Source of the DNA: Candidatus Micrarchaeota archaeon
GTDB taxonomy: Archaea; B1Sed10-29; B47-G15
Reading direction: 5' to 3'
Assembly: GCA_003660975.1 (NCBI GenBank)
Contig: QMVG01000008.1
Location: forward strand, 1 to 36,099
DNA: 36,099 nucleotides
The notes beneath the pieces were generated by a model. It had not been told where the DNA came from, made no database searches, and worked only from the letters and a program-made list of their open reading frames with translations. This document shows positions 1-36,099 of the stretch, in pieces (positions within the stretch are counted from its first letter, which is position 1; each line of letters begins with the position of its first letter). The position numbers and the translations under genes were made by a program.

Positions 1-1
1 G

Positions 2-208
2 AAAAAGATAACAAGGAAGAAGAAAGTTAAGACAAGGGTCAGAAAAGAGAAGAGAGGTGTAAGAAAAATAAAGAAAAAGGGTAGCAAAAAGAAGGAGATT
101 ATACCCTTGTCAGAAGACAGCAGCAAAAAACTGGAAAAGACAGAGAAAATCATAAAGGAAAGAAAAAAGAAGCTTAAGAATTTAATAGATGTTATTGAGG
201 ACATATAG
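2..208 (+). CDS. 3' end of a Lys/Arg-rich hypothetical protein (runs off the window start)
   Basis: Open frame KKITRKKKVK...KLKNLIDVIEDI ending TAG at 206-208; not in the ORF track. Confidence 0.6.
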   Translation, partial: KKITRKKKVKTRVRKEKRGVRKIKKKGSKKKEIIPLSEDSSKKLEKTEKIIKERKKKLKNLIDVIEDI

Positions 209-349
209 GTGAAATATGTGAAAAAAAGCAAAAGATTTATAAATACATCCTACCAAATAGGCATGAAAGAAGGTAATATATTACAAGGCAACATTTATAA
301 ATCAGTTTTGAGTGTGTTAAACGTAACGCCTATGGATGGGGGCAAAAAG

Positions 350-961
350 ATGTCAAGGAAGGGTATATCTGGTATTGGTGTGCTTATTATATTCATTGCT
401 ATGATTCTCGTAGCTGCTGTGGCAGCCATGGTTTTGCTCCAAACAGTTAGCAGTTTAGAGGGTCAAGCATTGGCAACTGGAAAACAGGCAAAAGGAGAGG
501 TTTCATCTAAGTTCCAGGTGCAAAGTGTCGTGGGAGAAGCAAATGTCAGCAATAACAGCATTGTTTATTTGAGAATATCGCTTAAAGTGGCTCCTGGAAG
601 CCCTGATTTCATTCTAAACAGAACGCTTTTAAGCTATCAAACAGAACATGTTATAAGGACAGGAATAAAATACGTTAAGACACCAGAGGGAAACAATACA
701 GCAGAGGGAGCAAGAAACACTGTTAAAGGAAGGACGGATGTTTATACGGTTGTTTGGCTGAACAAAGATGCTAATATGAGTCAGGCGCAGAAATCCGCTG
801 TAATGCCTGAAGAGATTGTTGAAGCTTGGTATTACGCAAAGGACTTAGGACCTTATGACAGGGTAAGCTTGGCGATAACACCCAATGTTGGGACTGTTAG
901 CAGGGTTTACTTTACAGTGCCTTCAGTAATAACAAAAGACGTTGTTCCTCTATTCCCGTGA
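350..961 (+). CDS. flaB: archaellin (archaeal flagellin)
   Basis: Class III signal peptide MSRKG|ISGIGVLIIFIAMILVAAVAAMVLLQT; start placed at ATG 350 (ATG 332 possible); TATA box TTTATAAA about 295-302. Confidence 0.9.
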   Translation: MSRKGISGIGVLIIFIAMILVAAVAAMVLLQTVSSLEGQALATGKQAKGEVSSKFQVQSVVGEANVSNNSIVYLRISLKVAPGSPDFILNRTLLSYQTEHVIRTGIKYVKTPEGNNTAEGARNTVKGRTDVYTVVWLNKDANMSQAQKSAVMPEEIVEAWYYAKDLGPYDRVSLAITPNVGTVSRVYFTVPSVITKDVVPLFP

Positions 962-965
962 GAAC

Positions 966-1589
966 ATGTCGGTCTTCTCAGCATTTGAGGAGAGCAGAGC
1001 CATTTTTTTGAAACTTTTGCGTATATTTCTGCTTTTCTTTTTGCTTTCCTTTGCTGTTTCATCTCTCTTTCCAGAAGCAAGCCAAATAGCTGTTAATTCA
1101 TACACAGTTATGCTACCAAGCTTTAACCTAATAAGCGAATACGCACCCATAATAAAATATGATGCATACAAGGTTTTTGGATTCATTGTTGCAAACAACC
1201 TTATTGTCATAGCTGTAATATGTTTCATAGGCTATTTTGGTTTGTCTTTTATACACCCAGCTGCTTTTGCTATGTTATCAGGGGCCTTGGCGGGCATTTA
1301 TTTAAATAACAACCTTACCCAATTCATCTATTTGTTGATATATACTAGTATGGAGGCATTTAACTATTTGATGGCAGCCACTGTTTCTATGAAGGACGCA
1401 GAGTTGAGAATGTCTTTCACATCTTTCAAAGGGCATCTAATTTACTTGCTCCAAAAAGGCATACCAAAAAGAAAAAAGAGCCGATTCACGCAAAAAATGA
1501 AGGATTTCATTCTCTTTGTTAATGTGCCTTTAACAGTATTCATAGCTTTGATTGAGACAGCCCTCATCGTAAACAGTCTCGGTGCATAG
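966..1589 (+). CDS. SpoIIM/DUF95-like membrane protein
   Basis: Several hydrophobic segments, IVANN motif, C-terminal IALIE. Confidence 0.55.
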   Translation: MSVFSAFEESRAIFLKLLRIFLLFFLLSFAVSSLFPEASQIAVNSYTVMLPSFNLISEYAPIIKYDAYKVFGFIVANNLIVIAVICFIGYFGLSFIHPAAFAMLSGALAGIYLNNNLTQFIYLLIYTSMEAFNYLMAATVSMKDAELRMSFTSFKGHLIYLLQKGIPKRKKSRFTQKMKDFILFVNVPLTVFIALIETALIVNSLGA

Positions 1590-1631
1590 TGTTATAAATA
1601 AGGTCATAGAAAAAATAAGTGTTCTAATTAT

Positions 1632-1705
1632 GGGCCCGTAGCTCAGCCTGGTAGAGCACTTGGCTTTTAACCAAGGAGTCGCGGGTTCAAATCCCGTCGG
1701 GCCCG
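1632..1705 (+). tRNA. tRNA-Lys(UUU)
   Basis: GGGCCCG acceptor stem, anticodon arm CTTGG-CT TTT AA-CCAAG, GGTTCAAATCC T-arm; no encoded CCA; TTATAAATA upstream. Confidence 0.97.
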
Positions 1706-1707
1706 TT

Positions 1708-2100
1708 ATGAAAAGCAAAAGCAGAATTTTATTGTTTAGACTTGTCTTTGCAATTTCTCTTCTCATCATATTCATTCTACTATTACAGGAATTCCGCCAT
1801 TTTGGCAATCCAATTAAAAGAGAAGCATACTTTGATGAGAAATTGAACGAAAGGATAAGGGATTGTTATGCTCTTAGGATGGACTCACCCCAAGTTTCTG
1901 TACACTATAAAGCCCATACATATATGAATATAGAAACACTGCTCAGGCACACAAAGATACCTGTGTCAGAGGTTAGGTTCAGGAGCTGTCCTGACAGCTT
2001 TTCATTGTGTAACCCAGATGAAGTTTACGTGGAATATGAGAGCTATGCGACAGCCATTGTCCGCTTTGAAAATGGCATTTGTTATATTGATTTCCGTTAA
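1708..2100 (+). CDS. hypothetical protein with N-terminal membrane anchor
   Basis: ATG 2 nt after the tRNA; basic N-terminus followed by a hydrophobic helix. Confidence 0.7.
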   Translation: MKSKSRILLFRLVFAISLLIIFILLLQEFRHFGNPIKREAYFDEKLNERIRDCYALRMDSPQVSVHYKAHTYMNIETLLRHTKIPVSEVRFRSCPDSFSLCNPDEVYVEYESYATAIVRFENGICYIDFR

Positions 2101-2138
2101 GCTGAAAGCCTTAAATACATCAAATATTTAATCACATT

Positions 2139-3773
2139 ATGAAGTATTTTGCTCTAATTTGCTTTTTACTTGTTGTATTGCCAAGTGCATATCCCATATA
2201 CGCAGGTAATATAGGCTATGCCAAGATGCTGTATTCTGTTGAAGGAGATATGAAAGACGCCACTATGTACCTACATGTGCCTTTTGACAGCGAGTATCAA
2301 AAGGTGGAACAGATAACAGCACTTTCCACATATGAAGACGAGATAGGCAGATATGCAAAGCTGACAGGAAACTTTAAGTTTGAAGCTATCATTGATGTAA
2401 ATACCTCTGCTGCTGAGATAAACAGCAATCCTCTTATGCCTTTGAATCTTCCTTCTATGAAAGAATATCTTAAAAGCAGTGGGAAAATTACCCCAAATAA
2501 CACACAAATACGCGCGTTAGCTAAAGAGATAAGTCACGGACTGCCAAGAGAGCTTGATGTCATAAAAGCAGTCGTTGATTGGGTTCGCCAGAATATAGAA
2601 TATTATTATGATGAAAATAGAACCATTACTGTGCTAACAGCACAACAATTGCTTCAAACAAAGAAAGGCGTTTGCGGAGATTTTTCAGTTCTCACAGCTT
2701 CTTTGCTTCGTTCTTTGGGTATTCCTACCAAGTATATAGAAGGTTGGCAGTATACTGGCGAGAGCTTCCAATTGCATGCATGGCTTGAGGCTTATGTTCC
2801 TGGCACTGGCTGGGTATCTGTTGACCCAACGAACGGTGAAATAGGGCTGTTAGACGCAGGCCATATAAAGGTTATGGAAGGCGTGGACCCAAGCGAGATG
2901 GCCAACAAAATAAGGTATGTTGGTACTTTGCCAGATTATAAAATTAAGCGAAATGTCACTTTGTTAACATACAAGCCATTTTACTCTCTCTTTGACACGC
3001 AGCTTTCTATTTCGCCACGCATAGCAGGACCCTCTGAGCTTGTAAGAGCAAATCTTGAGATAAAAAATCTTAAGGATACATATATGATAGCCTCCTTAAA
3101 CATTGTAACAACAAAAGGACTCAGACTACTTGACGATTTTAAAACAGTCATTTTGCCTCCTAGGTCCAAGAAGAATGTTAGTTTTGCATTTTACGTGCCT
3201 GATGACTTAGAGGAAGGTTATTCTTACACCTATTTTGTAAAAATTTACGGTCCAAATGTGAGCGTTACAGAAGCGATGCAAGCAGAGGCATCAAAAGAGT
3301 CAAAACCAATAAGCAACATAGAGGTCAACACGCTTTACAAATACCTCAGAAATAATTCCATATCTATTGCCTTTTTGCTGCACAATGTGGGAACTGTGGC
3401 TATAGAAAACATAGAAGCAAGCTTGTCATGTGGTGCTTTTAAACAAAAAAAATCTATTGCATTGCTCCCAGGAGAAAAGAAGAGCATTGACTTTAGCATT
3501 CCTGTTGTCGCTAATAAAAGTTCCTATATATTTACATTGGAGCTGACTTATGAAGGGAAGAGGCAGATGCAGAGCATATATTTTGAGATTCCAAGCAACG
3601 AAGGAGAGCAGGAGAACAGTGAGGGAATCCCTGTATTCAAGGTGATTATAACTGTTCTAATTGCTGTTCTCATTTTTGTTTTCATACTTCTCATTGTTCC
3701 TTATATTAGCAAAGGCAAAAAACCATTTGCATCGCGCATATCTCTACATAAAATAATAAAGAAAAAGAAATGA
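2139..3773 (+). CDS. exported transglutaminase-like protein with Ig/CARDB-like domains and C-terminal anchor
   Basis: Signal peptide; Cys-His-Asp motifs GVCGDF, HAWLE, WVSVDPT; C-terminal TM helix and basic tail. Confidence 0.85.
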   Translation: MKYFALICFLLVVLPSAYPIYAGNIGYAKMLYSVEGDMKDATMYLHVPFDSEYQKVEQITALSTYEDEIGRYAKLTGNFKFEAIIDVNTSAAEINSNPLMPLNLPSMKEYLKSSGKITPNNTQIRALAKEISHGLPRELDVIKAVVDWVRQNIEYYYDENRTITVLTAQQLLQTKKGVCGDFSVLTASLLRSLGIPTKYIEGWQYTGESFQLHAWLEAYVPGTGWVSVDPTNGEIGLLDAGHIKVMEGVDPSEMANKIRYVGTLPDYKIKRNVTLLTYKPFYSLFDTQLSISPRIAGPSELVRANLEIKNLKDTYMIASLNIVTTKGLRLLDDFKTVILPPRSKKNVSFAFYVPDDLEEGYSYTYFVKIYGPNVSVTEAMQAEASKESKPISNIEVNTLYKYLRNNSISIAFLLHNVGTVAIENIEASLSCGAFKQKKSIALLPGEKKSIDFSIPVVANKSSYIFTLELTYEGKRQMQSIYFEIPSNEGEQENSEGIPVFKVIITVLIAVLIFVFILLIVPYISKGKKPFASRISLHKIIKKKK

Positions 3774-3807
3774 TTTTATATCTGATAATCAAAAATACTT
3801 TAATCAA

Positions 3808-3881
3808 GCGCCAGTAGTCTAGTTTGGTTAGGACATAGGCTTGCCAAGCCTATAGCCCGGGTTCAAATCCCGGCTGGCGCA
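3808..3881 (+). tRNA. tRNA-Gly(GCC)
   Basis: GCGCCAG/CTGGCGC acceptor stem, TAGGC-TT GCC AA-GCCTA anticodon arm. Confidence 0.97.
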
Positions 3882-3915
3882 CTGCTTTTTATTTGTGATT
3901 GTCCATTATCAAGGT

Positions 3916-4272
3916 ATGAGCAAAAGAAAGGCAAAGCCAAAGTGGATAAAAGAGATTGCTAAAAAAAGAATTCTCAGCCTACTTGAGCAGGCAAAAGAGA
4001 CAGTTTTTTCTAATTCAGACAGAACTAAGCGTTACGTGGAGCTGGCATTGGCCTTAAGCAAAAAGTATAATGTGAGCATTGGCCCTGATTGGAAAAAACA
4101 CGTATGTAAAAACTGCCACACTGTTCTCATAGAGGGCTTTAACCTGCAGGTTAGGACATCAAAGAAGACAGGCACAGTAATTTACAAATGCAAGGAATGT
4201 GGAGCTGTTAAGAGATATCCTTACAAAGGCAAAGTATTTATAAAAGAAAAAACACTAAACACTACACATTGA
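3916..4272 (+). CDS. rnp4: RNase P protein component 4 (Rpp21)
   Basis: IAKKRILSL..RYVELA, zinc ligands CKNC and CKEC, KRYPY. Confidence 0.9.
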   Translation: MSKRKAKPKWIKEIAKKRILSLLEQAKETVFSNSDRTKRYVELALALSKKYNVSIGPDWKKHVCKNCHTVLIEGFNLQVRTSKKTGTVIYKCKECGAVKRYPYKGKVFIKEKTLNTTH

Positions 4273-4313
4273 GATGCTCTTCTCAATTTCTTACACGCTT
4301 CTAAGGTGAATGA

Positions 4314-4931
4314 ATGGTATCAATAAAGGAAATAAAGGCAGAAGACTTTATAGAAAAAGCAAGCTCTGAACTTAAAAGATTCCCTGAGCTGAAAGCACCT
4401 GCTTGGGCGTCCTTTGTTAAAACAGGGGCACACAGAGAAAGAAAACCAGAGAGACCTGATTGGTGGTATCTGCGTTGCGCTTCAATTTTGAGGAGATTAT
4501 ACATTGAAGGAAATGTTGGTGTAGGCAGGTTGAGGACCTGGTATGGAGGAAGGAAAAACAGAGGTAGCAAACCAGAAAAACATGTGGATGCCTCAGCACA
4601 TATCATAAGAAGCTCACTACAACAACTTGAAAATGCTGGTTTGGTAAAGAAAGAGAAATTTGGAAGAAGCCTTTCACCAAAAGGACGTTCATTCGTTGAT
4701 AAAATTGTATTGTCCTTAAGGCCCAAAATTGAGAGGAAGGAGGAAGTGAAGAGGGATGAATCAAGAGGAAGAAGCACAAAAAGAACTACAAAAAAGGCTA
4801 CAGCAAGAACTGGAAAGAAGGCAACTAGAACTACAAAAGCAAGCACTACTAAGAAGCCTTCTAGAACCAAAAGCAAAGGAAAGGCTGACAAGGATAAAAA
4901 TAGCAAACCCAGAACTAGGTCAAAAAGTTGA
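4314..4931 (+). CDS. rps19e: 30S ribosomal protein S19e with long basic C-terminal extension
   Basis: PAWASFVKTG..E..P...DWWY.R.ASILR, YGGRKNRG, LQQLE. Confidence 0.95.
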   Translation: MVSIKEIKAEDFIEKASSELKRFPELKAPAWASFVKTGAHRERKPERPDWWYLRCASILRRLYIEGNVGVGRLRTWYGGRKNRGSKPEKHVDASAHIIRSSLQQLENAGLVKKEKFGRSLSPKGRSFVDKIVLSLRPKIERKEEVKRDESRGRSTKRTTKKATARTGKKATRTTKASTTKKPSRTKSKGKADKDKNSKPRTRSKS

Positions 4932-5055
4932 GTCACTTATACTTTCCCTTTATCAGATGGGAAGCATAAAAAGGAAGATAAATGAGGAGGAGTTTATAAC
5001 CTTATTACGCAAGGTTTCAGAAAGAAAGAGGAGGACTAGAATAATAAGAAAGTGA
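4756..5055 (+). CDS. PDCD5-like DNA-binding protein
   Basis: LLEPKAKERL.RIKIANPE; conserved position after S19e. Confidence 0.9.
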   Translation: MNQEEEAQKELQKRLQQELERRQLELQKQALLRSLLEPKAKERLTRIKIANPELGQKVESLILSLYQMGSIKRKINEEEFITLLRKVSERKRRTRIIRK

Positions 5056-5060
5056 TCTAA

Positions 5061-5243
5061 ATGGCAAGACACAAGAGCGAGGAAAAGAAGAAGCACTTGA
5101 GTCATGAGTTAAAAAAGAACAGAAGGGCACCTGTGTGGGTAGCTCTTAAGATGCAGACAAGAGAGGTTTTGAGAGAGAGGCTAAGACATTGGAGAAGAAG
5201 TAAGCTTGGAAAGAAGATAAGAAAATACGGACGTGAGGCCTAA
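5061..5243 (+). CDS. rpl39e: 50S ribosomal protein L39e
   Basis: KKNRRAPVWV...RHWRRSKL. Confidence 0.9.
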   Translation: MARHKSEEKKKHLSHELKKNRRAPVWVALKMQTREVLRERLRHWRRSKLGKKIRKYGREA

Positions 5244-5671
5244 TGCCAAAAGTTGAGGAAAAGAACAAAGAGCAAAAAGTAGAAAATAAAGTAGAGAAAA
5301 AGAAGAAGGGAAAAGAAGAAGAAAAGACAGAGCCAGCTAAGACACCAAAGAAAAAGGAAACTGAGGAGAAAAAAGAAAGCAAGGCTGAAGCAAAGAAAAA
5401 AGAAGTAGGGAAAAAAGAAAAAGAGAAGAAAGAAGAAAAGCTCGTTTCTATTTCTTTGAAAGAGGCATGGAAGGCACCGCGAACCAAGAGGGCTAGGGCT
5501 GCCGTTAAAATTTTGAAAAAAGAGCTCAAAAAACATATTAAGAAAGATGTCGCAATAAGCACAGAGCTAAACATGAAGATATGGGAACATGGAATACAAA
5601 AGCCTCCCAGAAGACTTAGGATAAGAGTTGAGATAACAAAGGATAAGGCAATCGCTTATCCGATGGAGTAG
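5243..5671 (+). CDS. rpl31e: 50S ribosomal protein L31e with K/E-rich N-terminal extension
   Basis: PRTKRARAAV, LNMKIWEHGIQKPPRRLRIRV. Confidence 0.92.
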   Translation: MPKVEEKNKEQKVENKVEKKKKGKEEEKTEPAKTPKKKETEEKKESKAEAKKKEVGKKEKEKKEEKLVSISLKEAWKAPRTKRARAAVKILKKELKKHIKKDVAISTELNMKIWEHGIQKPPRRLRIRVEITKDKAIAYPME

Positions 5672-5678
5672 AGCTAAA

Positions 5679-6320
5679 ATGATATACAAGGCCGCAAACT
5701 ACGGCTCTCCTTATATAGGTATCTACTGCCTGCTTAACGATAACTATGCATTTGTGGCCCCGAACGTGGACCCAAACTTTGAAGCAGTGATAAGGCGCTT
5801 GGACGTTGATGTAGTGAAAATAAGTATTGCAGATACATACTTGCCTGCTCTCTTCGCCTCTGTTAATAACAAAAGAATAATCTTGAGCCAATTGGCCACA
5901 AGAGATGAGATAAAGGTGTTCAAGGATTACTTTTCTGACGTGATAATCTTAAGCACCAGTTATACTGCTGTTGGGAATCTGCTTTCAATGAATGACTATG
6001 GCATCGTTGCAGCGAAAGAGATAGCAGAAGAGTTGAAAGAGGCAAAAGCCATGACTGTTGCAGGTTCTGACCTGCTTGGTGCTTCTCTTTACGCAAATAA
6101 CCTCGCATTTCTCTCGCACCCAGACACATCTGATGAGGAAATGGAGCAGATAAGGAAAGTGCTTAAAGTTGATGGTGGGAAGGGCACAGTAAACTTTGGT
6201 GACCCCATGGTAGCAACAGGTATCATAGGAAATAAGAAGGGCATCATTGTAGGGGAACGTAGTACAGGCCCTGAAATGAATAGAATAGATGACATATTTA
6301 TTTTTGAAAAATCTGAATGA
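5679..6320 (+). CDS. eif6: translation initiation factor aIF6
   Basis: GSPYIGIY, AVGNL, GTVNFG, STGPE; position after L31e. Confidence 0.93.
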   Translation: MIYKAANYGSPYIGIYCLLNDNYAFVAPNVDPNFEAVIRRLDVDVVKISIADTYLPALFASVNNKRIILSQLATRDEIKVFKDYFSDVIILSTSYTAVGNLLSMNDYGIVAAKEIAEELKEAKAMTVAGSDLLGASLYANNLAFLSHPDTSDEEMEQIRKVLKVDGGKGTVNFGDPMVATGIIGNKKGIIVGERSTGPEMNRIDDIFIFEKSE

Positions 6321-6337
6321 TAAAAGGAGGTTTTGCT

Positions 6338-6754
6338 ATGGCAGACGCAAAGAAGGTGAAGGCCGACCAGAAGGACATAGTTACTGCTAAATATCTTGAA
6401 CAGCAGATGACAGCTTTTCAAAACGAGATAAACAGGCTTCGGAACATGGCAAATGAGACAAGAAGAACCATATCCGCTTTAGAGGACCTAAAGCAATTTA
6501 AGGGAAAGCAGAATTCAATAGTGCCACTAGGTGCAGGGGTTTTTTTACACAGCACTGTTGACTTAACAAAGCCCACACTTGTGGATATGGGAGCAGGTGT
6601 TGTCGTGGAAAAAGAGATAGATGAGGCAATAAGTATCTTGAGGGAGCGTTTGAAGAATATAGATGAAAATGTGAAGGTTCTGACTGCTAATTTATCAAAA
6701 ATGTCAAAACAGTACAACAGCATTCTTATGAAACTTTATCAGCAGCAGGCGTGA
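6338..6754 (+). CDS. pfdA: prefoldin alpha subunit
   Basis: IVPLGAGVF..LVDMGAGVVVEK; GGAGG Shine-Dalgarno before ATG 6338. Confidence 0.93.
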   Translation: MADAKKVKADQKDIVTAKYLEQQMTAFQNEINRLRNMANETRRTISALEDLKQFKGKQNSIVPLGAGVFLHSTVDLTKPTLVDMGAGVVVEKEIDEAISILRERLKNIDENVKVLTANLSKMSKQYNSILMKLYQQQA

Positions 6755-6758
6755 GCAT

Positions 6759-7754
6759 ATGTTTGATAGCCTAAAGAAAAAGCTCAAGAAGTTTAGCCAG
6801 GTATTTTCTAAAAAAGTTGAAGAAAAAGAAAAAAGCAGGGTGAAAGAGGGCACAGCGAAAAAGGAGAAGGCAAAAGCAAAGGTTAGCACAAAAGTAAAAA
6901 AGGCAGTTATAGGCAGGATACAACTTTCTGACAAGGACATTGACAGCTTTTTACAGGATTTCGAATTGGAGCTCTTAGAAGCAGATGTCGCTCTTGAAAG
7001 CGCTGAAAGAATAATACAGAAGATAGGCAAGAAGCTAAAAGAAACAGAGTTCAGAAGGGGCGAAAACATAGAAGCGAAAGTATATACTATTTTTAAAGAA
7101 GCGATAGCAGAGATATTAGATGACAACAAGCCTTTTGATATTCCTGATGCCATCTCTGAAAGACCTTATAAAATACTTGTGATGGGGCCTAATGGTGTTG
7201 GGAAGACGACCACAATCGCCAAGCTGGTTTTTTACTTAAAACAAAGAGGTTTCAGCTCAGTTATCGCTGCTTCGGATACTTTTAGAGCAGCGAGCATAGA
7301 ACAATTATCATATCATGCTGAAAAGCTCGGCGTGAAACTGATAAAGCACAGCTATGGGGCAGATCCAACAGCTGTTGCTTATGACGCTATCAATTACGCA
7401 AAGGCCCACAACATAGATATCGTGTTCATAGACACAGCTGGTAGGCAGGAGACAAACCAGAACCTTATAAGAGAAATTGAAAAAATGAAAAGAGTGATAA
7501 AGCCAAACCTAAAACTTTTCATCGCAGAAGCAGTTGTTGGCAACGCCATTCTGGAGCAAATAAGAAACTATAAGGAGAAGATAGGCATAGATGCAGTGGT
7601 GCTTACTAAAATAGATTTAGACACAAAAGGAGGTTCAATCCTTTCCATAATAGACAACAAGATTCCTGTTATATACTTTGGAACAGGGCAGTCCTATGAA
7701 GACTTGATGCCTTTTGACAAGTCTTTTGTGCTTAAAAAAATCTTTGAGTCCTAA
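6759..7754 (+). CDS. ftsY: SRP receptor FtsY
   Basis: GPNGVGKTTTIAKL, DTFRAAS, DTAGR, TKID..KGG. Confidence 0.96.
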   Translation: MFDSLKKKLKKFSQVFSKKVEEKEKSRVKEGTAKKEKAKAKVSTKVKKAVIGRIQLSDKDIDSFLQDFELELLEADVALESAERIIQKIGKKLKETEFRRGENIEAKVYTIFKEAIAEILDDNKPFDIPDAISERPYKILVMGPNGVGKTTTIAKLVFYLKQRGFSSVIAASDTFRAASIEQLSYHAEKLGVKLIKHSYGADPTAVAYDAINYAKAHNIDIVFIDTAGRQETNQNLIREIEKMKRVIKPNLKLFIAEAVVGNAILEQIRNYKEKIGIDAVVLTKIDLDTKGGSILSIIDNKIPVIYFGTGQSYEDLMPFDKSFVLKKIFES

Positions 7755-7798
7755 ACTGCTTTTATATAATCCCGTTCTCAATATTATGGGGGTTCTTG

Positions 7799-9100
7799 AT
7801 GCTAAACAAAATGAAAAATGTTCTTGCCAAGATAACAGGCGCCTCAATAGTTGATGAAAAGCTGGTAATGGATATAATAAAGGACATACAAAGAATACTG
7901 ATTCAGTCAGATGTTAACGTTGCCTTAGTAAAGCAATTGAGTGAGGAAATAAAAAAGAAGGCAATAGAGGAAAAACCCGCACCAGGCATATCTTTAAAGG
8001 AACACCTAATCAGAATAATCTATGATGAATTGCTTGAGATTCTGGGCGGTGAAGCATACAAGCCCAGGATGGACAAGCATAAGATACTTCTCGTAGGGCT
8101 TTACGGTTCTGGAAAGACAACAACTGCTGCTAAGTTGGCCAAGTTTTACTCCAAGAGGGGTTTTAAAACAGCTATGATAAGTACAGATACATGGAGACCA
8201 GCTGCTTTCGAACAGTTGAAGCAATTGGGGAAGCAAGCAAAAATTCCTGTTTTAGGCGATATGGCACCTGACCCTATAGAGATATTGAAATCAGCTGAAA
8301 AGGCATTAAAAGAATACGACATAGTCATTGTAGACAGCGCTGGCAGGGACAATCTCAATAAATCCCTTATAGAGGAAATAAAAAGGATTAAAGAGTGGTT
8401 GAAGCCAGAGGAAACATATCTGGTTATCTCTGCTGACATAGGTCAGAGCGCTTCTAAGCAAGCCATGGAATTAAATGAGGCATTAGGACTTACTGGCGTG
8501 ATCGTCACTAAGGCAGATTCGTCAGGCAAGGCAGGCGGAGCACTAAGTGCCTGCGCTGTGGCAAAAGTGCCTGTTACTTTCATAGGCACAGGAGAGAAAC
8601 TGGATGACCTTGAGCTGTTTAACGCAGAGCGCTTTATATCCTCGTTATTGGGCTTTCCAGACATAGGTTCTCTTGTGAAGAAGGTCAGAGAAGCTGTTGA
8701 GGAATCAGAGTTTTCGGCAGAGGATATCCTAAAAGGAGATTATAACCTAAAAACATTTTACAAGCAATTGGAAGCTACAAGGAAGATGGGTCCTTTAAAG
8801 AAGGTTTTCGAAATGATGGGCTTGTCCCAGATGCCTGAGGAATTGGTTGAGACAGGCGAAAAAAAGCTAGAGGTTTATAAAATTATAATGGACTCTATGA
8901 CAAGGGAGGAATTGGAACACCCAGAAATAATAAAAGCATCAAGGATAAAGCGCATTGCAAAAGGCAGTGGTAGGAAAGAGGAAGAAGTAAGAGAATTGCT
9001 TAGGCAGTTTGAAAATGGAAGGAAAATGATAAAGAGGTTCAAGAAAGGAAAGGTGAGAGGACTACAAAATATGATGAAACACTTTAAGCTCCCTATGTGA
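7799..9100 (+). CDS. srp54: signal recognition particle protein SRP54
   Basis: GLYGSGKTTT, DTWRPAA, DSAGR, M-domain SRIKRIAKGSG. Confidence 0.96.
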   Translation: MLNKMKNVLAKITGASIVDEKLVMDIIKDIQRILIQSDVNVALVKQLSEEIKKKAIEEKPAPGISLKEHLIRIIYDELLEILGGEAYKPRMDKHKILLVGLYGSGKTTTAAKLAKFYSKRGFKTAMISTDTWRPAAFEQLKQLGKQAKIPVLGDMAPDPIEILKSAEKALKEYDIVIVDSAGRDNLNKSLIEEIKRIKEWLKPEETYLVISADIGQSASKQAMELNEALGLTGVIVTKADSSGKAGGALSACAVAKVPVTFIGTGEKLDDLELFNAERFISSLLGFPDIGSLVKKVREAVEESEFSAEDILKGDYNLKTFYKQLEATRKMGPLKKVFEMMGLSQMPEELVETGEKKLEVYKIIMDSMTREELEHPEIIKASRIKRIAKGSGRKEEEVRELLRQFENGRKMIKRFKKGKVRGLQNMMKHFKLPM

Positions 9101-9105
9101 TATTT

Positions 9106-9621
9106 ATGCGTGTTTTCATAATAAAGCTGAACAGGGCATTTGAGAATTTTGAGCTGAACAACTTAAGTGAGAATAGAATGGACTTGGTTGCCAGGTGCGT
9201 AAGTTCAGCTTTCTTTCTTGACCATGACATAAGGAGAGATGTAAAATTACTCTTATGTTTTGATAACAACAAGGTGGTTGAGATTTCCGGAGAGATAAGG
9301 CAGATGAGGCCTGATGAGAGAAGCATAGCTGGTTTTTTTAAAGGCCTTCTCCAAGGTAAGAGATACAACGGCATTCGTTTTTATGAAGCTTCCTTTAATG
9401 ATATCATCAAAAGATACAAAGTATTTTACGTGCTTGACAGGAAAGGGAGAGACATAAAAGAGATAAGGATAGATAAGCCCGTTTTCATCATAGGGGATGA
9501 CTTGGGGCTTCCAGACATTGAGGGAAGGAAAATAAGTTTAGGTCCTCTCTCATACATGGCAAGCCATTGTATAGTAATTTTGAACAACCACTTAGATGGT
9601 GTAATCTATGAAAGTGCTTGA
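9106..9621 (+). CDS. trmY: tRNA (pseudouridine54-N1)-methyltransferase
   Basis: RMDLVARC, RPDERS, ISLGP.SY.ASHC; next to pus10. Confidence 0.9.
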   Translation: MRVFIIKLNRAFENFELNNLSENRMDLVARCVSSAFFLDHDIRRDVKLLLCFDNNKVVEISGEIRQMRPDERSIAGFFKGLLQGKRYNGIRFYEASFNDIIKRYKVFYVLDRKGRDIKEIRIDKPVFIIGDDLGLPDIEGRKISLGPLSYMASHCIVILNNHLDGVIYESA

Positions 9622-10852
9622 AATAAGAGATATAATATTGAGCAAGGGGGAGATATGCGACCACTGTTTGGGCAGGCAGTTCACACAGCTGTATCAAGGC
9701 GTTGAAAACAGCAAAATAGGGGCAGCCATACGCATTGCCAAGACCGAGGAAGATATTGCAAAGCTTATATCAAAGGATTTGAAAGTAAAGCTCAGCAAAA
9801 ACTGTTTCATATGTAAGGGCATTTTTACTGAGATGGAAGATATGCTTGAGAAAATGCTTGAGAAGGCATCTGGGCTAGAGTGGAAGAGCTTTCTTGTTGG
9901 CAACAAGCTTCCTCCAGAGCTTATTGAAAGCGAGGAAATTCTGTGGACGGATATAGGAATGCAATACTGCGAGCCGATAAAAAGGGAGATAAACAGGCTG
10001 CTGGGAAAGAGGATTTCTGAAAAGACCGGAAAGCTTGCTGACTTTGAAAATCCAGATATCATTTTAATTGCTAACTTTAAGACAAAGAGGGCTGAGATAA
10101 ACATTAGGCCTCTTTTCATAAAAGGCAAATATAGAAAGCTTGTCAGAGGCATCCCTCAGACAAAGTGGCCTTGCAGATATTGCAAGGGAATTGGCTGTGA
10201 AAAATGCAATTACACTGGAAAGATGTACAAAGAGAGTGTTGAGGAATTGATAGCGCATGAAATACTGAAAGCCACTGGCGGTAAAGAAAGCAAGTTTCAC
10301 GGCAAGGGCAGGGAGGACATTGATGCCTTAATGCTCGGCAGTGGGAGGGACTTTATTATAGAAATTATAGAGCCAAAAAAGAGGTACATAAATCTTGACG
10401 AAATGTTGAGAAAAATAAATGATTATGCTAAAGGAAAAGTTGAGGTCTCAGATCTATCGTTCTCCAACAAAAAAGAGGTTATTGAGCTGAAAGCAGCCAC
10501 AGCAGATAAGGTTTATGAAGCTTTTGTAAGCTCTGAAGAAAGCCTGTCTGATGAGGAAGTTCACAAGCTTGAGCTTTTCTTTAAAAACAGGAAAATAAAA
10601 CAGCGAACGCCGAAGAGGGTTGCCCATAGAAGGGCTGATAAAATCAGAGAAAAGGAGATAAGGTATGTGAAATGCCAAATGATTAATGAAAAACAGTTCA
10701 AAGCAGAGATAAGGGCAGAGTCAGGCACATATATCAAAGAGCTTATCTCAGGAGATGAAGGCAGGACAGAGCCATCTTTTTCAAGCACAATTAATAAAAA
10801 GCTCAGCTGTGAAAAGCTAAATGTCTTAGAGCTTGTTGATGTGGAGGATTGA
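9608..10852 (+). CDS. pus10: tRNA pseudouridine 54/55 synthase
   Basis: CDHCLGRQF, YRKLVRGIPQTKW, GREDID, QRTPKRV.HRRAD, GTYIKELISGD.GRT.PS. Confidence 0.96.
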   Translation: MKVLEIRDIILSKGEICDHCLGRQFTQLYQGVENSKIGAAIRIAKTEEDIAKLISKDLKVKLSKNCFICKGIFTEMEDMLEKMLEKASGLEWKSFLVGNKLPPELIESEEILWTDIGMQYCEPIKREINRLLGKRISEKTGKLADFENPDIILIANFKTKRAEINIRPLFIKGKYRKLVRGIPQTKWPCRYCKGIGCEKCNYTGKMYKESVEELIAHEILKATGGKESKFHGKGREDIDALMLGSGRDFIIEIIEPKKRYINLDEMLRKINDYAKGKVEVSDLSFSNKKEVIELKAATADKVYEAFVSSEESLSDEEVHKLELFFKNRKIKQRTPKRVAHRRADKIREKEIRYVKCQMINEKQFKAEIRAESGTYIKELISGDEGRTEPSFSSTINKKLSCEKLNVLELVDVED

Positions 10853-10855
10853 GAG

Positions 10856-11734
10856 ATGATAAATATAATAGCAGCTTTTTTGGGTCTTCTTTACTCAACT
10901 TACACAGACATAAAAACAGGCTATGTGGATGATTGGCTTTCACATACTCTTATCGTGCTTGGCGTGATATTTGTTCCTATATTTTACCCACATAGGATAA
11001 TAGAAGCGTATCTTATAGCTGCCTTAGTCTTTGCATTGGGCTTCGTACTCTATATATTCGGCAACATAGGCGGAGGAGATGTTAAGTTATTCACAGCCAT
11101 AAGCCTACTGCTTCCGTATTACAATGAGGACATTGCAGGTCTTTTTTCCTTTCTGGGCATAAGGCCAGTCATTCCCCCATATCCCTTTATATTCAGCGTT
11201 TTTCTGCTCTCAGGCATAATCTTCATGCTTGTTATGTCGTCTTTCTATTTCTACAAGATATTGAAATACAGGAAAAAAATAGAGGAATTTCATAGAAAAG
11301 CTTTAATTGGCTTTGCATATGCAGTGGTGCTGCTTCCTTTTTTCTACTATTGGTCCTATTTTTCATGGTTCTTTACTTTGCTTTACATACCAATAAGCAT
11401 CACCTGTTTTATAATTCCATTCAAGGCAGATTTTGTCAAGCTTTTCTTTGCTAGGAAGAAATCGGTAAGCAAGTTAGATGATGATGACATACTGGCTTTG
11501 GAGATAATGGACAAGGACATTATAAAAAAGCTCGGCGTAAAGAGAAAAACACACACAAATTGGGAGCTTAAGAAAATAAAAGAAAATGCCAAAAAATATG
11601 GAATAAAAACAGTGCCTGTCTGCGAAAACCTGCCTAAGTATGTGCCTTACATCCTGATTTCATTTATATTGAATCTTCTGACAGGAGATTTTTTTCTATA
11701 CATGCTGAAGCTCAGCAATACCGTGATTTTCTAA
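10856..11734 (+). CDS. A24 prepilin/prearchaellin peptidase (PibD/FlaK-like)
   Basis: TD motif in first TM segment and GGGDVKL; polytopic membrane protein. Confidence 0.85.
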   Translation: MINIIAAFLGLLYSTYTDIKTGYVDDWLSHTLIVLGVIFVPIFYPHRIIEAYLIAALVFALGFVLYIFGNIGGGDVKLFTAISLLLPYYNEDIAGLFSFLGIRPVIPPYPFIFSVFLLSGIIFMLVMSSFYFYKILKYRKKIEEFHRKALIGFAYAVVLLPFFYYWSYFSWFFTLLYIPISITCFIIPFKADFVKLFFARKKSVSKLDDDDILALEIMDKDIIKKLGVKRKTHTNWELKKIKENAKKYGIKTVPVCENLPKYVPYILISFILNLLTGDFFLYMLKLSNTVIF

Positions 11735-13002
11735 TGTATCATCAGACCTACTGCCATAAACAGGCTTAGAAGGCTTATCACAACAGTTAAAAACATTTGC
11801 TTAGCGGAATACTTTATTATCTCTACAGTGCCATTGAGATAACAGAGCAACCATGCAAAGCATATGCTTCCCGCATTTGCCAAAAACAGCGCAAAGGTAG
11901 CTGTTAAAGCGTCTATATTGCCAGAGCTGAGAAGACCCGCTATTGAGATGGAGGTTGAAGTGCTGCTTATCACACCGCCCACAAAGGCAGTTATAAGGAA
12001 GACCCCAAAGTTTACTTTTCCAGCAAGGTCTAAGAGCACAAAGAGGAAGAATATCCCTAATCCCAGCTTCGCGGCAACCTTGACATTAAAAGGAGATTCA
12101 ACAGTTATCGGTTTTATCTCCTTTTTTCTTTGCATTACCTTTCTCAGCGTGTAATATGCAAAGAATATGAACATTGAAATCATCAAGAGAAACGGTAGAA
12201 AAGCATAATCGAGCACCTGTGGCGCAGGCATTGCTACTATAATGAGATTTCTAAGGGATAGCCCTGCATTTATGGTAAAGAATGCAGCCAGTATGCTTGC
12301 TAGCCTCTTTTTATTCTCTTTGTAAAAATTGCTTACAGCCATTGTAGCTGCTATTGAACTCATCATACCTCCAAGAAAGCTTATTATCTCTATTTGATAA
12401 CTGCCTCTAAGGAAGCGGGCAGAGAGAAAAGCTATAAAATTTATTAAAGAAACCAGCACAATAAGGGCCCAGATCAATAAGAGAGGCAGTTTTATACCGT
12501 AAAGAACAAGTTCTCTTGGGATTATTGGATATACAATGCCAAGCAGTATGAGAAATTCAAGTAGGTCCCCTACCTCTTTTTGCGTCAAGTGCTTTACTAT
12601 TTGGTGTAACCTTTCCCGCGAGAAGAGAATAACAGCCACCGCTATTGACAAAAAGATGGCTTCAAAAAACATGTCATAGCCAACCATAACTCCAAGGATG
12701 TATGTAATAATAACAGATATACATGTAGTGAAGCCAGGTCCTTTTTTTCGTATCAAACTGTTTACATAGATTACAATAGCAAATATAGAGATAAAAGCCA
12801 AACCAATAGCAGTAAATAATGTGGAAGCATAACTGACAACCTCCTCAGGTATGACAACAGTCATGGTTCCCAAAAGTGAAATAAGGGCAAAGGTCCTAAG
12901 CCCCATAATCTCCTGCTTTTTGTGATACTCTCTTTCCATGCCGAGTAATGCCCCTATGAATATTGAGAGCAATATCTCCTGAAGAAAAGAGTACGTTATC
13001 AT
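11731..13002 (-). CDS. MgtC/SapB-DUF4010 membrane protein
   Basis: GALLGMERE..GLRTFALISLLG, GFTT, GG.ISST. Confidence 0.85.
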   Translation of the reverse strand: MITYSFLQEILLSIFIGALLGMEREYHKKQEIMGLRTFALISLLGTMTVVIPEEVVSYASTLFTAIGLAFISIFAIVIYVNSLIRKKGPGFTTCISVIITYILGVMVGYDMFFEAIFLSIAVAVILFSRERLHQIVKHLTQKEVGDLLEFLILLGIVYPIIPRELVLYGIKLPLLLIWALIVLVSLINFIAFLSARFLRGSYQIEIISFLGGMMSSIAATMAVSNFYKENKKRLASILAAFFTINAGLSLRNLIIVAMPAPQVLDYAFLPFLLMISMFIFFAYYTLRKVMQRKKEIKPITVESPFNVKVAAKLGLGIFFLFVLLDLAGKVNFGVFLITAFVGGVISSTSTSISIAGLLSSGNIDALTATFALFLANAGSICFAWLLCYLNGTVEIIKYSAKQMFLTVVISLLSLFMAVGLMIH

Positions 13003-13766
13003 CTTTCTCCTCCTGCTTTATGAATTGCAGACGCGATGCGCTTTATTAGCTCAGCGTTCTTTTCAGCATTTTCAACAATGTTGCCAGTTACAATGATGTC
13101 TGCCCCAGCTTTTACTTTTTGATAAGCTGTTTTTTCGTCTCTTATGCCTCCACCAACTATTAAGGGTATCTCAAGAACCTCTTTTGTTGCTTTTATAACA
13201 TTATCAGGTACTGGTGTAGGGGCACCAGAACCTGCTTCTAAGTAAACCACCTTCATACCTAAATATTGGGCTGCTAAGGCATATGAAGCAGCAATTTTTG
13301 GTTTGTTTGGCGGTATGCCGTTCACATCACCGTAGAAAGCAACGCTTGATTTCACAGGCGACTCCATGACAATATATCCCATTGGAATTGCCTCTATGTT
13401 CGCTTTATAAACGCTAAATGAGGCCAATGCCTGAGCCAAAGAAAGCCAATAGCGAGACCTTGAGTTCATCAAGGTCATGAAATATATAGCATCTGCATAA
13501 GGCGAGATTTGTGAAACACCTCCAGGAAAGATAATCACAGGCAAATTGCTGCCCTTCTTTATTGCCTTTATGCACATATCAATCTGCTCTCTGTCAACAC
13601 TGGAGCCCCCTACCATTATAGCGTCAACGCCAGAGTCCTCAATTATCTTGGCAGTCCTCATCACATCATGGCTATTGTTGAAATTGTCCTGGTCTATAAG
13701 GGCCATGTGCAATGCTCCTTTTTCTTTAATCCCTTTAATTATGTAGTCGTATACGTCGTGTTTCAT
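12999..13766 (-). CDS. geranylgeranylglyceryl phosphate synthase
   Basis: DAIMVGGS, PVIIFPG, YLEAGSGA, VGGGIR, GADIIVTG. Confidence 0.93.
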   Translation of the reverse strand: MKHDVYDYIIKGIKEKGALHMALIDQDNFNNSHDVMRTAKIIEDSGVDAIMVGGSSVDREQIDMCIKAIKKGSNLPVIIFPGGVSQISPYADAIYFMTLMNSRSRYWLSLAQALASFSVYKANIEAIPMGYIVMESPVKSSVAFYGDVNGIPPNKPKIAASYALAAQYLGMKVVYLEAGSGAPTPVPDNVIKATKEVLEIPLIVGGGIRDEKTAYQKVKAGADIIVTGNIVENAEKNAELIKRIASAIHKAGGER

Positions 13767-13903
13767 TTACACCCCCGCCTACAATCTGTTTTAACCCTAT
13801 TTCAAATATAAAAGCATATGTCATTTTTATATGGGCGCTTCGCTGATTGTTTAAGCGACAGGTACACAGGAGATTTTTAAAAGGCAAAAAACAGAATCTT
13901 AGC

Positions 13904-14839
13904 ATGGTGGCTTCTATCTTAGACAATCCTGAAAAGATAATAAAGCTCATTGAGGAGAAATCTGGGTTATCCAAAGAGGAGATAGAGGAGAGAATCAGGA
14001 AGAAACAGGAGGATTTTGGAGGGCTCCTCACTAGAGCAGGGGCTGCATATGCCCTTGCAAAGGACCTGGACCTTAACTTTGAGGAGGAATTTAGAAAGCA
14101 ACGCATCACAGACATCAAAGAGGGCAGCTTCAATATAAATCTAGAAGCAGAGGTTTTGAAAGTGTTTCCTACCCACTTCTTTAAGAGAAATGGGGAAGAC
14201 AGGTCTGTAAGGAATCTGATAATTTCTGATGACTCAGGAACCTCTAAGCTGGTTCTGTGGAACAAGGACATAGACATCTCTGAAGGAGACAAGATAAGGA
14301 TATCAAATGCATATAGCAAGAACAATGAAATACATCTAGGGGACAGGGGATATATACACATAGTGAACAAGGCAGAAAGAAAGAGGGAAGAGCTGTCTAA
14401 AATATCTGAACTCAAGATAGGAGAGCACGTAAAGGTAAGGGCATTTGTTACGAGGCTTTACAGGCCGAGCGTCATAAGGATATGTGCAAGCTGTGGAGCA
14501 ATGATGAAGGAAGACATCTGTCAGAATTGCGGGGCTAAGGAATCCAAGCACACACTGATTTTGAATATGGAGTTAGATGACGGCTCATCAACAATCAGAG
14601 CCACTATGTATAGATATGTAGCAGAGGCATTTCTAGGCATAAGCGGGGATGAAATGAGCAAAAACCAAAAGCTTTTTGATTATAAACTGCCCCAATTAAT
14701 TGGAGTTGAGAAAATCTTCACAGGCGATGTCAGGAAAAACAATTATATGGACAGCAGTGAACTGATAGTTCGCAGCTTTGAAGATGTTAATGTTGATAAG
14801 GAGATTGAAAGGTTGATCTTATGCCAGGAAAAAGAATAG
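13904..14839 (+). CDS. rpa: replication protein A (OB folds plus Zn finger)
   Basis: [30 protein letters not shown]; directly upstream of radA. Confidence 0.85.
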
Positions 14840-15771
14840 AAAAGATAGAGGACTTGCCAGGCGTTGGCGAGACAACTGCAAAGAAACTTAGAGAAGGTGG
14901 CTTCACCAGCTTGGAAGCAATAGCCGTGGCTTCTCCTGGAGAATTGATGGACGCAGCTGGTCTGGGTGAGAGCACTGCCTCAAAGATTATAAATGCAGCT
15001 AGGAAGGCCACAGAGGTTGGCATTGAAACAGCAAAGGATATTTTAGAGAGAAGAAAGAATGTTATAAAGCTGACCACTGGGTCAAAGCAGCTCGATGCCC
15101 TGCTGGGCGGTGGCATAGAATCTCAAGCCATAACAGAGGCATACGGCAAATTCGCCAGCGGAAAGACACAGTTAGCATTACAATTGGCCGTTAACGTGCA
15201 ATTGCCACCAGAAAAACAAGGCCTAGGAGGAGCTTGCTTTTTCATAGATACTGAAAATACATTTAGGCCAGAGAGGATAGTGCAGATGGCAGAGGCAAAG
15301 GGACTAGAACCTGAAAATGTTTTGGAAAACATCTTTGTTGCCAAGGCACACAATGCCGACCACCAGATGCTTTTAGCTGAAAAAGCAAACGAAGTAATAG
15401 AGGAACACAATGTTAAGCTAATTGTTGTTGATTCTTTAACTTCGCGGTTCAGGAGTGAGTTTTTGGGGAGAGGGACACTTGCAGATAGGCAGCAAAGGTT
15501 AAATAAGCACCTACATGTCCTGCAGAAATGGGCAGATCTCTACAATATACCTGTTTTTGTAACCAACCAGGTGATGGCCAATCCAGGCGTTTTATTTGGG
15601 GACCCGACAACACCAATAGGCGGGCATATTGTTGGACACCACTCAACATTTAGGATATATCTAAGAAAAGCAAAGAACGACATGAGGATTGCAAAACTTG
15701 TTGACGCCCCTTACCTGCCTGAAGGAGAGTGTTTGTTTAGGGTAACAGCAGAAGGTATAATTGACGTTTAG
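14821..15771 (+). CDS. radA: recombinase RadA
   Basis: Hh[44 protein letters not shown]; no intein. Confidence 0.98.
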
Positions 15772-15989
15772 GAAAAGAATCTAAGCAGCAGAACTATCAC
15801 TATTGTTATGAAAAGTATAATACTGCTCAATAAGAGCATCCAATTGCTGCTTCCAAAAACCACTGGAAAAGGACCTATCATCACAGCCCCACCTGTCTCT
15901 ATGTTTACGGTTTTGCTTTCAAAGGCAGACATAAACATAACCAGAAATCCCATGAATACAAGCAGCATTCCTATAAAGAACATATTCAT
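15768..15989 (-). CDS. DUF131 family small membrane protein
   Basis: [15 protein letters not shown] between two TM helices. Confidence 0.85.
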
Positions 15990-16150
15990 TTCTTTCCCTC
16001 TGTTTCAATGTTCTTTATCATCCTCCTTATTACTGCTCTTTTTTTCTTTATGAGTTTCTTTTCTTCATCACTCGCATCTTCATAATCCTGCTTGTACTGC
16101 TCTAATACCCTTTTTAGCAAGTTAATATGTTCTGATTTTTTATCTTTCAT
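15986..16150 (-). CDS. 54-aa charged hypothetical protein (missed by the ORF track)
   Basis: [54 protein letters not shown]; ATGA overlaps with both neighbours. Confidence 0.7.
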   Translation of the reverse strand: MKDKKSEHINLLKRVLEQYKQDYEDASDEEKKLIKKKRAVIRRMIKNIETEGKK

Positions 16151-16380
16151 AGTCCCAACAGCTTTCTTATTTTATCAACATCAAAACCTATTATGATGTT
16201 GCCGTCTATATCTATAACAGGCACCCCCATTTGCCCGCTTTTCATAATCATCTCAGTGGCCCTTTCAACGTCTTGTGAGACATCAACATCCTCAAATTCT
16301 ATATTATGTTCTTTCAGAAACTGCTTAGTTCTTTCACACCACGGGCATGTTGGTGTCGAATAGACAATTACCTTGTGCAT
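16147..16380 (-). CDS. glutaredoxin-like (NrdH/YruB) protein
   Basis: YSTPTCPWC, SGQMGVPVI, IIGFD. Confidence 0.92.
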   Translation of the reverse strand: MHKVIVYSTPTCPWCERTKQFLKEHNIEFEDVDVSQDVERATEMIMKSGQMGVPVIDIDGNIIIGFDVDKIRKLLGL

Positions 16381-16482
16381 TTAATCCCTCCAAAAATCGG
16401 TTTTTTACTCTTTTAGTTTTAGCAGCTTTAAATATATATCTGATTGGTAATGCTTTTAAATTAGTATTCCCTATTTAAAGCG

Positions 16483-17235
16483 ATGAAGAGGGTTAAGACA
16501 GGCATATATGGTCTTGATGAGCTGATAGAAGGCGGATTTCCAGCAGGCAGGACAGTGCTTGTCTCTGGCGGCTGCGGGACAGGCAAAACAATATTCTCTA
16601 TGCAATTCGCATACAGGGGAGCAGTTGAATTTGATGAGCCTGCTGTTTTTGTTACTTTGGATGAAAGACCAAAAATGATAAGAGAGGATATGCTTAGGTT
16701 TGGCTGGGATTTAAAGAAAGCAGAGCAGCAGGGAAAGTTTGCAATTTTGGATGCAAGTGCTGCCAAGGTTGGCTTTCCATCTGATGAGAAATATACTCTA
16801 CCGCAAAGCGGGATAGATATTGATAAGCTTTTAATGAAGATTATGGACATAAGTCAGCAAATGGGGGCAAAGAGGGTTGTGATTGACTCCATAGCTGGCC
16901 TGGGCTTGCAGGCAGAAAATGTAAATGAGATAAGAAAAACAATTTTAAAGCTGAATTACCTTCTTTTAAAAACCAATTACACAACTGTTATAACAAGCGA
17001 AATTGCAGAGCAGTCTTTTGAGAGTGGCCCAATGATGTTCTCTAAATACGGTGTTGAAGAATATGTAGCAGACGGCCTTATAGTATTGCACTATTTGGGC
17101 ATAGGCACACAGTCCAATAGGCAACTGTATATAAGGAAGATGAGGGGAACTAAGCACTTTGAGGATTTAATACCTATGGAAATTACTCCAAAAGGCATTG
17201 TAGTGAAAAAGCCAGAAGACGAGTATAAAATTTAA
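16483..17235 (+). CDS. single-domain KaiC/RAD55-like ATPase 1
   Basis: TGIYGLDELIEGG, GGCGTGKT, RVVIDS, KMRGT. Confidence 0.92.
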   Translation: MKRVKTGIYGLDELIEGGFPAGRTVLVSGGCGTGKTIFSMQFAYRGAVEFDEPAVFVTLDERPKMIREDMLRFGWDLKKAEQQGKFAILDASAAKVGFPSDEKYTLPQSGIDIDKLLMKIMDISQQMGAKRVVIDSIAGLGLQAENVNEIRKTILKLNYLLLKTNYTTVITSEIAEQSFESGPMMFSKYGVEEYVADGLIVLHYLGIGTQSNRQLYIRKMRGTKHFEDLIPMEITPKGIVVKKPEDEYKI

Positions 17236-17690
17236 AACGTTCTCTTGTATGTGGAAGATGACAGCATATCGTAAATCTCGTAGATTTCAGGGAATTCCTC
17301 GTAAAGGCTGTTTATAAAGTCGCTCTGCTCTTCCATGTTTTTTGTCTTAACGTTGATTAGAAACCTCCACTCTCCTGTTAATGAGTATATCTCCTTTATT
17401 TCATTTTTTCTTTCAAGCTTCTTTATTAAATCCCTGATTTTGCTTCCAGCCTTTACCTTTAGCAATATATAACTGTTTACGTAAGGGCCTGCTTTTTCAT
17501 AGTCTATCACAGGCATGAAAGCTTTTATTATGCCTTCCTCTTTCATTCTCTTTATTCTCGAGTGCACTGTTGCAGTTGGTTTGCCTATAAGCTTGGCTAT
17601 TAACGTGGCATTTGCTGATATTGCGTCTTTATTTCTCATAGCTTCAAGTATCTCCTGATCCAAGGCATCTAGGTCTGTCATGTATTTCAT
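17232..17690 (-). CDS. Lrp/AsnC transcriptional regulator
   Basis: LDALDQEIL, TVHSRIKRMKEEGII, YSLTGEW. Confidence 0.9.
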   Translation of the reverse strand: MKYMTDLDALDQEILEAMRNKDAISANATLIAKLIGKPTATVHSRIKRMKEEGIIKAFMPVIDYEKAGPYVNSYILLKVKAGSKIRDLIKKLERKNEIKEIYSLTGEWRFLINVKTKNMEEQSDFINSLYEEFPEIYEIYDMLSSSTYKRTF

Positions 17691-17942
17691 TTTGCCTAGA
17701 ATAATATATAAAGCTTACCAAGAGTTGGGTATTTTTATGTAAATTTTACAGACAAATTTAGATGTATGTCTAAATAAACAGCGAATTTGTGTTATTTTAA
17801 GCATTGTGCAATTATTTTTTAATATAAATGTTCAATAAATATCGTTTCTATGTGCTGTTTTTTCAAGGGTGCTATTTGTTGAATAATTACCAAAACATTT
17901 ATATATAAGAATAAATAATAACTATACATCCGTATTTTGAGA

Positions 17943-18009
17943 CTGGGTGAGCCTTCTCCTCCTCGCAGCGAATTCGGCGAGGAGGAGCCGAATTTTCTCT
18001 CATCGTTCC
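17943..18009. repeat. 67-bp GC-rich structured repeat, copy 1 (candidate sRNA core)
   Basis: CTGGGTGAGCCTTCTCCTCCTCGCAGCGAATTCGGCGAGGAGGAGCCGAATTTTCTCTCATCGTTCC; 66/67 identical to 21881-21947. Confidence 0.95.
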
Positions 18010-18096
18010 ACCATATCACCTCCCCCAATGAGAAGGCTCACCTTTCTTTACCTTTTATAGTTATTATTTTAAACCATCTATTCCTTATTTTCTACA

Positions 18097-18879
18097 ATGG
18101 CAATTGAAAGGGAACCTACAGGCATACCTGGCTTTGATGAGTTAATAGAAGGTGGTTTTCCGAGATACTCAATAGTGCTCGTCAGCGGGAGCCCTGGCAC
18201 TGGGAAATCCCTTTTTTCGCAGCATTTTGTATATACGGGAGCGACAAAATTTGAGCAAAAAGCCTTGTATGTCTCTTTTGAGCAAAGGATACCTGAAATA
18301 TATGAACAGGCAAAAAGGTTTGGCATGGACTTTGACCTTTTAGAAAAGCAGGGCAAGGTAAGGTTCGTCTTTTATGACATAAGCAACAGGGTGCTGGGAG
18401 AAGGAGAAACATACGTTGAGCTAATAAAGAGGGAGGCAAGAGAGTTCAATGCTAAAAGGATAGTGATAGATTCTTTAGTTCCTTTAGCCAACTTCCCCGT
18501 TTCTGTTGATGAGCTCGCTTCATACGGATTTATAAACGAAATAGACAAGTTAATGCCCATAGGCATAAGCGAGGAACTGCTTGTGAGAATGCAGGTACAT
18601 AAACTGATGAGCACATTAAAGGACCTAAGAGCCACCTCAATAGTTGTATCTGAAATACCAAAAGAGTCAAACTGGCTTTCAAGGGACAGGGTTAGTGAGT
18701 TTATGGCAGACGGAGTTATAGTATTGCACTATTTGGGCATAGGCACCACCTCCAACAGGTCTTTAGTCATAGAGAAAATGAGAGGCACGAAACACGCTGA
18801 AGACGTCATCCCAATGGAAATAGGAAAGAATGGCATTGAAGTTAAAAACCCCAGGGACGAATTCAAAGTGCCCAAATAA
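18097..18879 (+). CDS. single-domain KaiC/RAD55-like ATPase 2
   Basis: TGIPGFDELIEGG, GSPGTGKS, RIVIDS, KMRGT. Confidence 0.92.
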   Translation: MAIEREPTGIPGFDELIEGGFPRYSIVLVSGSPGTGKSLFSQHFVYTGATKFEQKALYVSFEQRIPEIYEQAKRFGMDFDLLEKQGKVRFVFYDISNRVLGEGETYVELIKREAREFNAKRIVIDSLVPLANFPVSVDELASYGFINEIDKLMPIGISEELLVRMQVHKLMSTLKDLRATSIVVSEIPKESNWLSRDRVSEFMADGVIVLHYLGIGTTSNRSLVIEKMRGTKHAEDVIPMEIGKNGIEVKNPRDEFKVPK

Positions 18880-18881
18880 GT

Positions 18882-19463
18882 TTACTTAAAAAGGTGTGGC
18901 AATTGTCTTTTAGTTATGTTAGAATTTAGATCAAAACCTGTTGCTGGTTTGGTTATGAATTTACAAATTTTGTCTCCAGCAGACACACAATTCGTCTCAA
19001 CCACTTCAAGATTATTTATCCCAAAGGATACCCTTAGCTCACCAGCAATGAATCCTCTAATGATGTGACATGAAGGCTCATTCGATTTTTTAGCTTTAGC
19101 ATACTGTGAATTTTCACATATATTTATAAAATAATTATTTTCTAAATCAGCTTTATATACCTCCCATTTTCCCCAACCCCCCATGGATGAAATGTCCATC
19201 AATAGCTTGGCAAGCTTAAAACCAGACAGCCTGGTTTCTTCTTTATAAAGCAGAGCTATCTTTTTACCTGTTTCTATTCCTAGATTATACATAAATGAAA
19301 TTCCTTCTTTTCCTAACCGTTTTACTATCTCTTCTTCCATACTTGCAAAGGGTCTCGCAGGAAAGATTACATGGGGCGCACCCAAAATACTAAACATACC
19401 ATCTTCAATAGTAAACTGTCTCGCAAACATAAGCTTCTTAGCCAAACTACTTACAGACACCAT
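18882..19463 (-). CDS. V4R-domain ligand-binding protein
   Basis: GWGKWE, PSCHIIRGFIAG, ETNCVSAGDKICKF; start ATG 19463 or GTG 19469. Confidence 0.85.
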   Translation of the reverse strand: MVSVSSLAKKLMFARQFTIEDGMFSILGAPHVIFPARPFASMEEEIVKRLGKEGISFMYNLGIETGKKIALLYKEETRLSGFKLAKLLMDISSMGGWGKWEVYKADLENNYFINICENSQYAKAKKSNEPSCHIIRGFIAGELRVSFGINNLEVVETNCVSAGDKICKFITKPATGFDLNSNITKRQLPHLFK

Positions 19464-19465
19464 AT

Positions 19466-20398
19466 TCACCTTGAATCAAACTTTCTTTTTTTTATTAAGA
19501 ACAATATGAAGACAGAAACTAAAATGATGAAAACAGATTTTACATTAGTCGCTGTTAATATTAATGTTAACATCAAAAAAGCATTAGCATACAAAAAACC
19601 TTCAGTATGTGTTTTTTCTAAAAGATCGAATGATTTATACTTCATTATGTTATTAATAACCAGCAACAGAGGAAGCAACATAACGAGCAAAATTGCAAAT
19701 TTTACCTCGATTAATCCAGAGCTTATTAGCATTACGAAGAGGGGATAAGGACTGAGTAGAATTATAGATGTTGCCATCTTGGCTCTGTCTAATGTTTTGA
19801 ACACTGTGGCAGTCGTTTTCAGACCAGCCAACAGATCTCCTTCAAAATCGGGCAGGTTTTTTACAGTCCCGTACGTTAAAAACCAATAACCAATTGCCAT
19901 TCCTATTACAGGAAATTCAAATATGTTCTTATTTATACTCCATGCAGCTAATAGAGGTAAAAAAACAGCTCCCGAAAAGGATATAAGGCTCATTAGGGGT
20001 TTAGTTTTGAACCTTAATGGAGGTAAAGAATAAAAAGCAGAGTCAAATACTGCTAATAAGTAAATGAGCAAAAATTGCAGCGGAAGGGGTACAGCTAATA
20101 TGAATCCGCAGATATAAAGAATTAGAGCAGCTTTTAAAACATTTTTTCTACCAATTTTCATCACTGTTTTGAACCTATTTGGTAAGTTTATCTTATCTTC
20201 TTCAATGTCAGTATATGCATTAATGATGTTCGTACTTGCTACGACACATATAAATGCAGACAAACCAAATAATTCATAGAATATATTATTACCAGAACTT
20301 AAAAACCATCCAATATAGTAGGATAAAATAATGAATATCCATGTTCTGGGTCTTCCAAGCTTTATAAGTTCCACCAACACATTTAAGCGGTTTTTCAT
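19466..20398 (-). CDS. UbiA-superfamily membrane prenyltransferase
   Basis: RP motif, NAYTDIEEDKINLPNR, YSLPPLRFK, KNLPDFEGD..G.KT. Confidence 0.88.
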   Translation of the reverse strand: MKNRLNVLVELIKLGRPRTWIFIILSYYIGWFLSSGNNIFYELFGLSAFICVVASTNIINAYTDIEEDKINLPNRFKTVMKIGRKNVLKAALILYICGFILAVPLPLQFLLIYLLAVFDSAFYSLPPLRFKTKPLMSLISFSGAVFLPLLAAWSINKNIFEFPVIGMAIGYWFLTYGTVKNLPDFEGDLLAGLKTTATVFKTLDRAKMATSIILLSPYPLFVMLISSGLIEVKFAILLVMLLPLLLVINNIMKYKSFDLLEKTHTEGFLYANAFLMLTLILTATNVKSVFIILVSVFILFLIKKRKFDSR

Positions 20399-20676
20399 TT
20401 CAACATCTCATGAATGAACCTTATCTTTTCAATTTCATGAGGCCAAATCACCACGGCCCTATCTATTTTTTTGGTATGTACCTTCTCCTCCTGTTTAAGT
20501 TTGTTAACATGGTATGAGATTCTTGCCACAACCCTTTTCTGATGTTCTCCATCTGGATTAAGGCCCAATTCTCTTGCTATGCCACTTATATTGATGGGCC
20601 AATGTTTTTCTATTACCCGATATATCTCTATTCTACCTATTTTTGATATATCCAAACTATTTCTCTTTTTTTCCAT
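20395..20676 (-). CDS. small winged-helix HTH regulator
   Basis: PINISGIARELG...ISYHVNKLKQEEKV. Confidence 0.75.
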   Translation of the reverse strand: MEKKRNSLDISKIGRIEIYRVIEKHWPINISGIARELGLNPDGEHQKRVVARISYHVNKLKQEEKVHTKKIDRAVVIWPHEIEKIRFIHEMLK

Positions 20677-20740
20677 ATAAAATTAGATAACAGAACAATA
20701 TTTATAAACTTTTGCATGGATTTGTCTAGATATATCCAAA
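20641..20740. promoter_or_regulatory. leaderless promoter of the HTH-UbiA-V4R operon with repeated quasi-palindromic operator
   Basis: TTTATAAA 20701-20708, about 25 nt before ATG 20676; GATATATCCAAA at 20645-20656 and 20729-20740. Confidence 0.5.
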
Positions 20741-20750
20741 ATTTTTTAAT

Positions 20751-21590
20751 CTATGCTAATTGATGGCCATAGGCTTTCTTCGGAGTAAACAGCTCGGTGC
20801 TTGCTTCCTCGGCCTTGTTCCAAAGCCTTATGAAGTAGTCCTCAAAGTTTCTAACAATGTCTGGATCTCTCACTACATTGACGCTGTATATCTGATTGCC
20901 TTCTGAAAGAGCAAAGCCAACTGCCTTGTTATCTATTACAGCAAACGTTGTTCCACTATTCGGCAGCATCTTAACCAACGTGTTTGGCCATGAAAGCAGG
21001 GGAAGAAATTTATTTAATTCTTCATCACTTAGTTCCAAGTTCTTTGGTATAATCAAACGAACTTCTATACCTCCTCTGAGTTTTTCATTTAATGTTCTGA
21101 CTAACTCAATACTTCTAATGCCTTTTTTGTATGTCGCAGTTCCTCCTATTATGTATACATGACTTTCTGCATCAACTATATGTCTTGCCAACTCTCTGAA
21201 AACAGGATTTTCGCCGATGATATAATAGTTCTTCTTTGTAACTCCATTTACTGATGTCTCTTTCAACAGTTTTTTCACTAAACCGATCGTCTCTTGCTTC
21301 CTATTTTCCAAGTCTCTTATCATTTCTCTGTGTTTTGATATCATCTTGTTTATGATTTCTACGATATCCATTGCTTTGTATCTTTTCGGCCTTCCAAGTG
21401 TCTGCTTCACGAAACCCATGTCATCAAGGGAGTCAAGTACAGCATAGACCTTCGTTTCTGGTATGCCCCCATATTTGGAGATGTCTTTGGCTGTTGACTC
21501 AGACCTCTCAAACAACACAGACAAGGCCTTTGCCTGGTACTCTGTAAAGCCAAAACTCTTTAGCTTTTCAACTAAATCTATATTCAACAC
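20751..21590 (-). CDS. TrmB-family regulator
   Basis: FGFTEYQAKA, GIPETKVYAVLDSL, GRPKRYKA; PLD-like effector domain. Confidence 0.9.
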   Translation of the reverse strand: MLNIDLVEKLKSFGFTEYQAKALSVLFERSESTAKDISKYGGIPETKVYAVLDSLDDMGFVKQTLGRPKRYKAMDIVEIINKMISKHREMIRDLENRKQETIGLVKKLLKETSVNGVTKKNYYIIGENPVFRELARHIVDAESHVYIIGGTATYKKGIRSIELVRTLNEKLRGGIEVRLIIPKNLELSDEELNKFLPLLSWPNTLVKMLPNSGTTFAVIDNKAVGFALSEGNQIYSVNVVRDPDIVRNFEDYFIRLWNKAEEASTELFTPKKAYGHQLA

Positions 21591-21606
21591 TCACCACCCC
21601 CACCAG

Positions 21607-21741
21607 TGATTTTAAGTAAATCAGGCGACTGAAAAAAGAAGAAAGCGGTAGCATACCTGGGAAGATTTCTTGTTGTGGCCCAGGACCATTACTTGAGGTT
21701 TTCTGAAAAAACCTCACATAGCGCATAAGTCCTTCAGCCCT
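21607..21741 (-). ncRNA. candidate structured leader/ncRNA upstream of the TrmB gene
   Basis: TATA 21763-21770; four stems visible (see finding). Confidence 0.45.
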
Positions 21742-21880
21742 TGTTAATATGTGCTAAAATTATTTATAAATCTTTCTAACTGGTTTTAACCAATAATCGA
21801 TAATTTTAACCATTGTCTAAAAAGATTTGATAAAAAAACTTTTTAAATTAATTGAGACAAAAGAGAAAATAGCAGATCTG

Positions 21881-21947
21881 CTGGGTGAGCCTTCTCCTCC
21901 TCGCAGCGAATTCGGCGAGGAGGAGCCGAATTTTCTCTTATCGTTCC
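21881..21947. repeat. 67-bp GC-rich structured repeat, copy 2
   Basis: Direct repeat of 17943-18009 with one C/T difference; offset 3938 bp. Confidence 0.95.
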
Positions 21948-21984
21948 CATTCAAACAGTTCTTTTGCTTTCTCTATAGGCATTG

Positions 21985-22563
21985 TTAAAAGAGGTTTGCG
22001 CATCTTATAATCCGCCCTTTCCCTGCTTTTTTCTGTTCCTCTTTACTACCGAAATACCCCTTATGTTTGATAAGTCTCCTCCTAATGTCCTCCTCCTTCT
22101 TTTTCATAGGACCCCACAGCGCATGTCTCATTTCACTTGGATTCTCTTCTATATATCGCTTTACTTTTCTTAAGTCAATAATCACCTCCTCCCCTGCTGC
22201 TTTAACAATTAGGAGAGGCACCACTTCTTTTCCCTCAAGGTTTTTTATGCGTGTGTTTATGATTTTGTCTAACTGTTTCTGGGTTAATCTAAGTCTGCCA
22301 TCTGTACTGTGCTTAACCTCAACAGCAACAGGAACGCCTCCAATCTCCCCGAAAAAGTCAGGACTAGAAAAAGCCACTCGCTTTAAATTATATTTCTCAA
22401 CAATTTCTCTCTCTGCCTCGTTTCCAAAGATGACAGCCTTCTTTGATCTGCTTGCTTTTGGGTCAGGCGATCTATGTCTCAAGGAGCCCTTCATCTCCAA
22501 CGGCAGTGTTTCTTGAATTTTTAGAGGCAGTTTCTTATCTGCTCCCCTCTTTCTACGCCTCAT
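21985..22563 (-). CDS. PD-(D/E)XK nuclease-like protein (possible C-terminal frameshift)
   Basis: GNEAE...SPDF...VAVEVK; start placed at ATG 22563. Confidence 0.65.
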   Translation of the reverse strand: MRRRKRGADKKLPLKIQETLPLEMKGSLRHRSPDPKASRSKKAVIFGNEAEREIVEKYNLKRVAFSSPDFFGEIGGVPVAVEVKHSTDGRLRLTQKQLDKIINTRIKNLEGKEVVPLLIVKAAGEEVIIDLRKVKRYIEENPSEMRHALWGPMKKKEEDIRRRLIKHKGYFGSKEEQKKAGKGRIIRCANLF

Positions 22564-22635
22564 AACATTATTACAATATAAACAAATAAAAACTTTCCTC
22601 AAAGCTTATTATTGAGATAATATATAACAAAACTC

Positions 22636-23562
22636 ATGCCGAGATTAGAACCCATAAAACAGATTAAGTTGTCAAAGATGTCTGTTGATGAGCTTATCAG
22701 GGCTTTTGGCAAGGCCTCGTCTATGGGAGCAGGAAGATTGGCTGAAGCCGTTGACATCTACGAAAAGATGATAAGAGATAGGGATTGCAAGATATTCTTT
22801 GGCATCGCTGGTGCAATGGTCCCAGCAGGTCTTAGGTATGTCATACACGATGTCCTTATAAATAACTGGGCAGATGTTTTTGTCTGCACTGGCGCTACTC
22901 TCACACATGACTTGATAGAGGCATTGGGCCATAAACACTATAAAGGAAGTCCTGATTTGGATGATGCTTGGCTGAACAAACTTGGCCTTGACAGGATATA
23001 TGACTCTCTCATGAGCAACAATGTTTATCCAGACCTTGAGAAGCATGTTAAAAGAACAGTAAAGAAGATTCCAGAGCAAGAGATGGGCATCTCAGAGTTT
23101 TTGAGATATTACGGAAAGTATTCTCCAAAACACAGCATACTGAGAATTGCATATGAAAAAGAGATTCCCCTCTTCTGCCCAGCTCTGCAGGATTGCGGTT
23201 TTGGCATAATGGTTCACTACGCTATAAAGCAGTTTGGTGGGCCGACGATAAACGTTTTCAAAGATTTGGATGATATATTTGACATCTCATGGGAAGCAAA
23301 GAAAAAAGGAAGTGTTGTGGTGGGAGGTGGCGTTCCGAAGAATTTTATAATGCAGTCCTTTCAATTCTCACCAAAGCCCGCTGATTACGGCATACAGTTG
23401 ACAATGGACAGGCCTGAGCCAGGAGGAAGCTCTGGGGCCCCTCCCAGAGAGGCAGTTAGTTGGGGAAAGTTTAAGCCAAAGGCAAGCTTTGTAAATGTTG
23501 TCAGCGATGCCACCATAACCTTCCCCATTATAATAGCTGCACTTAAAGAGAGGCTACTTTAA
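22636..23562 (+). CDS. dys: deoxyhypusine synthase
   Basis: AGAMVPAGLR, GGGVPKN, GGSSGA..EAVSWGK. Confidence 0.92.
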   Translation: MPRLEPIKQIKLSKMSVDELIRAFGKASSMGAGRLAEAVDIYEKMIRDRDCKIFFGIAGAMVPAGLRYVIHDVLINNWADVFVCTGATLTHDLIEALGHKHYKGSPDLDDAWLNKLGLDRIYDSLMSNNVYPDLEKHVKRTVKKIPEQEMGISEFLRYYGKYSPKHSILRIAYEKEIPLFCPALQDCGFGIMVHYAIKQFGGPTINVFKDLDDIFDISWEAKKKGSVVVGGGVPKNFIMQSFQFSPKPADYGIQLTMDRPEPGGSSGAPPREAVSWGKFKPKASFVNVVSDATITFPIIIAALKERLL

Positions 23563-24075
23563 GATGTATCCTCTCTTAACCAATTCGTCAAAAATCATTC
23601 TGAACCATGGCGTATATTTTTCGGGATATTTTTTCATGTCCTCTGCCACGAACTTTACACTTTCCCAAGAATAGCCGTCAGCTTCATTGGGGTCAGGGCA
23701 TATCCTTCCATTATACTCTCCCATGAACACATGGTCCATTTCGTGTTCTGTCAAGCCATGGTCCAGCTCTGCTCTGTACTTGAACGTGAAAAGCTCTTCC
23801 AGTTCAGCGTCAAATCCCATTTCCTCTTTTAGCCTCCTATGAGCTGCTTCTATTGTTCTCTCTCCAGGTCTCGGGTGGGTGCAGCAAGCATTGGACCAAA
23901 GGCCACCTGCATGGTATTTTGACTTTGCCCTTTTCTGCAGTAGCATATCTCCATCTTTATTAAGAATTATTATTGAAATGGCTCTATGCAAGAGAGCTTT
24001 TCTGTGCACCTCTATTTTCTCTCCAGTACCTATTTGATTGTCGTTTTCATCAACCAATATCACTATTTCAGTCAT
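23554..24075 (-). CDS. idi: type 1 isopentenyl-diphosphate isomerase
   Basis: LLHRAIS, WSNACCTHP, RRLKEEMG, EHEMDHVF, YTPWF. Confidence 0.93.
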   Translation of the reverse strand: MTEIVILVDENDNQIGTGEKIEVHRKALLHRAISIIILNKDGDMLLQKRAKSKYHAGGLWSNACCTHPRPGERTIEAAHRRLKEEMGFDAELEELFTFKYRAELDHGLTEHEMDHVFMGEYNGRICPDPNEADGYSWESVKFVAEDMKKYPEKYTPWFRMIFDELVKRGYILK

Positions 24076-24093
24076 AATCCCTCCTCCATAAAA

Positions 24094-24906
24094 TTAACGT
24101 AATCTTATCACAGTTCCTCTTTTAATTTCTCCCCTCAGTGCGTCTTTTATATTTCCCTCTTTTTCAGCATTTATTACAACAGCCTCAACATTCACTCCTT
24201 TTTTGAGAAGTTCAATTATCTCCATTACCTTCCCGAACATGCCCCCTGTAACATCAACAGCAGATGAGCCGCCAAGCATTCTTTTTATTTCATCAAAATT
24301 TTCACTGTTTATTTCAGGTATCAATCTTGCATTTGGCTCTTCTTTTGGATTAGCAGTAAAGATGCCATCAACATTTGTTCCATGTATTATCTTTCTCGCG
24401 TTTAATTTCTCAGCTAAGAAAGGCGCTATTTGGTCTCCAGACAGTATAGAGCATTTCTGCTTCCTGTCATAAGCAGGCACCCCGTATAGCACAGGGATAA
24501 GGCCAATACTGAGAAAACCTTTTATTGTTTCAACATCCATCTTAACAAGCCTGCCTGCTTCCATCACAGCGTGAGAGGATGCAAGAACAGGGATAGCAGG
24601 CAAACCTTTTTCAATTAAAACCTTCGTCACTATGGAATTCAATTCATTTTGCAGCCTTTGTGTTTCAGCAAAAGCCAGCAATTGCTCATAGTTATTTATG
24701 CCTTTATGTATCCCTGTTTTCTTGACTATCTGGTGGCCATAACTACCAGCACCGTGAATTAGGATAAGAGACATGCTATCTTTGTCATACGCCTCCGCTA
24801 TTTCCGAGGCGATCCTATGCAGGACTTCAAGATTTACCTTGGGCGTCTCGCTGTGCTTGTCTGTTATTACGCTACCCCCTATTTTGAGTATCGCTAAATT
24901 ATTCAT
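24094..24906 (-). CDS. ipk: isopentenyl phosphate kinase
   Basis: LKIGGSVITDK, HGAGSYGH, SGD, DVTGGM..K. Confidence 0.93.
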   Translation of the reverse strand: MNNLAILKIGGSVITDKHSETPKVNLEVLHRIASEIAEAYDKDSMSLILIHGAGSYGHQIVKKTGIHKGINNYEQLLAFAETQRLQNELNSIVTKVLIEKGLPAIPVLASSHAVMEAGRLVKMDVETIKGFLSIGLIPVLYGVPAYDRKQKCSILSGDQIAPFLAEKLNARKIIHGTNVDGIFTANPKEEPNARLIPEINSENFDEIKRMLGGSSAVDVTGGMFGKVMEIIELLKKGVNVEAVVINAEKEGNIKDALRGEIKRGTVIRLR

Positions 24907-25285
24907 TAACCCTCACTTCATCTCCTTTTATTTCAATATCATCATCAGTTTTTATTTTAGATATGTCTATTTTATCTAGCATTGTTATATTGGATATTAT
25001 CGCGCCAACTGCTATTATGGCCTCGCTCTCTTCACATAGAATTGCAAGAGGTGCCTTTCCATTTTTCTTCAACCTGTACATCGTATAGCTGCCAACAGTA
25101 GAGCCCTTACCTGTTGGAAAGACCAGTATTTTATTTGCCACGCTTTTTCCCTCTAATGGATGCCCTTTTTCAATAACAACGCCTGTTTCAGGGTCAATGT
25201 TCCCATAAAAACCTATCGGCTCCTTTGACACAAGCGCTTTTCCCCTTACATGACCTTCCTTTATTACCCTAGCTTTTAGTATCAT
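24899..25285 (-). CDS. phosphomevalonate dehydratase small subunit (AcnX/DUF126)
   Basis: IDPETGVV...HPL.G, GKGSTVGSY. Confidence 0.9.
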   Translation of the reverse strand: MILKARVIKEGHVRGKALVSKEPIGFYGNIDPETGVVIEKGHPLEGKSVANKILVFPTGKGSTVGSYTMYRLKKNGKAPLAILCEESEAIIAVGAIISNITMLDKIDISKIKTDDDIEIKGDEVRVNE

Positions 25286-26492
25286 ACCAAGCACCTCTAA
25301 TGGCAGCATTAATGCATTCGTCGGTGCTACCAAACTTTATCTCAAAGCCCTGATTTCTGAGATACCATAAGTACTTTCCTGAATTTACTGCTATGTGTTT
25401 AAATCCAAAGCTTTTCATTGGAGCAACAACAGCACACATATCTGACAGTATCTTGCCTCCTGCCTTCTCTATAAGCTTATCATATCCTGCTCTCTTTGCA
25501 ACCTCTTTGACAGGCTTTGAGCTTGTTATCCATATAGGAACTTTTAGCTTGCTGCCTTTTACTTTAGATGCAATGTACTTAATTTCCTCAATGCTGGCAT
25601 GAGGACAACCAAAAACCACAAGGTCCAATTCATTTCCACCACTGTTTAATTCAGCGTAAATCTCTTTTAAGTCATCTGCTGTAAATGTAAGCTCGTCATA
25701 ATCTTCTGAGAGCATCTCAGCAGCCCTTGCCTCAGCTGTTATGCCTTCAATATGATACAACGCAATGCCTCCACTGGCAGCAGCAGCTGCTCCCAGCTGT
25801 TTTAGCAAGTCATTGTCTGCCTTCTTTATGCCTGTAAAAAAAGGCACAGCGTTTTTTAGTTTGATCCCAGTCCAATATCCCAGAGCACCGAAATCAGAAA
25901 AGCTCTCTACTTCTACCTCTACATTTACTTTGTATTTGGCCTTTCTGTTCTCATCTAAGTGGTAACCATAAGCAGCTGTTTTTCCGCAGATTGCAGAGGC
26001 TAGAGCACTAGGCCCTCCCTCTCTATTTGTTCTGGCTCCTATGACTGAATTGGCAAAGCTAACAGCAGAGGACTCTCCCCATGCAATGTGGTCTCCAAAC
26101 TTTGGCACATTCCCTGCTAAATACGGCGTGCAGGTGCAGGTAGGCGTTATGCCCAAACTTTTGAATACTTCTATCACTTTGAGCTGTTTTTCAGAAAAGC
26201 CCTTATCAAAGCCAACCTCTGCCCAGTCATCAAGGTCTATGCCTGCTGGGTTGAGCGTTGTCGGAACAGTGACAGTGGCACCTGATGAAGCCCAGTCTTC
26301 AAGGAATTCAAGCCCTGCTTCACCAAGGTTTTTGTAGCTGACTCCAGAAACCTGAACGCTTGTAATCGGAAGCAGTCTCTCTGCTTCATATATCTTTGCA
26401 AGGGCAACAATAATCTCCAAAGCCCTTTGCCTTGCCTCGCCCATTTCTCCGTTTAGCATGGCTTCCTCTTCTCTCGTTAAATACAAAGTCAA
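25269..26492 (-). CDS. phosphomevalonate dehydratase large subunit (AcnX/DUF521)
   Basis: SGVSYKN, TCTCTPY, ESSAV.FANSV.GARTNREGG, GCPH. Confidence 0.92.
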   Translation of the reverse strand: MTLYLTREEEAMLNGEMGEARQRALEIIVALAKIYEAERLLPITSVQVSGVSYKNLGEAGLEFLEDWASSGATVTVPTTLNPAGIDLDDWAEVGFDKGFSEKQLKVIEVFKSLGITPTCTCTPYLAGNVPKFGDHIAWGESSAVSFANSVIGARTNREGGPSALASAICGKTAAYGYHLDENRKAKYKVNVEVEVESFSDFGALGYWTGIKLKNAVPFFTGIKKADNDLLKQLGAAAAASGGIALYHIEGITAEARAAEMLSEDYDELTFTADDLKEIYAELNSGGNELDLVVFGCPHASIEEIKYIASKVKGSKLKVPIWITSSKPVKEVAKRAGYDKLIEKAGGKILSDMCAVVAPMKSFGFKHIAVNSGKYLWYLRNQGFEIKFGSTDECINAAIRGAWYDTKS

Positions 26493-27793
26493 ATGTAATC
26501 CTCCTTCTTTACTGTTTCATAATCCGTTCTTATAAAATCCTTCTTACTCTTGTCAAACGGAATTGTGGCATCTACACCTACTTTTGTTGTGTAATGAATG
26601 TCATCTACTTCATACCTTGAGGGGTCAAGAGAAGAACCCTTTTGCTTTTCCATTATCACTAAATCTCTATGGGCCTGAAATCTTGTAGCTATGGCCCATT
26701 CAACGTCATATGGGTTGTAAATGTCAATATCCTCATCAACGACTACGCAATGCTTCATGCTTGTATGTCCTCTAAAAGCAGCCTCTATTGCCCTTTTTCC
26801 GTCATCTTCTCTTTGCTTCGCAATCTGCACTATACCATGCAGCCAGGAACAGCCTCCAGGAGATATAAGCACATTTTTGCATTTGCATACTTTTGAAACC
26901 TCCTTGTATATTGTCGGCTCTCTTGGCATGCCCATTAATATCTTGTGCTCGTTTTTGCCAGGAAGCAATGCTTGCATGTATGGCTTTTTTCTATGCGTTA
27001 TCTTTTTAATCTCTATCACTGGCTGTTTCCTTACAATATCATAGGTCCCTGTCAAATCAAGGAAAGGACCCTCGTCTGCTTCCTCATCTATTATACGACC
27101 TTCAAAGATAAACTCAGCATCAGCAGGAACTTCAACGTCAACTGTTTTGCACTTAACTAAAGGCGTTTCCTCAATAGCATTTGCCATTGAAAGCTCGTCC
27201 TCGTCTTTTGCTATGCTAGTGGCAGCTGCTATCATCACGTTTGTTGCGTTGCCCACAGCTATCGCCACATCCAGCTCTCCGCCTGCATTTTTCAGGGCAG
27301 TGTCTGTGCCTCTTCTGGGAATTATCCTCGCAACAAAGCTGTTTTTCGATATCTGCATTAACCTGTGATAGCACATATTCCTTCCGTTTTCAGGGTCATT
27401 TACTATAACAAGAGCGCAGGTAAGATACCTGCCGCCATCATTTGGCAAGTATTTCGGTATTGGCAGTGCATCCAAATCAACGTGCTTCTCAACAACTTCC
27501 TGACATGCTCCTTTTTTAAGAATTTCAGCTTCCTTTGGCTTTTCCATAGCTGATAGAATTGTCTTTAATATCTGCTCCTTTTTCACTTCTAAAGCTTCTG
27601 CTACGAGTTCACGTGATGAGTTTACATTTATAACAACAGGGATATCATAGCCTTTTACTTTTTCAAATAAAATCGCCTGCCCATCAAAGGCACTGGCAAC
27701 CTTTGCCAGCTCAATGTTGCAGTCAACCTCTCTCTTTACCTTAATCAGATCGCCCTTTGAGTCCAAATATTCCAAAAACTCCCTAAGCTTCAC
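26489..27793 (-). CDS. UbiD-family anhydromevalonate phosphate decarboxylase
   Basis: EGPFLDLTGTY, GGCSWLH, VVVDEDID..VEWAIATR, GSSLDPS; operon context; start placed at GTG 27793. Confidence 0.88.
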   Translation of the reverse strand: MKLREFLEYLDSKGDLIKVKREVDCNIELAKVASAFDGQAILFEKVKGYDIPVVINVNSSRELVAEALEVKKEQILKTILSAMEKPKEAEILKKGACQEVVEKHVDLDALPIPKYLPNDGGRYLTCALVIVNDPENGRNMCYHRLMQISKNSFVARIIPRRGTDTALKNAGGELDVAIAVGNATNVMIAAATSIAKDEDELSMANAIEETPLVKCKTVDVEVPADAEFIFEGRIIDEEADEGPFLDLTGTYDIVRKQPVIEIKKITHRKKPYMQALLPGKNEHKILMGMPREPTIYKEVSKVCKCKNVLISPGGCSWLHGIVQIAKQREDDGKRAIEAAFRGHTSMKHCVVVDEDIDIYNPYDVEWAIATRFQAHRDLVIMEKQKGSSLDPSRYEVDDIHYTTKVGVDATIPFDKSKKDFIRTDYETVKKEDYI

Positions 27794-28319
27794 TTTTCCA
27801 CCTCTTATATAAATTATTCTCAATGCCCAAGATGTCCAAGACCTTTCCGACAAAGAAATCAGTTATATCCTCAATGCTTTTTGGCTTGGTGTAGTATGCA
27901 ACATTTAGCGGGAGAACATATGCGCCTGATAATAACACTTTACGTAAATTTTCAACATACGGCAAACTGTACGGCGTTTCTCTTGGACACAGGATAAGTT
28001 TTCCCTTTGTCCTCAACACGATGTCTGCCACCCGGCCTATCAGATTGTCTGAGTAATTATTAGCTATAGAGGAAAGCGTTTTTGAACTGCAAGGACATAC
28101 TACAAGGGCATCAGGAGCATTTGAGGAAGAGGCGATGTCTGCATCTATTTCTGAGGCATTGTAGTCAAAGTCAATAATATGTCCTAATTCGTGTTTCATT
28201 ACCCTCTTTGATGCTTCTGACACTATAATAGAAAGCTCTACATTTTTTCTCAATTGTTCACTCAATCTAAGGGCCACAGGAGCGCCACTTGCGCCTGTGA
28301 TTCCCAAGATTACACGCAT
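27783..28319 (-). CDS. ubiX: flavin prenyltransferase
   Basis: GITGASG, PCSSKTL, PRETP. Confidence 0.92.
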   Translation of the reverse strand: MRVILGITGASGAPVALRLSEQLRKNVELSIIVSEASKRVMKHELGHIIDFDYNASEIDADIASSSNAPDALVVCPCSSKTLSSIANNYSDNLIGRVADIVLRTKGKLILCPRETPYSLPYVENLRKVLLSGAYVLPLNVAYYTKPKSIEDITDFFVGKVLDILGIENNLYKRWKSEA

Positions 28320-28325
28320 CCTATC

Positions 28326-29405
28326 CTATACCTCCCTATTTATTAGGTATTCTGCTATGCCTATGAGATATTGCTTTGCTTCCTCAGCAAGCTCCACATT
28401 TTCTATTGCCTCCAAGGCCTCAGAAGCCAGCTCTCTTGCTTTATTTCTAGTGTAATCCAAAGCTCCTGTGTCCCTCATAATCTGCTTTGCTTCCTCAATC
28501 TCTTGCTCAGTTATATGCAGTTTTCCCAATAGGGACAGCAATTTCTTTTTCTGCTCAGGTGAGCCTTTCTCCAGAGCCTTTATAACCAGAATTGTTTTTT
28601 TACCATCTCTCAAATCACTGCCCACAGGTTTACCAAGCTTTTTCACATCTCCAAACATGCCTAAAATGTCATCCTGCAGTTGAAATGCCTGGCCAAGAGG
28701 AATAGCATAGTTGCTGAATGCCTCTCTCTGCTCTTCACTTCCTCCTCCCAATGCCCAGCCCATAAGCAATGGGGCTTCTATAGTGTATATGCTTGTTTTT
28801 GTTTTGTGTATATTCATCGTATGTTCCTCTGTGACCTCCTCTGCTTTCATCTCTTCTGATAACATGTCAAGAAACTGGCCGAAGTTTGTTGACTGGTTGG
28901 CATACTCATACACTTTGAGCGCTTCAACAATCCTTGCCTGGTCAAAACCAGAATTTAAAAGTGCTTCAACAGCTAGGCTCTGCACATAATCACCAGCTAT
29001 GATGGCCATTCCTTCTGAAAAACGCTTTGCCCTCATTTCGCTGCCTTGAAAGTGTTTTTTGTAATAATCCAGGTAAGCAACGTGCAAAGTGGGCCCTCCT
29101 CTCCTCAAATCATCCTGGTCCATAATATCATCATGGATCAGGAAATATCCCTCCATGAGTTCTATTGACGCAGAGGCTTTGTATATCTTATCCATCTCCT
29201 TTCCACCAACCCCCTCATAAGCAGCCACCATAAAAGCAGGTCTCAATCTCTTGCCTCCTCTCATGTTGTAGTCTCTAATCCATTCCAGATAATCGGCTGC
29301 TCCTGGGTACTCTTTTTTTGCATTTTCTATTTTCTCATCGAGCAATCGCTCTAACTCATCATTTATTTTCTCCCTGTATTCAGAAAGCTTTTTCAAAACA
29401 TCCAT
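28326..29405 (-). CDS. short-chain trans-prenyl diphosphate synthase A
   Basis: GGKRLRP, YFLIHDDIMDQDDLRRG, FQLQDDILG, GKPVGSDLRDGK. Confidence 0.92.
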   Translation of the reverse strand: MDVLKKLSEYREKINDELERLLDEKIENAKKEYPGAADYLEWIRDYNMRGGKRLRPAFMVAAYEGVGGKEMDKIYKASASIELMEGYFLIHDDIMDQDDLRRGGPTLHVAYLDYYKKHFQGSEMRAKRFSEGMAIIAGDYVQSLAVEALLNSGFDQARIVEALKVYEYANQSTNFGQFLDMLSEEMKAEEVTEEHTMNIHKTKTSIYTIEAPLLMGWALGGGSEEQREAFSNYAIPLGQAFQLQDDILGMFGDVKKLGKPVGSDLRDGKKTILVIKALEKGSPEQKKKLLSLLGKLHITEQEIEEAKQIMRDTGALDYTRNKARELASEALEAIENVELAEEAKQYLIGIAEYLINREV

Positions 29406-29415
29406 AATATCCACC

Positions 29416-30504
29416 TTAGAAGTCTCTCTCAACTATAAATCTGGTGAAAGCCTCAAGAGCCTCTTTTGCTCTGCCTTCCTTTAACAGGCCATTTACGTTT
29501 TCCCATGTCTCATTTACAAGCTCTCTTGCAAACTGCTTTGCATATTCTATAGAGCCGTATTTCTTCATGAGCTCTATTGCCTTTTTTATTTTTTCTCTGT
29601 CCTTTGTGTGCTCATTTAGTGTTTTTAGAAGCCATTCTTTTTCCTCATCTGTGCAATGCTTTAAGGTGTGCACTACCATTAATGTTCTCTTTCCCTCTGT
29701 TATGTCGCTTCCTATATATTCTTTCGTGTATTGGGCTTTGCCACTGGTAGCTGTTAAGTTTAAGATATCATCTTGTATCTGAAATGCTATTCCTATGGTC
29801 TCTGCATACTCTCCTATTTTTCTTTCATTTTCCTCGTCCAGGCCTGCCAGGACAGCAGCCATCCTTGCAGCCATTCTTGCCAATGTGCCTGTCTTGTATG
29901 CACACATCTGCAGATACTGCTCTTCAGTTATGTTGTCTGCATCGCCATGGCCATTGTGCCAATATATGTCTGTTCCCTGGCCAATGGAAATGTTTATCAT
30001 TTCCTGTGCATAGATGTCATACAATCTCTTCAACGTTTTTTCATCAACGCCAGGTCTGTTTTTAAGTATAGACACAAGAGGAAAATAATACATGCTATTG
30101 CCAAAGTTGATTGCGATGTCCTCCCCATACTTTATGTGCGCAGCTGGAAGCCCTCTTCTTGTCTCTGATTTGTCCTCTATGTCATCTATAACCAGTGTTC
30201 CGTTATGGACTAATTCTGGAATGATGGCAAAGTCAATATATCTGTTTGCATCTCCCCCTAAAGCTTCTATTAGGAGCATGAAGAGGACAGGTCTCCATCT
30301 CTTGCCCCCTGTTTCTAAAAAATCCCACATAGGTTCTATTATCGCTTTATTTACTGCTTCAACATCATATTCATACCTTGCCTTTCCAGCTATCTTTTCA
30401 ATGTCTTCTTTTGTCATTGGCTTTGGAAAATAACTTCGGATCATTCCATCTATCAGGGGTTTTTTCTGCTTCAAAATATCCGTAATTTTTATTTTGTCTG
30501 ACAT
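29416..30504 (-). CDS. trans-prenyl diphosphate synthase B (type III GGPPS-like motifs)
   Basis: GGKRWRP, HNGTLVIDDIEDKSETRRG, GQGTDIYW, FQIQDD; AGGTGA Shine-Dalgarno. Confidence 0.92.
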   Translation of the reverse strand: MSDKIKITDILKQKKPLIDGMIRSYFPKPMTKEDIEKIAGKARYEYDVEAVNKAIIEPMWDFLETGGKRWRPVLFMLLIEALGGDANRYIDFAIIPELVHNGTLVIDDIEDKSETRRGLPAAHIKYGEDIAINFGNSMYYFPLVSILKNRPGVDEKTLKRLYDIYAQEMINISIGQGTDIYWHNGHGDADNITEEQYLQMCAYKTGTLARMAARMAAVLAGLDEENERKIGEYAETIGIAFQIQDDILNLTATSGKAQYTKEYIGSDITEGKRTLMVVHTLKHCTDEEKEWLLKTLNEHTKDREKIKKAIELMKKYGSIEYAKQFARELVNETWENVNGLLKEGRAKEALEAFTRFIVERDF

Positions 30505-30580
30505 TTCTATATCACCTAAAACTCGTAATACTCTTTTTTGTGAGCGACTATATATAAAATTAACCACGTCAATTGTAGAA

Positions 30581-32110
30581 TCAACCCTTTAAGAGCAACC
30601 TGTTTACAACGAAATCCCTGTCCATGCTTGCAAGAAAAGGCCCTAATCTAGGTCCTCTGCTCTTCCCTATGAAAAGAAGATATATGGTTGAAAAGAGCTG
30701 CTTTACGTCTGTTTTCTTTCCCTCTTCATATATAACTGCTTGCAAGCTTTCACCATCTATGCCTTCCTTAACTTTTTCAGCTATTTTCTTTAAGGACTGC
30801 TTTGTTTTGTCATCTATTTCAAGCTCTGGCAAGGACTCTTTTACAGTGAATTTCACTTGCTCAGGCGCGTATTTCTTTACCCAGTTCCAGGCCAAAGCCA
30901 ACCTCCTTCTTGTTCTTCCTTTCCCTTCAATCTCTGGGTACAGTTTTCTTAAAACCTCAATCGCTTTCTCAATATCTCCCAAGGCAATCTGGATTGCATT
31001 TACACATGAGGAGAATGGGGGCTGTTCTGGCATTTCGTCTCTTTTCTCAATCACAGACAACCTGTACCTATCAACCTCATTCTCGTCAATCTCTTTTTCC
31101 TTGCCGTAATACATTCTCTCGGCCTTATCAAAATAGTTATATGTGTTCAACAAGTCCATGTCAAAGCTTATTTCAAATGACCTATTTATCCTCGTATTGT
31201 ACATATACCTTATAACTTCTGCTTCGTAAACCTCAAGCAGCTGGGAAACAGTTACAACATTCCCCGCGCTGCTGCTCATTTTCTCCTTCTGCCCTTTAAA
31301 GTAAACGAACTCATACATAGGGCCTATAAAACCTCTGCCACCGAAAACCTTTTTGTATATCGGTATTGTAGTTGTCATGCTCCCTCCTGCTGCCTGGTGT
31401 TCTTTTCCAGAGCTTTCGAAGTCAACATCATAATACGCCAGTCTCATAGGCCAGTCAACGCGCCATGGGAGCTTTATGATGCCTTTCCTTCTAAAATCAA
31501 ATTCCCCCTCATTGCCACAGTCACAGACATATTTTATTTTGTAATCGCCAAGCCATTCAAATCTTGTTGTGTCCTTTCCACATTTTTCACAGTAAACACG
31601 GGCTGGCATCCAGTCATCTGGAAGAGGCTCTTTTCTGTACTTGTCAAGCACCGACTTTATGAAATCTCTGTTTTCCAATGCCTTCTTTATTTCATCAGAG
31701 AAAACACCTTTTTCGTATTCTTCTCTCATGCTGATATATTTTGCTTCAACGCCACACTGCTCTGCTTCCTTCATGAATGCATCTTTGAAGTGGGAGGCAT
31801 AGGAATCATGACAGCCCCAAGGGTCTGGGGTTTTCGTTACAGGTAAGCCTATATACTCTTCCCATTCCTTTGGCACGCCTTTGGGCACTTTCCTGAATCT
31901 GTCGTAGTCATCCCAGACATACTGGTAAACAGCATTAACACCTATGTCCAACAGCGCCCTGTAAACGAAATCCTGGGTTAGCACTTCTCTGAAATTTCCC
32001 GCGTGTATTACTCCTGATGGAGTTATTCCTGACTCTACAATGTAGGTGTCCTTTTCCTTTGCTTTGATTATCTGCTCTGCATACTTGTAAGCCCAGTGGC
32101 TTTTCTCCAT
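30581..32110 (-). CDS. lysS: class I lysyl-tRNA synthetase
   Basis: SGITPSGVIHAGNFRE, KLPWRVDWPMR, KMSSSAGN, GPRLGPF. Confidence 0.96.
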   Translation of the reverse strand: MEKSHWAYKYAEQIIKAKEKDTYIVESGITPSGVIHAGNFREVLTQDFVYRALLDIGVNAVYQYVWDDYDRFRKVPKGVPKEWEEYIGLPVTKTPDPWGCHDSYASHFKDAFMKEAEQCGVEAKYISMREEYEKGVFSDEIKKALENRDFIKSVLDKYRKEPLPDDWMPARVYCEKCGKDTTRFEWLGDYKIKYVCDCGNEGEFDFRRKGIIKLPWRVDWPMRLAYYDVDFESSGKEHQAAGGSMTTTIPIYKKVFGGRGFIGPMYEFVYFKGQKEKMSSSAGNVVTVSQLLEVYEAEVIRYMYNTRINRSFEISFDMDLLNTYNYFDKAERMYYGKEKEIDENEVDRYRLSVIEKRDEMPEQPPFSSCVNAIQIALGDIEKAIEVLRKLYPEIEGKGRTRRRLALAWNWVKKYAPEQVKFTVKESLPELEIDDKTKQSLKKIAEKVKEGIDGESLQAVIYEEGKKTDVKQLFSTIYLLFIGKSRGPRLGPFLASMDRDFVVNRLLLKG

Positions 32111-32112
32111 AA

Positions 32113-32186
32113 CGGGCCCGACGGGATTTGAACCCGCGACAACTCGGTTAAGAGCCGAGTGCTCTACCAGGCTGAGCTACGGGCCC
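32113..32186 (-). tRNA. tRNA-Lys(CUU)
   Basis: Reverse complement GGGCCCGTAGCTCAG...CTCGG-CT CTT AA-CCGAG...GGGCCCG. Confidence 0.97.
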
Positions 32187-33455
32187 TTACTTCTTTTCCA
32201 AGCGTTTAAAGTCTAGGTATTTCCATAGTACTTTCGGTATGTCAACAGAACCATCTTCATTTTGGTTGTTCTCTATAATTGCTATCATGGTTCTGGAAGT
32301 TGCCAGAGCAGTGTTGTTTAACGTGTGAACATATCCCTTTTCTCCACCTTCCTTTCCAAATCTTATGTTCAACCTCCTTGCTTGGTAATCAGTGCAATTG
32401 GAATTAGAGCCAATTTCCTTATACTCTCCAGCACTCGGAAACCAGCCTTCAATATCATATTTCTTGGCAGCCACTGTTCCTATGTCACCAGTGCAAACAT
32501 TAACCACCCTGTAAGGTATCCCCAAACTTTCATATAACTCTTCTGCATTCCTCTGCAATTCTTCAAGAAAATCCCACGAATCTTCTGGAAGGCAGAATAT
32601 AAACTGTTCAACTTTGTTGAATTGGTGCATCCTGAACAGTCCCTTTGAATACTTCCCATGCGAGCCGACCTCTCTCCTGAAGCAGGGGCTTATCCCAGTC
32701 AGCTTTATCGGAAGCTCTGCTGGGTCTATTATCTCATCCATAAACATGGCTGCCATTGGGTGTTCTGATGTTGCTATTAGATACAGGTCATCATTTTCTA
32801 TTTTATACATAACGGTTTCAAAGTCAGCAAGGTCAGTAACGCCTTCATATGCTCTCCTGTTCATCATATAGGGCGGTTCTACTGCCACATAGCCTTTCTT
32901 TCTCATGTGGTCCAGTGCAAAGTTTATGAGAGCATAGTCAAGCTTTACAAGGTCATCCTTTATGTAGTAGAATCTGGCCCCTGCCACTTTGGCTCCTCTC
33001 TCAATGTCTATGAGGCCCAGCGCCTCAAGAATTTCTATGTGGTTTTTTACAGGGAAGTCAAAATCTTTTGGCTCGCCCCAACGCTTTATCTCAACATTGT
33101 CCTTTTCATCTTCCCCGTATGGAACTGAATCATGGAGCAAATTAGGCAATTGCATCCACAAGTGTTTTCTTTTCTTTCCGAGTTCTTCATATTCCTTTTC
33201 TTTACGCTTTATCTCAACATTTATTTTCTTGACTGCTTTTTGCAACTCTTTACTGTCTTTCCCTTTCTTTCTCATCTCTGCTATCTGGGTGCTCTTTTCG
33301 TTTCTCTCTTTTCTCAATCTGTCTATTTCTTTCTTCAATTCTCTCCATTTTTTATCCAGAGATATCAAGTCATCTAATGGAAAATCGCTTTTTCTCTTTT
33401 CCAGGTTTTTTCTAACAACTTCTGGTTTTTCCCTTATCAGCTTTATGTCGATCAT
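32187..33455 (-). CDS. serS: seryl-tRNA synthetase (standard type)
   Basis: MIDIKLIRE start, LIATSEHP, CFRRE, GLFRMHQFNKVEQF, SNCTDYQARRL, HTLNNT. Confidence 0.97.
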   Translation of the reverse strand: MIDIKLIREKPEVVRKNLEKRKSDFPLDDLISLDKKWRELKKEIDRLRKERNEKSTQIAEMRKKGKDSKELQKAVKKINVEIKRKEKEYEELGKKRKHLWMQLPNLLHDSVPYGEDEKDNVEIKRWGEPKDFDFPVKNHIEILEALGLIDIERGAKVAGARFYYIKDDLVKLDYALINFALDHMRKKGYVAVEPPYMMNRRAYEGVTDLADFETVMYKIENDDLYLIATSEHPMAAMFMDEIIDPAELPIKLTGISPCFRREVGSHGKYSKGLFRMHQFNKVEQFIFCLPEDSWDFLEELQRNAEELYESLGIPYRVVNVCTGDIGTVAAKKYDIEGWFPSAGEYKEIGSNSNCTDYQARRLNIRFGKEGGEKGYVHTLNNTALATSRTMIAIIENNQNEDGSVDIPKVLWKYLDFKRLEKK

Positions 33456-33487
33456 AGTTATCTCCAAGCATTTCTCATTTAAATTAA

Positions 33488-33569
33488 CGCTGGGAGTGGG
33501 ACTCGAACCCACGAACCCTTGCGGGAACCAGCTCTCCAGGCTGGCGCGTTGCCACTCCGCCATCCCAGC
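33488..33569 (-). tRNA. tRNA-Ser(GGA)
   Basis: GCTGGGA/TCCCAGC acceptor stem, CCAGC-CT GGA GA-GCTGG anticodon arm, long variable arm CCC-GCAA-GGG, G discriminator. Confidence 0.95.
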
Positions 33570-33574
33570 ATAGT

Positions 33575-33646
33575 TCTAACTCTAAGCCCTTTTTACAGCA
33601 GCCTGAGAAATGGAGGCTGCGTCTAGCATGAGGACTTAGAATCAGA
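33575..33646 (-). ncRNA. long hairpin RNA directly 5' of tRNA-Ser
   Basis: 16-bp outer stem with 3 G-U pairs on the minus strand plus a 7-bp inner stem. Confidence 0.55.
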
Positions 33647-33937
33647 CAAAGATACTGCTATTGAAATCTTAAAATCTCCTGTGACAACAATAGCAGCCAT
33701 CATTACTTTTTTAAATAATCTTATTTTTATTGTTTTCGGAGAAAACAGTAGTTGGCAAAGTTGATAAACCTGTTGGCTCTTGAGCTATAAATTCTTTCTG
33801 AAATTTTAAGAAAACATACTCTGAACAGAGTAAAATTTAATGGATTTCTTACAAAACTAATCAAATTTCAATAAAAATACTATAATTAGAGATAATTACA
33901 GCTAACAAAATCAATTCAGAATCCTATAAAGCAATTG

Positions 33938-35303
33938 TTATCCACCGCCTGGATCTAAGAAAGAACAAATAGTATAGAGCATTACTCCGAACATCTTGGC
34001 CGTAATAAAAGGTTCTTTCGGAATAAACTTCAGAACAACCAAACCAACCAAAATATTAGCCAATATCCACAGATTGTATAAGCAAGCCGAAAACATAAAG
34101 TAGAAGAACCTAACAACATACCTCTTAGATGTCGTTCTTGCCTTGAAATCTTGCTTAACTCTATAGGAAGTTTCTATTTCCCATCTTTTTCCGTACAACT
34201 CAAATGGGTATTGAGCATTTTCTTCTTTTACATTAAGATTTGTAGCAAACACCCTTTTAACTTCGTTTTCGTCATTGACTATAACCAACTTAAACTTAAC
34301 CTGATCGAAATTCTTTCTTCCCATCACATAATCTAAGATTTTAGGAGCTTCGTATTCCTTCATCAATTTCTTAATTGCTGTATTCTGAACGGCTGGCATT
34401 AACTACTTTACCTTATGCTCCTGCAAAACCTGAATACATTTAACATTAAAGAAACCTCTATCAACATAAACATTATTGATGTTGATTTTCTTTTTAGCAT
34501 AAGCTAATAACTCATTAAGAACTTTATGTTTTTGGGAAAACACACCCATGAGAGTAGCCAATAAAGTAAACCTTCTCCCACTTTCAACAATGTTAATTGT
34601 AGCGAATCTAAAACAATGCGTAGTTCCCTTTTGAGGTTTTGTTTCGCAAACCATTAAATCGTTCTTATCTCCGTAGTAAAGCCAATCATGTAGATCAGCG
34701 GCAACATCTAACTTTTTCTTCTTGAAAACATTGTTTTTCTTAGCTATTCTGAAAATTTCTTCAAACGCTTTCATGAAAGATTTTTAATTCCTCTGTGTCA
34801 AATTTCCTTATATGATAAAGCAAAGTATTGGAAGCGGGTGTATTTTCCTTCATAACAAATCTGAATGTTCTAGAACCATTGTGTGTAAAATCATGATTCA
34901 TAGCGATATGCGTTAGCAGATCGAGAAATTTGCTCGTGTCGTATTTTGCAGTATAGTGAAGTTTAAAATCAAGATAAGGATAAACTGTTTCTTTGATTAA
35001 TTTGCACAGCTTTCTTAGTTCCTTAGTTTTAGATTGTTCTATATCCTTGTGATTCAAATTAAACTTGATCGGTTTAACAAGTTTACTTGTAGGAGTGAAC
35101 TTGGCATTACAATCCTTACACTTGTATCTTTGTTTCTTACCATCTTTTGTTATGTTATATCCGAACTTAACGACATTAGATGAACCACAAAATCTGCAAA
35201 CAACATTATCCTTATCGGTTTTTCTAAACCTTCCAGATTTGTTTCTAGAAATATTTTTATATTCTCTCTTCCTACTGTCTTTTGTGAGGTTTGGTTTTCG
35301 CAT
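33938..35303 (-). pseudogene. disrupted ISH3/IS4-like DDE transposase with N-terminal Zn ribbon
   Basis: Three collinear ORFs; CRFC..KQRYKCKDC, ADLHD, VDRGF, YGKRWEIETSYR; frameshift near 34770 and in-frame TAG at 34403-34405. Confidence 0.85.
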
Positions 35304-35492
35304 GGGAACCGCCTCACCCAGAGGGTTGGACCCCGCAAAGCCGCCTCTGGTTATCTTAGTTATGTTTTTTACATATTATATATGTTAATAGCACAACTAA
35401 TATTTAAATATTTCTATAGTTAAGTATATGGGTTATCCGATAAATTTATAAACTTTAAACAAATTAATTATGTTATAGGCATAGGTGTTAAA

Positions 35493-35957
35493 ATGAGATA
35501 TAGAGATTTGGCTTCATTTGGAAAACGTCAAGAATTCATAGCAATAGCAGAGCTCTTAAGAAGAGGTTTCGATGTAAATATTCCATTGGTTGATGATCAA
35601 CAAGTAGATTGCATAATAAGGAAAATTGTGAATGGAAAACCAGTTTATGTGGATATTCAAATAAAGGCCAGATCAAAAGACTGTAAGCCTTATAACGCAG
35701 CGAGATTTGCCGCAATGACAATAAATCCAAGAGATAATTATTTTTTCATCTTCTACTCTGAGCAGTTAGATACTTATTGGGTTATACCTTCAAAAGAACT
35801 TGTAAAAATAGCCAGCCAAAACAAAAAAGGAAAAAATAAAGGGAAATACCATATAAATCTTGCTGGCTATAGTAAAACCAAAAAGCTCGTTTATCCTCTT
35901 CAAAAATTCAAGAAATATGAAAATAATTTTAAATTATTGGAAGAGTTTAGAGGTTGA
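35493..35957 (+). CDS. PD-(D/E)XK restriction-endonuclease-like protein
   Basis: GKRQE, VDD..VDC, DIQIK. Confidence 0.75.
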   Translation: MRYRDLASFGKRQEFIAIAELLRRGFDVNIPLVDDQQVDCIIRKIVNGKPVYVDIQIKARSKDCKPYNAARFAAMTINPRDNYFFIFYSEQLDTYWVIPSKELVKIASQNKKGKNKGKYHINLAGYSKTKKLVYPLQKFKKYENNFKLLEEFRG

Positions 35958-35963
35958 TGTAGA

Positions 35964-36099
35964 ATGACAGAGCCATTACCTAAATGGGAAAACAAAATGA
36001 GGATAGAAAAATTAAAACCTGGAATGATTGTAACATGTAAAAGATGGAAAGAACCTATTGAAATTAAAAAAATTGATAGAGTGGGCAAATATATACATA
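35964..36099 (+). CDS. 5' part of a CDS, possibly an SNF2-type helicase of a defence island
   Basis: Open to the window end: MTEPLPKWENKMRIEKLKPGMIVTCKRWKEPIEIKKIDRVGKYIH; the helicase call is recalled N-terminal resemblance only. Confidence 0.4.
   Translation, partial: MTEPLPKWENKMRIEKLKPGMIVTCKRWKEPIEIKKIDRVGKYIH

Follow-up and report, generated by a model that had tools for sequence, protein, structure and literature searches.

Several bacterial small RNA genes lie divergent from the gene of their own transcription factor, as in the pairs OxyS/OxyR, GcvB/GcvA and SgrS/SgrR. Among other short elements, C/D-box RNAs carry a C box (RUGAUGA) and a D box (CUGA) near their ends, H/ACA RNAs combine a 3' ACA box with a K-turn and a hairpin that holds a pseudouridylation pocket, and metabolite riboswitches are 5' UTR elements that precede one coherent gene set and contain a conserved ligand pocket. 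MITE and REP elements show terminal inverted repeats, a target-site duplication and many dispersed copies, and attL/attR sites come with a recombinase in or beside the segment and with an empty site in relatives. Here, we show that two direct repeats in a 36,099-nt stretch of a Candidatus Micrarchaeota genome (the window) belong to a family with conserved structure and conserved neighbourhood. With a probability of roughly 0.6, we read them as two paralogues of a small, structured RNA module with a regulatory role, the c-type UGGGUGAGCC RNA, of a family outside Rfam; they are probably regulatory RNA genes rather than the ends of a mobile cassette.

The repeats, described in an earlier note on this DNA, are indeed 67 nt long and start 3938 bp apart (Table 1). 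They are identical at 66 of 67 positions, the sole mismatch being C18001 in copy 1 versus T21939 in copy 2, and the identity ends sharply at the edges of both copies. The core is GC-rich in AT-rich surroundings, as reported (51-52% G+C versus 34-39% in local windows and 39% in the window), and G+C is 5-8 points lower in the segment between the copies. Genome-wide (1.33 Mb) the 67-nt repeat has two copies, with none beyond this pair. At contig level, an assembly duplication is not indicated: in runs X1 and X2 each copy keeps its own flanks in the Logan contigs, of which separate ones begin at 17971 and 21909 and diverge beyond a common 30-mer, but X1 and X2 may be the genome's own source runs and hence are not independent support. 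The observation in the earlier note is real and, taken as a whole, partly confirmed; its interpretation as a whole is partly supported.

Table 1. Features of the two repeat copies and their neighbourhood (positions in the window).
Feature	Position	Strand	Basis or remark
Lrp/AsnC regulator, divergent from copy 1, 253 nt apart	17232..17690	-	Pfam PF01037, PF13412
BRE/TATA-like box, copy 1, AAAACATTTATATA, 38-52 nt 5' of motif	17892..17905	+	read directly; putative promoter
Copy 1, full R1 match (c-type RNA)	17925..18004	+	37.6 bits; E 4e-8 in window, filters off
Copy 1, 67-nt repeat	17943..18009	+	repeat search
Invariant motif TGGGTGAGCC, copy 1	17944..17953	+	invariant in 11/11 rows of alignment A2; also core of phylum-wide a/b-type elements
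Hairpin P2, copy 1: 17956-17966 / 17977-17987, with two inner C-G pairs round AATT loop	17956..17987	+	MFE fold, model alignment
Tail UUUUCUC, copy 1, pairable with motif bases 17945-17951 (helix P1')	17993..17999	+	RNAalifold consensus on A2, R1 alignment
ATCACCTCC, anti-Shine-Dalgarno-like word in 3' extension of copy 1	18015..18023	+	read directly
13-nt perfect complement of 17946-17958, copy 1 only, T-runs 18043-18056 next	18030..18042	+	read directly, fold
KaiC-like ATPase, same strand, 88 nt 3' of copy 1	18097..18879	+	Pfam PF06745
TrmB-family regulator, divergent from copy 2, 291 nt apart	20751..21590	-	Pfam PF01978
BRE/TATA-like box, copy 2, AAAACTTTTTAAA	21835..21847	+	read directly
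Copy 2, full R1 match	21860..21942	+	39.0 bits, fold
Copy 2, 67-nt repeat	21881..21947	+	read from sequence, repeat search, R1 alignment
Copy 2 parts: motif, P2, tail	21882-21891; 21894-21904 / 21915-21925; 21931-21937	+	R1 alignment
T-rich tract TTCTTTTGCTTTCTC after copy 2	21959..21973	+	read directly; candidate archaeal terminator
Deoxyhypusine synthase (DHS), next plus-strand gene beyond copy 2	22636..23562	+	Pfam PF01916

What structure do the copies share? In the MAFFT alignment A2, the columns of UGGGUGAGCC and of a following UU are fixed in all 11 rows, both window copies included. Directly 3' of this UU, the alignment to the covariance model R1 places the hairpin P2 in both copies, with a CCUCC/GGAGG-like base. 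RNAalifold on A2 predicts that a 3' tail, (A/G)AAUUYUCYC, can pair with the motif, and in the window this tail reads GAAUUUUCUCU. Both sides differ in six of the ten P2 model pairs among 14 matches, in an alignment fitted to the model; changes in P1' are mostly one-sided, from G-C to G-U, and these G-U pairs favour the plus strand as the RNA strand. The 11-bp helix proposed earlier, CTCCTCCTCGC / GCGAGGAGGAG, is present with its 3' arm at 17977-17987, as is the 8-bp alternative, AATTCGGC / GCCGAATT, at 17971-17978 / 17987-17994. The idea of a bistable core with two mutually exclusive folds finds no support, however: the main fold of the 67-mer reaches -26.6 kcal/mol versus -18.6 for the best fold forced to hold the alternative helix, the alternative helix takes a share of about 2e-6 of the ensemble at 37 °C, and the homologues keep only the main helix. 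Two outer stems exist as described, one of 13 bp in copy 1 only (17946-17958 / 18030-18042) and one of 10 bp in copy 2 only (21861-21870 / 21930-21939). The former would sequester the motif if it forms, and the fold of 17925-18060 has an MFE of -45.2 kcal/mol (z -5.2); the R1 match of copy 2 contains its closing stem together with a small hairpin, AGCAGATCTGCT (21871-21882).

R1 was trained on eight elements of G003, G012, G016 and G017 only, genomes of the sister family f4, with the window copies left out. Searched against the whole genome, it finds copy 2 at 39.0 bits (E 5.9e-7) and copy 1 at 37.6 bits (E 1.5e-6), the E-values being rough because calibration was shortened; the next match reaches 16.4 bits in 1.33 Mb, so that both copies stand above the genomic background of a model that excludes them. 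The first search for homologues used a 12-mer from the window and that share of the score is therefore built in, leaving as its independent part only about 23 bits above a control, an a-type RNA on contig C5 that has 17 nt in common with the copies and scores 14.7 bits. At E <= 0.01, R1 matches occur in five of the 31 genomes of the phylum, namely G000, which carries the window, and four of the six f4 genomes; they total 14, two of them being opposite strands of one place. Outside the phylum, one of 30 genomes has such a match (25.6 bits, E 0.0042), which is chance level. Across the 14 matches, in an alignment (A4) that is fitted to the model, which favours pairing, and that consists of kin that are not independent, 90.6% of the cells are paired and two-sided changes occur in eight of 16 pairs, against a shuffled mean of 4.0, with one of 500 shuffles reaching eight. 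When the partner column is slid by 1-3, only 0-3 pairs with two-sided changes remain. The family is known in two taxonomic families only and the covariation accordingly comes from few lineages; the helix CUCCUCCUCG / CGAGGAGGAG of the window, for instance, reads CCUCCCCCUG / CGGGGGAGG in f4.

The first reading in the earlier note, small RNAs that are paralogues with a common scaffold but differ at their ends, is supported by the same architecture and compensatory changes in four other genomes, and by a model built without the window copies that finds both of them and nothing else in the genome. G012 has its own pair of elements, with cores identical at 46 of 49 positions and unlike 5' flanks, bracketing DHS-KaiC. 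For near-identical cores with unrelated flanks, the best reading is that gene conversion or shared selection has homogenised two old paralogues, rather than that a cassette insertion has left a scar.

Beyond the c-type, the motif is the hallmark of a wider RNA-like family (a/b-type), present in 18-20 of the 31 phylum genomes; a search for a conserved opposite-strand reading frame, confined to the related a-type elements, found none among 18 of them. The earlier note recognised no family, and Rfam 15 likewise matches neither the window copies nor the f4 homologues nor the a/b-type loci. At gathering score the whole window yields only four tRNAs, at E <= 10 the interval 17700-22200 gives three chance snoRNA matches, all away from the copies, and at E <= 0.5 ten homologue loci give one tRNA and one chance match. 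The c-type UGGGUGAGCC RNA is a family defined here by R1 and absent from Rfam, and no description of it was found in print. A C/D-box sRNA was rejected, there being no RUGAUGA or CUGA on either strand of 17900-18070 and 21840-21990. As to H/ACA RNAs, the folds of the copies contain no pocket-like internal loop, and beyond the folds only ACA words were counted. The a/b-type motif is complementary to 16S rRNA helix 11 at 13-14 of 15 positions, continuous with one central mismatch, and the complementarity covers only about 8-10 nt in the c-type. No trans target was found, helix 11 being the only notable complement of the motif at up to two mismatches.

How might the two RNAs be made? A/T-rich BRE/TATA-like boxes upstream of both copies and T-rich tracts downstream had been reported, and both are present (Table 1). 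Homologues have a comparable, putative promoter box (an A-run with TTTATAAA/TATTTAAA) 43-50 nt 5' of the motif, and the anatomy common to the family comprises a BRE/TATA-like box 35-50 nt upstream and U-runs downstream. YCACCTCC(A/G), a word akin to the ATCACCTCC of copy 1, comes after many a-type elements. From the G-U pairs and the promoter-like and terminator-like words we infer the plus strand; transcription, RNA ends, regulation and a partner are proposed as follows. Each copy would be transcribed from its own BRE/TATA-like promoter, with a start about 12-20 nt 5' of the motif. The RNA would fold into one extended hairpin in which UGGGUGAGCC pairs loosely with the tail as helix P1' and, past a small internal loop, the G+C-rich P2 follows on its CCUCC/GGAGG-like duplex; U-tracts would terminate the transcript, which would be about 70-115 nt long. 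For a conserved partner, either a protein or another RNA, the invariant motif is probably the recognition surface, and its presentation may be varied by the copy-specific flanks, namely the 13-bp sequestering stem of copy 1 and the 10-bp closing stem of copy 2. The divergent layout suggests that a winged-helix regulator (Lrp/AsnC at copy 1, TrmB at copy 2) controls the RNA, and where a gene lies close downstream the element may double as its 5' leader.

Homologues adjoin the kinds of gene found in the window: Lrp/AsnC, TrmB, KaiC, deoxyhypusine synthase and isoprenoid genes. Pfam bears out KaiC, V4R, UbiA and TrmB in the cassette described earlier, whereas neither Pfam nor NCBIfam matches the 93-aa 'HTH' ORF; in the minus-strand run 18882-21590 TrmB comes first, then this ORF, UbiA and V4R. 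Lrp/AsnC or TrmB is the adjacent divergent or downstream gene for six of 12 elements. The divergent Lrp/AsnC layout recurs in G003 (224 nt) and, at 255 nt, beside a degenerate element of G005; c-type elements in both G003 and G012 have TrmB neighbours too. The order in G012 is Lrp, GAD, element, DHS, KaiC, element, with a c-type element 118 nt upstream of DHS; the window KaiC is 49% identical to the G012 KaiC adjoining a c-type element, and the window Lrp 36% identical to that of G012.

Could the elements act in cis? For six or seven of 12 elements a same-strand gene lies within 180 nt, and at G017:C23 and G016:C30 only 25-28 nt, too little for a promoter, separate the element from the start codon of an Lrp/AsnC gene that has a Shine-Dalgarno of its own. 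Given these distances, a stand-alone RNA and a cis-acting leader are equally good readings. In the latter case the elements would act as 5' leaders, like attenuators or riboswitches, co-transcribed with the KaiC-like gene (copy 1) and ancestrally with DHS (copy 2), in which a ligand or protein at the UGGGUGAGCC internal loop decides between a stop at the U-tract and read-through; the motif-sequestering stem of copy 1, followed by T-runs, is expression-platform-like. However, the downstream genes (Lrp/AsnC, TrmB, DHS, KaiC) are unrelated, unlike a metabolite riboswitch regulon, and convergent genes follow three of 12 elements, two in f4 and window copy 2, which leaves these without a cis target. 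A/T-rich TATA-like boxes also separate elements from the KaiC and DHS starts, and no conserved junction resembling a ligand pocket was identified. We hold this reading only tentatively.

The earlier note had also considered that the cassette is mobilised through REP-like or recombination sites; more broadly, att-like scars, MITE/REP ends or gene-conversion boundaries could delimit a strain-variable KaiC-V4R-UbiA-TrmB cassette. The sharp identity edges, the lower G+C between the copies and the 13-bp inverted ends, found in copy 1 alone, would fit, as would a Logan contig, 18717-21897, with about two-thirds of the depth of its neighbours (35.2 versus 49-58 in X1, 31.8 versus 43-52 in X2). In addition X4, a run with a relative, has joints 21934>22588 and 24957>21009, the former in a low-depth contig with 9 extra letters, by which the element would sit about 57 nt from the DHS start. 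However, the low-depth contig does not begin at copy 1 but inside KaiC, at a paralogue repeat of 31 nt, and depth is full (57.5) on the contig that carries the right flank of copy 1 with the larger part of KaiC; the segment between the repeats therefore does not behave as one variable unit. Lower G+C alone could reduce depth, and for neither X1 nor X2 was a joint across the repeats reported. The window, a core part of the chromosome, has no recombinase or transposase among the 41 ORFs scanned. The three tyrosine recombinases of the genome (Phage_integrase matches) are all on other contigs, none of five genomes has a Y1 transposase, and Phage_integrase has no match in three of the four f4 genomes carrying elements. 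Both copies occupy sites where relatives carry elements, divergent from Lrp/AsnC and upstream of deoxyhypusine synthase, and the covarying helix points to selection on a folded strand, not on a fixed protein-binding DNA word. Two genomic copies, inverted ends in copy 1 only and no duplicated flank speak against a MITE or REP-like repeat, and the lack of a nearby recombinase and the elements at both kinds of site in relatives speak against attL/attR. Mobilisation of the cassette by the repeats is unlikely, and the broader reading as mobility sites improbable. The favoured RNA reading leaves the lower depth of contig 18717-21897 unexplained.

Least probable is that the conserved words serve the neighbouring Lrp/AsnC and TrmB as operators in duplex DNA, with the hairpin a mere inverted-repeat binding site: this would suit the six of 12 elements in promoter regions beside regulator genes, the palindrome CGAATTCG in the middle of the inverted repeat of the window copies and the recurrence of GCGAATTC close to the predicted start site in six of eight f4 elements, but the arms change compensatorily while loop length varies, so that pairing and not a DNA word is kept, the adjacent regulators differ in family (AsnC, TrmB; XRE-type at b-type elements), which makes one shared operator unlikely, the invariant UGGGUGAGCC is not palindromic, and only one strand tolerates G-U pairs.

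In conclusion, the paralogous regulatory RNAs that we favour can be set beside the known systems. Like MITE/REP and attL/attR elements, the copies are short, near-identical intergenic direct repeats with sharp edges that flank a few genes; unlike them, they number two, lack a target duplication and a nearby recombinase, keep their positions across taxonomic families and have a compensatory helix. Compared with the single gene set of a metabolite riboswitch, the genes downstream of c-type elements are heterogeneous, and three of 12 elements face convergent genes. Archaeal C/D-box and H/ACA guides are similarly small, G+C-rich and promoter-driven (here putatively), and the complementarity of the a/b-type to 16S rRNA helix 11 is a further likeness, but the RUGAUGA/CUGA boxes are absent and the folds show no pseudouridylation-pocket layout. 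With the orphan structured RNA motifs in Rfam the elements have in common a conserved motif, a covarying helix, a recurrent neighbourhood and no assigned function, although window copies, f4 homologues and a/b-type loci match no Rfam 15 family. From OxyS/OxyR, GcvB/GcvA and SgrS/SgrR they differ in being archaeal, with putative BRE/TATA promoters and oligo-U termination, in sequence, and in that control by the regulator is suggested by position only; we know of no Hfq-type partner for them. They resemble these bacterial small RNAs in being short non-coding genes with a putative promoter of their own, head to head with a regulator, and in combining a conserved single-stranded stretch, a G+C-rich hairpin and a U-tract.

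The twin repeats of the window, copy 1 and copy 2, belong to an RNA family that is itself new but whose general kind is known. They make up the window's single long near-perfect direct repeat, identical at 66 of 67 positions and spaced 3938 bp apart, with C18001 against T21939 as the sole mismatch, and their core has a G+C content of 51-52% vs 39% for the window. BLAST across the source genome (G000; 1,333,875 bases in 130 contigs, an assembly 89.7% complete) returns two copies only, the remaining matches being the twins' own internal palindrome. The feature is real and the earlier note described its sequence details rightly: every helix it named exists, the 3' arm of the 11-bp helix being assigned to 17977-17987, and the copy-specific outer stems (13 bp in copy 1, 10 bp in copy 2), the A/T-rich boxes 5' of the copies and the T-runs 3' of them are all there. 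Its claim that the core is bistable fails, as the main fold of the 67-mer reaches -26.6 kcal/mol vs -18.6 kcal/mol for the best fold with AAUUCGGC/GCCGAAUU, which takes up an ensemble fraction of about 2e-6.

The case for a family comes from homologues in four genomes (G003, G012, G016 and G017) of a sister family, f4, where the 12-mer TGGGTGAGCCTT occurs three to five times per genome and a control word 0-1 times. Eight of these places share the build of the window copies, with a BRE/TATA-like box 43-50 nt 5' of the invariant 10-nt motif UGGGUGAGCC, which is then followed by UU. Their hairpin arms are unlike those of the window yet paired (CCUCCCCCUG/CGGGGGAGG, CCUCCCUCGG/CCGAGGGGGG and CCUCCCCUGG/CCAGGGGAGG vs CUCCUCCUCG/CGAGGAGGAG in the window), and the hairpin is followed by C(A/G)AAUUCUC and then U-runs. 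A covariance model, R1, built solely from these eight elements with the window copies left out, gives the twins 39.0 and 37.6 bits when run over the whole source genome (rough E-values 5.9e-7 and 1.5e-6), the runner-up reaching 16.4 bits. About 23 bits of this score derive from features that did not steer the search, because an element on contig C5 that shares a 17-mer with the twins reaches just 14.7 bits. At E <= 0.01, R1 gives 14 matches in 5 of the 31 genomes of the phylum; among 30 genomes outside it there is a single match, of 25.6 bits. We call the twins and these homologues c-type elements.

In the alignment of the 14 matches, bases pair in 90.6% of cells, and both sides are altered in 8 of the 16 pairs, a level reached by 1 of 500 shuffles and compared with 0-3 in slid controls, although these pairing figures lean upward because the alignment was fitted to R1. 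The helix between motif and tail varies by G-C to G-U changes only, which makes the plus strand the probable RNA strand. Two variations on the common build may be recorded here. A palindromic variant at G003:C6:3915-4006 is matched by R1 on both strands (33.0 and 23.4 bits), and the self-complementary GCGAATTC, found in the 5' leader of six of the eight f4 elements (L089, L098, L104, L107, L109 and L110), belongs to the apical loop in the twins of the window (17968-17976).

That no known family would be matched was borne out: Rfam 15 at gathering score finds four tRNAs only in the whole window, and at E <= 10 over 17700-22200 it adds just three chance snoRNA hits away from the copies. C/D boxes were absent from the copy regions, K-turn, K-loop and BHB motifs did not fit as judged by eye only, and a copy could not be read as a circular permutation of an a-type RNA (one of the wider motif-bearing elements of the phylum), as the parts failed to align. 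Literature searches returned no paper with the motif words and, among the papers listed, nothing relevant on DPANN or Micrarchaeota small RNAs. The 67-mer has no full-length BLAST match in 60 relatives or in all 17 other genomes of the same order. The best partial match is a hairpin, CCTCAC-AGCGAATTCG-GTGAGG, in an intergenic-looking stretch of the relative G011 (C2:40129-40153; L006 1497-1530); it lacks UGGGUGAGCC and differs from the top of the window helix, CCTCGC-AGCGAATTCG-GCGAGG, by one compensatory stem change around an identical loop. Nine metagenome loci found with a stem-N11-stem pattern were judged chance because all lie in DNA of 56-75% G+C with unrelated flanks. A 22-mer from the hairpin top has no match among species-representative genomes, and a 17-mer has three in viral contigs, about the chance expectation at such a word length.

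Positions and neighbours of the elements (window positions unless a genome, G, and contig, C, are given; L, extracted locus; distances are from element to gene; window gene families by Pfam)
Feature	Position	Strand	Remarks
RadA			left of copy 1
KaiC-like gene	16483-17235		left of copy 1
Lrp/AsnC	17232-17690	-	left of copy 1; 253 nt, divergent
Copy 1	17943-18009		67 nt
KaiC-like gene	18097-18879		directly after copy 1 in gene order
V4R, UbiA, 93-aa ORF without family, TrmB		-	between second KaiC-like gene and copy 2; TrmB 291 nt from copy 2, divergent
Copy 2	21881-21947		67 nt
205-aa ORF	21985-22602	-	after copy 2; no Pfam or NCBIfam match
Deoxyhypusine synthase (DHS)			next in order after 205-aa ORF
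Isoprenoid block			after DHS: Nudix-family, amino-acid-kinase-family, AcnX, UbiD, flavoprotein, two polyprenyl synthases
c-type element	G003:C13		AsnC-type, 224 nt, divergent
c-type element	G003:C2		TrmB, 147 nt downstream
c-type elements	G017:C23; G016:C30		AsnC-type, ~25-28 nt downstream
a/b-type element	G000:C5:60578-60630		
a/b-type element	G000:C1:141796-141848	-	
a/b-type elements	L047-L054, L066-L076		
16S rRNA helix 11 stretch	G000:C5:73334-73346; L057		
Dispersed repeat family	G000:C1:55897-56126, C1:66993-67240, C1:80239-80390, C3:51391-51647		
Dispersed repeat family, further places	G000:C4:495-622, C4:29987-30147, C4:56377-56710, C5:48869-49130		

The position of the c-type elements is conserved as well. 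At 6 of 12 element places a gene for Lrp/AsnC or TrmB is the adjacent divergent or downstream gene, and further neighbours include DHS, KaiC, Nudix, FMN-dependent dehydrogenase families and polyprenyl synthases. Contig C10 of G012 presents the same twin picture as the window, in the order Lrp, GAD, element, DHS, KaiC, element: the two elements are spaced by 2.1 kb, with cores identical at 46 of 49 positions and unlike 5' flanks. Its KaiC is 49% identical to the second KaiC of the window vs 32% to the first, and its Lrp is 36% identical to that of the window. G005 holds a degenerate look-alike, under the R1 threshold, 255 nt from a divergent AsnC gene. In X4, a sequencing run that holds a relative, one low-depth Logan contig joins 21934 to 22588 with nine extra letters and skips exactly the 205-aa ORF; if this joint is real, the relative's copy 2 would lie about 57 nt from the DHS start, with that ORF missing. 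The protein atlas yields for the same ORF only an Hjc/PD-(D/E)XK-like lead (TM 0.47). By this neighbourhood evidence both copies resemble old paralogues with conserved positions and with cores that have been kept similar, and they do not look like scars of recent insertion.

Do the repeats mobilise the cassette between them, one of the two readings offered in the earlier note? This is unlikely, as the 41 window ORFs scanned include no recombinase or transposase. The region is core chromosome, with housekeeping genes for SRP54, a second SRP54-type GTPase, Pus10, a PcrB-family protein, LysRS and SerRS elsewhere in the window. For runs X1 and X2, perhaps the source of the genome and perhaps a single data set, the listed Logan contigs include no joint that spans the repeats; the uncovered parts of runs X3 and X4 are uninformative. 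Among the sequencing runs listed as holding this DNA, none is an RNA run. The Logan contig 18717-21897 spans the KaiC 3' end, V4R, UbiA, the 93-aa ORF and TrmB, stops 17 nt into copy 2 and is covered at roughly two-thirds of its neighbours' depth (35.2 vs 49-58 in X1; 31.8 vs 43-52 in X2). This does not show excision between the twins, since its left edge is a 31-nt repeat of the KaiC paralogues and not copy 1. The low depth could reflect a second strain whose V4R-UbiA-TrmB block differs, or coverage bias, G+C in this stretch being lower by 5-8 points. A striking repeat pair around a cassette thus need not imply mobility.

Other repeats are found in the window and genome. The two KaiC-like paralogues have in common a 74-nt stretch (17048-17121 and 18686-18759; 78% identity) with an exact 31-mer, because of which Logan contigs break in these genes. 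An 85-nt inverted repeat (1626-1710 and 32108-32192; 92% identity) corresponds to two tRNA-Lys genes (UUU and CUU) on opposite strands. Elsewhere, about 70 units with a 37-nt repeat (CTTTCAATCTGCC...) form a CRISPR-like array that runs to the contig end at G000:C9:14649-19814, and a separate dispersed family of about 60-250 nt and 77-94% identity is unrelated to the twins. The lipid and isoprenoid neighbourhood of the window (12999-13766 and 23554-30567) comprises PcrB, Nudix, amino-acid kinase, the large and small parts of AcnX, UbiD, flavoprotein and two polyprenyl synthases, and in f4 genomes the c-type elements have these families as neighbours. Pathway roles within the isoprenoid block are predicted from Pfam families.

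The c-type elements share their motif with a wider set of elements, the a/b-type. The repeat begins with 17-18 nt, (G)CTGGGTGAGCCTTCTCC, that reappear at G000:C5:60606-60623, closing a 41-53-nt stretch common to the C5 and C1 elements. Relatives were searched with this stretch and then with the word TTGGCTGGGTGAGCC, which occurs with <=1 mismatch in 20 of the 31 genomes of the class, here the whole phylum (reversed control word, one genome); TTGGCYGGGTGRGCC occurs exactly in 18 of the 31 (control, none). In an a/b-type element, the motif TTGGCYGGGTGRGCC comes after a purine-rich 5' strand and a variable middle, and a pyrimidine-rich 3' strand then pairs back onto the 5' strand in a locus-specific closing helix. 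With their own flanks the duplexes average -22.9 kcal/mol vs -19.0 kcal/mol when flanks are swapped between loci, and none of 5000 permutations gets as low as -22.9 kcal/mol, a result overstated because kin are not independent. The elements are usually paired, with 275-780 nt between copies, and are preceded by two PRC-barrel genes and followed by AsnC- or XRE-type regulator genes. No Rfam family matches them. ARAGORN found no tRNA or split tRNA at nine related loci, RNase P RNA and SRP RNA are encoded elsewhere in five of five genomes, and 18 a-type loci have no common frame for an opposite-strand small protein. In GGGTGAGCCTTCTGCGGAGGACGGCTCACGCCC, at G000:C1:131015-131050, the motif pairs with a complementary stretch that follows it, as it does in copy 1 of the window; this place may hold a degenerate family member.

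What might the invariant motif bind? Scanning for the complement of CUGGGUGAGCCUU with <=2 mismatches gives 21 places besides the elements themselves, among which 16S helix 11 is the only one to suggest a pattern; tRNA-Phe alone among tRNAs matches the 10-mer complement, with two mismatches. The a/b-type motif UUGGCUGGGUGAGCC is complementary to 16S GGCUCACCAAGCC(A/G)A at 13 of 15 positions in G000 and 14 of 15 in G016, always with a single central G-A mismatch, which could mean a guide, a mimic or coincidence. A far-reaching reading, which we hold to be very improbable, would make UGGGUGAGCC the docking site of a phylum-wide RNA superfamily, with one shared partner for the a/b-type hairpins after PRC-barrel genes and the c-type modules beside Lrp/TrmB, KaiC, DHS and isoprenoid genes. 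In its boldest form the RNAs would base-pair with helix 11 of 16S rRNA (the longer a/b-type motif being 13-14/15 complementary to it) or compete for a helix 11-binding protein; if true, this would tie regulator and lipid-gene expression to ribosome assembly. On the same reading the c-type copies would also be gene-conversion boundaries of a strain-variable gene block.

We infer that each c-type element is a promoter-driven structured RNA module, which would yield a short RNA terminating at the U-tracts, or, where a gene lies close behind, its 5' leader. The likely recognition surface would be the invariant motif; copy 1 could conceal it through its 13-bp stem with 18030-18042, and copy 2 would display it within its 10-bp closing stem. 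To our knowledge, very little is known of regulatory RNAs in small-genome (DPANN-type) archaea. The c-type elements form a concrete RNA family that can be tested: its 10-nt motif is absolutely conserved, it has a covarying helix and promoter-like boxes, and its repeated neighbours are Lrp/AsnC and TrmB regulators, a KaiC-like ATPase, deoxyhypusine synthase and the isoprenoid-lipid cluster. Should the RNA be made, it would rank among the first lineage-specific riboregulators defined for these archaea and offer a handle on how reduced genomes bring their regulators into step with lipid and translation-factor genes. The related a/b-type elements, which occur in about two-thirds of the genomes of the phylum, broaden the target. 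Because regulator genes lie divergent from elements, their arrangement suggests that the regulators may control the c-type RNAs. Well-known bacterial sRNA-regulator pairs have such a divergent layout, and the window copies share it.

Follow-up and report, generated by a model that had tools for sequence, protein, structure and literature searches.

A three-gene operon of a Candidatus Micrarchaeota archaeon (genome G000), encoding a winged-helix-like protein, a UbiA-family membrane prenyltransferase and a stand-alone V4R protein, may well belong to a lipid-sensing control circuit rather than to routine membrane-lipid synthesis. The prenyltransferase, here called UbiA-x, falls outside the clade of the candidate DGGGP synthases (DGGGPS), and genes of its own clade are recurrently linked or fused to sensor and output proteins. 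The window, i.e. the whole stretch of DNA analysed, comprises 36,099 nucleotides of contig QMVG01000008.1, and its relevant features are listed below.

Layout and gene products of the locus

12999-13766, minus strand: GGGP synthase of the PcrB family (Pfam PcrB, 192.5 bits)
16483-17235, plus strand: KaiC1, single-domain KaiC-like ATPase, 250 aa (Pfam KaiC, 246.9 bits)
17232-17690, minus strand: Lrp/AsnC-family regulator, 152 aa (Pfam AsnC_trans_reg, 39.5 bits; HTH_24, 31.2 bits)
18097-18879, plus strand: KaiC2, single-domain KaiC-like ATPase, 260 aa (Pfam KaiC, PF06745, 204.7 bits in two stretches)
18882-19469, minus strand: V4R, stand-alone protein of the ligand-binding type, 195 aa, GTG start (Pfam V4R, PF02830, 40.8 bits, cut-off 31)
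19466-20398, minus strand: UbiA-x, membrane prenyltransferase, 310 aa (Pfam UbiA, PF01040, 84.6 bits, cut-off 34.2)
20395-20676, minus strand: winged-helix-like protein, 93 aa, first gene of the operon (ESM Atlas: small ArsR-like wHTH clusters, score 0.95, TM 0.79)
20645-20750, minus strand: region preceding the operon; TATA-like TTTATAAAT read from the sequence at about 20700-20709
20751-21590, minus strand: TrmB-like regulator, 279 aa, directly upstream of the operon (Pfam TrmB, 70.3 bits, cut-off 25.6)
24094-30567, minus strand: archaeal-type mevalonate and prenyl-chain genes, namely isopentenyl phosphate kinase (IPK), AcnX small and large, UbiD-like, UbiX-like and two polyprenyl synthases (Pfam)

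The preliminary description had reported a translationally coupled trio ending 2 nt from a KaiC gene, and the ORF coordinates agree: the 93-aa gene and UbiA-x overlap at ATGA (20398-20395), UbiA-x and V4R overlap at GTGA (19469-19466), both read on the minus strand, and the convergent KaiC2 stop ends at 18879 with the V4R stop beginning at 18882. An alternative ATG start of V4R lies two codons downstream at 19463 (193 aa), as in the database copy P0270. Pfam likewise identified the Lrp, TrmB and second KaiC genes said to lie nearby, and the nearby mevalonate operon, whose AcnX and UbiD/UbiX genes we take to represent the archaeal mevalonate pathway. The reported AT-richness of the trio also holds, the 1.8-kb operon being among the lowest-GC 1.0% of 2512 windows of the genome. 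The GC/GC3 values are 0.355/0.296 for V4R, 0.326/0.309 for UbiA-x and 0.355/0.351 for the 93-aa gene, and 0.424/0.452 and 0.392/0.414 for the flanking KaiC2 and TrmB genes; the compositional anomaly covers exactly the three operon genes and leaves both flanking genes outside.

Two exact copies of GATATATCCAAA (repeat family D1), at 20645-20656 and 20729-20740, flank the TATA-like TTTATAAAT, and with at most one mismatch the element has four matches in the window versus 0.40 expected. We regard 20645-20750 as a putative promoter region carrying a putative pair of operators. A sigma-70 promoter and terminator scan, designed for bacteria whereas the host is an archaeon, returned counts at chance level. 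The "HTH" label given earlier to the 93-aa gene stands in part: ESM Atlas places its product with ArsR-like wHTH proteins, but the Pfam and NCBIfam scan gave nothing above cut-off (best HTH_24, E 0.11). The C-terminal part of the TrmB-like protein is DUF7436-like (30.3 bits, under the Pfam cut-off of 34.2).

KaiC2 has the Walker A motif GSPGTGKS and a Walker B motif; across 10 sequences neither the G-x-G-T-G-K pattern nor the Walker B Asp varies. Walker B is followed by an insert of about 20 residues in KaiC2, in its counterpart from G015, a genome of the same order (64-65% identical), and in a KaiC on contig C3 of G000, whose gene precedes a V4R-like gene. KaiC2 was rejected as a cyanobacterial circadian KaiC, since it is a single domain of 260 aa and scores 140.9 bits versus an equivalog cut-off of 408. 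KaiC1 is 68% identical to the syntenic G015 gene; the Lrp/AsnC gene is absent from that syntenic locus.

UbiA-x and the housekeeping DGGGP synthase

By its invariant motifs and predicted fold, UbiA-x should be a catalytically competent enzyme. Residues N60, D64, D68, D184 and D188 (NxxxDxxxD and DxxxD) align to AfUbiA of Archaeoglobus fulgidus and are invariant in 30 relatives; because these catalytic motifs are invariant, a dead enzyme serving only as an anchor was ruled out. The AF2 model (pLDDT 95, pTM 0.92) has an all-helical membrane fold, Foldseek ranks 1-16 being all UbiA-family chains with AfUbiA (4tq3) closest and DGGGPS 6m31 next. Among solved structures AfUbiA (PDB 4TQ3-4TQ6; PMC4106721) also ranks first by sequence profile (60.4 bits, E 1e-15); its structures contain bound GPP and DMAPP, and the passages seen of that paper do not name the natural acceptor. 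The two folds match at E 6e-8 and TM 0.61-0.72 and have the same NxxxDxxxD and DxxxD pattern in alignment, but identity is only about 21%. We know of no reported link of AfUbiA to V4R or KaiC.

Sequence comparison assigns UbiA-x to an unnamed UbiA clade. At E<=1e-22, none of the 16 sampled clade members had an NCBIfam match, as against all 7 sampled from the other side of the tree, and the best named NCBIfam model for UbiA-x, chlorophyll synthase (ChlG), gives 58 bits versus a cut-off of 313. Fusions to UbiE/MenG-type methyltransferases occur in more distant relatives (about 30% identity), and one distant relative is fused to a MacB/FtsX-type permease.

The mundane alternative raised in the preliminary description is an ordinary DGGGPS, responsible for the second step of archaeol assembly and placed among regulators by chance. 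It would suit the GGGP synthase and mevalonate genes of the same window, and the DGGGPS of M. jannaschii (PDB 6M31/7BPU) is a close structural match to UbiA-x (TM 0.66-0.73), sharing with it the UbiA fold, the use of a prenyl-diphosphate donor and a setting among archaeal lipid genes. However, G000 carries three UbiA genes, and for the one on contig C16 the PRK12884 model gives 231.9 bits; against the M. jannaschii chain 6m31 this copy reaches 108.7 bits at full length (E 4e-30), and the UbiA-x family profile 43 bits. UbiA-x is far under the DGGGPS equivalog cut-offs, with 42.2 bits versus 296 (PRK12882) and 39.6 versus 353 (PRK12883), and trees split it from the clade of the C16 copy and the copies of relatives at 97-98% support. 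The C16 protein, itself under curated cut-offs in a genome of 89.7% completeness, is the better DGGGPS candidate of G000. Given this separate candidate and the 98% tree separation, UbiA-x is on present sequence evidence not the housekeeping DGGGPS; it neither clusters with DGGGPS nor is the sole UbiA copy. Its presence in just one of 31 genomes of the phylum (E<=1e-20) also argues against a housekeeping role, which we regard as extremely improbable.

Sensor and ATPase partners across genomes

The V4R protein resembles the sensor domains of the XylR, DmpR, MopR and PoxR activators (XylR_N plus V4R), which gate an AAA+ ATPase. The phenol-sensor domains of PoxR, MopR and DmpR are the nearest structures (E about 1e-7, TM 0.61-0.65) to its AF2 model, whose quality is moderate (pLDDT 71), and ESM Atlas matches the protein to the same type of domain at TM 0.82. 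The match takes in the whole 195-aa protein, and in both settings the sensor adjoins an ATPase; unlike those activators, V4R here is a separate protein beside a RecA-fold KaiC-like ATPase instead of a sigma-54 AAA+ activator, and identity is 16-18%. C134, E158, C161 and C169 are unchanged across 8 orthologues and correspond in alignment to the Cys/Glu/Cys/Cys cluster of MopR, the zinc site of that protein. The ligand is probably not a phenol. A word-indexed database search with this protein, the sole Pfam-level V4R in the genome, returned 4 proteins only.

The earlier claim that V4R proteins partner KaiC-like ATPases is upheld by a KaiC-V4R fusion in G054; V4R is also fused to GAF-PAS, and by domain content both are signalling architectures. 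A KaiC-like gene lies within about 1.5 kb in 6 of the 11 V4R-match loci of relatives.

Linkage was surveyed in 104 public UbiA-x loci. In 93, all from soil Bathyarchaeia, three KaiC-like genes surround UbiA-x, the first downstream one overlapping the UbiA-x stop in those checked; these 93 form one cluster at 60% UbiA identity, and there are about 7 lineage clusters in all. Three loci (L025, L046 and L054) have the arrangement of the window, TrmB-UbiA-V4R facing KaiC, with a UbiA 45-47% identical to UbiA-x and different outer flanks; the TrmB plus DUF7436-like architecture is also found upstream of UbiA-x in all three, and the 93-aa gene in none (tblastn). The UbiA-V4R linkage named in the preliminary description recurs in these loci, together with KaiC and TrmB. 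Three further loci face a PAS histidine kinase, three are too short and two are of other kinds; two of the lineage clusters (L051 and L120) have no signalling neighbour. In P0274, a relative placed in a third subclade (37% identical, motifs kept), the enzyme is fused to GAF and GGDEF domains, as seen in a single database protein. The signalling partner differs among three UbiA-x subclades, and in one of these the link is a fusion.

These neighbourhoods could also be retained synteny or chance in KaiC-rich genomes, with no functional link between UbiA-x and KaiC, V4R or TrmB. KaiC-like genes are indeed frequent (about 6 in the 1.33 Mb of G000), KaiC2 is convergent, most supporting loci are near-copies, and the KaiC genes adjoining UbiA-x in different loci are non-orthologous (29-43% identity), KaiC1 being nearer to them (35-39%) than KaiC2. 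Yet the TrmB-UbiA-V4R-KaiC block persists where the UbiA proteins share 45-47% identity and the outer genes are different, the partners change with the subclade and in one case are fused, and two of the three G000 UbiA genes lie within two genes of a KaiC gene, for which a rough estimate assuming about 1,400 genes gives a chance of about 1e-3. We consider the absence of any functional link very unlikely.

Lipid genes accompany these modules in several genomes of the phylum. KaiC adjoins a DGGGPS-like gene on C16 of G000 and in G005; G013 has a polyprenyl synthase next to UbiA-V4R-GGR-like, and G025 has KaiC-V4R-KaiC next to GGR-like-UbiA facing KaiC. In G015, orthologues of V4R (40%) and KaiC2 (65%) are paired right after IPK, and UbiA-x, HTH and TrmB are absent from that locus. 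As the G015 pair adjoins IPK without UbiA-x, the V4R-KaiC2 pair may read a general isoprenoid metabolite, which counts against the earlier idea of a V4R dedicated to the UbiA-x product. A carotenoid link was dropped: Caroten_synth stands beside the cluster in L034, but neither L042 nor L024 has it, and G000 gave no PF04240 match.

A possible isoprenoid-status circuit and its alternatives

We tentatively propose, at somewhat less than an even chance, that the operon is part of an intracellular isoprenoid-status circuit made up of enzyme, V4R sensor, KaiC ATPase and regulators. The prenyl diphosphate used by UbiA-x would come from the mevalonate and polyprenyl-synthase genes nearby. V4R, translated together with the enzyme, would be a stand-alone copy of the XylR/DmpR/MopR-type sensor domain and bind the same hydrophobic compound, either substrate or product of UbiA-x. 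Its ligand state would be relayed to KaiC2, much as this domain controls the ATPase of XylR-type activators, and the output would be transcriptional, with the TrmB-like, ArsR-like and Lrp regulators acting on genes for lipids or isoprenoids. Gene identities, operon layout, the separation of the clade from DGGGPS and its recurrent linkage or fusion to sensor and output proteins are seen in the sequences; the nature of the ligand, every binding step, the direction in which the signal flows and the genes controlled are what we infer here.

In favour of this circuit we count the non-DGGGPS identity and invariant motifs of UbiA-x, the linkages and the GAF-GGDEF fusion of its clade, the KaiC-V4R fusion and neighbourhoods, the fold match of V4R to ATPase-gating sensor domains, the lipid-gene context in G015, G013, G025, G000 C16 and G005, and the precedent of human UBIAD1. 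UBIAD1, according to PMC9579336, is a UbiA enzyme that serves as GGPP sensor in mevalonate feedback and controls HMG-CoA reductase degradation. It is among the fold matches of UbiA-x (PDB 8DJK) and is the closest precedent for the possible mechanism of the module; unlike UbiA-x it is eukaryotic, has HMGCR and the ERAD machinery as partners and works without V4R or KaiC. The comparison concerns the proposed mechanism and does not make the two members of one system. Against the circuit count the small independent sample of about 7 lineage clusters, two without a signalling neighbour; the convergence of KaiC2 and of the histidine kinases on the operon, which makes them separate transcripts; the non-orthology of the adjoining KaiC genes and the abundance of KaiC-like genes; and the occurrence of the GAF-GGDEF fusion in a single database protein. 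G015, which keeps V4R-KaiC2 without UbiA-x, indicates that the pair does not need the enzyme, and the tight UbiA-V4R coupling would be explained just as well by a purely biosynthetic V4R acting as substrate carrier.

A role as signal-transduction hubs has been proposed for archaeal KaiC-like ATPases (Makarova, Galperin and Koonin 2017, mBio, as cited in PMC5847659). Like the locus described here, such hubs are single-domain ATPases beside sensor or regulator genes, and KaiC-sensor fusions exist. To our knowledge almost no inputs have been assigned to archaeal KaiC-like ATPases or stand-alone V4R proteins, and we know of no mechanism for the control of isoprenoid membrane-lipid synthesis in archaea. 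A full-text literature search for UbiA with KaiC or V4R gave nothing relevant, although the neighbourhood tables of Makarova 2017 may already list such partners. The locus and the clade-wide KaiC, PAS-kinase and GAF-GGDEF links name a testable candidate: next to mevalonate genes, a membrane prenyltransferase joined to a sensor of hydrophobic ligands and to an ATPase. Confirmation would provide a first metabolic input for the KaiC-like hubs and carry over to prokaryotes the notion, taken from UBIAD1, that a UbiA enzyme can serve as isoprenoid sensor. Its parts are small and, except for the enzyme, mostly soluble, and are suited to in-vitro work.

The carrier role of V4R belongs to a reading as specialised biosynthesis, in which UbiA-x makes a tailored lipid, a quinone-like or another prenylated compound, V4R is a BchJ-like carrier handing over the hydrophobic acceptor, and KaiC and TrmB only regulate expression or are neighbours by descent. 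V4R is translationally coupled to or closely downstream of UbiA in the window, L025, L046, L054 and G013, GGR-like flavoenzymes accompany UbiA-V4R in L046, G013 and G025, and the methyltransferase fusions of the distant relatives would fit such a pathway. The top named model, ChlG, points the same way: bchJ is the V4R gene of bacteriochlorophyll gene clusters, and bchJ-bchG(-bchP) combines V4R, a UbiA-type prenyltransferase and a GGR-like enzyme as some relatives (L046, G013 and G025) do. However, bchJ-bchG clusters are not known to have KaiC or TrmB partners and this archaeon shows no tetrapyrrole context; the only pathway enzymes that recur next to UbiA-x are the GGR-like ones, in part of the loci. 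The V4R fusions to KaiC and GAF-PAS, the persistence of V4R-KaiC2 without any UbiA in G015, and the UbiA-x-GAF-GGDEF fusion, which is hard to read as plain biosynthesis, weigh against it further, and we hold specialised biosynthesis to be unlikely.

Compared with the intracellular circuit, the preliminary description went further and suggested a quorum-sensing-like arrangement, with an isoprenoid signal from UbiA-x that V4R senses and relays via KaiC. In such a system the signal would be a diffusible prenylated compound, and synthase and receptor might be exchanged as a cassette. The recurring scheme of enzyme, ligand-binding domain and output (UbiA-x with V4R and KaiC, with a PAS kinase, or in the GAF-GGDEF fusion) agrees with this, as does the permease fusion of one distant relative. 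The AT-rich anomaly spans exactly the trio and the G015 V4R is not AT-rich (GC3 0.571), as joint acquisition of the pair would predict; UbiA-x was also found in just one of the 31 genomes. On the other hand, no exporter, density-linked regulator or secretion feature was seen in the four window-type loci, V4R is cytoplasmic, and V4R-KaiC2 stands beside IPK without the enzyme in G015. V4R scores 159 bits to the G015 protein versus 133-148 bits to those of the window-type loci, and its tree (supports 83-85) does not discriminate between vertical descent and co-transfer with UbiA-x. Nothing found points to a diffusible or density-dependent signal, and quorum sensing appears improbable; what stands of the earlier interpretation is the non-DGGGPS identity of the enzyme and the recurrent UbiA-V4R-KaiC-TrmB linkage, and what finds no support is the quorum-sensing-like signal; the G015 pair speaks against the dedication of V4R to the product.

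A bolder version, which we offer as a long shot, is that UbiA-x synthesises a prenylated signalling lipid for which V4R is the matching receptor, the two forming a mobile archaeal cassette that plugs into a resident KaiC/TrmB frame, with the same clade feeding histidine kinases and diguanylate cyclases in other lineages. If true, the pair would be an archaeal, isoprenoid-based counterpart of the bacterial autoinducer synthase-receptor pairs.

Organization and composition of the operon

The genes concerned and the evidence for each are as follows.

16483-17235: second KaiC-like ATPase, KaiC1 (Pfam)
17232-17690: Lrp/AsnC regulator (Pfam)
18097-18879, plus strand: KaiC2, single-domain KaiC-like ATPase (ORF list and raw sequence; Pfam KaiC, 204.7 bits)
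18882-19469, minus strand: V4R, stand-alone V4R-type protein, GTG start (Pfam V4R, 40.8 bits)
19466-20398, minus strand: UbiA-x, the UbiA gene (Pfam UbiA, 84.6 bits)
20395-20676, minus strand: 93-aa gene, first of the operon (ORF list and raw sequence)
20751-21590: TrmB (Pfam)

The preliminary description proposed three translationally coupled genes converging on KaiC2. The ORF list and the raw sequence agree on the coupling, with ATGA and GTGA at the minus-strand junctions, and the stop codons of KaiC2 and V4R lie 2 nt apart; the database copy of V4R (P0270) starts at an ATG at 19463, two codons past the GTG. Lrp, TrmB and the second KaiC were correctly placed nearby, all three being present by Pfam. 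The nearby mevalonate operon is likewise real, since the window encodes isopentenyl phosphate kinase (IPK), both AcnX subunits, UbiD-like and UbiX-like proteins and two polyprenyl synthases; it also holds a GGGP synthase gene. The claimed AT-richness was reproduced, GC3 being 0.30-0.35 in the three genes versus 0.45 in KaiC2 and 0.41 in TrmB, and by composition the operon falls in the lowest 1.0% of 2512 genome windows of 1.8 kb each. Contigs C6, C11 and C12 of this genome have a GC content of 0.49-0.54 versus about 0.40 in the main contigs; they may be mis-binned, and they raise the genome-wide GC mean used as comparison. In a second AT-rich stretch (33600-36099, GC 0.30-0.34) lie three small ORFs without annotation and one weak match to PD-(D/E)XK.

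The 93-aa protein, earlier called an HTH protein, has no Pfam or NCBIfam match above cut-off. It groups with small ArsR-like winged-helix clusters in the ESM Atlas (score 0.95, TM 0.79), and the HTH label is therefore likely, if weakly tested. Upstream of its gene, two exact copies of GATATATCCAAA (20645-20656 and 20729-20740, 84 nt apart) bracket a TATA-like element. This motif, whose palindromic core is GATATATC, has four matches in the window at no more than one mismatch versus 0.40 expected, and the two copies are candidate operators of the TrmB-like or ArsR-like regulator.

UbiA-x and DGGGP synthase

The genome assembly (G000; 1.33 Mb in 130 contigs, 89.7% complete) contains three UbiA genes. 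A separate DGGGP synthase (DGGGPS) is best represented by the copy on contig C16, with scores of 231.9 bits for PRK12884 and 167.4 bits for PRK12882, a DGGGPS model, and a match to the solved M. jannaschii DGGGPS over its full length (108.7 bits, E 4e-30); judged by sequence, it is the best candidate rather than a proven one because its scores lie below NCBI's curated cut-offs. For UbiA-x the highest score with a named model is 58 bits (ChlG), and DGGGPS gives 42 bits. A FastTree phylogeny of 155 rows puts UbiA-x and the C16 copy on opposite sides of a 97% branch, and an IQ-TREE analysis (48 rows, LG+C20, SH-aLRT) separates 37 UbiA-x rows from 11 rows of the DGGGPS/ChlG side at 98%. NCBIfam gives no match at E<=1e-22 for any of 16 members sampled from the UbiA-x side, whereas all seven sampled from the other side have one. 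The mundane alternative raised earlier, that this UbiA is the housekeeping DGGGPS, thus loses its footing to the far higher-scoring C16 candidate and the tree split, and we consider it extremely improbable.

The UbiA-x clade is small. When 1.84 billion cluster representatives were searched exhaustively with phmmer, 810 matched at E<=1e-3, of which 105 reached E<=1e-10 and 15 reached E<=1e-30. Identity to the closest homologues is 36-48%, and those that carry a name come under Aenigmatarchaeota, Bathyarchaeia or Promethearchaeota. The Asp-rich motifs do not vary among 30 relatives, and the AF2 model (pLDDT 95) best matches AfUbiA, the Archaeoglobus fulgidus homologue that is the subject of PMC4106721, followed by DGGGPS, ApUbiA, UBIAD1 and the mycobacterial PRTase. 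From motifs and model, UbiA-x is very probably an active prenyltransferase. At the C-terminus (about 19469-19480 in the window) the family ends in D-S-R with almost no variation, and a block E-K-x-H-T-x-G-x-x-Y ahead of it is conserved. The third UbiA paralogue, on contig C5 (L003:1423-2286; 287 aa, GC 0.31), is very divergent and on a long branch, and its neighbours lack family matches.

Conserved neighbourhoods and fusions

For comparison, 104 UbiA-x loci (24 from species genomes and the best 80 of 202 from metagenomes) were typed by tblastn and Pfam, three of them being too short for typing. The UbiA-V4R linkage recurs: three loci (L025, L046 and L054) have TrmB, UbiA-x and V4R facing a convergent KaiC, which is the window's arrangement. 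In 93 loci a divergent KaiC precedes UbiA-x, which is followed by two KaiC-like genes, the first of them overlapping or abutting the UbiA-x stop in the three such loci with listed ORFs; the upstream KaiC is present wherever the sequence reaches 2.5 kb or more upstream (68 loci). Three loci (L021, L022 and L048) have UbiA-x facing a PAS histidine kinase, and two (L051 and L120) lack a signalling neighbour. The 93 KaiC-type loci are soil Bathyarchaeia near-copies forming one cluster at 60% UbiA identity, and the real independence of the 104 loci amounts to about seven lineage clusters. Beyond KaiC, all three window-type loci carry ribosomal protein L35Ae, and so they are related to each other; with the window they have only the TrmB-UbiA-V4R-KaiC block in common. 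Chance or retained synteny as the origin of these associations appears quite improbable to us. By tblastn, none of the three window-type loci has the 93-aa gene, which is peculiar to the window. Two loci titled 'bacterium' and 'Dormiibacterota' (L026 and L044) yet carry the Bathyarchaeia-type KaiC/UbiA-x-KaiC-KaiC cluster and are probably mis-binned archaeal contigs.

The search for longer UbiA-x forms yielded a sole protein, P0274 (676 aa; public, seen on two contigs). Over the first 282 residues it is 37% identical to UbiA-x of the window, with motifs intact, and the remainder holds a GGDEF domain scoring 119 bits on solved diguanylate cyclases as well as GAF domains (precomputed Pfam); in the tree it falls in a third UbiA-x subclade (98%). 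In more distant relatives, at about 30% identity, the fusion partner is a UbiE/MenG-type methyltransferase or a MacB/FtsX permease. V4R is itself found in natural fusions, including a KaiC+V4R protein in G054 (L134:280-1536, 418 aa), a GAF-PAS-V4R protein in G060 (L135:1489-3021, 510 aa) and an Atlas cluster of 423 aa that carries V4R, with KaiC too in 36% of members.

Within the phylum (31 species genomes, those without a match being 61-98% complete), UbiA-x at E<=1e-20 was not found outside G000. G015, of the same order, keeps KaiC1 (68%) and KaiC2 (65%), and its V4R orthologue (40%) sits between IPK, which it directly follows, and a same-strand KaiC2 just downstream, deoxyhypusine synthase and a polyprenyl synthase coming next; UbiA-x, HTH and TrmB are not present at that locus. 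V4R-KaiC2 is therefore the older pair, tied to isoprenoid genes. Composition is ordinary in the G015 V4R (GC3 0.571). In the window, V4R is AT-rich in the manner of UbiA-x and the 93-aa gene, and the genomes from which the three window-type loci come are AT-rich too (GC3 0.14-0.34). Joint acquisition of the 93-aa gene, UbiA-x and V4R is plausible, a point that the V4R tree does not settle. These parts turn up again in other genomes of the phylum: G013 has a polyprenyl synthase beside UbiA-V4R-GGR-like, and G025 has KaiC-V4R-KaiC beside GGR-like-UbiA facing KaiC. GGR-like (geranylgeranyl-reductase-like) genes flank UbiA-V4R pairs in both, and in L046 (1474-2532) a GGR-like FAD enzyme is divergent to UbiA-x, with a NUDIX gene after TrmB.

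V4R, KaiC2 and a proposed circuit

For the AF2 model of V4R (pLDDT 71, pTM 0.71) the best matches, extending over its full length, are the phenol-sensor domains of PoxR, MopR and DmpR (E ~1e-7, TM 0.61-0.65). After these rank MJ_1460, an archaeal V4R protein, and the Bet3/TRAPPC3 family, in which one matched Bet3 entry bears covalently bound palmitate. C134, E158, C161 and C169 are invariant in eight orthologues and align with MopR, in which these residues bind zinc. That V4R is instead a BchJ-like carrier in a specialised pathway we regard as unlikely. KaiC2, its G015 orthologue (L138:4825-5586) and a KaiC on contig C3 of G000 (L141:4728-5495), which is followed by a weak V4R-like gene, have in common some 20 residues inserted after Walker B and missing from the other aligned KaiC-like proteins; since all three genes adjoin a V4R or V4R-like gene, the insert may be a docking element.

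Across its branches the partners of UbiA-x are V4R and KaiC, PAS and kinase, or GAF and GGDEF, in each case a signalling output together with a cytoplasmic domain that binds ligand. This enzyme-sensor-output partnering and the tie of V4R-KaiC to isoprenoid genes in this phylum lead us to favour, tentatively, an intracellular circuit of UbiA-x, V4R, KaiC2 and the TrmB-like, ArsR-like and Lrp proteins, whose ligand, binding steps and targets we infer. UbiA-x and V4R would handle the same isoprenoid compound, KaiC2 would be gated by V4R, and transcription would be set by the three regulators. XylR-type activators, in which the same sensor fold gates an ATPase, offer a precedent for V4R-KaiC2, and human UBIAD1, a UbiA enzyme described in PMC9579336 as sensing GGPP for mevalonate feedback, offers one for the UbiA-x circuit. 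The functional UbiA-V4R-KaiC triad of the preliminary description has moderate support from comparative genomics; its quorum-sensing framing is unsupported, and the diffusible signal it modelled seems improbable.

Full-text literature searches returned no UbiA-KaiC-V4R or UbiA-GGDEF module; an earlier listing in Makarova et al. 2017 is possible, and PMC5847659 cites KaiC hubs and notes V4R-like output domains. The UbiA-x/V4R/KaiC2 system is built from known parts in a new combination and can be tested at the bench. A KaiC-like gene also lies directly upstream of the DGGGPS-like UbiA on contig C16 (L142:5434-7022), which it overlaps, and this arrangement is kept in G005 (L006), a second genome of the same order.

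What the first reader, a model, noticed from the sequence alone, without database searches (positions are those of the whole stretch)
30581..33646. tRNA-punctuated operon in which each tRNA precedes its cognate synthetase: tRNA-Ser-serS-tRNA-Lys-lysS
Seen: on the minus strand, tRNA-Ser(GGA) ends 32 nt before serS. The serS stop abuts tRNA-Lys(CUU) with no gap, and lysS ATG follows that tRNA after only TT, leaving no intergenic room for a promoter or SD. Established: RNase P and RNase Z excise tRNAs from precursors, and archaea translate leaderless mRNA. Inference: tRNA excision would generate an essentially leaderless lysS mRNA, like mitochondrial punctuation. Synthetase binding to the cognate tRNA embedded in its own transcript could also provide feedback, analogous to the tRNA-mimic operator of E. 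coli thrS. Two consecutive cognate pairs seem unlikely by chance.
Basis: partly seen in the sequence, partly recalled or inferred. Interest (0 to 1): 0.8.

Follow-up and report, generated by a model that had tools for sequence, protein, structure and literature searches.

The report
Cognate tRNA genes lead synthetase genes
In this small DPANN archaeon several aminoacyl-tRNA synthetase genes sit directly beside the gene for the tRNA they charge, an arrangement kept in many relatives that probably couples the expression of each enzyme to its own tRNA.

Summary
On the minus strand lie tRNA-Ser(GGA), 32 nt, serS, 0 nt, tRNA-Lys(CUU), 2 nt (TT), then a class I lysyl-tRNA synthetase gene.

It is part of a wider pattern. 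In this 1.33 Mb genome 6 of about 20 synthetase genes abut a cognate tRNA gene on the same strand. Ser, Lys, Phe, His and Cys have the tRNA upstream; Arg has it downstream. The chance that all six are cognate under label shuffling is 1.2e-8.

Four pairings recur in 30 relatives of the same order or class: Lys 18 of 21, His 14 of 23, Cys 16 of 25, Arg 18 of 26. Phe (1 of 27) and Ser (0 of 25) are specific to this genome. Tyr and Asn pairs appear in a few relatives. One relative carries a class II LysRS in the same slot behind tRNA-Lys.

The best reading is that tRNA and synthetase are co-transcribed and separated by RNase P and RNase Z, both of which the genome encodes. Spacers of 2-32 nt leave no room for a promoter. 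The leaderless lysK junction is peculiar to this genome; relatives have 13-22 nt leaders, three of five with Shine-Dalgarno-like motifs.

No RNA data were available, and feedback by the synthetase is untested. Nine literature searches found no description of this pattern for housekeeping synthetases.

The parts
33488..33569 (-). tRNA-Ser(GGA), the only GGA isoacceptor gene in the genome; first gene of the unit
   Evidence: ARAGORN; Rfam RF00005 61.1 bits; genome tRNA list
33590..33595 (-). TAAAAA, a weak TATA-like box about 21-26 nt upstream of tRNA-Ser position 1; candidate promoter of the unit (inferred only)
   Evidence: read from the sequence; no transcript data
33456..33487 (-). 32-nt spacer between tRNA-Ser and serS, with GGAG (33465-33462) 6 nt before the ATG and no run of four or more T
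   Evidence: sequence
32187..33455 (-). serS, seryl-tRNA synthetase (422 aa); its TAA stop abuts tRNA-Lys
   Evidence: Pfam PF00587 and PF02403; NCBIfam TIGR00414 540 bits
32113..32186 (-). tRNA-Lys(CUU), no intron, the only CUU isoacceptor gene; 0 nt after the serS stop
   Evidence: ARAGORN; Rfam 70.8 bits
32111..32112 (-). TT, the whole spacer between the tRNA-Lys discriminator and the lysK ATG
   Evidence: sequence
30581..32110 (-). class I lysyl-tRNA synthetase gene (lysK type, 509 aa)
   Evidence: Pfam PF01921 363 bits; NCBIfam TIGR00467 460 bits; start codon agrees with relatives

Best explanation
The window holds one example of a lineage-wide gene arrangement in a DPANN archaeon. The lineage assignment rests on labels only: the closest named lysK relatives are labelled Iainarchaeum, Micrarchaeota and Nanobdellati.

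In this arrangement a housekeeping aminoacyl-tRNA synthetase gene is physically joined to the gene of a tRNA it charges. I read these as co-transcription units.
- Where the tRNA lies upstream (Ser, Lys, Phe, His, Cys here; Tyr in some relatives), the tRNA gene's promoter drives the synthetase gene. The tRNA acts as the 5' part of the precursor.
- RNase Z cuts after the discriminator and releases a synthetase mRNA with a very short leader. The leader is 2 nt for lysK here, so that mRNA is effectively leaderless. It is 17-32 nt for the others; the Ser, His and Cys leaders carry a Shine-Dalgarno-like motif.
- Where the tRNA lies downstream (Arg here; Asn in one relative), it is cut out of the mRNA's 3' trailer by RNase P and RNase Z.
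- In the window the whole string tRNA-Ser, serS, tRNA-Lys, lysK is probably one transcript.

Shown: the anatomy, its statistical non-randomness, its conservation, and the presence of RNase P RNA and RNase Z.

Inferred: co-transcription, the processing sites, leaderless translation of lysK, and that selection for coupled supply of enzyme and tRNA (or for keeping the pair together) maintains the cognate pairing.
For: 1. Genome-wide pattern.
- Of 38 archaeal tRNA genes, 19 have a same-strand ORF of at least 100 aa starting within 120 nt downstream. Five of those ORFs are synthetases and all five are cognate.
- argS is followed after 0 nt by tRNA-Arg(TCT): the argS stop ends at C3:33222 and the tRNA begins at 33221.
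- The synthetase catalogue holds about 20 genes.
- Hypergeometric P for at least 5 synthetases among the 19 ORFs is 2e-6 to 8e-6. P that all six adjacent tRNAs are cognate is 1.2e-8.

2. Conservation in 30 relatives of the same order or class (analysis).
- tRNA-Lys lies upstream of lysK in 18 of 21 assessable loci, 11 of them within 130 nt.
- tRNA-His lies upstream of hisS in 11 of 23 within 135 nt, and in 14 of 23 within the flank.
- tRNA-Cys lies upstream of cysS in 11 of 25 within 175 nt, and in 16 of 25 within 720 nt.
- tRNA-Arg(TCT) lies downstream of argS in 15 of 26 within 300 nt, and in 18 of 26 within about 1 kb.
- Each pairing occurs in at least 8 of the 11 families sampled when the near and far distance classes are combined.

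3. Further cognate pairs in relatives.
- tRNA-Tyr lies 25-31 nt before tyrS in 4 of 27 loci. asnS is followed after 36 nt by tRNA-Asn in 1 of 28.
- tRNA-Phe, pheS and pheT form one string here.

4. A replacement that kept the slot. In G026 a class II LysRS (TIGR00499, 548 bits) sits 20 nt behind tRNA-Lys(TTT) downstream of serS. Its genus-mate G023 has class I lysK in that position.

5. No room for a promoter.
- Own spacers are 2, 17, 18, 20 and 32 nt. Many spacers in relatives are 13-35 nt.
- None of the five synthetase-leading tRNAs is followed by a run of four or more T.
- Ten of the other 33 archaeal tRNAs are followed by such a run. At least four stand-alone tRNAs are followed by copies of repeated hairpin-plus-T-run modules.

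6. Processing enzymes are present: RNase P RNA at 162 bits and RNase Z at 356 bits.

7. TATA-like hexamers peak at -30..-26 of start codons, and only 33% of first-in-unit genes have a Shine-Dalgarno-like motif. This fits common use of leaderless mRNA.
Against: No transcript data exist. No RNA run was listed, so co-transcription and the cleavage sites were not observed.

A TTTAAA lies at -24..-19 of tRNA-Lys, inside the serS 3' end. It could be an internal promoter. It sits 7-11 nt closer than the TATA-like boxes at -35..-31 that precede tRNA-Lys in relatives with 36-50 nt gaps.

In several relatives the tRNA and the synthetase gene are 300-1100 nt apart with other ORFs between them (L015, L019, L026). 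Tight joining is therefore not essential.

Some spacers of 50-120 nt could hold their own promoter (L084, L094).

Non-cognate joins exist:
- tRNA-Gly(GCC) before serS in 6 relatives.
- tRNA-Asn or tRNA-Phe before serS in one relative each.
- tRNA-Lys(CTT) 13-19 nt before aspS in G006.

About 14 of 20 synthetase genes here have no adjacent tRNA. Phe and Ser pairings are not conserved.

Related genomes are not independent samples, so the counts across relatives overstate the number of events.
Confidence: 0.62

Rival explanations
1. Neutral synteny. Each gene has its own promoter. The joins are leftovers of ancestral gene order in compact genomes, with no functional coupling between tRNA and synthetase.
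For: A TTTAAA lies at -24 of tRNA-Lys inside serS. Relatives with 36-50 nt serS to tRNA-Lys gaps carry TATA-like boxes at -35..-31. Other ORFs are inserted between tRNA-Lys and lysK in L015, L019 and L026. Non-cognate joins exist around serS and aspS. Four of the pairings could each stem from a single ancestral event.
Against: Eight different amino acids show a cognate join somewhere in the group, and several (Phe, Ser, Tyr, Asn) are recent and local. The shuffle probability is 1.2e-8. A class II LysRS took over the slot behind tRNA-Lys. tRNA-His before hisS and tRNA-Cys before cysS recur in two other archaeal groups. Spacers of 2-32 nt cannot hold a TATA box plus a leader.
Confidence: 0.15
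2. Autoregulation in cis. The synthetase binds its own tRNA while it is still part of the precursor. This blocks RNase Z cleavage or ribosome access to the start codon 2-32 nt away, so synthetase output follows the free enzyme to tRNA ratio. This is the first reader's idea and is an addition to co-transcription rather than an alternative.
For: Geometry only. In the five upstream cases the start codon lies 2-32 nt from the acceptor end that the enzyme contacts. The cognate identity of the tRNA is what such a mechanism requires, and cognate identity is what is enriched.
Against: Nothing tests binding. The Arg and Asn pairs have the tRNA downstream of the gene, where it cannot occlude initiation. 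Relatives tolerate 300-1100 nt between tRNA and gene. Spacer sequences are not conserved.
Confidence: 0.15
3. Co-inheritance or co-transfer. tRNA and synthetase stay joined because the pair is gained, lost or replaced as one unit, in the manner of a selfish operon.
For: Specialised pairs are known to travel together as operons: SepRS-SepCysS-tRNACys in DPANN (PMC8762117, passages seen) and a CysRS paralogue with its tRNA (PMC11415595, passage seen). LysRS class differs among close relatives.
Against: In G026 the enzyme was exchanged while an archaeal-type tRNA-Lys and serS stayed in place. That is replacement of one partner, not of the pair. No trees were built to test joint transfer.
Confidence: 0.05

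Closest known systems
pylT-pylS (tRNA-Pyl followed by pyrrolysyl-tRNA synthetase) and SepRS-SepCysS-tRNACys operons
   Same: A tRNA gene and the synthetase that charges it lie side by side on one strand in archaea. PMC8762117 (passages seen) says that SepRS of DPANN archaea often forms an operon with SepCysS and sometimes tRNACys. The pylTS order is recalled, not taken from a call.
   Different: Those are specialised, add-on coding systems. Here the partners are the sole housekeeping synthetase genes and the sole isoacceptor genes for Lys(CUU), His, Cys, Phe, Ser(GGA) and Arg(UCU). Several amino acids are affected at once.
Mitochondrial tRNA punctuation
   Same: tRNA genes abut coding regions with 0-2 nt between them. 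Excision by RNase P and RNase Z would define the mRNA ends and give a leaderless mRNA. PMC3790967 was seen as an abstract in a search listing only.
   Different: This is a free-standing archaeal genome with ordinary promoters elsewhere. Only some genes are punctuated. The tRNA is cognate to the neighbouring gene's product, which is not a feature of mitochondrial punctuation. Most junctions keep a 13-35 nt leader, many with a Shine-Dalgarno-like motif.
Mixed tRNA-protein operons such as E. coli thrU-tyrU-glyT-thrT-tufB (recalled)
   Same: tRNA genes lie upstream of a translation-related protein gene on one transcript, separated by RNA processing.
   Different: There is no cognate relation between those tRNAs and EF-Tu. 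The example is bacterial, and the protein gene there has a normal leader.
T-box leaders and the E. coli thrS operator (recalled)
   Same: Expression of a synthetase gene is tied to its cognate tRNA, or to a mimic of it, through the mRNA leader.
   Different: T-box leaders sense the tRNA in trans through a specifier and an antiterminator. None is present here: Rfam at gathering threshold found only four tRNAs in the window. The thrS operator is a mimic, not a real tRNA gene. No regulation has been shown here.

Membership tests
tRNA-punctuated polycistronic transcript | tRNA genes abut the flanking coding regions with no or almost no spacer | tested here: met
   0 nt between the serS stop and tRNA-Lys; 2 nt between tRNA-Lys and the lysK ATG. 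The tRNA-Ser to serS spacer is 32 nt, which is looser.
tRNA-punctuated polycistronic transcript | One primary transcript spans the tRNAs and the mRNAs | not testable with these tools
   No RNA run was listed for the stretch. Indirect support only: no run of four or more T after the leading tRNAs, and no room for a promoter.
tRNA-punctuated polycistronic transcript | RNase P and RNase Z are available to excise the tRNAs | tested here: met
   RF00373 at 162 bits at C3:101600-101857. TIGR02651 at 356 bits at C2:74840-75727. An Rpp21 subunit gene lies in the window at 3895-4272.
tRNA-punctuated polycistronic transcript | The released mRNA is translated without a leader | tested here: inconclusive
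   TATA-like hexamers peak at -30..-26 of start codons, and only 33% of first-in-unit genes have a Shine-Dalgarno-like motif. This fits leaderless translation in this organism. Gene calls were crude, and nothing was measured for lysK.
Cognate tRNA-synthetase operon of the pylTS / SepRS-tRNACys kind | The tRNA gene and the gene of its charging enzyme are adjacent on one strand | tested here: met
   Six pairs in this genome. They are conserved in relatives.
Cognate tRNA-synthetase operon of the pylTS / SepRS-tRNACys kind | The pair is a dedicated extra system beside the canonical set | tested here: not met
   Each synthetase family gave a single gene of that specificity. Each joined tRNA is the only gene with that anticodon.
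T-box riboswitch leader | A match to the T-box covariance model in the leader of the synthetase gene | tested here: not met
   Rfam 15 at gathering threshold on the whole window gave only four tRNA matches. The leaders are 2-32 nt long.
thrS-type translational operator | The synthetase binds a tRNA-like element next to its own ribosome binding site and represses translation | not testable with these tools
   A real cognate tRNA lies 2-32 nt from the start codon. Binding and repression need experiments.

The most novel reading that the evidence does not exclude
In Iainarchaeota-like DPANN archaea, and for His and Cys also in other archaeal groups, housekeeping synthetase genes are expressed from the promoters of their cognate tRNA genes. 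Excision of the tRNA by RNase Z creates the translatable synthetase mRNA. The synthetase binds its own tRNA within the precursor and so gates that cleavage or the nearby start codon. This would give archaea, which lack T-boxes, a cis-acting way to match each synthetase to its tRNA. The in-situ swap of class I for class II LysRS behind tRNA-Lys would then show that the slot, rather than the gene lineage, is what selection keeps.
Probability: 0.15. Interest if true: 0.85.

Novelty: new variant of a known kind. Interest (0 to 1): 0.66.

Why it matters
How archaea regulate aminoacyl-tRNA synthetase genes is largely unknown. They lack the T-box leaders that couple synthetase expression to tRNA charging in many bacteria.

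A conserved physical joining of housekeeping synthetase genes to their cognate tRNA genes points to a simple coupling by shared transcription and RNA processing. The joining recurs for up to eight amino acids and survives the replacement of one LysRS class by the other. The idea can be tested directly with 5'-end mapping and in vitro RNase Z assays.

The work also gives a practical warning. Many of the joined tRNAs in relatives carry one or two introns at unusual positions, and ARAGORN missed or misnamed them. Such linkages are therefore easy to overlook.

Tried and rejected
RNA evidence: the look-up of sequencing runs (kind rna) on 30400-33900 listed no RNA holder.

Promoter motif discovery: a Gibbs-type 8-mer search on the 60 nt upstream of the 38 archaeal tRNAs gave an A-rich motif with no fixed position. 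I dropped it and read the boxes by eye. The promoter calls are therefore weak.

An internal TATA within the tRNA-Lys gene for lysK was considered. The only A/T stretch is TTCAAAT of the T-loop at -22..-16 of the ATG, which is too close to serve. Rejected from the sequence.

ARAGORN misnamed or missed several intron-bearing tRNAs. I re-read each by eye or with nhmmer plus the anticodon loop.
- Lys was called His, Thr, Val or Gly(acc) in L016, L020, L021, L026 and L035.
- Cys was called Leu in L098.
- Arg was called Glu or Arg(gcg) in L131 and L134.
- His was called Ser(aga) in L386.
- 'tRNA-Ser(tga)' in L153 is in fact tRNA-Val(TAC) plus tRNA-Gly(GCC).
That last re-reading removed the only apparent relative with tRNA-Ser before serS.

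Pairings that were not found:
- tRNA-Phe before pheS: 1 of 27 relatives, and that one is a half tRNA at a contig end with the anticodon unseen.
- tRNA-Asp next to aspS: 0 of about 28.
- tRNA-Asn next to asnS: 1 of 28.
- tRNA-Trp: none adjacent, and one about 0.8 kb downstream in G006.
- argS in 29 loci of an Aenigmatarchaeota-labelled group: no tRNA at all.
- Same-strand tRNA-Lys upstream of lysK in Aenigmatarchaeota, Woesearchaeota, Pacearchaeota, Undinarchaeota or bacterial loci (L188-L242): none, except at 731 nt in a Nanohaloarchaea-labelled locus.

Literature: nine searches, with passages read. None described genome-wide joining of housekeeping synthetase genes to cognate tRNA genes. Only specialised pairs turned up (SepRS with tRNACys; a CysRS paralogue with its tRNA).

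No trees were built. The number of independent origins of each pairing is not established.


Full report
**Observation**

ARAGORN finds four tRNA genes in the window, and Rfam confirms all four. On the minus strand the order is as follows.
- tRNA-Ser(GGA) at 33488-33569.
- A 32-nt spacer with GGAG six bases before the ATG.
- serS at 33455-32187 (TIGR00414, 540 bits).
- tRNA-Lys(CUU) at 32186-32113, starting on the base after the serS TAA.
- TT.
- A class I lysyl-tRNA synthetase gene at 32110-30581 (PF01921, 363 bits; TIGR00467, 460 bits).

The lysK start codon matches the N-termini of relatives.

**The organism**

The window is contig C8 of a 1.33 Mb, 130-contig assembly, with 43% G+C overall. 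The main contigs are 39-42% G+C.

The closest named lysK relatives are 55-59% identical. They are MAGs labelled Candidatus Iainarchaeum, Micrarchaeota and Nanobdellati. I therefore treat the organism as an Iainarchaeota-like DPANN archaeon. This rests on labels, not on a tree.

Four small G+C-rich contigs (C6, C96, C108, C109) carry tRNAs with encoded CCA and look like bacterial contamination. I set their 10 tRNAs aside, which leaves 38 archaeal tRNA genes.

**Genome-wide pattern**

I listed the ORFs next to every tRNA and named them with Pfam. This turned up four more cognate joins on the same strand.
- tRNA-Phe(GAA), 20 nt, pheS. pheT follows directly.
- tRNA-His(GUG), 18 nt, hisS.
- tRNA-Cys(GCA), 17 nt, cysS.
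- argS, 0 nt, tRNA-Arg(UCU).

A catalogue of the genome's synthetase genes through Pfam and NCBIfam searches gave about 20 genes. The other 14 or so have no tRNA within 400 nt.

Of the 38 archaeal tRNAs, 19 have a same-strand ORF of at least 100 aa starting within 120 nt downstream. Five of those ORFs are synthetases, and all five are cognate.
- The hypergeometric probability of at least five synthetases among 19 draws from 1200-1600 genes is 2e-6 to 8e-6.
- The exact probability that all six joined tRNAs carry the cognate label is 1.2e-8.
- In 200,000 label shuffles none exceeded four matches.

Each joined tRNA is the only gene with that anticodon. These are the working tRNAs, not spare copies.

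**Conservation**

I searched the six synthetases in 30 relatives: 17 of the same order and 13 of the same class, none of the same family.

ARAGORN alone was misleading because many of these tRNAs carry one or two introns in the D-loop, T-loop or anticodon stem. I therefore combined four sources:
- ARAGORN with and without intron search;
- Rfam;
- nhmmer profiles of each tRNA type;
- reading of the anticodon loop.

Results among assessable loci:

| Pairing | Near | Wider flank |
|---|---|---|
| tRNA-Lys upstream of lysK | 11 of 21 within 130 nt | 18 of 21 within 1.5 kb |
| tRNA-His upstream of hisS | 11 of 23 within 135 nt | 14 of 23 |
| tRNA-Cys upstream of cysS | 11 of 25 within 175 nt (one of these, L106, is a partial match) | 16 of 25 within 720 nt |
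| tRNA-Arg(UCU) downstream of argS | 15 of 26 within 300 nt | 18 of 26 within about 1 kb |

For argS, one further locus has the tRNA on the opposite strand.

With the near and far distance classes combined, each pairing occurs in at least 8 of the 11 families sampled. serS followed by tRNA-Lys is seen in 17 of 27 relatives. Eight of those gaps are 7 nt or less.

By contrast, tRNA-Phe before pheS was found in 1 of 27, as a half tRNA at a contig end. tRNA-Ser before serS was found in 0 of 25. ARAGORN's single 'tRNA-Ser' there re-reads as tRNA-Val(UAC) plus tRNA-Gly(GCC).

The likely older arrangement in two families is tRNA-Val(UAC), tRNA-Gly(GCC), serS, tRNA-Lys, lysK. In this genome a split DDE transposase lies just upstream of tRNA-Ser. 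This fits a local rearrangement.

**Further pairs, counter-examples and a replacement**

Family searches for the Tyr/Trp and Asp/Asn synthetases in the same relatives gave the following.
- tRNA-Tyr lies 25-31 nt before tyrS in 4 of 27 loci.
- asnS is followed after 36 nt by tRNA-Asn in 1 of 28.
- There is no tRNA-Asp next to aspS and no adjacent tRNA-Trp.

Non-cognate joins also exist.
- tRNA-Gly(GCC) before serS in six relatives.
- tRNA-Asn before serS in one relative, and tRNA-Phe before serS in another.
- tRNA-Lys(CUU) 13-19 nt before a non-discriminating aspS in G006.

Several relatives lack class I lysK and have a bacterial-type class II LysRS instead. In G026 that gene (TIGR00499, 548 bits) starts 20 nt after tRNA-Lys(UUU) downstream of serS. 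This is the slot where its genus-mate G023 has class I lysK. Three other class II genes have no tRNA-Lys nearby.

**Beyond the group**
- lysK loci from Aenigmatarchaeota, Woesearchaeota, Pacearchaeota, Undinarchaeota, a Methanosarcinales-labelled MAG and bacteria show no same-strand tRNA-Lys upstream. The one exception is at 731 nt in a Nanohaloarchaea-labelled locus.
- argS in 29 loci of an Aenigmatarchaeota-labelled group has no tRNA nearby.
- tRNA-His lies within 62 nt upstream of hisS in 12 of 26 loci of a Pacearchaeota-labelled group.
- tRNA-His lies within 41 nt upstream of hisS in 3 of 28 loci of the relatives of the Methanosarcinales-labelled MAG.
- In that last group tRNA-Cys lies within 78 nt of cysS in 4 of 27 loci, and 0.7-1.4 kb upstream in 6 more.
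- Two unpublished genomes were excluded from these counts.

The His and Cys joins are therefore not confined to one lineage.

**Mechanism**

The spacers between tRNA and start codon are 2 nt (Lys), 17 (Cys, with GAGGGTGA), 18 (His, with AGGTG), 20 (Phe) and 32 (Ser, with GGAG). In relatives many are 13-35 nt and carry Shine-Dalgarno-like motifs. Such spacers cannot hold a TATA box and a leader.

None of the five leading tRNAs is followed by four or more T. Ten of the other 33 archaeal tRNAs are. At least four stand-alone tRNAs are followed by copies of repeated hairpin-plus-T-run modules.

The genome encodes archaeal RNase P RNA (162 bits) and RNase Z (356 bits).

I therefore infer co-transcription followed by excision.

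For lysK in this genome, cleavage after the discriminator would leave an mRNA starting UUAUG. TATA-like hexamers peak at -30..-26 of start codons, and only a third of first-in-unit genes have a Shine-Dalgarno-like motif. The organism therefore very likely translates leaderless mRNAs.

The same TT-ATG junction follows the other tRNA-Lys gene in the window (1705/1708). A similar junction follows tRNA-Ser(CGA) on contig C4.

It is not settled whether tRNA-Lys is made from the serS transcript or from a promoter inside serS. A TTTAAA sits at -24. Relatives that have room between serS and tRNA-Lys place such boxes at -35..-31.

No RNA data could be had.

**Why cognate**

The data show enrichment and persistence of cognate joins. 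They show local gains for Phe and Ser in this genome. They also show retention of the slot through a change of enzyme class. This argues for selection on the pairing itself.

Coupled supply of enzyme and substrate RNA from one promoter is the simplest benefit. Feedback by the synthetase on its own precursor is possible for the upstream cases. It cannot apply to Arg and Asn, and nothing here tests it.

**Comparison with known systems**

Joined tRNA-synthetase genes are known for specialised systems.
- pylT-pylS (recalled).
- SepRS-SepCysS-tRNACys in DPANN (PMC8762117, passages seen).
- A CysRS paralogue with its tRNA (PMC11415595, passage seen).

Mixed tRNA-protein operons (the tufB operon, recalled) and mitochondrial tRNA punctuation are known ways to make mRNAs by tRNA excision.

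What differs here is that several sole housekeeping synthetases are each joined to a cognate working tRNA, across a whole lineage. Nine literature searches found no description of this. Supplements and subscription journals were out of reach.

**Verdict**

The arrangement is best classed as a new variant of a known kind. The co-transcription model is well motivated but unproven.

Noticed in passing
window 3808-4272 (+): tRNA-Gly(GCC) at 3808-3881 is followed after 13 nt by a 125-aa ORF (3895-4272) that matches the RNase P protein subunit Rpr2/Rpp21 (PF04032, 59.9 bits). A tRNA gene therefore leads a gene for a tRNA-processing enzyme.
   Followed up: partly
window 1632-2100 (+): tRNA-Lys(UUU) at 1632-1705 is followed by TT and then the ATG (1708) of a 130-aa ORF with no Pfam match. 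This is the same 2-nt junction as tRNA-Lys(CUU)/lysK. tRNA-Ser(CGA) at G000:C4:44689-44771 has a similar junction before a 283-aa ORF with no Pfam match.
   Followed up: partly
L320 (G026:C3:32800-37800): serS 236-1489, tRNA-Lys(UUU) 1972-2047, class II LysRS 2068-3588: A bacterial-type class II LysRS (TIGR00499, 548 bits) occupies the slot behind serS and tRNA-Lys where the genus-mate G023 has class I lysK. This is an in-place non-orthologous replacement. Class II genes in G019, G021 and G030 have no tRNA-Lys nearby.
   Followed up: partly
L014-L035, L157, L159, L164 (relatives): tRNA-Lys genes of relatives carry one or two introns at non-canonical places (D-loop, T-loop, anticodon stem). ARAGORN missed or misnamed many of them, as it did some tRNA-Cys, tRNA-Arg, tRNA-His and tRNA-Gly genes.
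   Followed up: partly
G000:C1:67066-67185, C4:30009-30116, C3:51464-51572, C5:49034-49130, C4:56553-56597: Repeated modules of about 45 nt, each an inverted repeat AAGCTTTTTT...AAAAAAGCTT with T-runs, follow stand-alone tRNA genes (Val-CAC, Ile, Val-GAC, Ala-UGC, Leu-CAA). They look like terminator or mobile modules. Other short repeats follow tRNA-Gln, tRNA-Val(UAC) and tRNA-Leu genes.
   Followed up: partly
G000:C5:34270-43812: Synthetase genes are clustered. tRNA-Cys and cysS lie on the plus strand. Within 8 kb on the minus strand lie two PF00133 class I genes (open frames of 969 and 783 aa) and a PF00587 gene (492 aa).
   Followed up: no
G000:C2:12912-14354 and C2:69716-75727: The CCA-adding enzyme gene (PF09249, PF21133) ends where tRNA-Arg(GCG) ends, in convergent orientation. 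The RNase Z gene lies about 2 kb from the tRNA-Phe, pheS, pheT string.
   Followed up: no
window 33938-34774 (-): Two consecutive ORFs (153 and 123 aa) lie just upstream of tRNA-Ser(GGA). The first matches the end of a DDE transposase (PF01609), so together they look like a split IS transposase. This may mark the rearrangement that put tRNA-Ser in front of serS in this genome only.
   Followed up: no
window 28326-30567 (-): Two tandem polyprenyl synthetase genes (PF00348, 221 and 205 bits) follow lysK. A TTTTATATATAG box and an AGGTGAT motif before an ATG near 30503 suggest that they have their own promoter.
   Followed up: no
G000 contigs C6, C96, C108, C109: These contigs have 52-65% G+C, against about 40% for the main contigs, and carry tRNA genes with encoded CCA. 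They are probably bacterial contamination of the assembly.
   Followed up: partly
L317 (G006:C2:1-2614): tRNA-Gly(GCC) and tRNA-Lys(CUU) lie 13-19 nt before a non-discriminating aspartyl-tRNA synthetase gene in a genome where no class I lysK was found. This is a non-cognate join next to a class IIb enzyme.
   Followed up: partly
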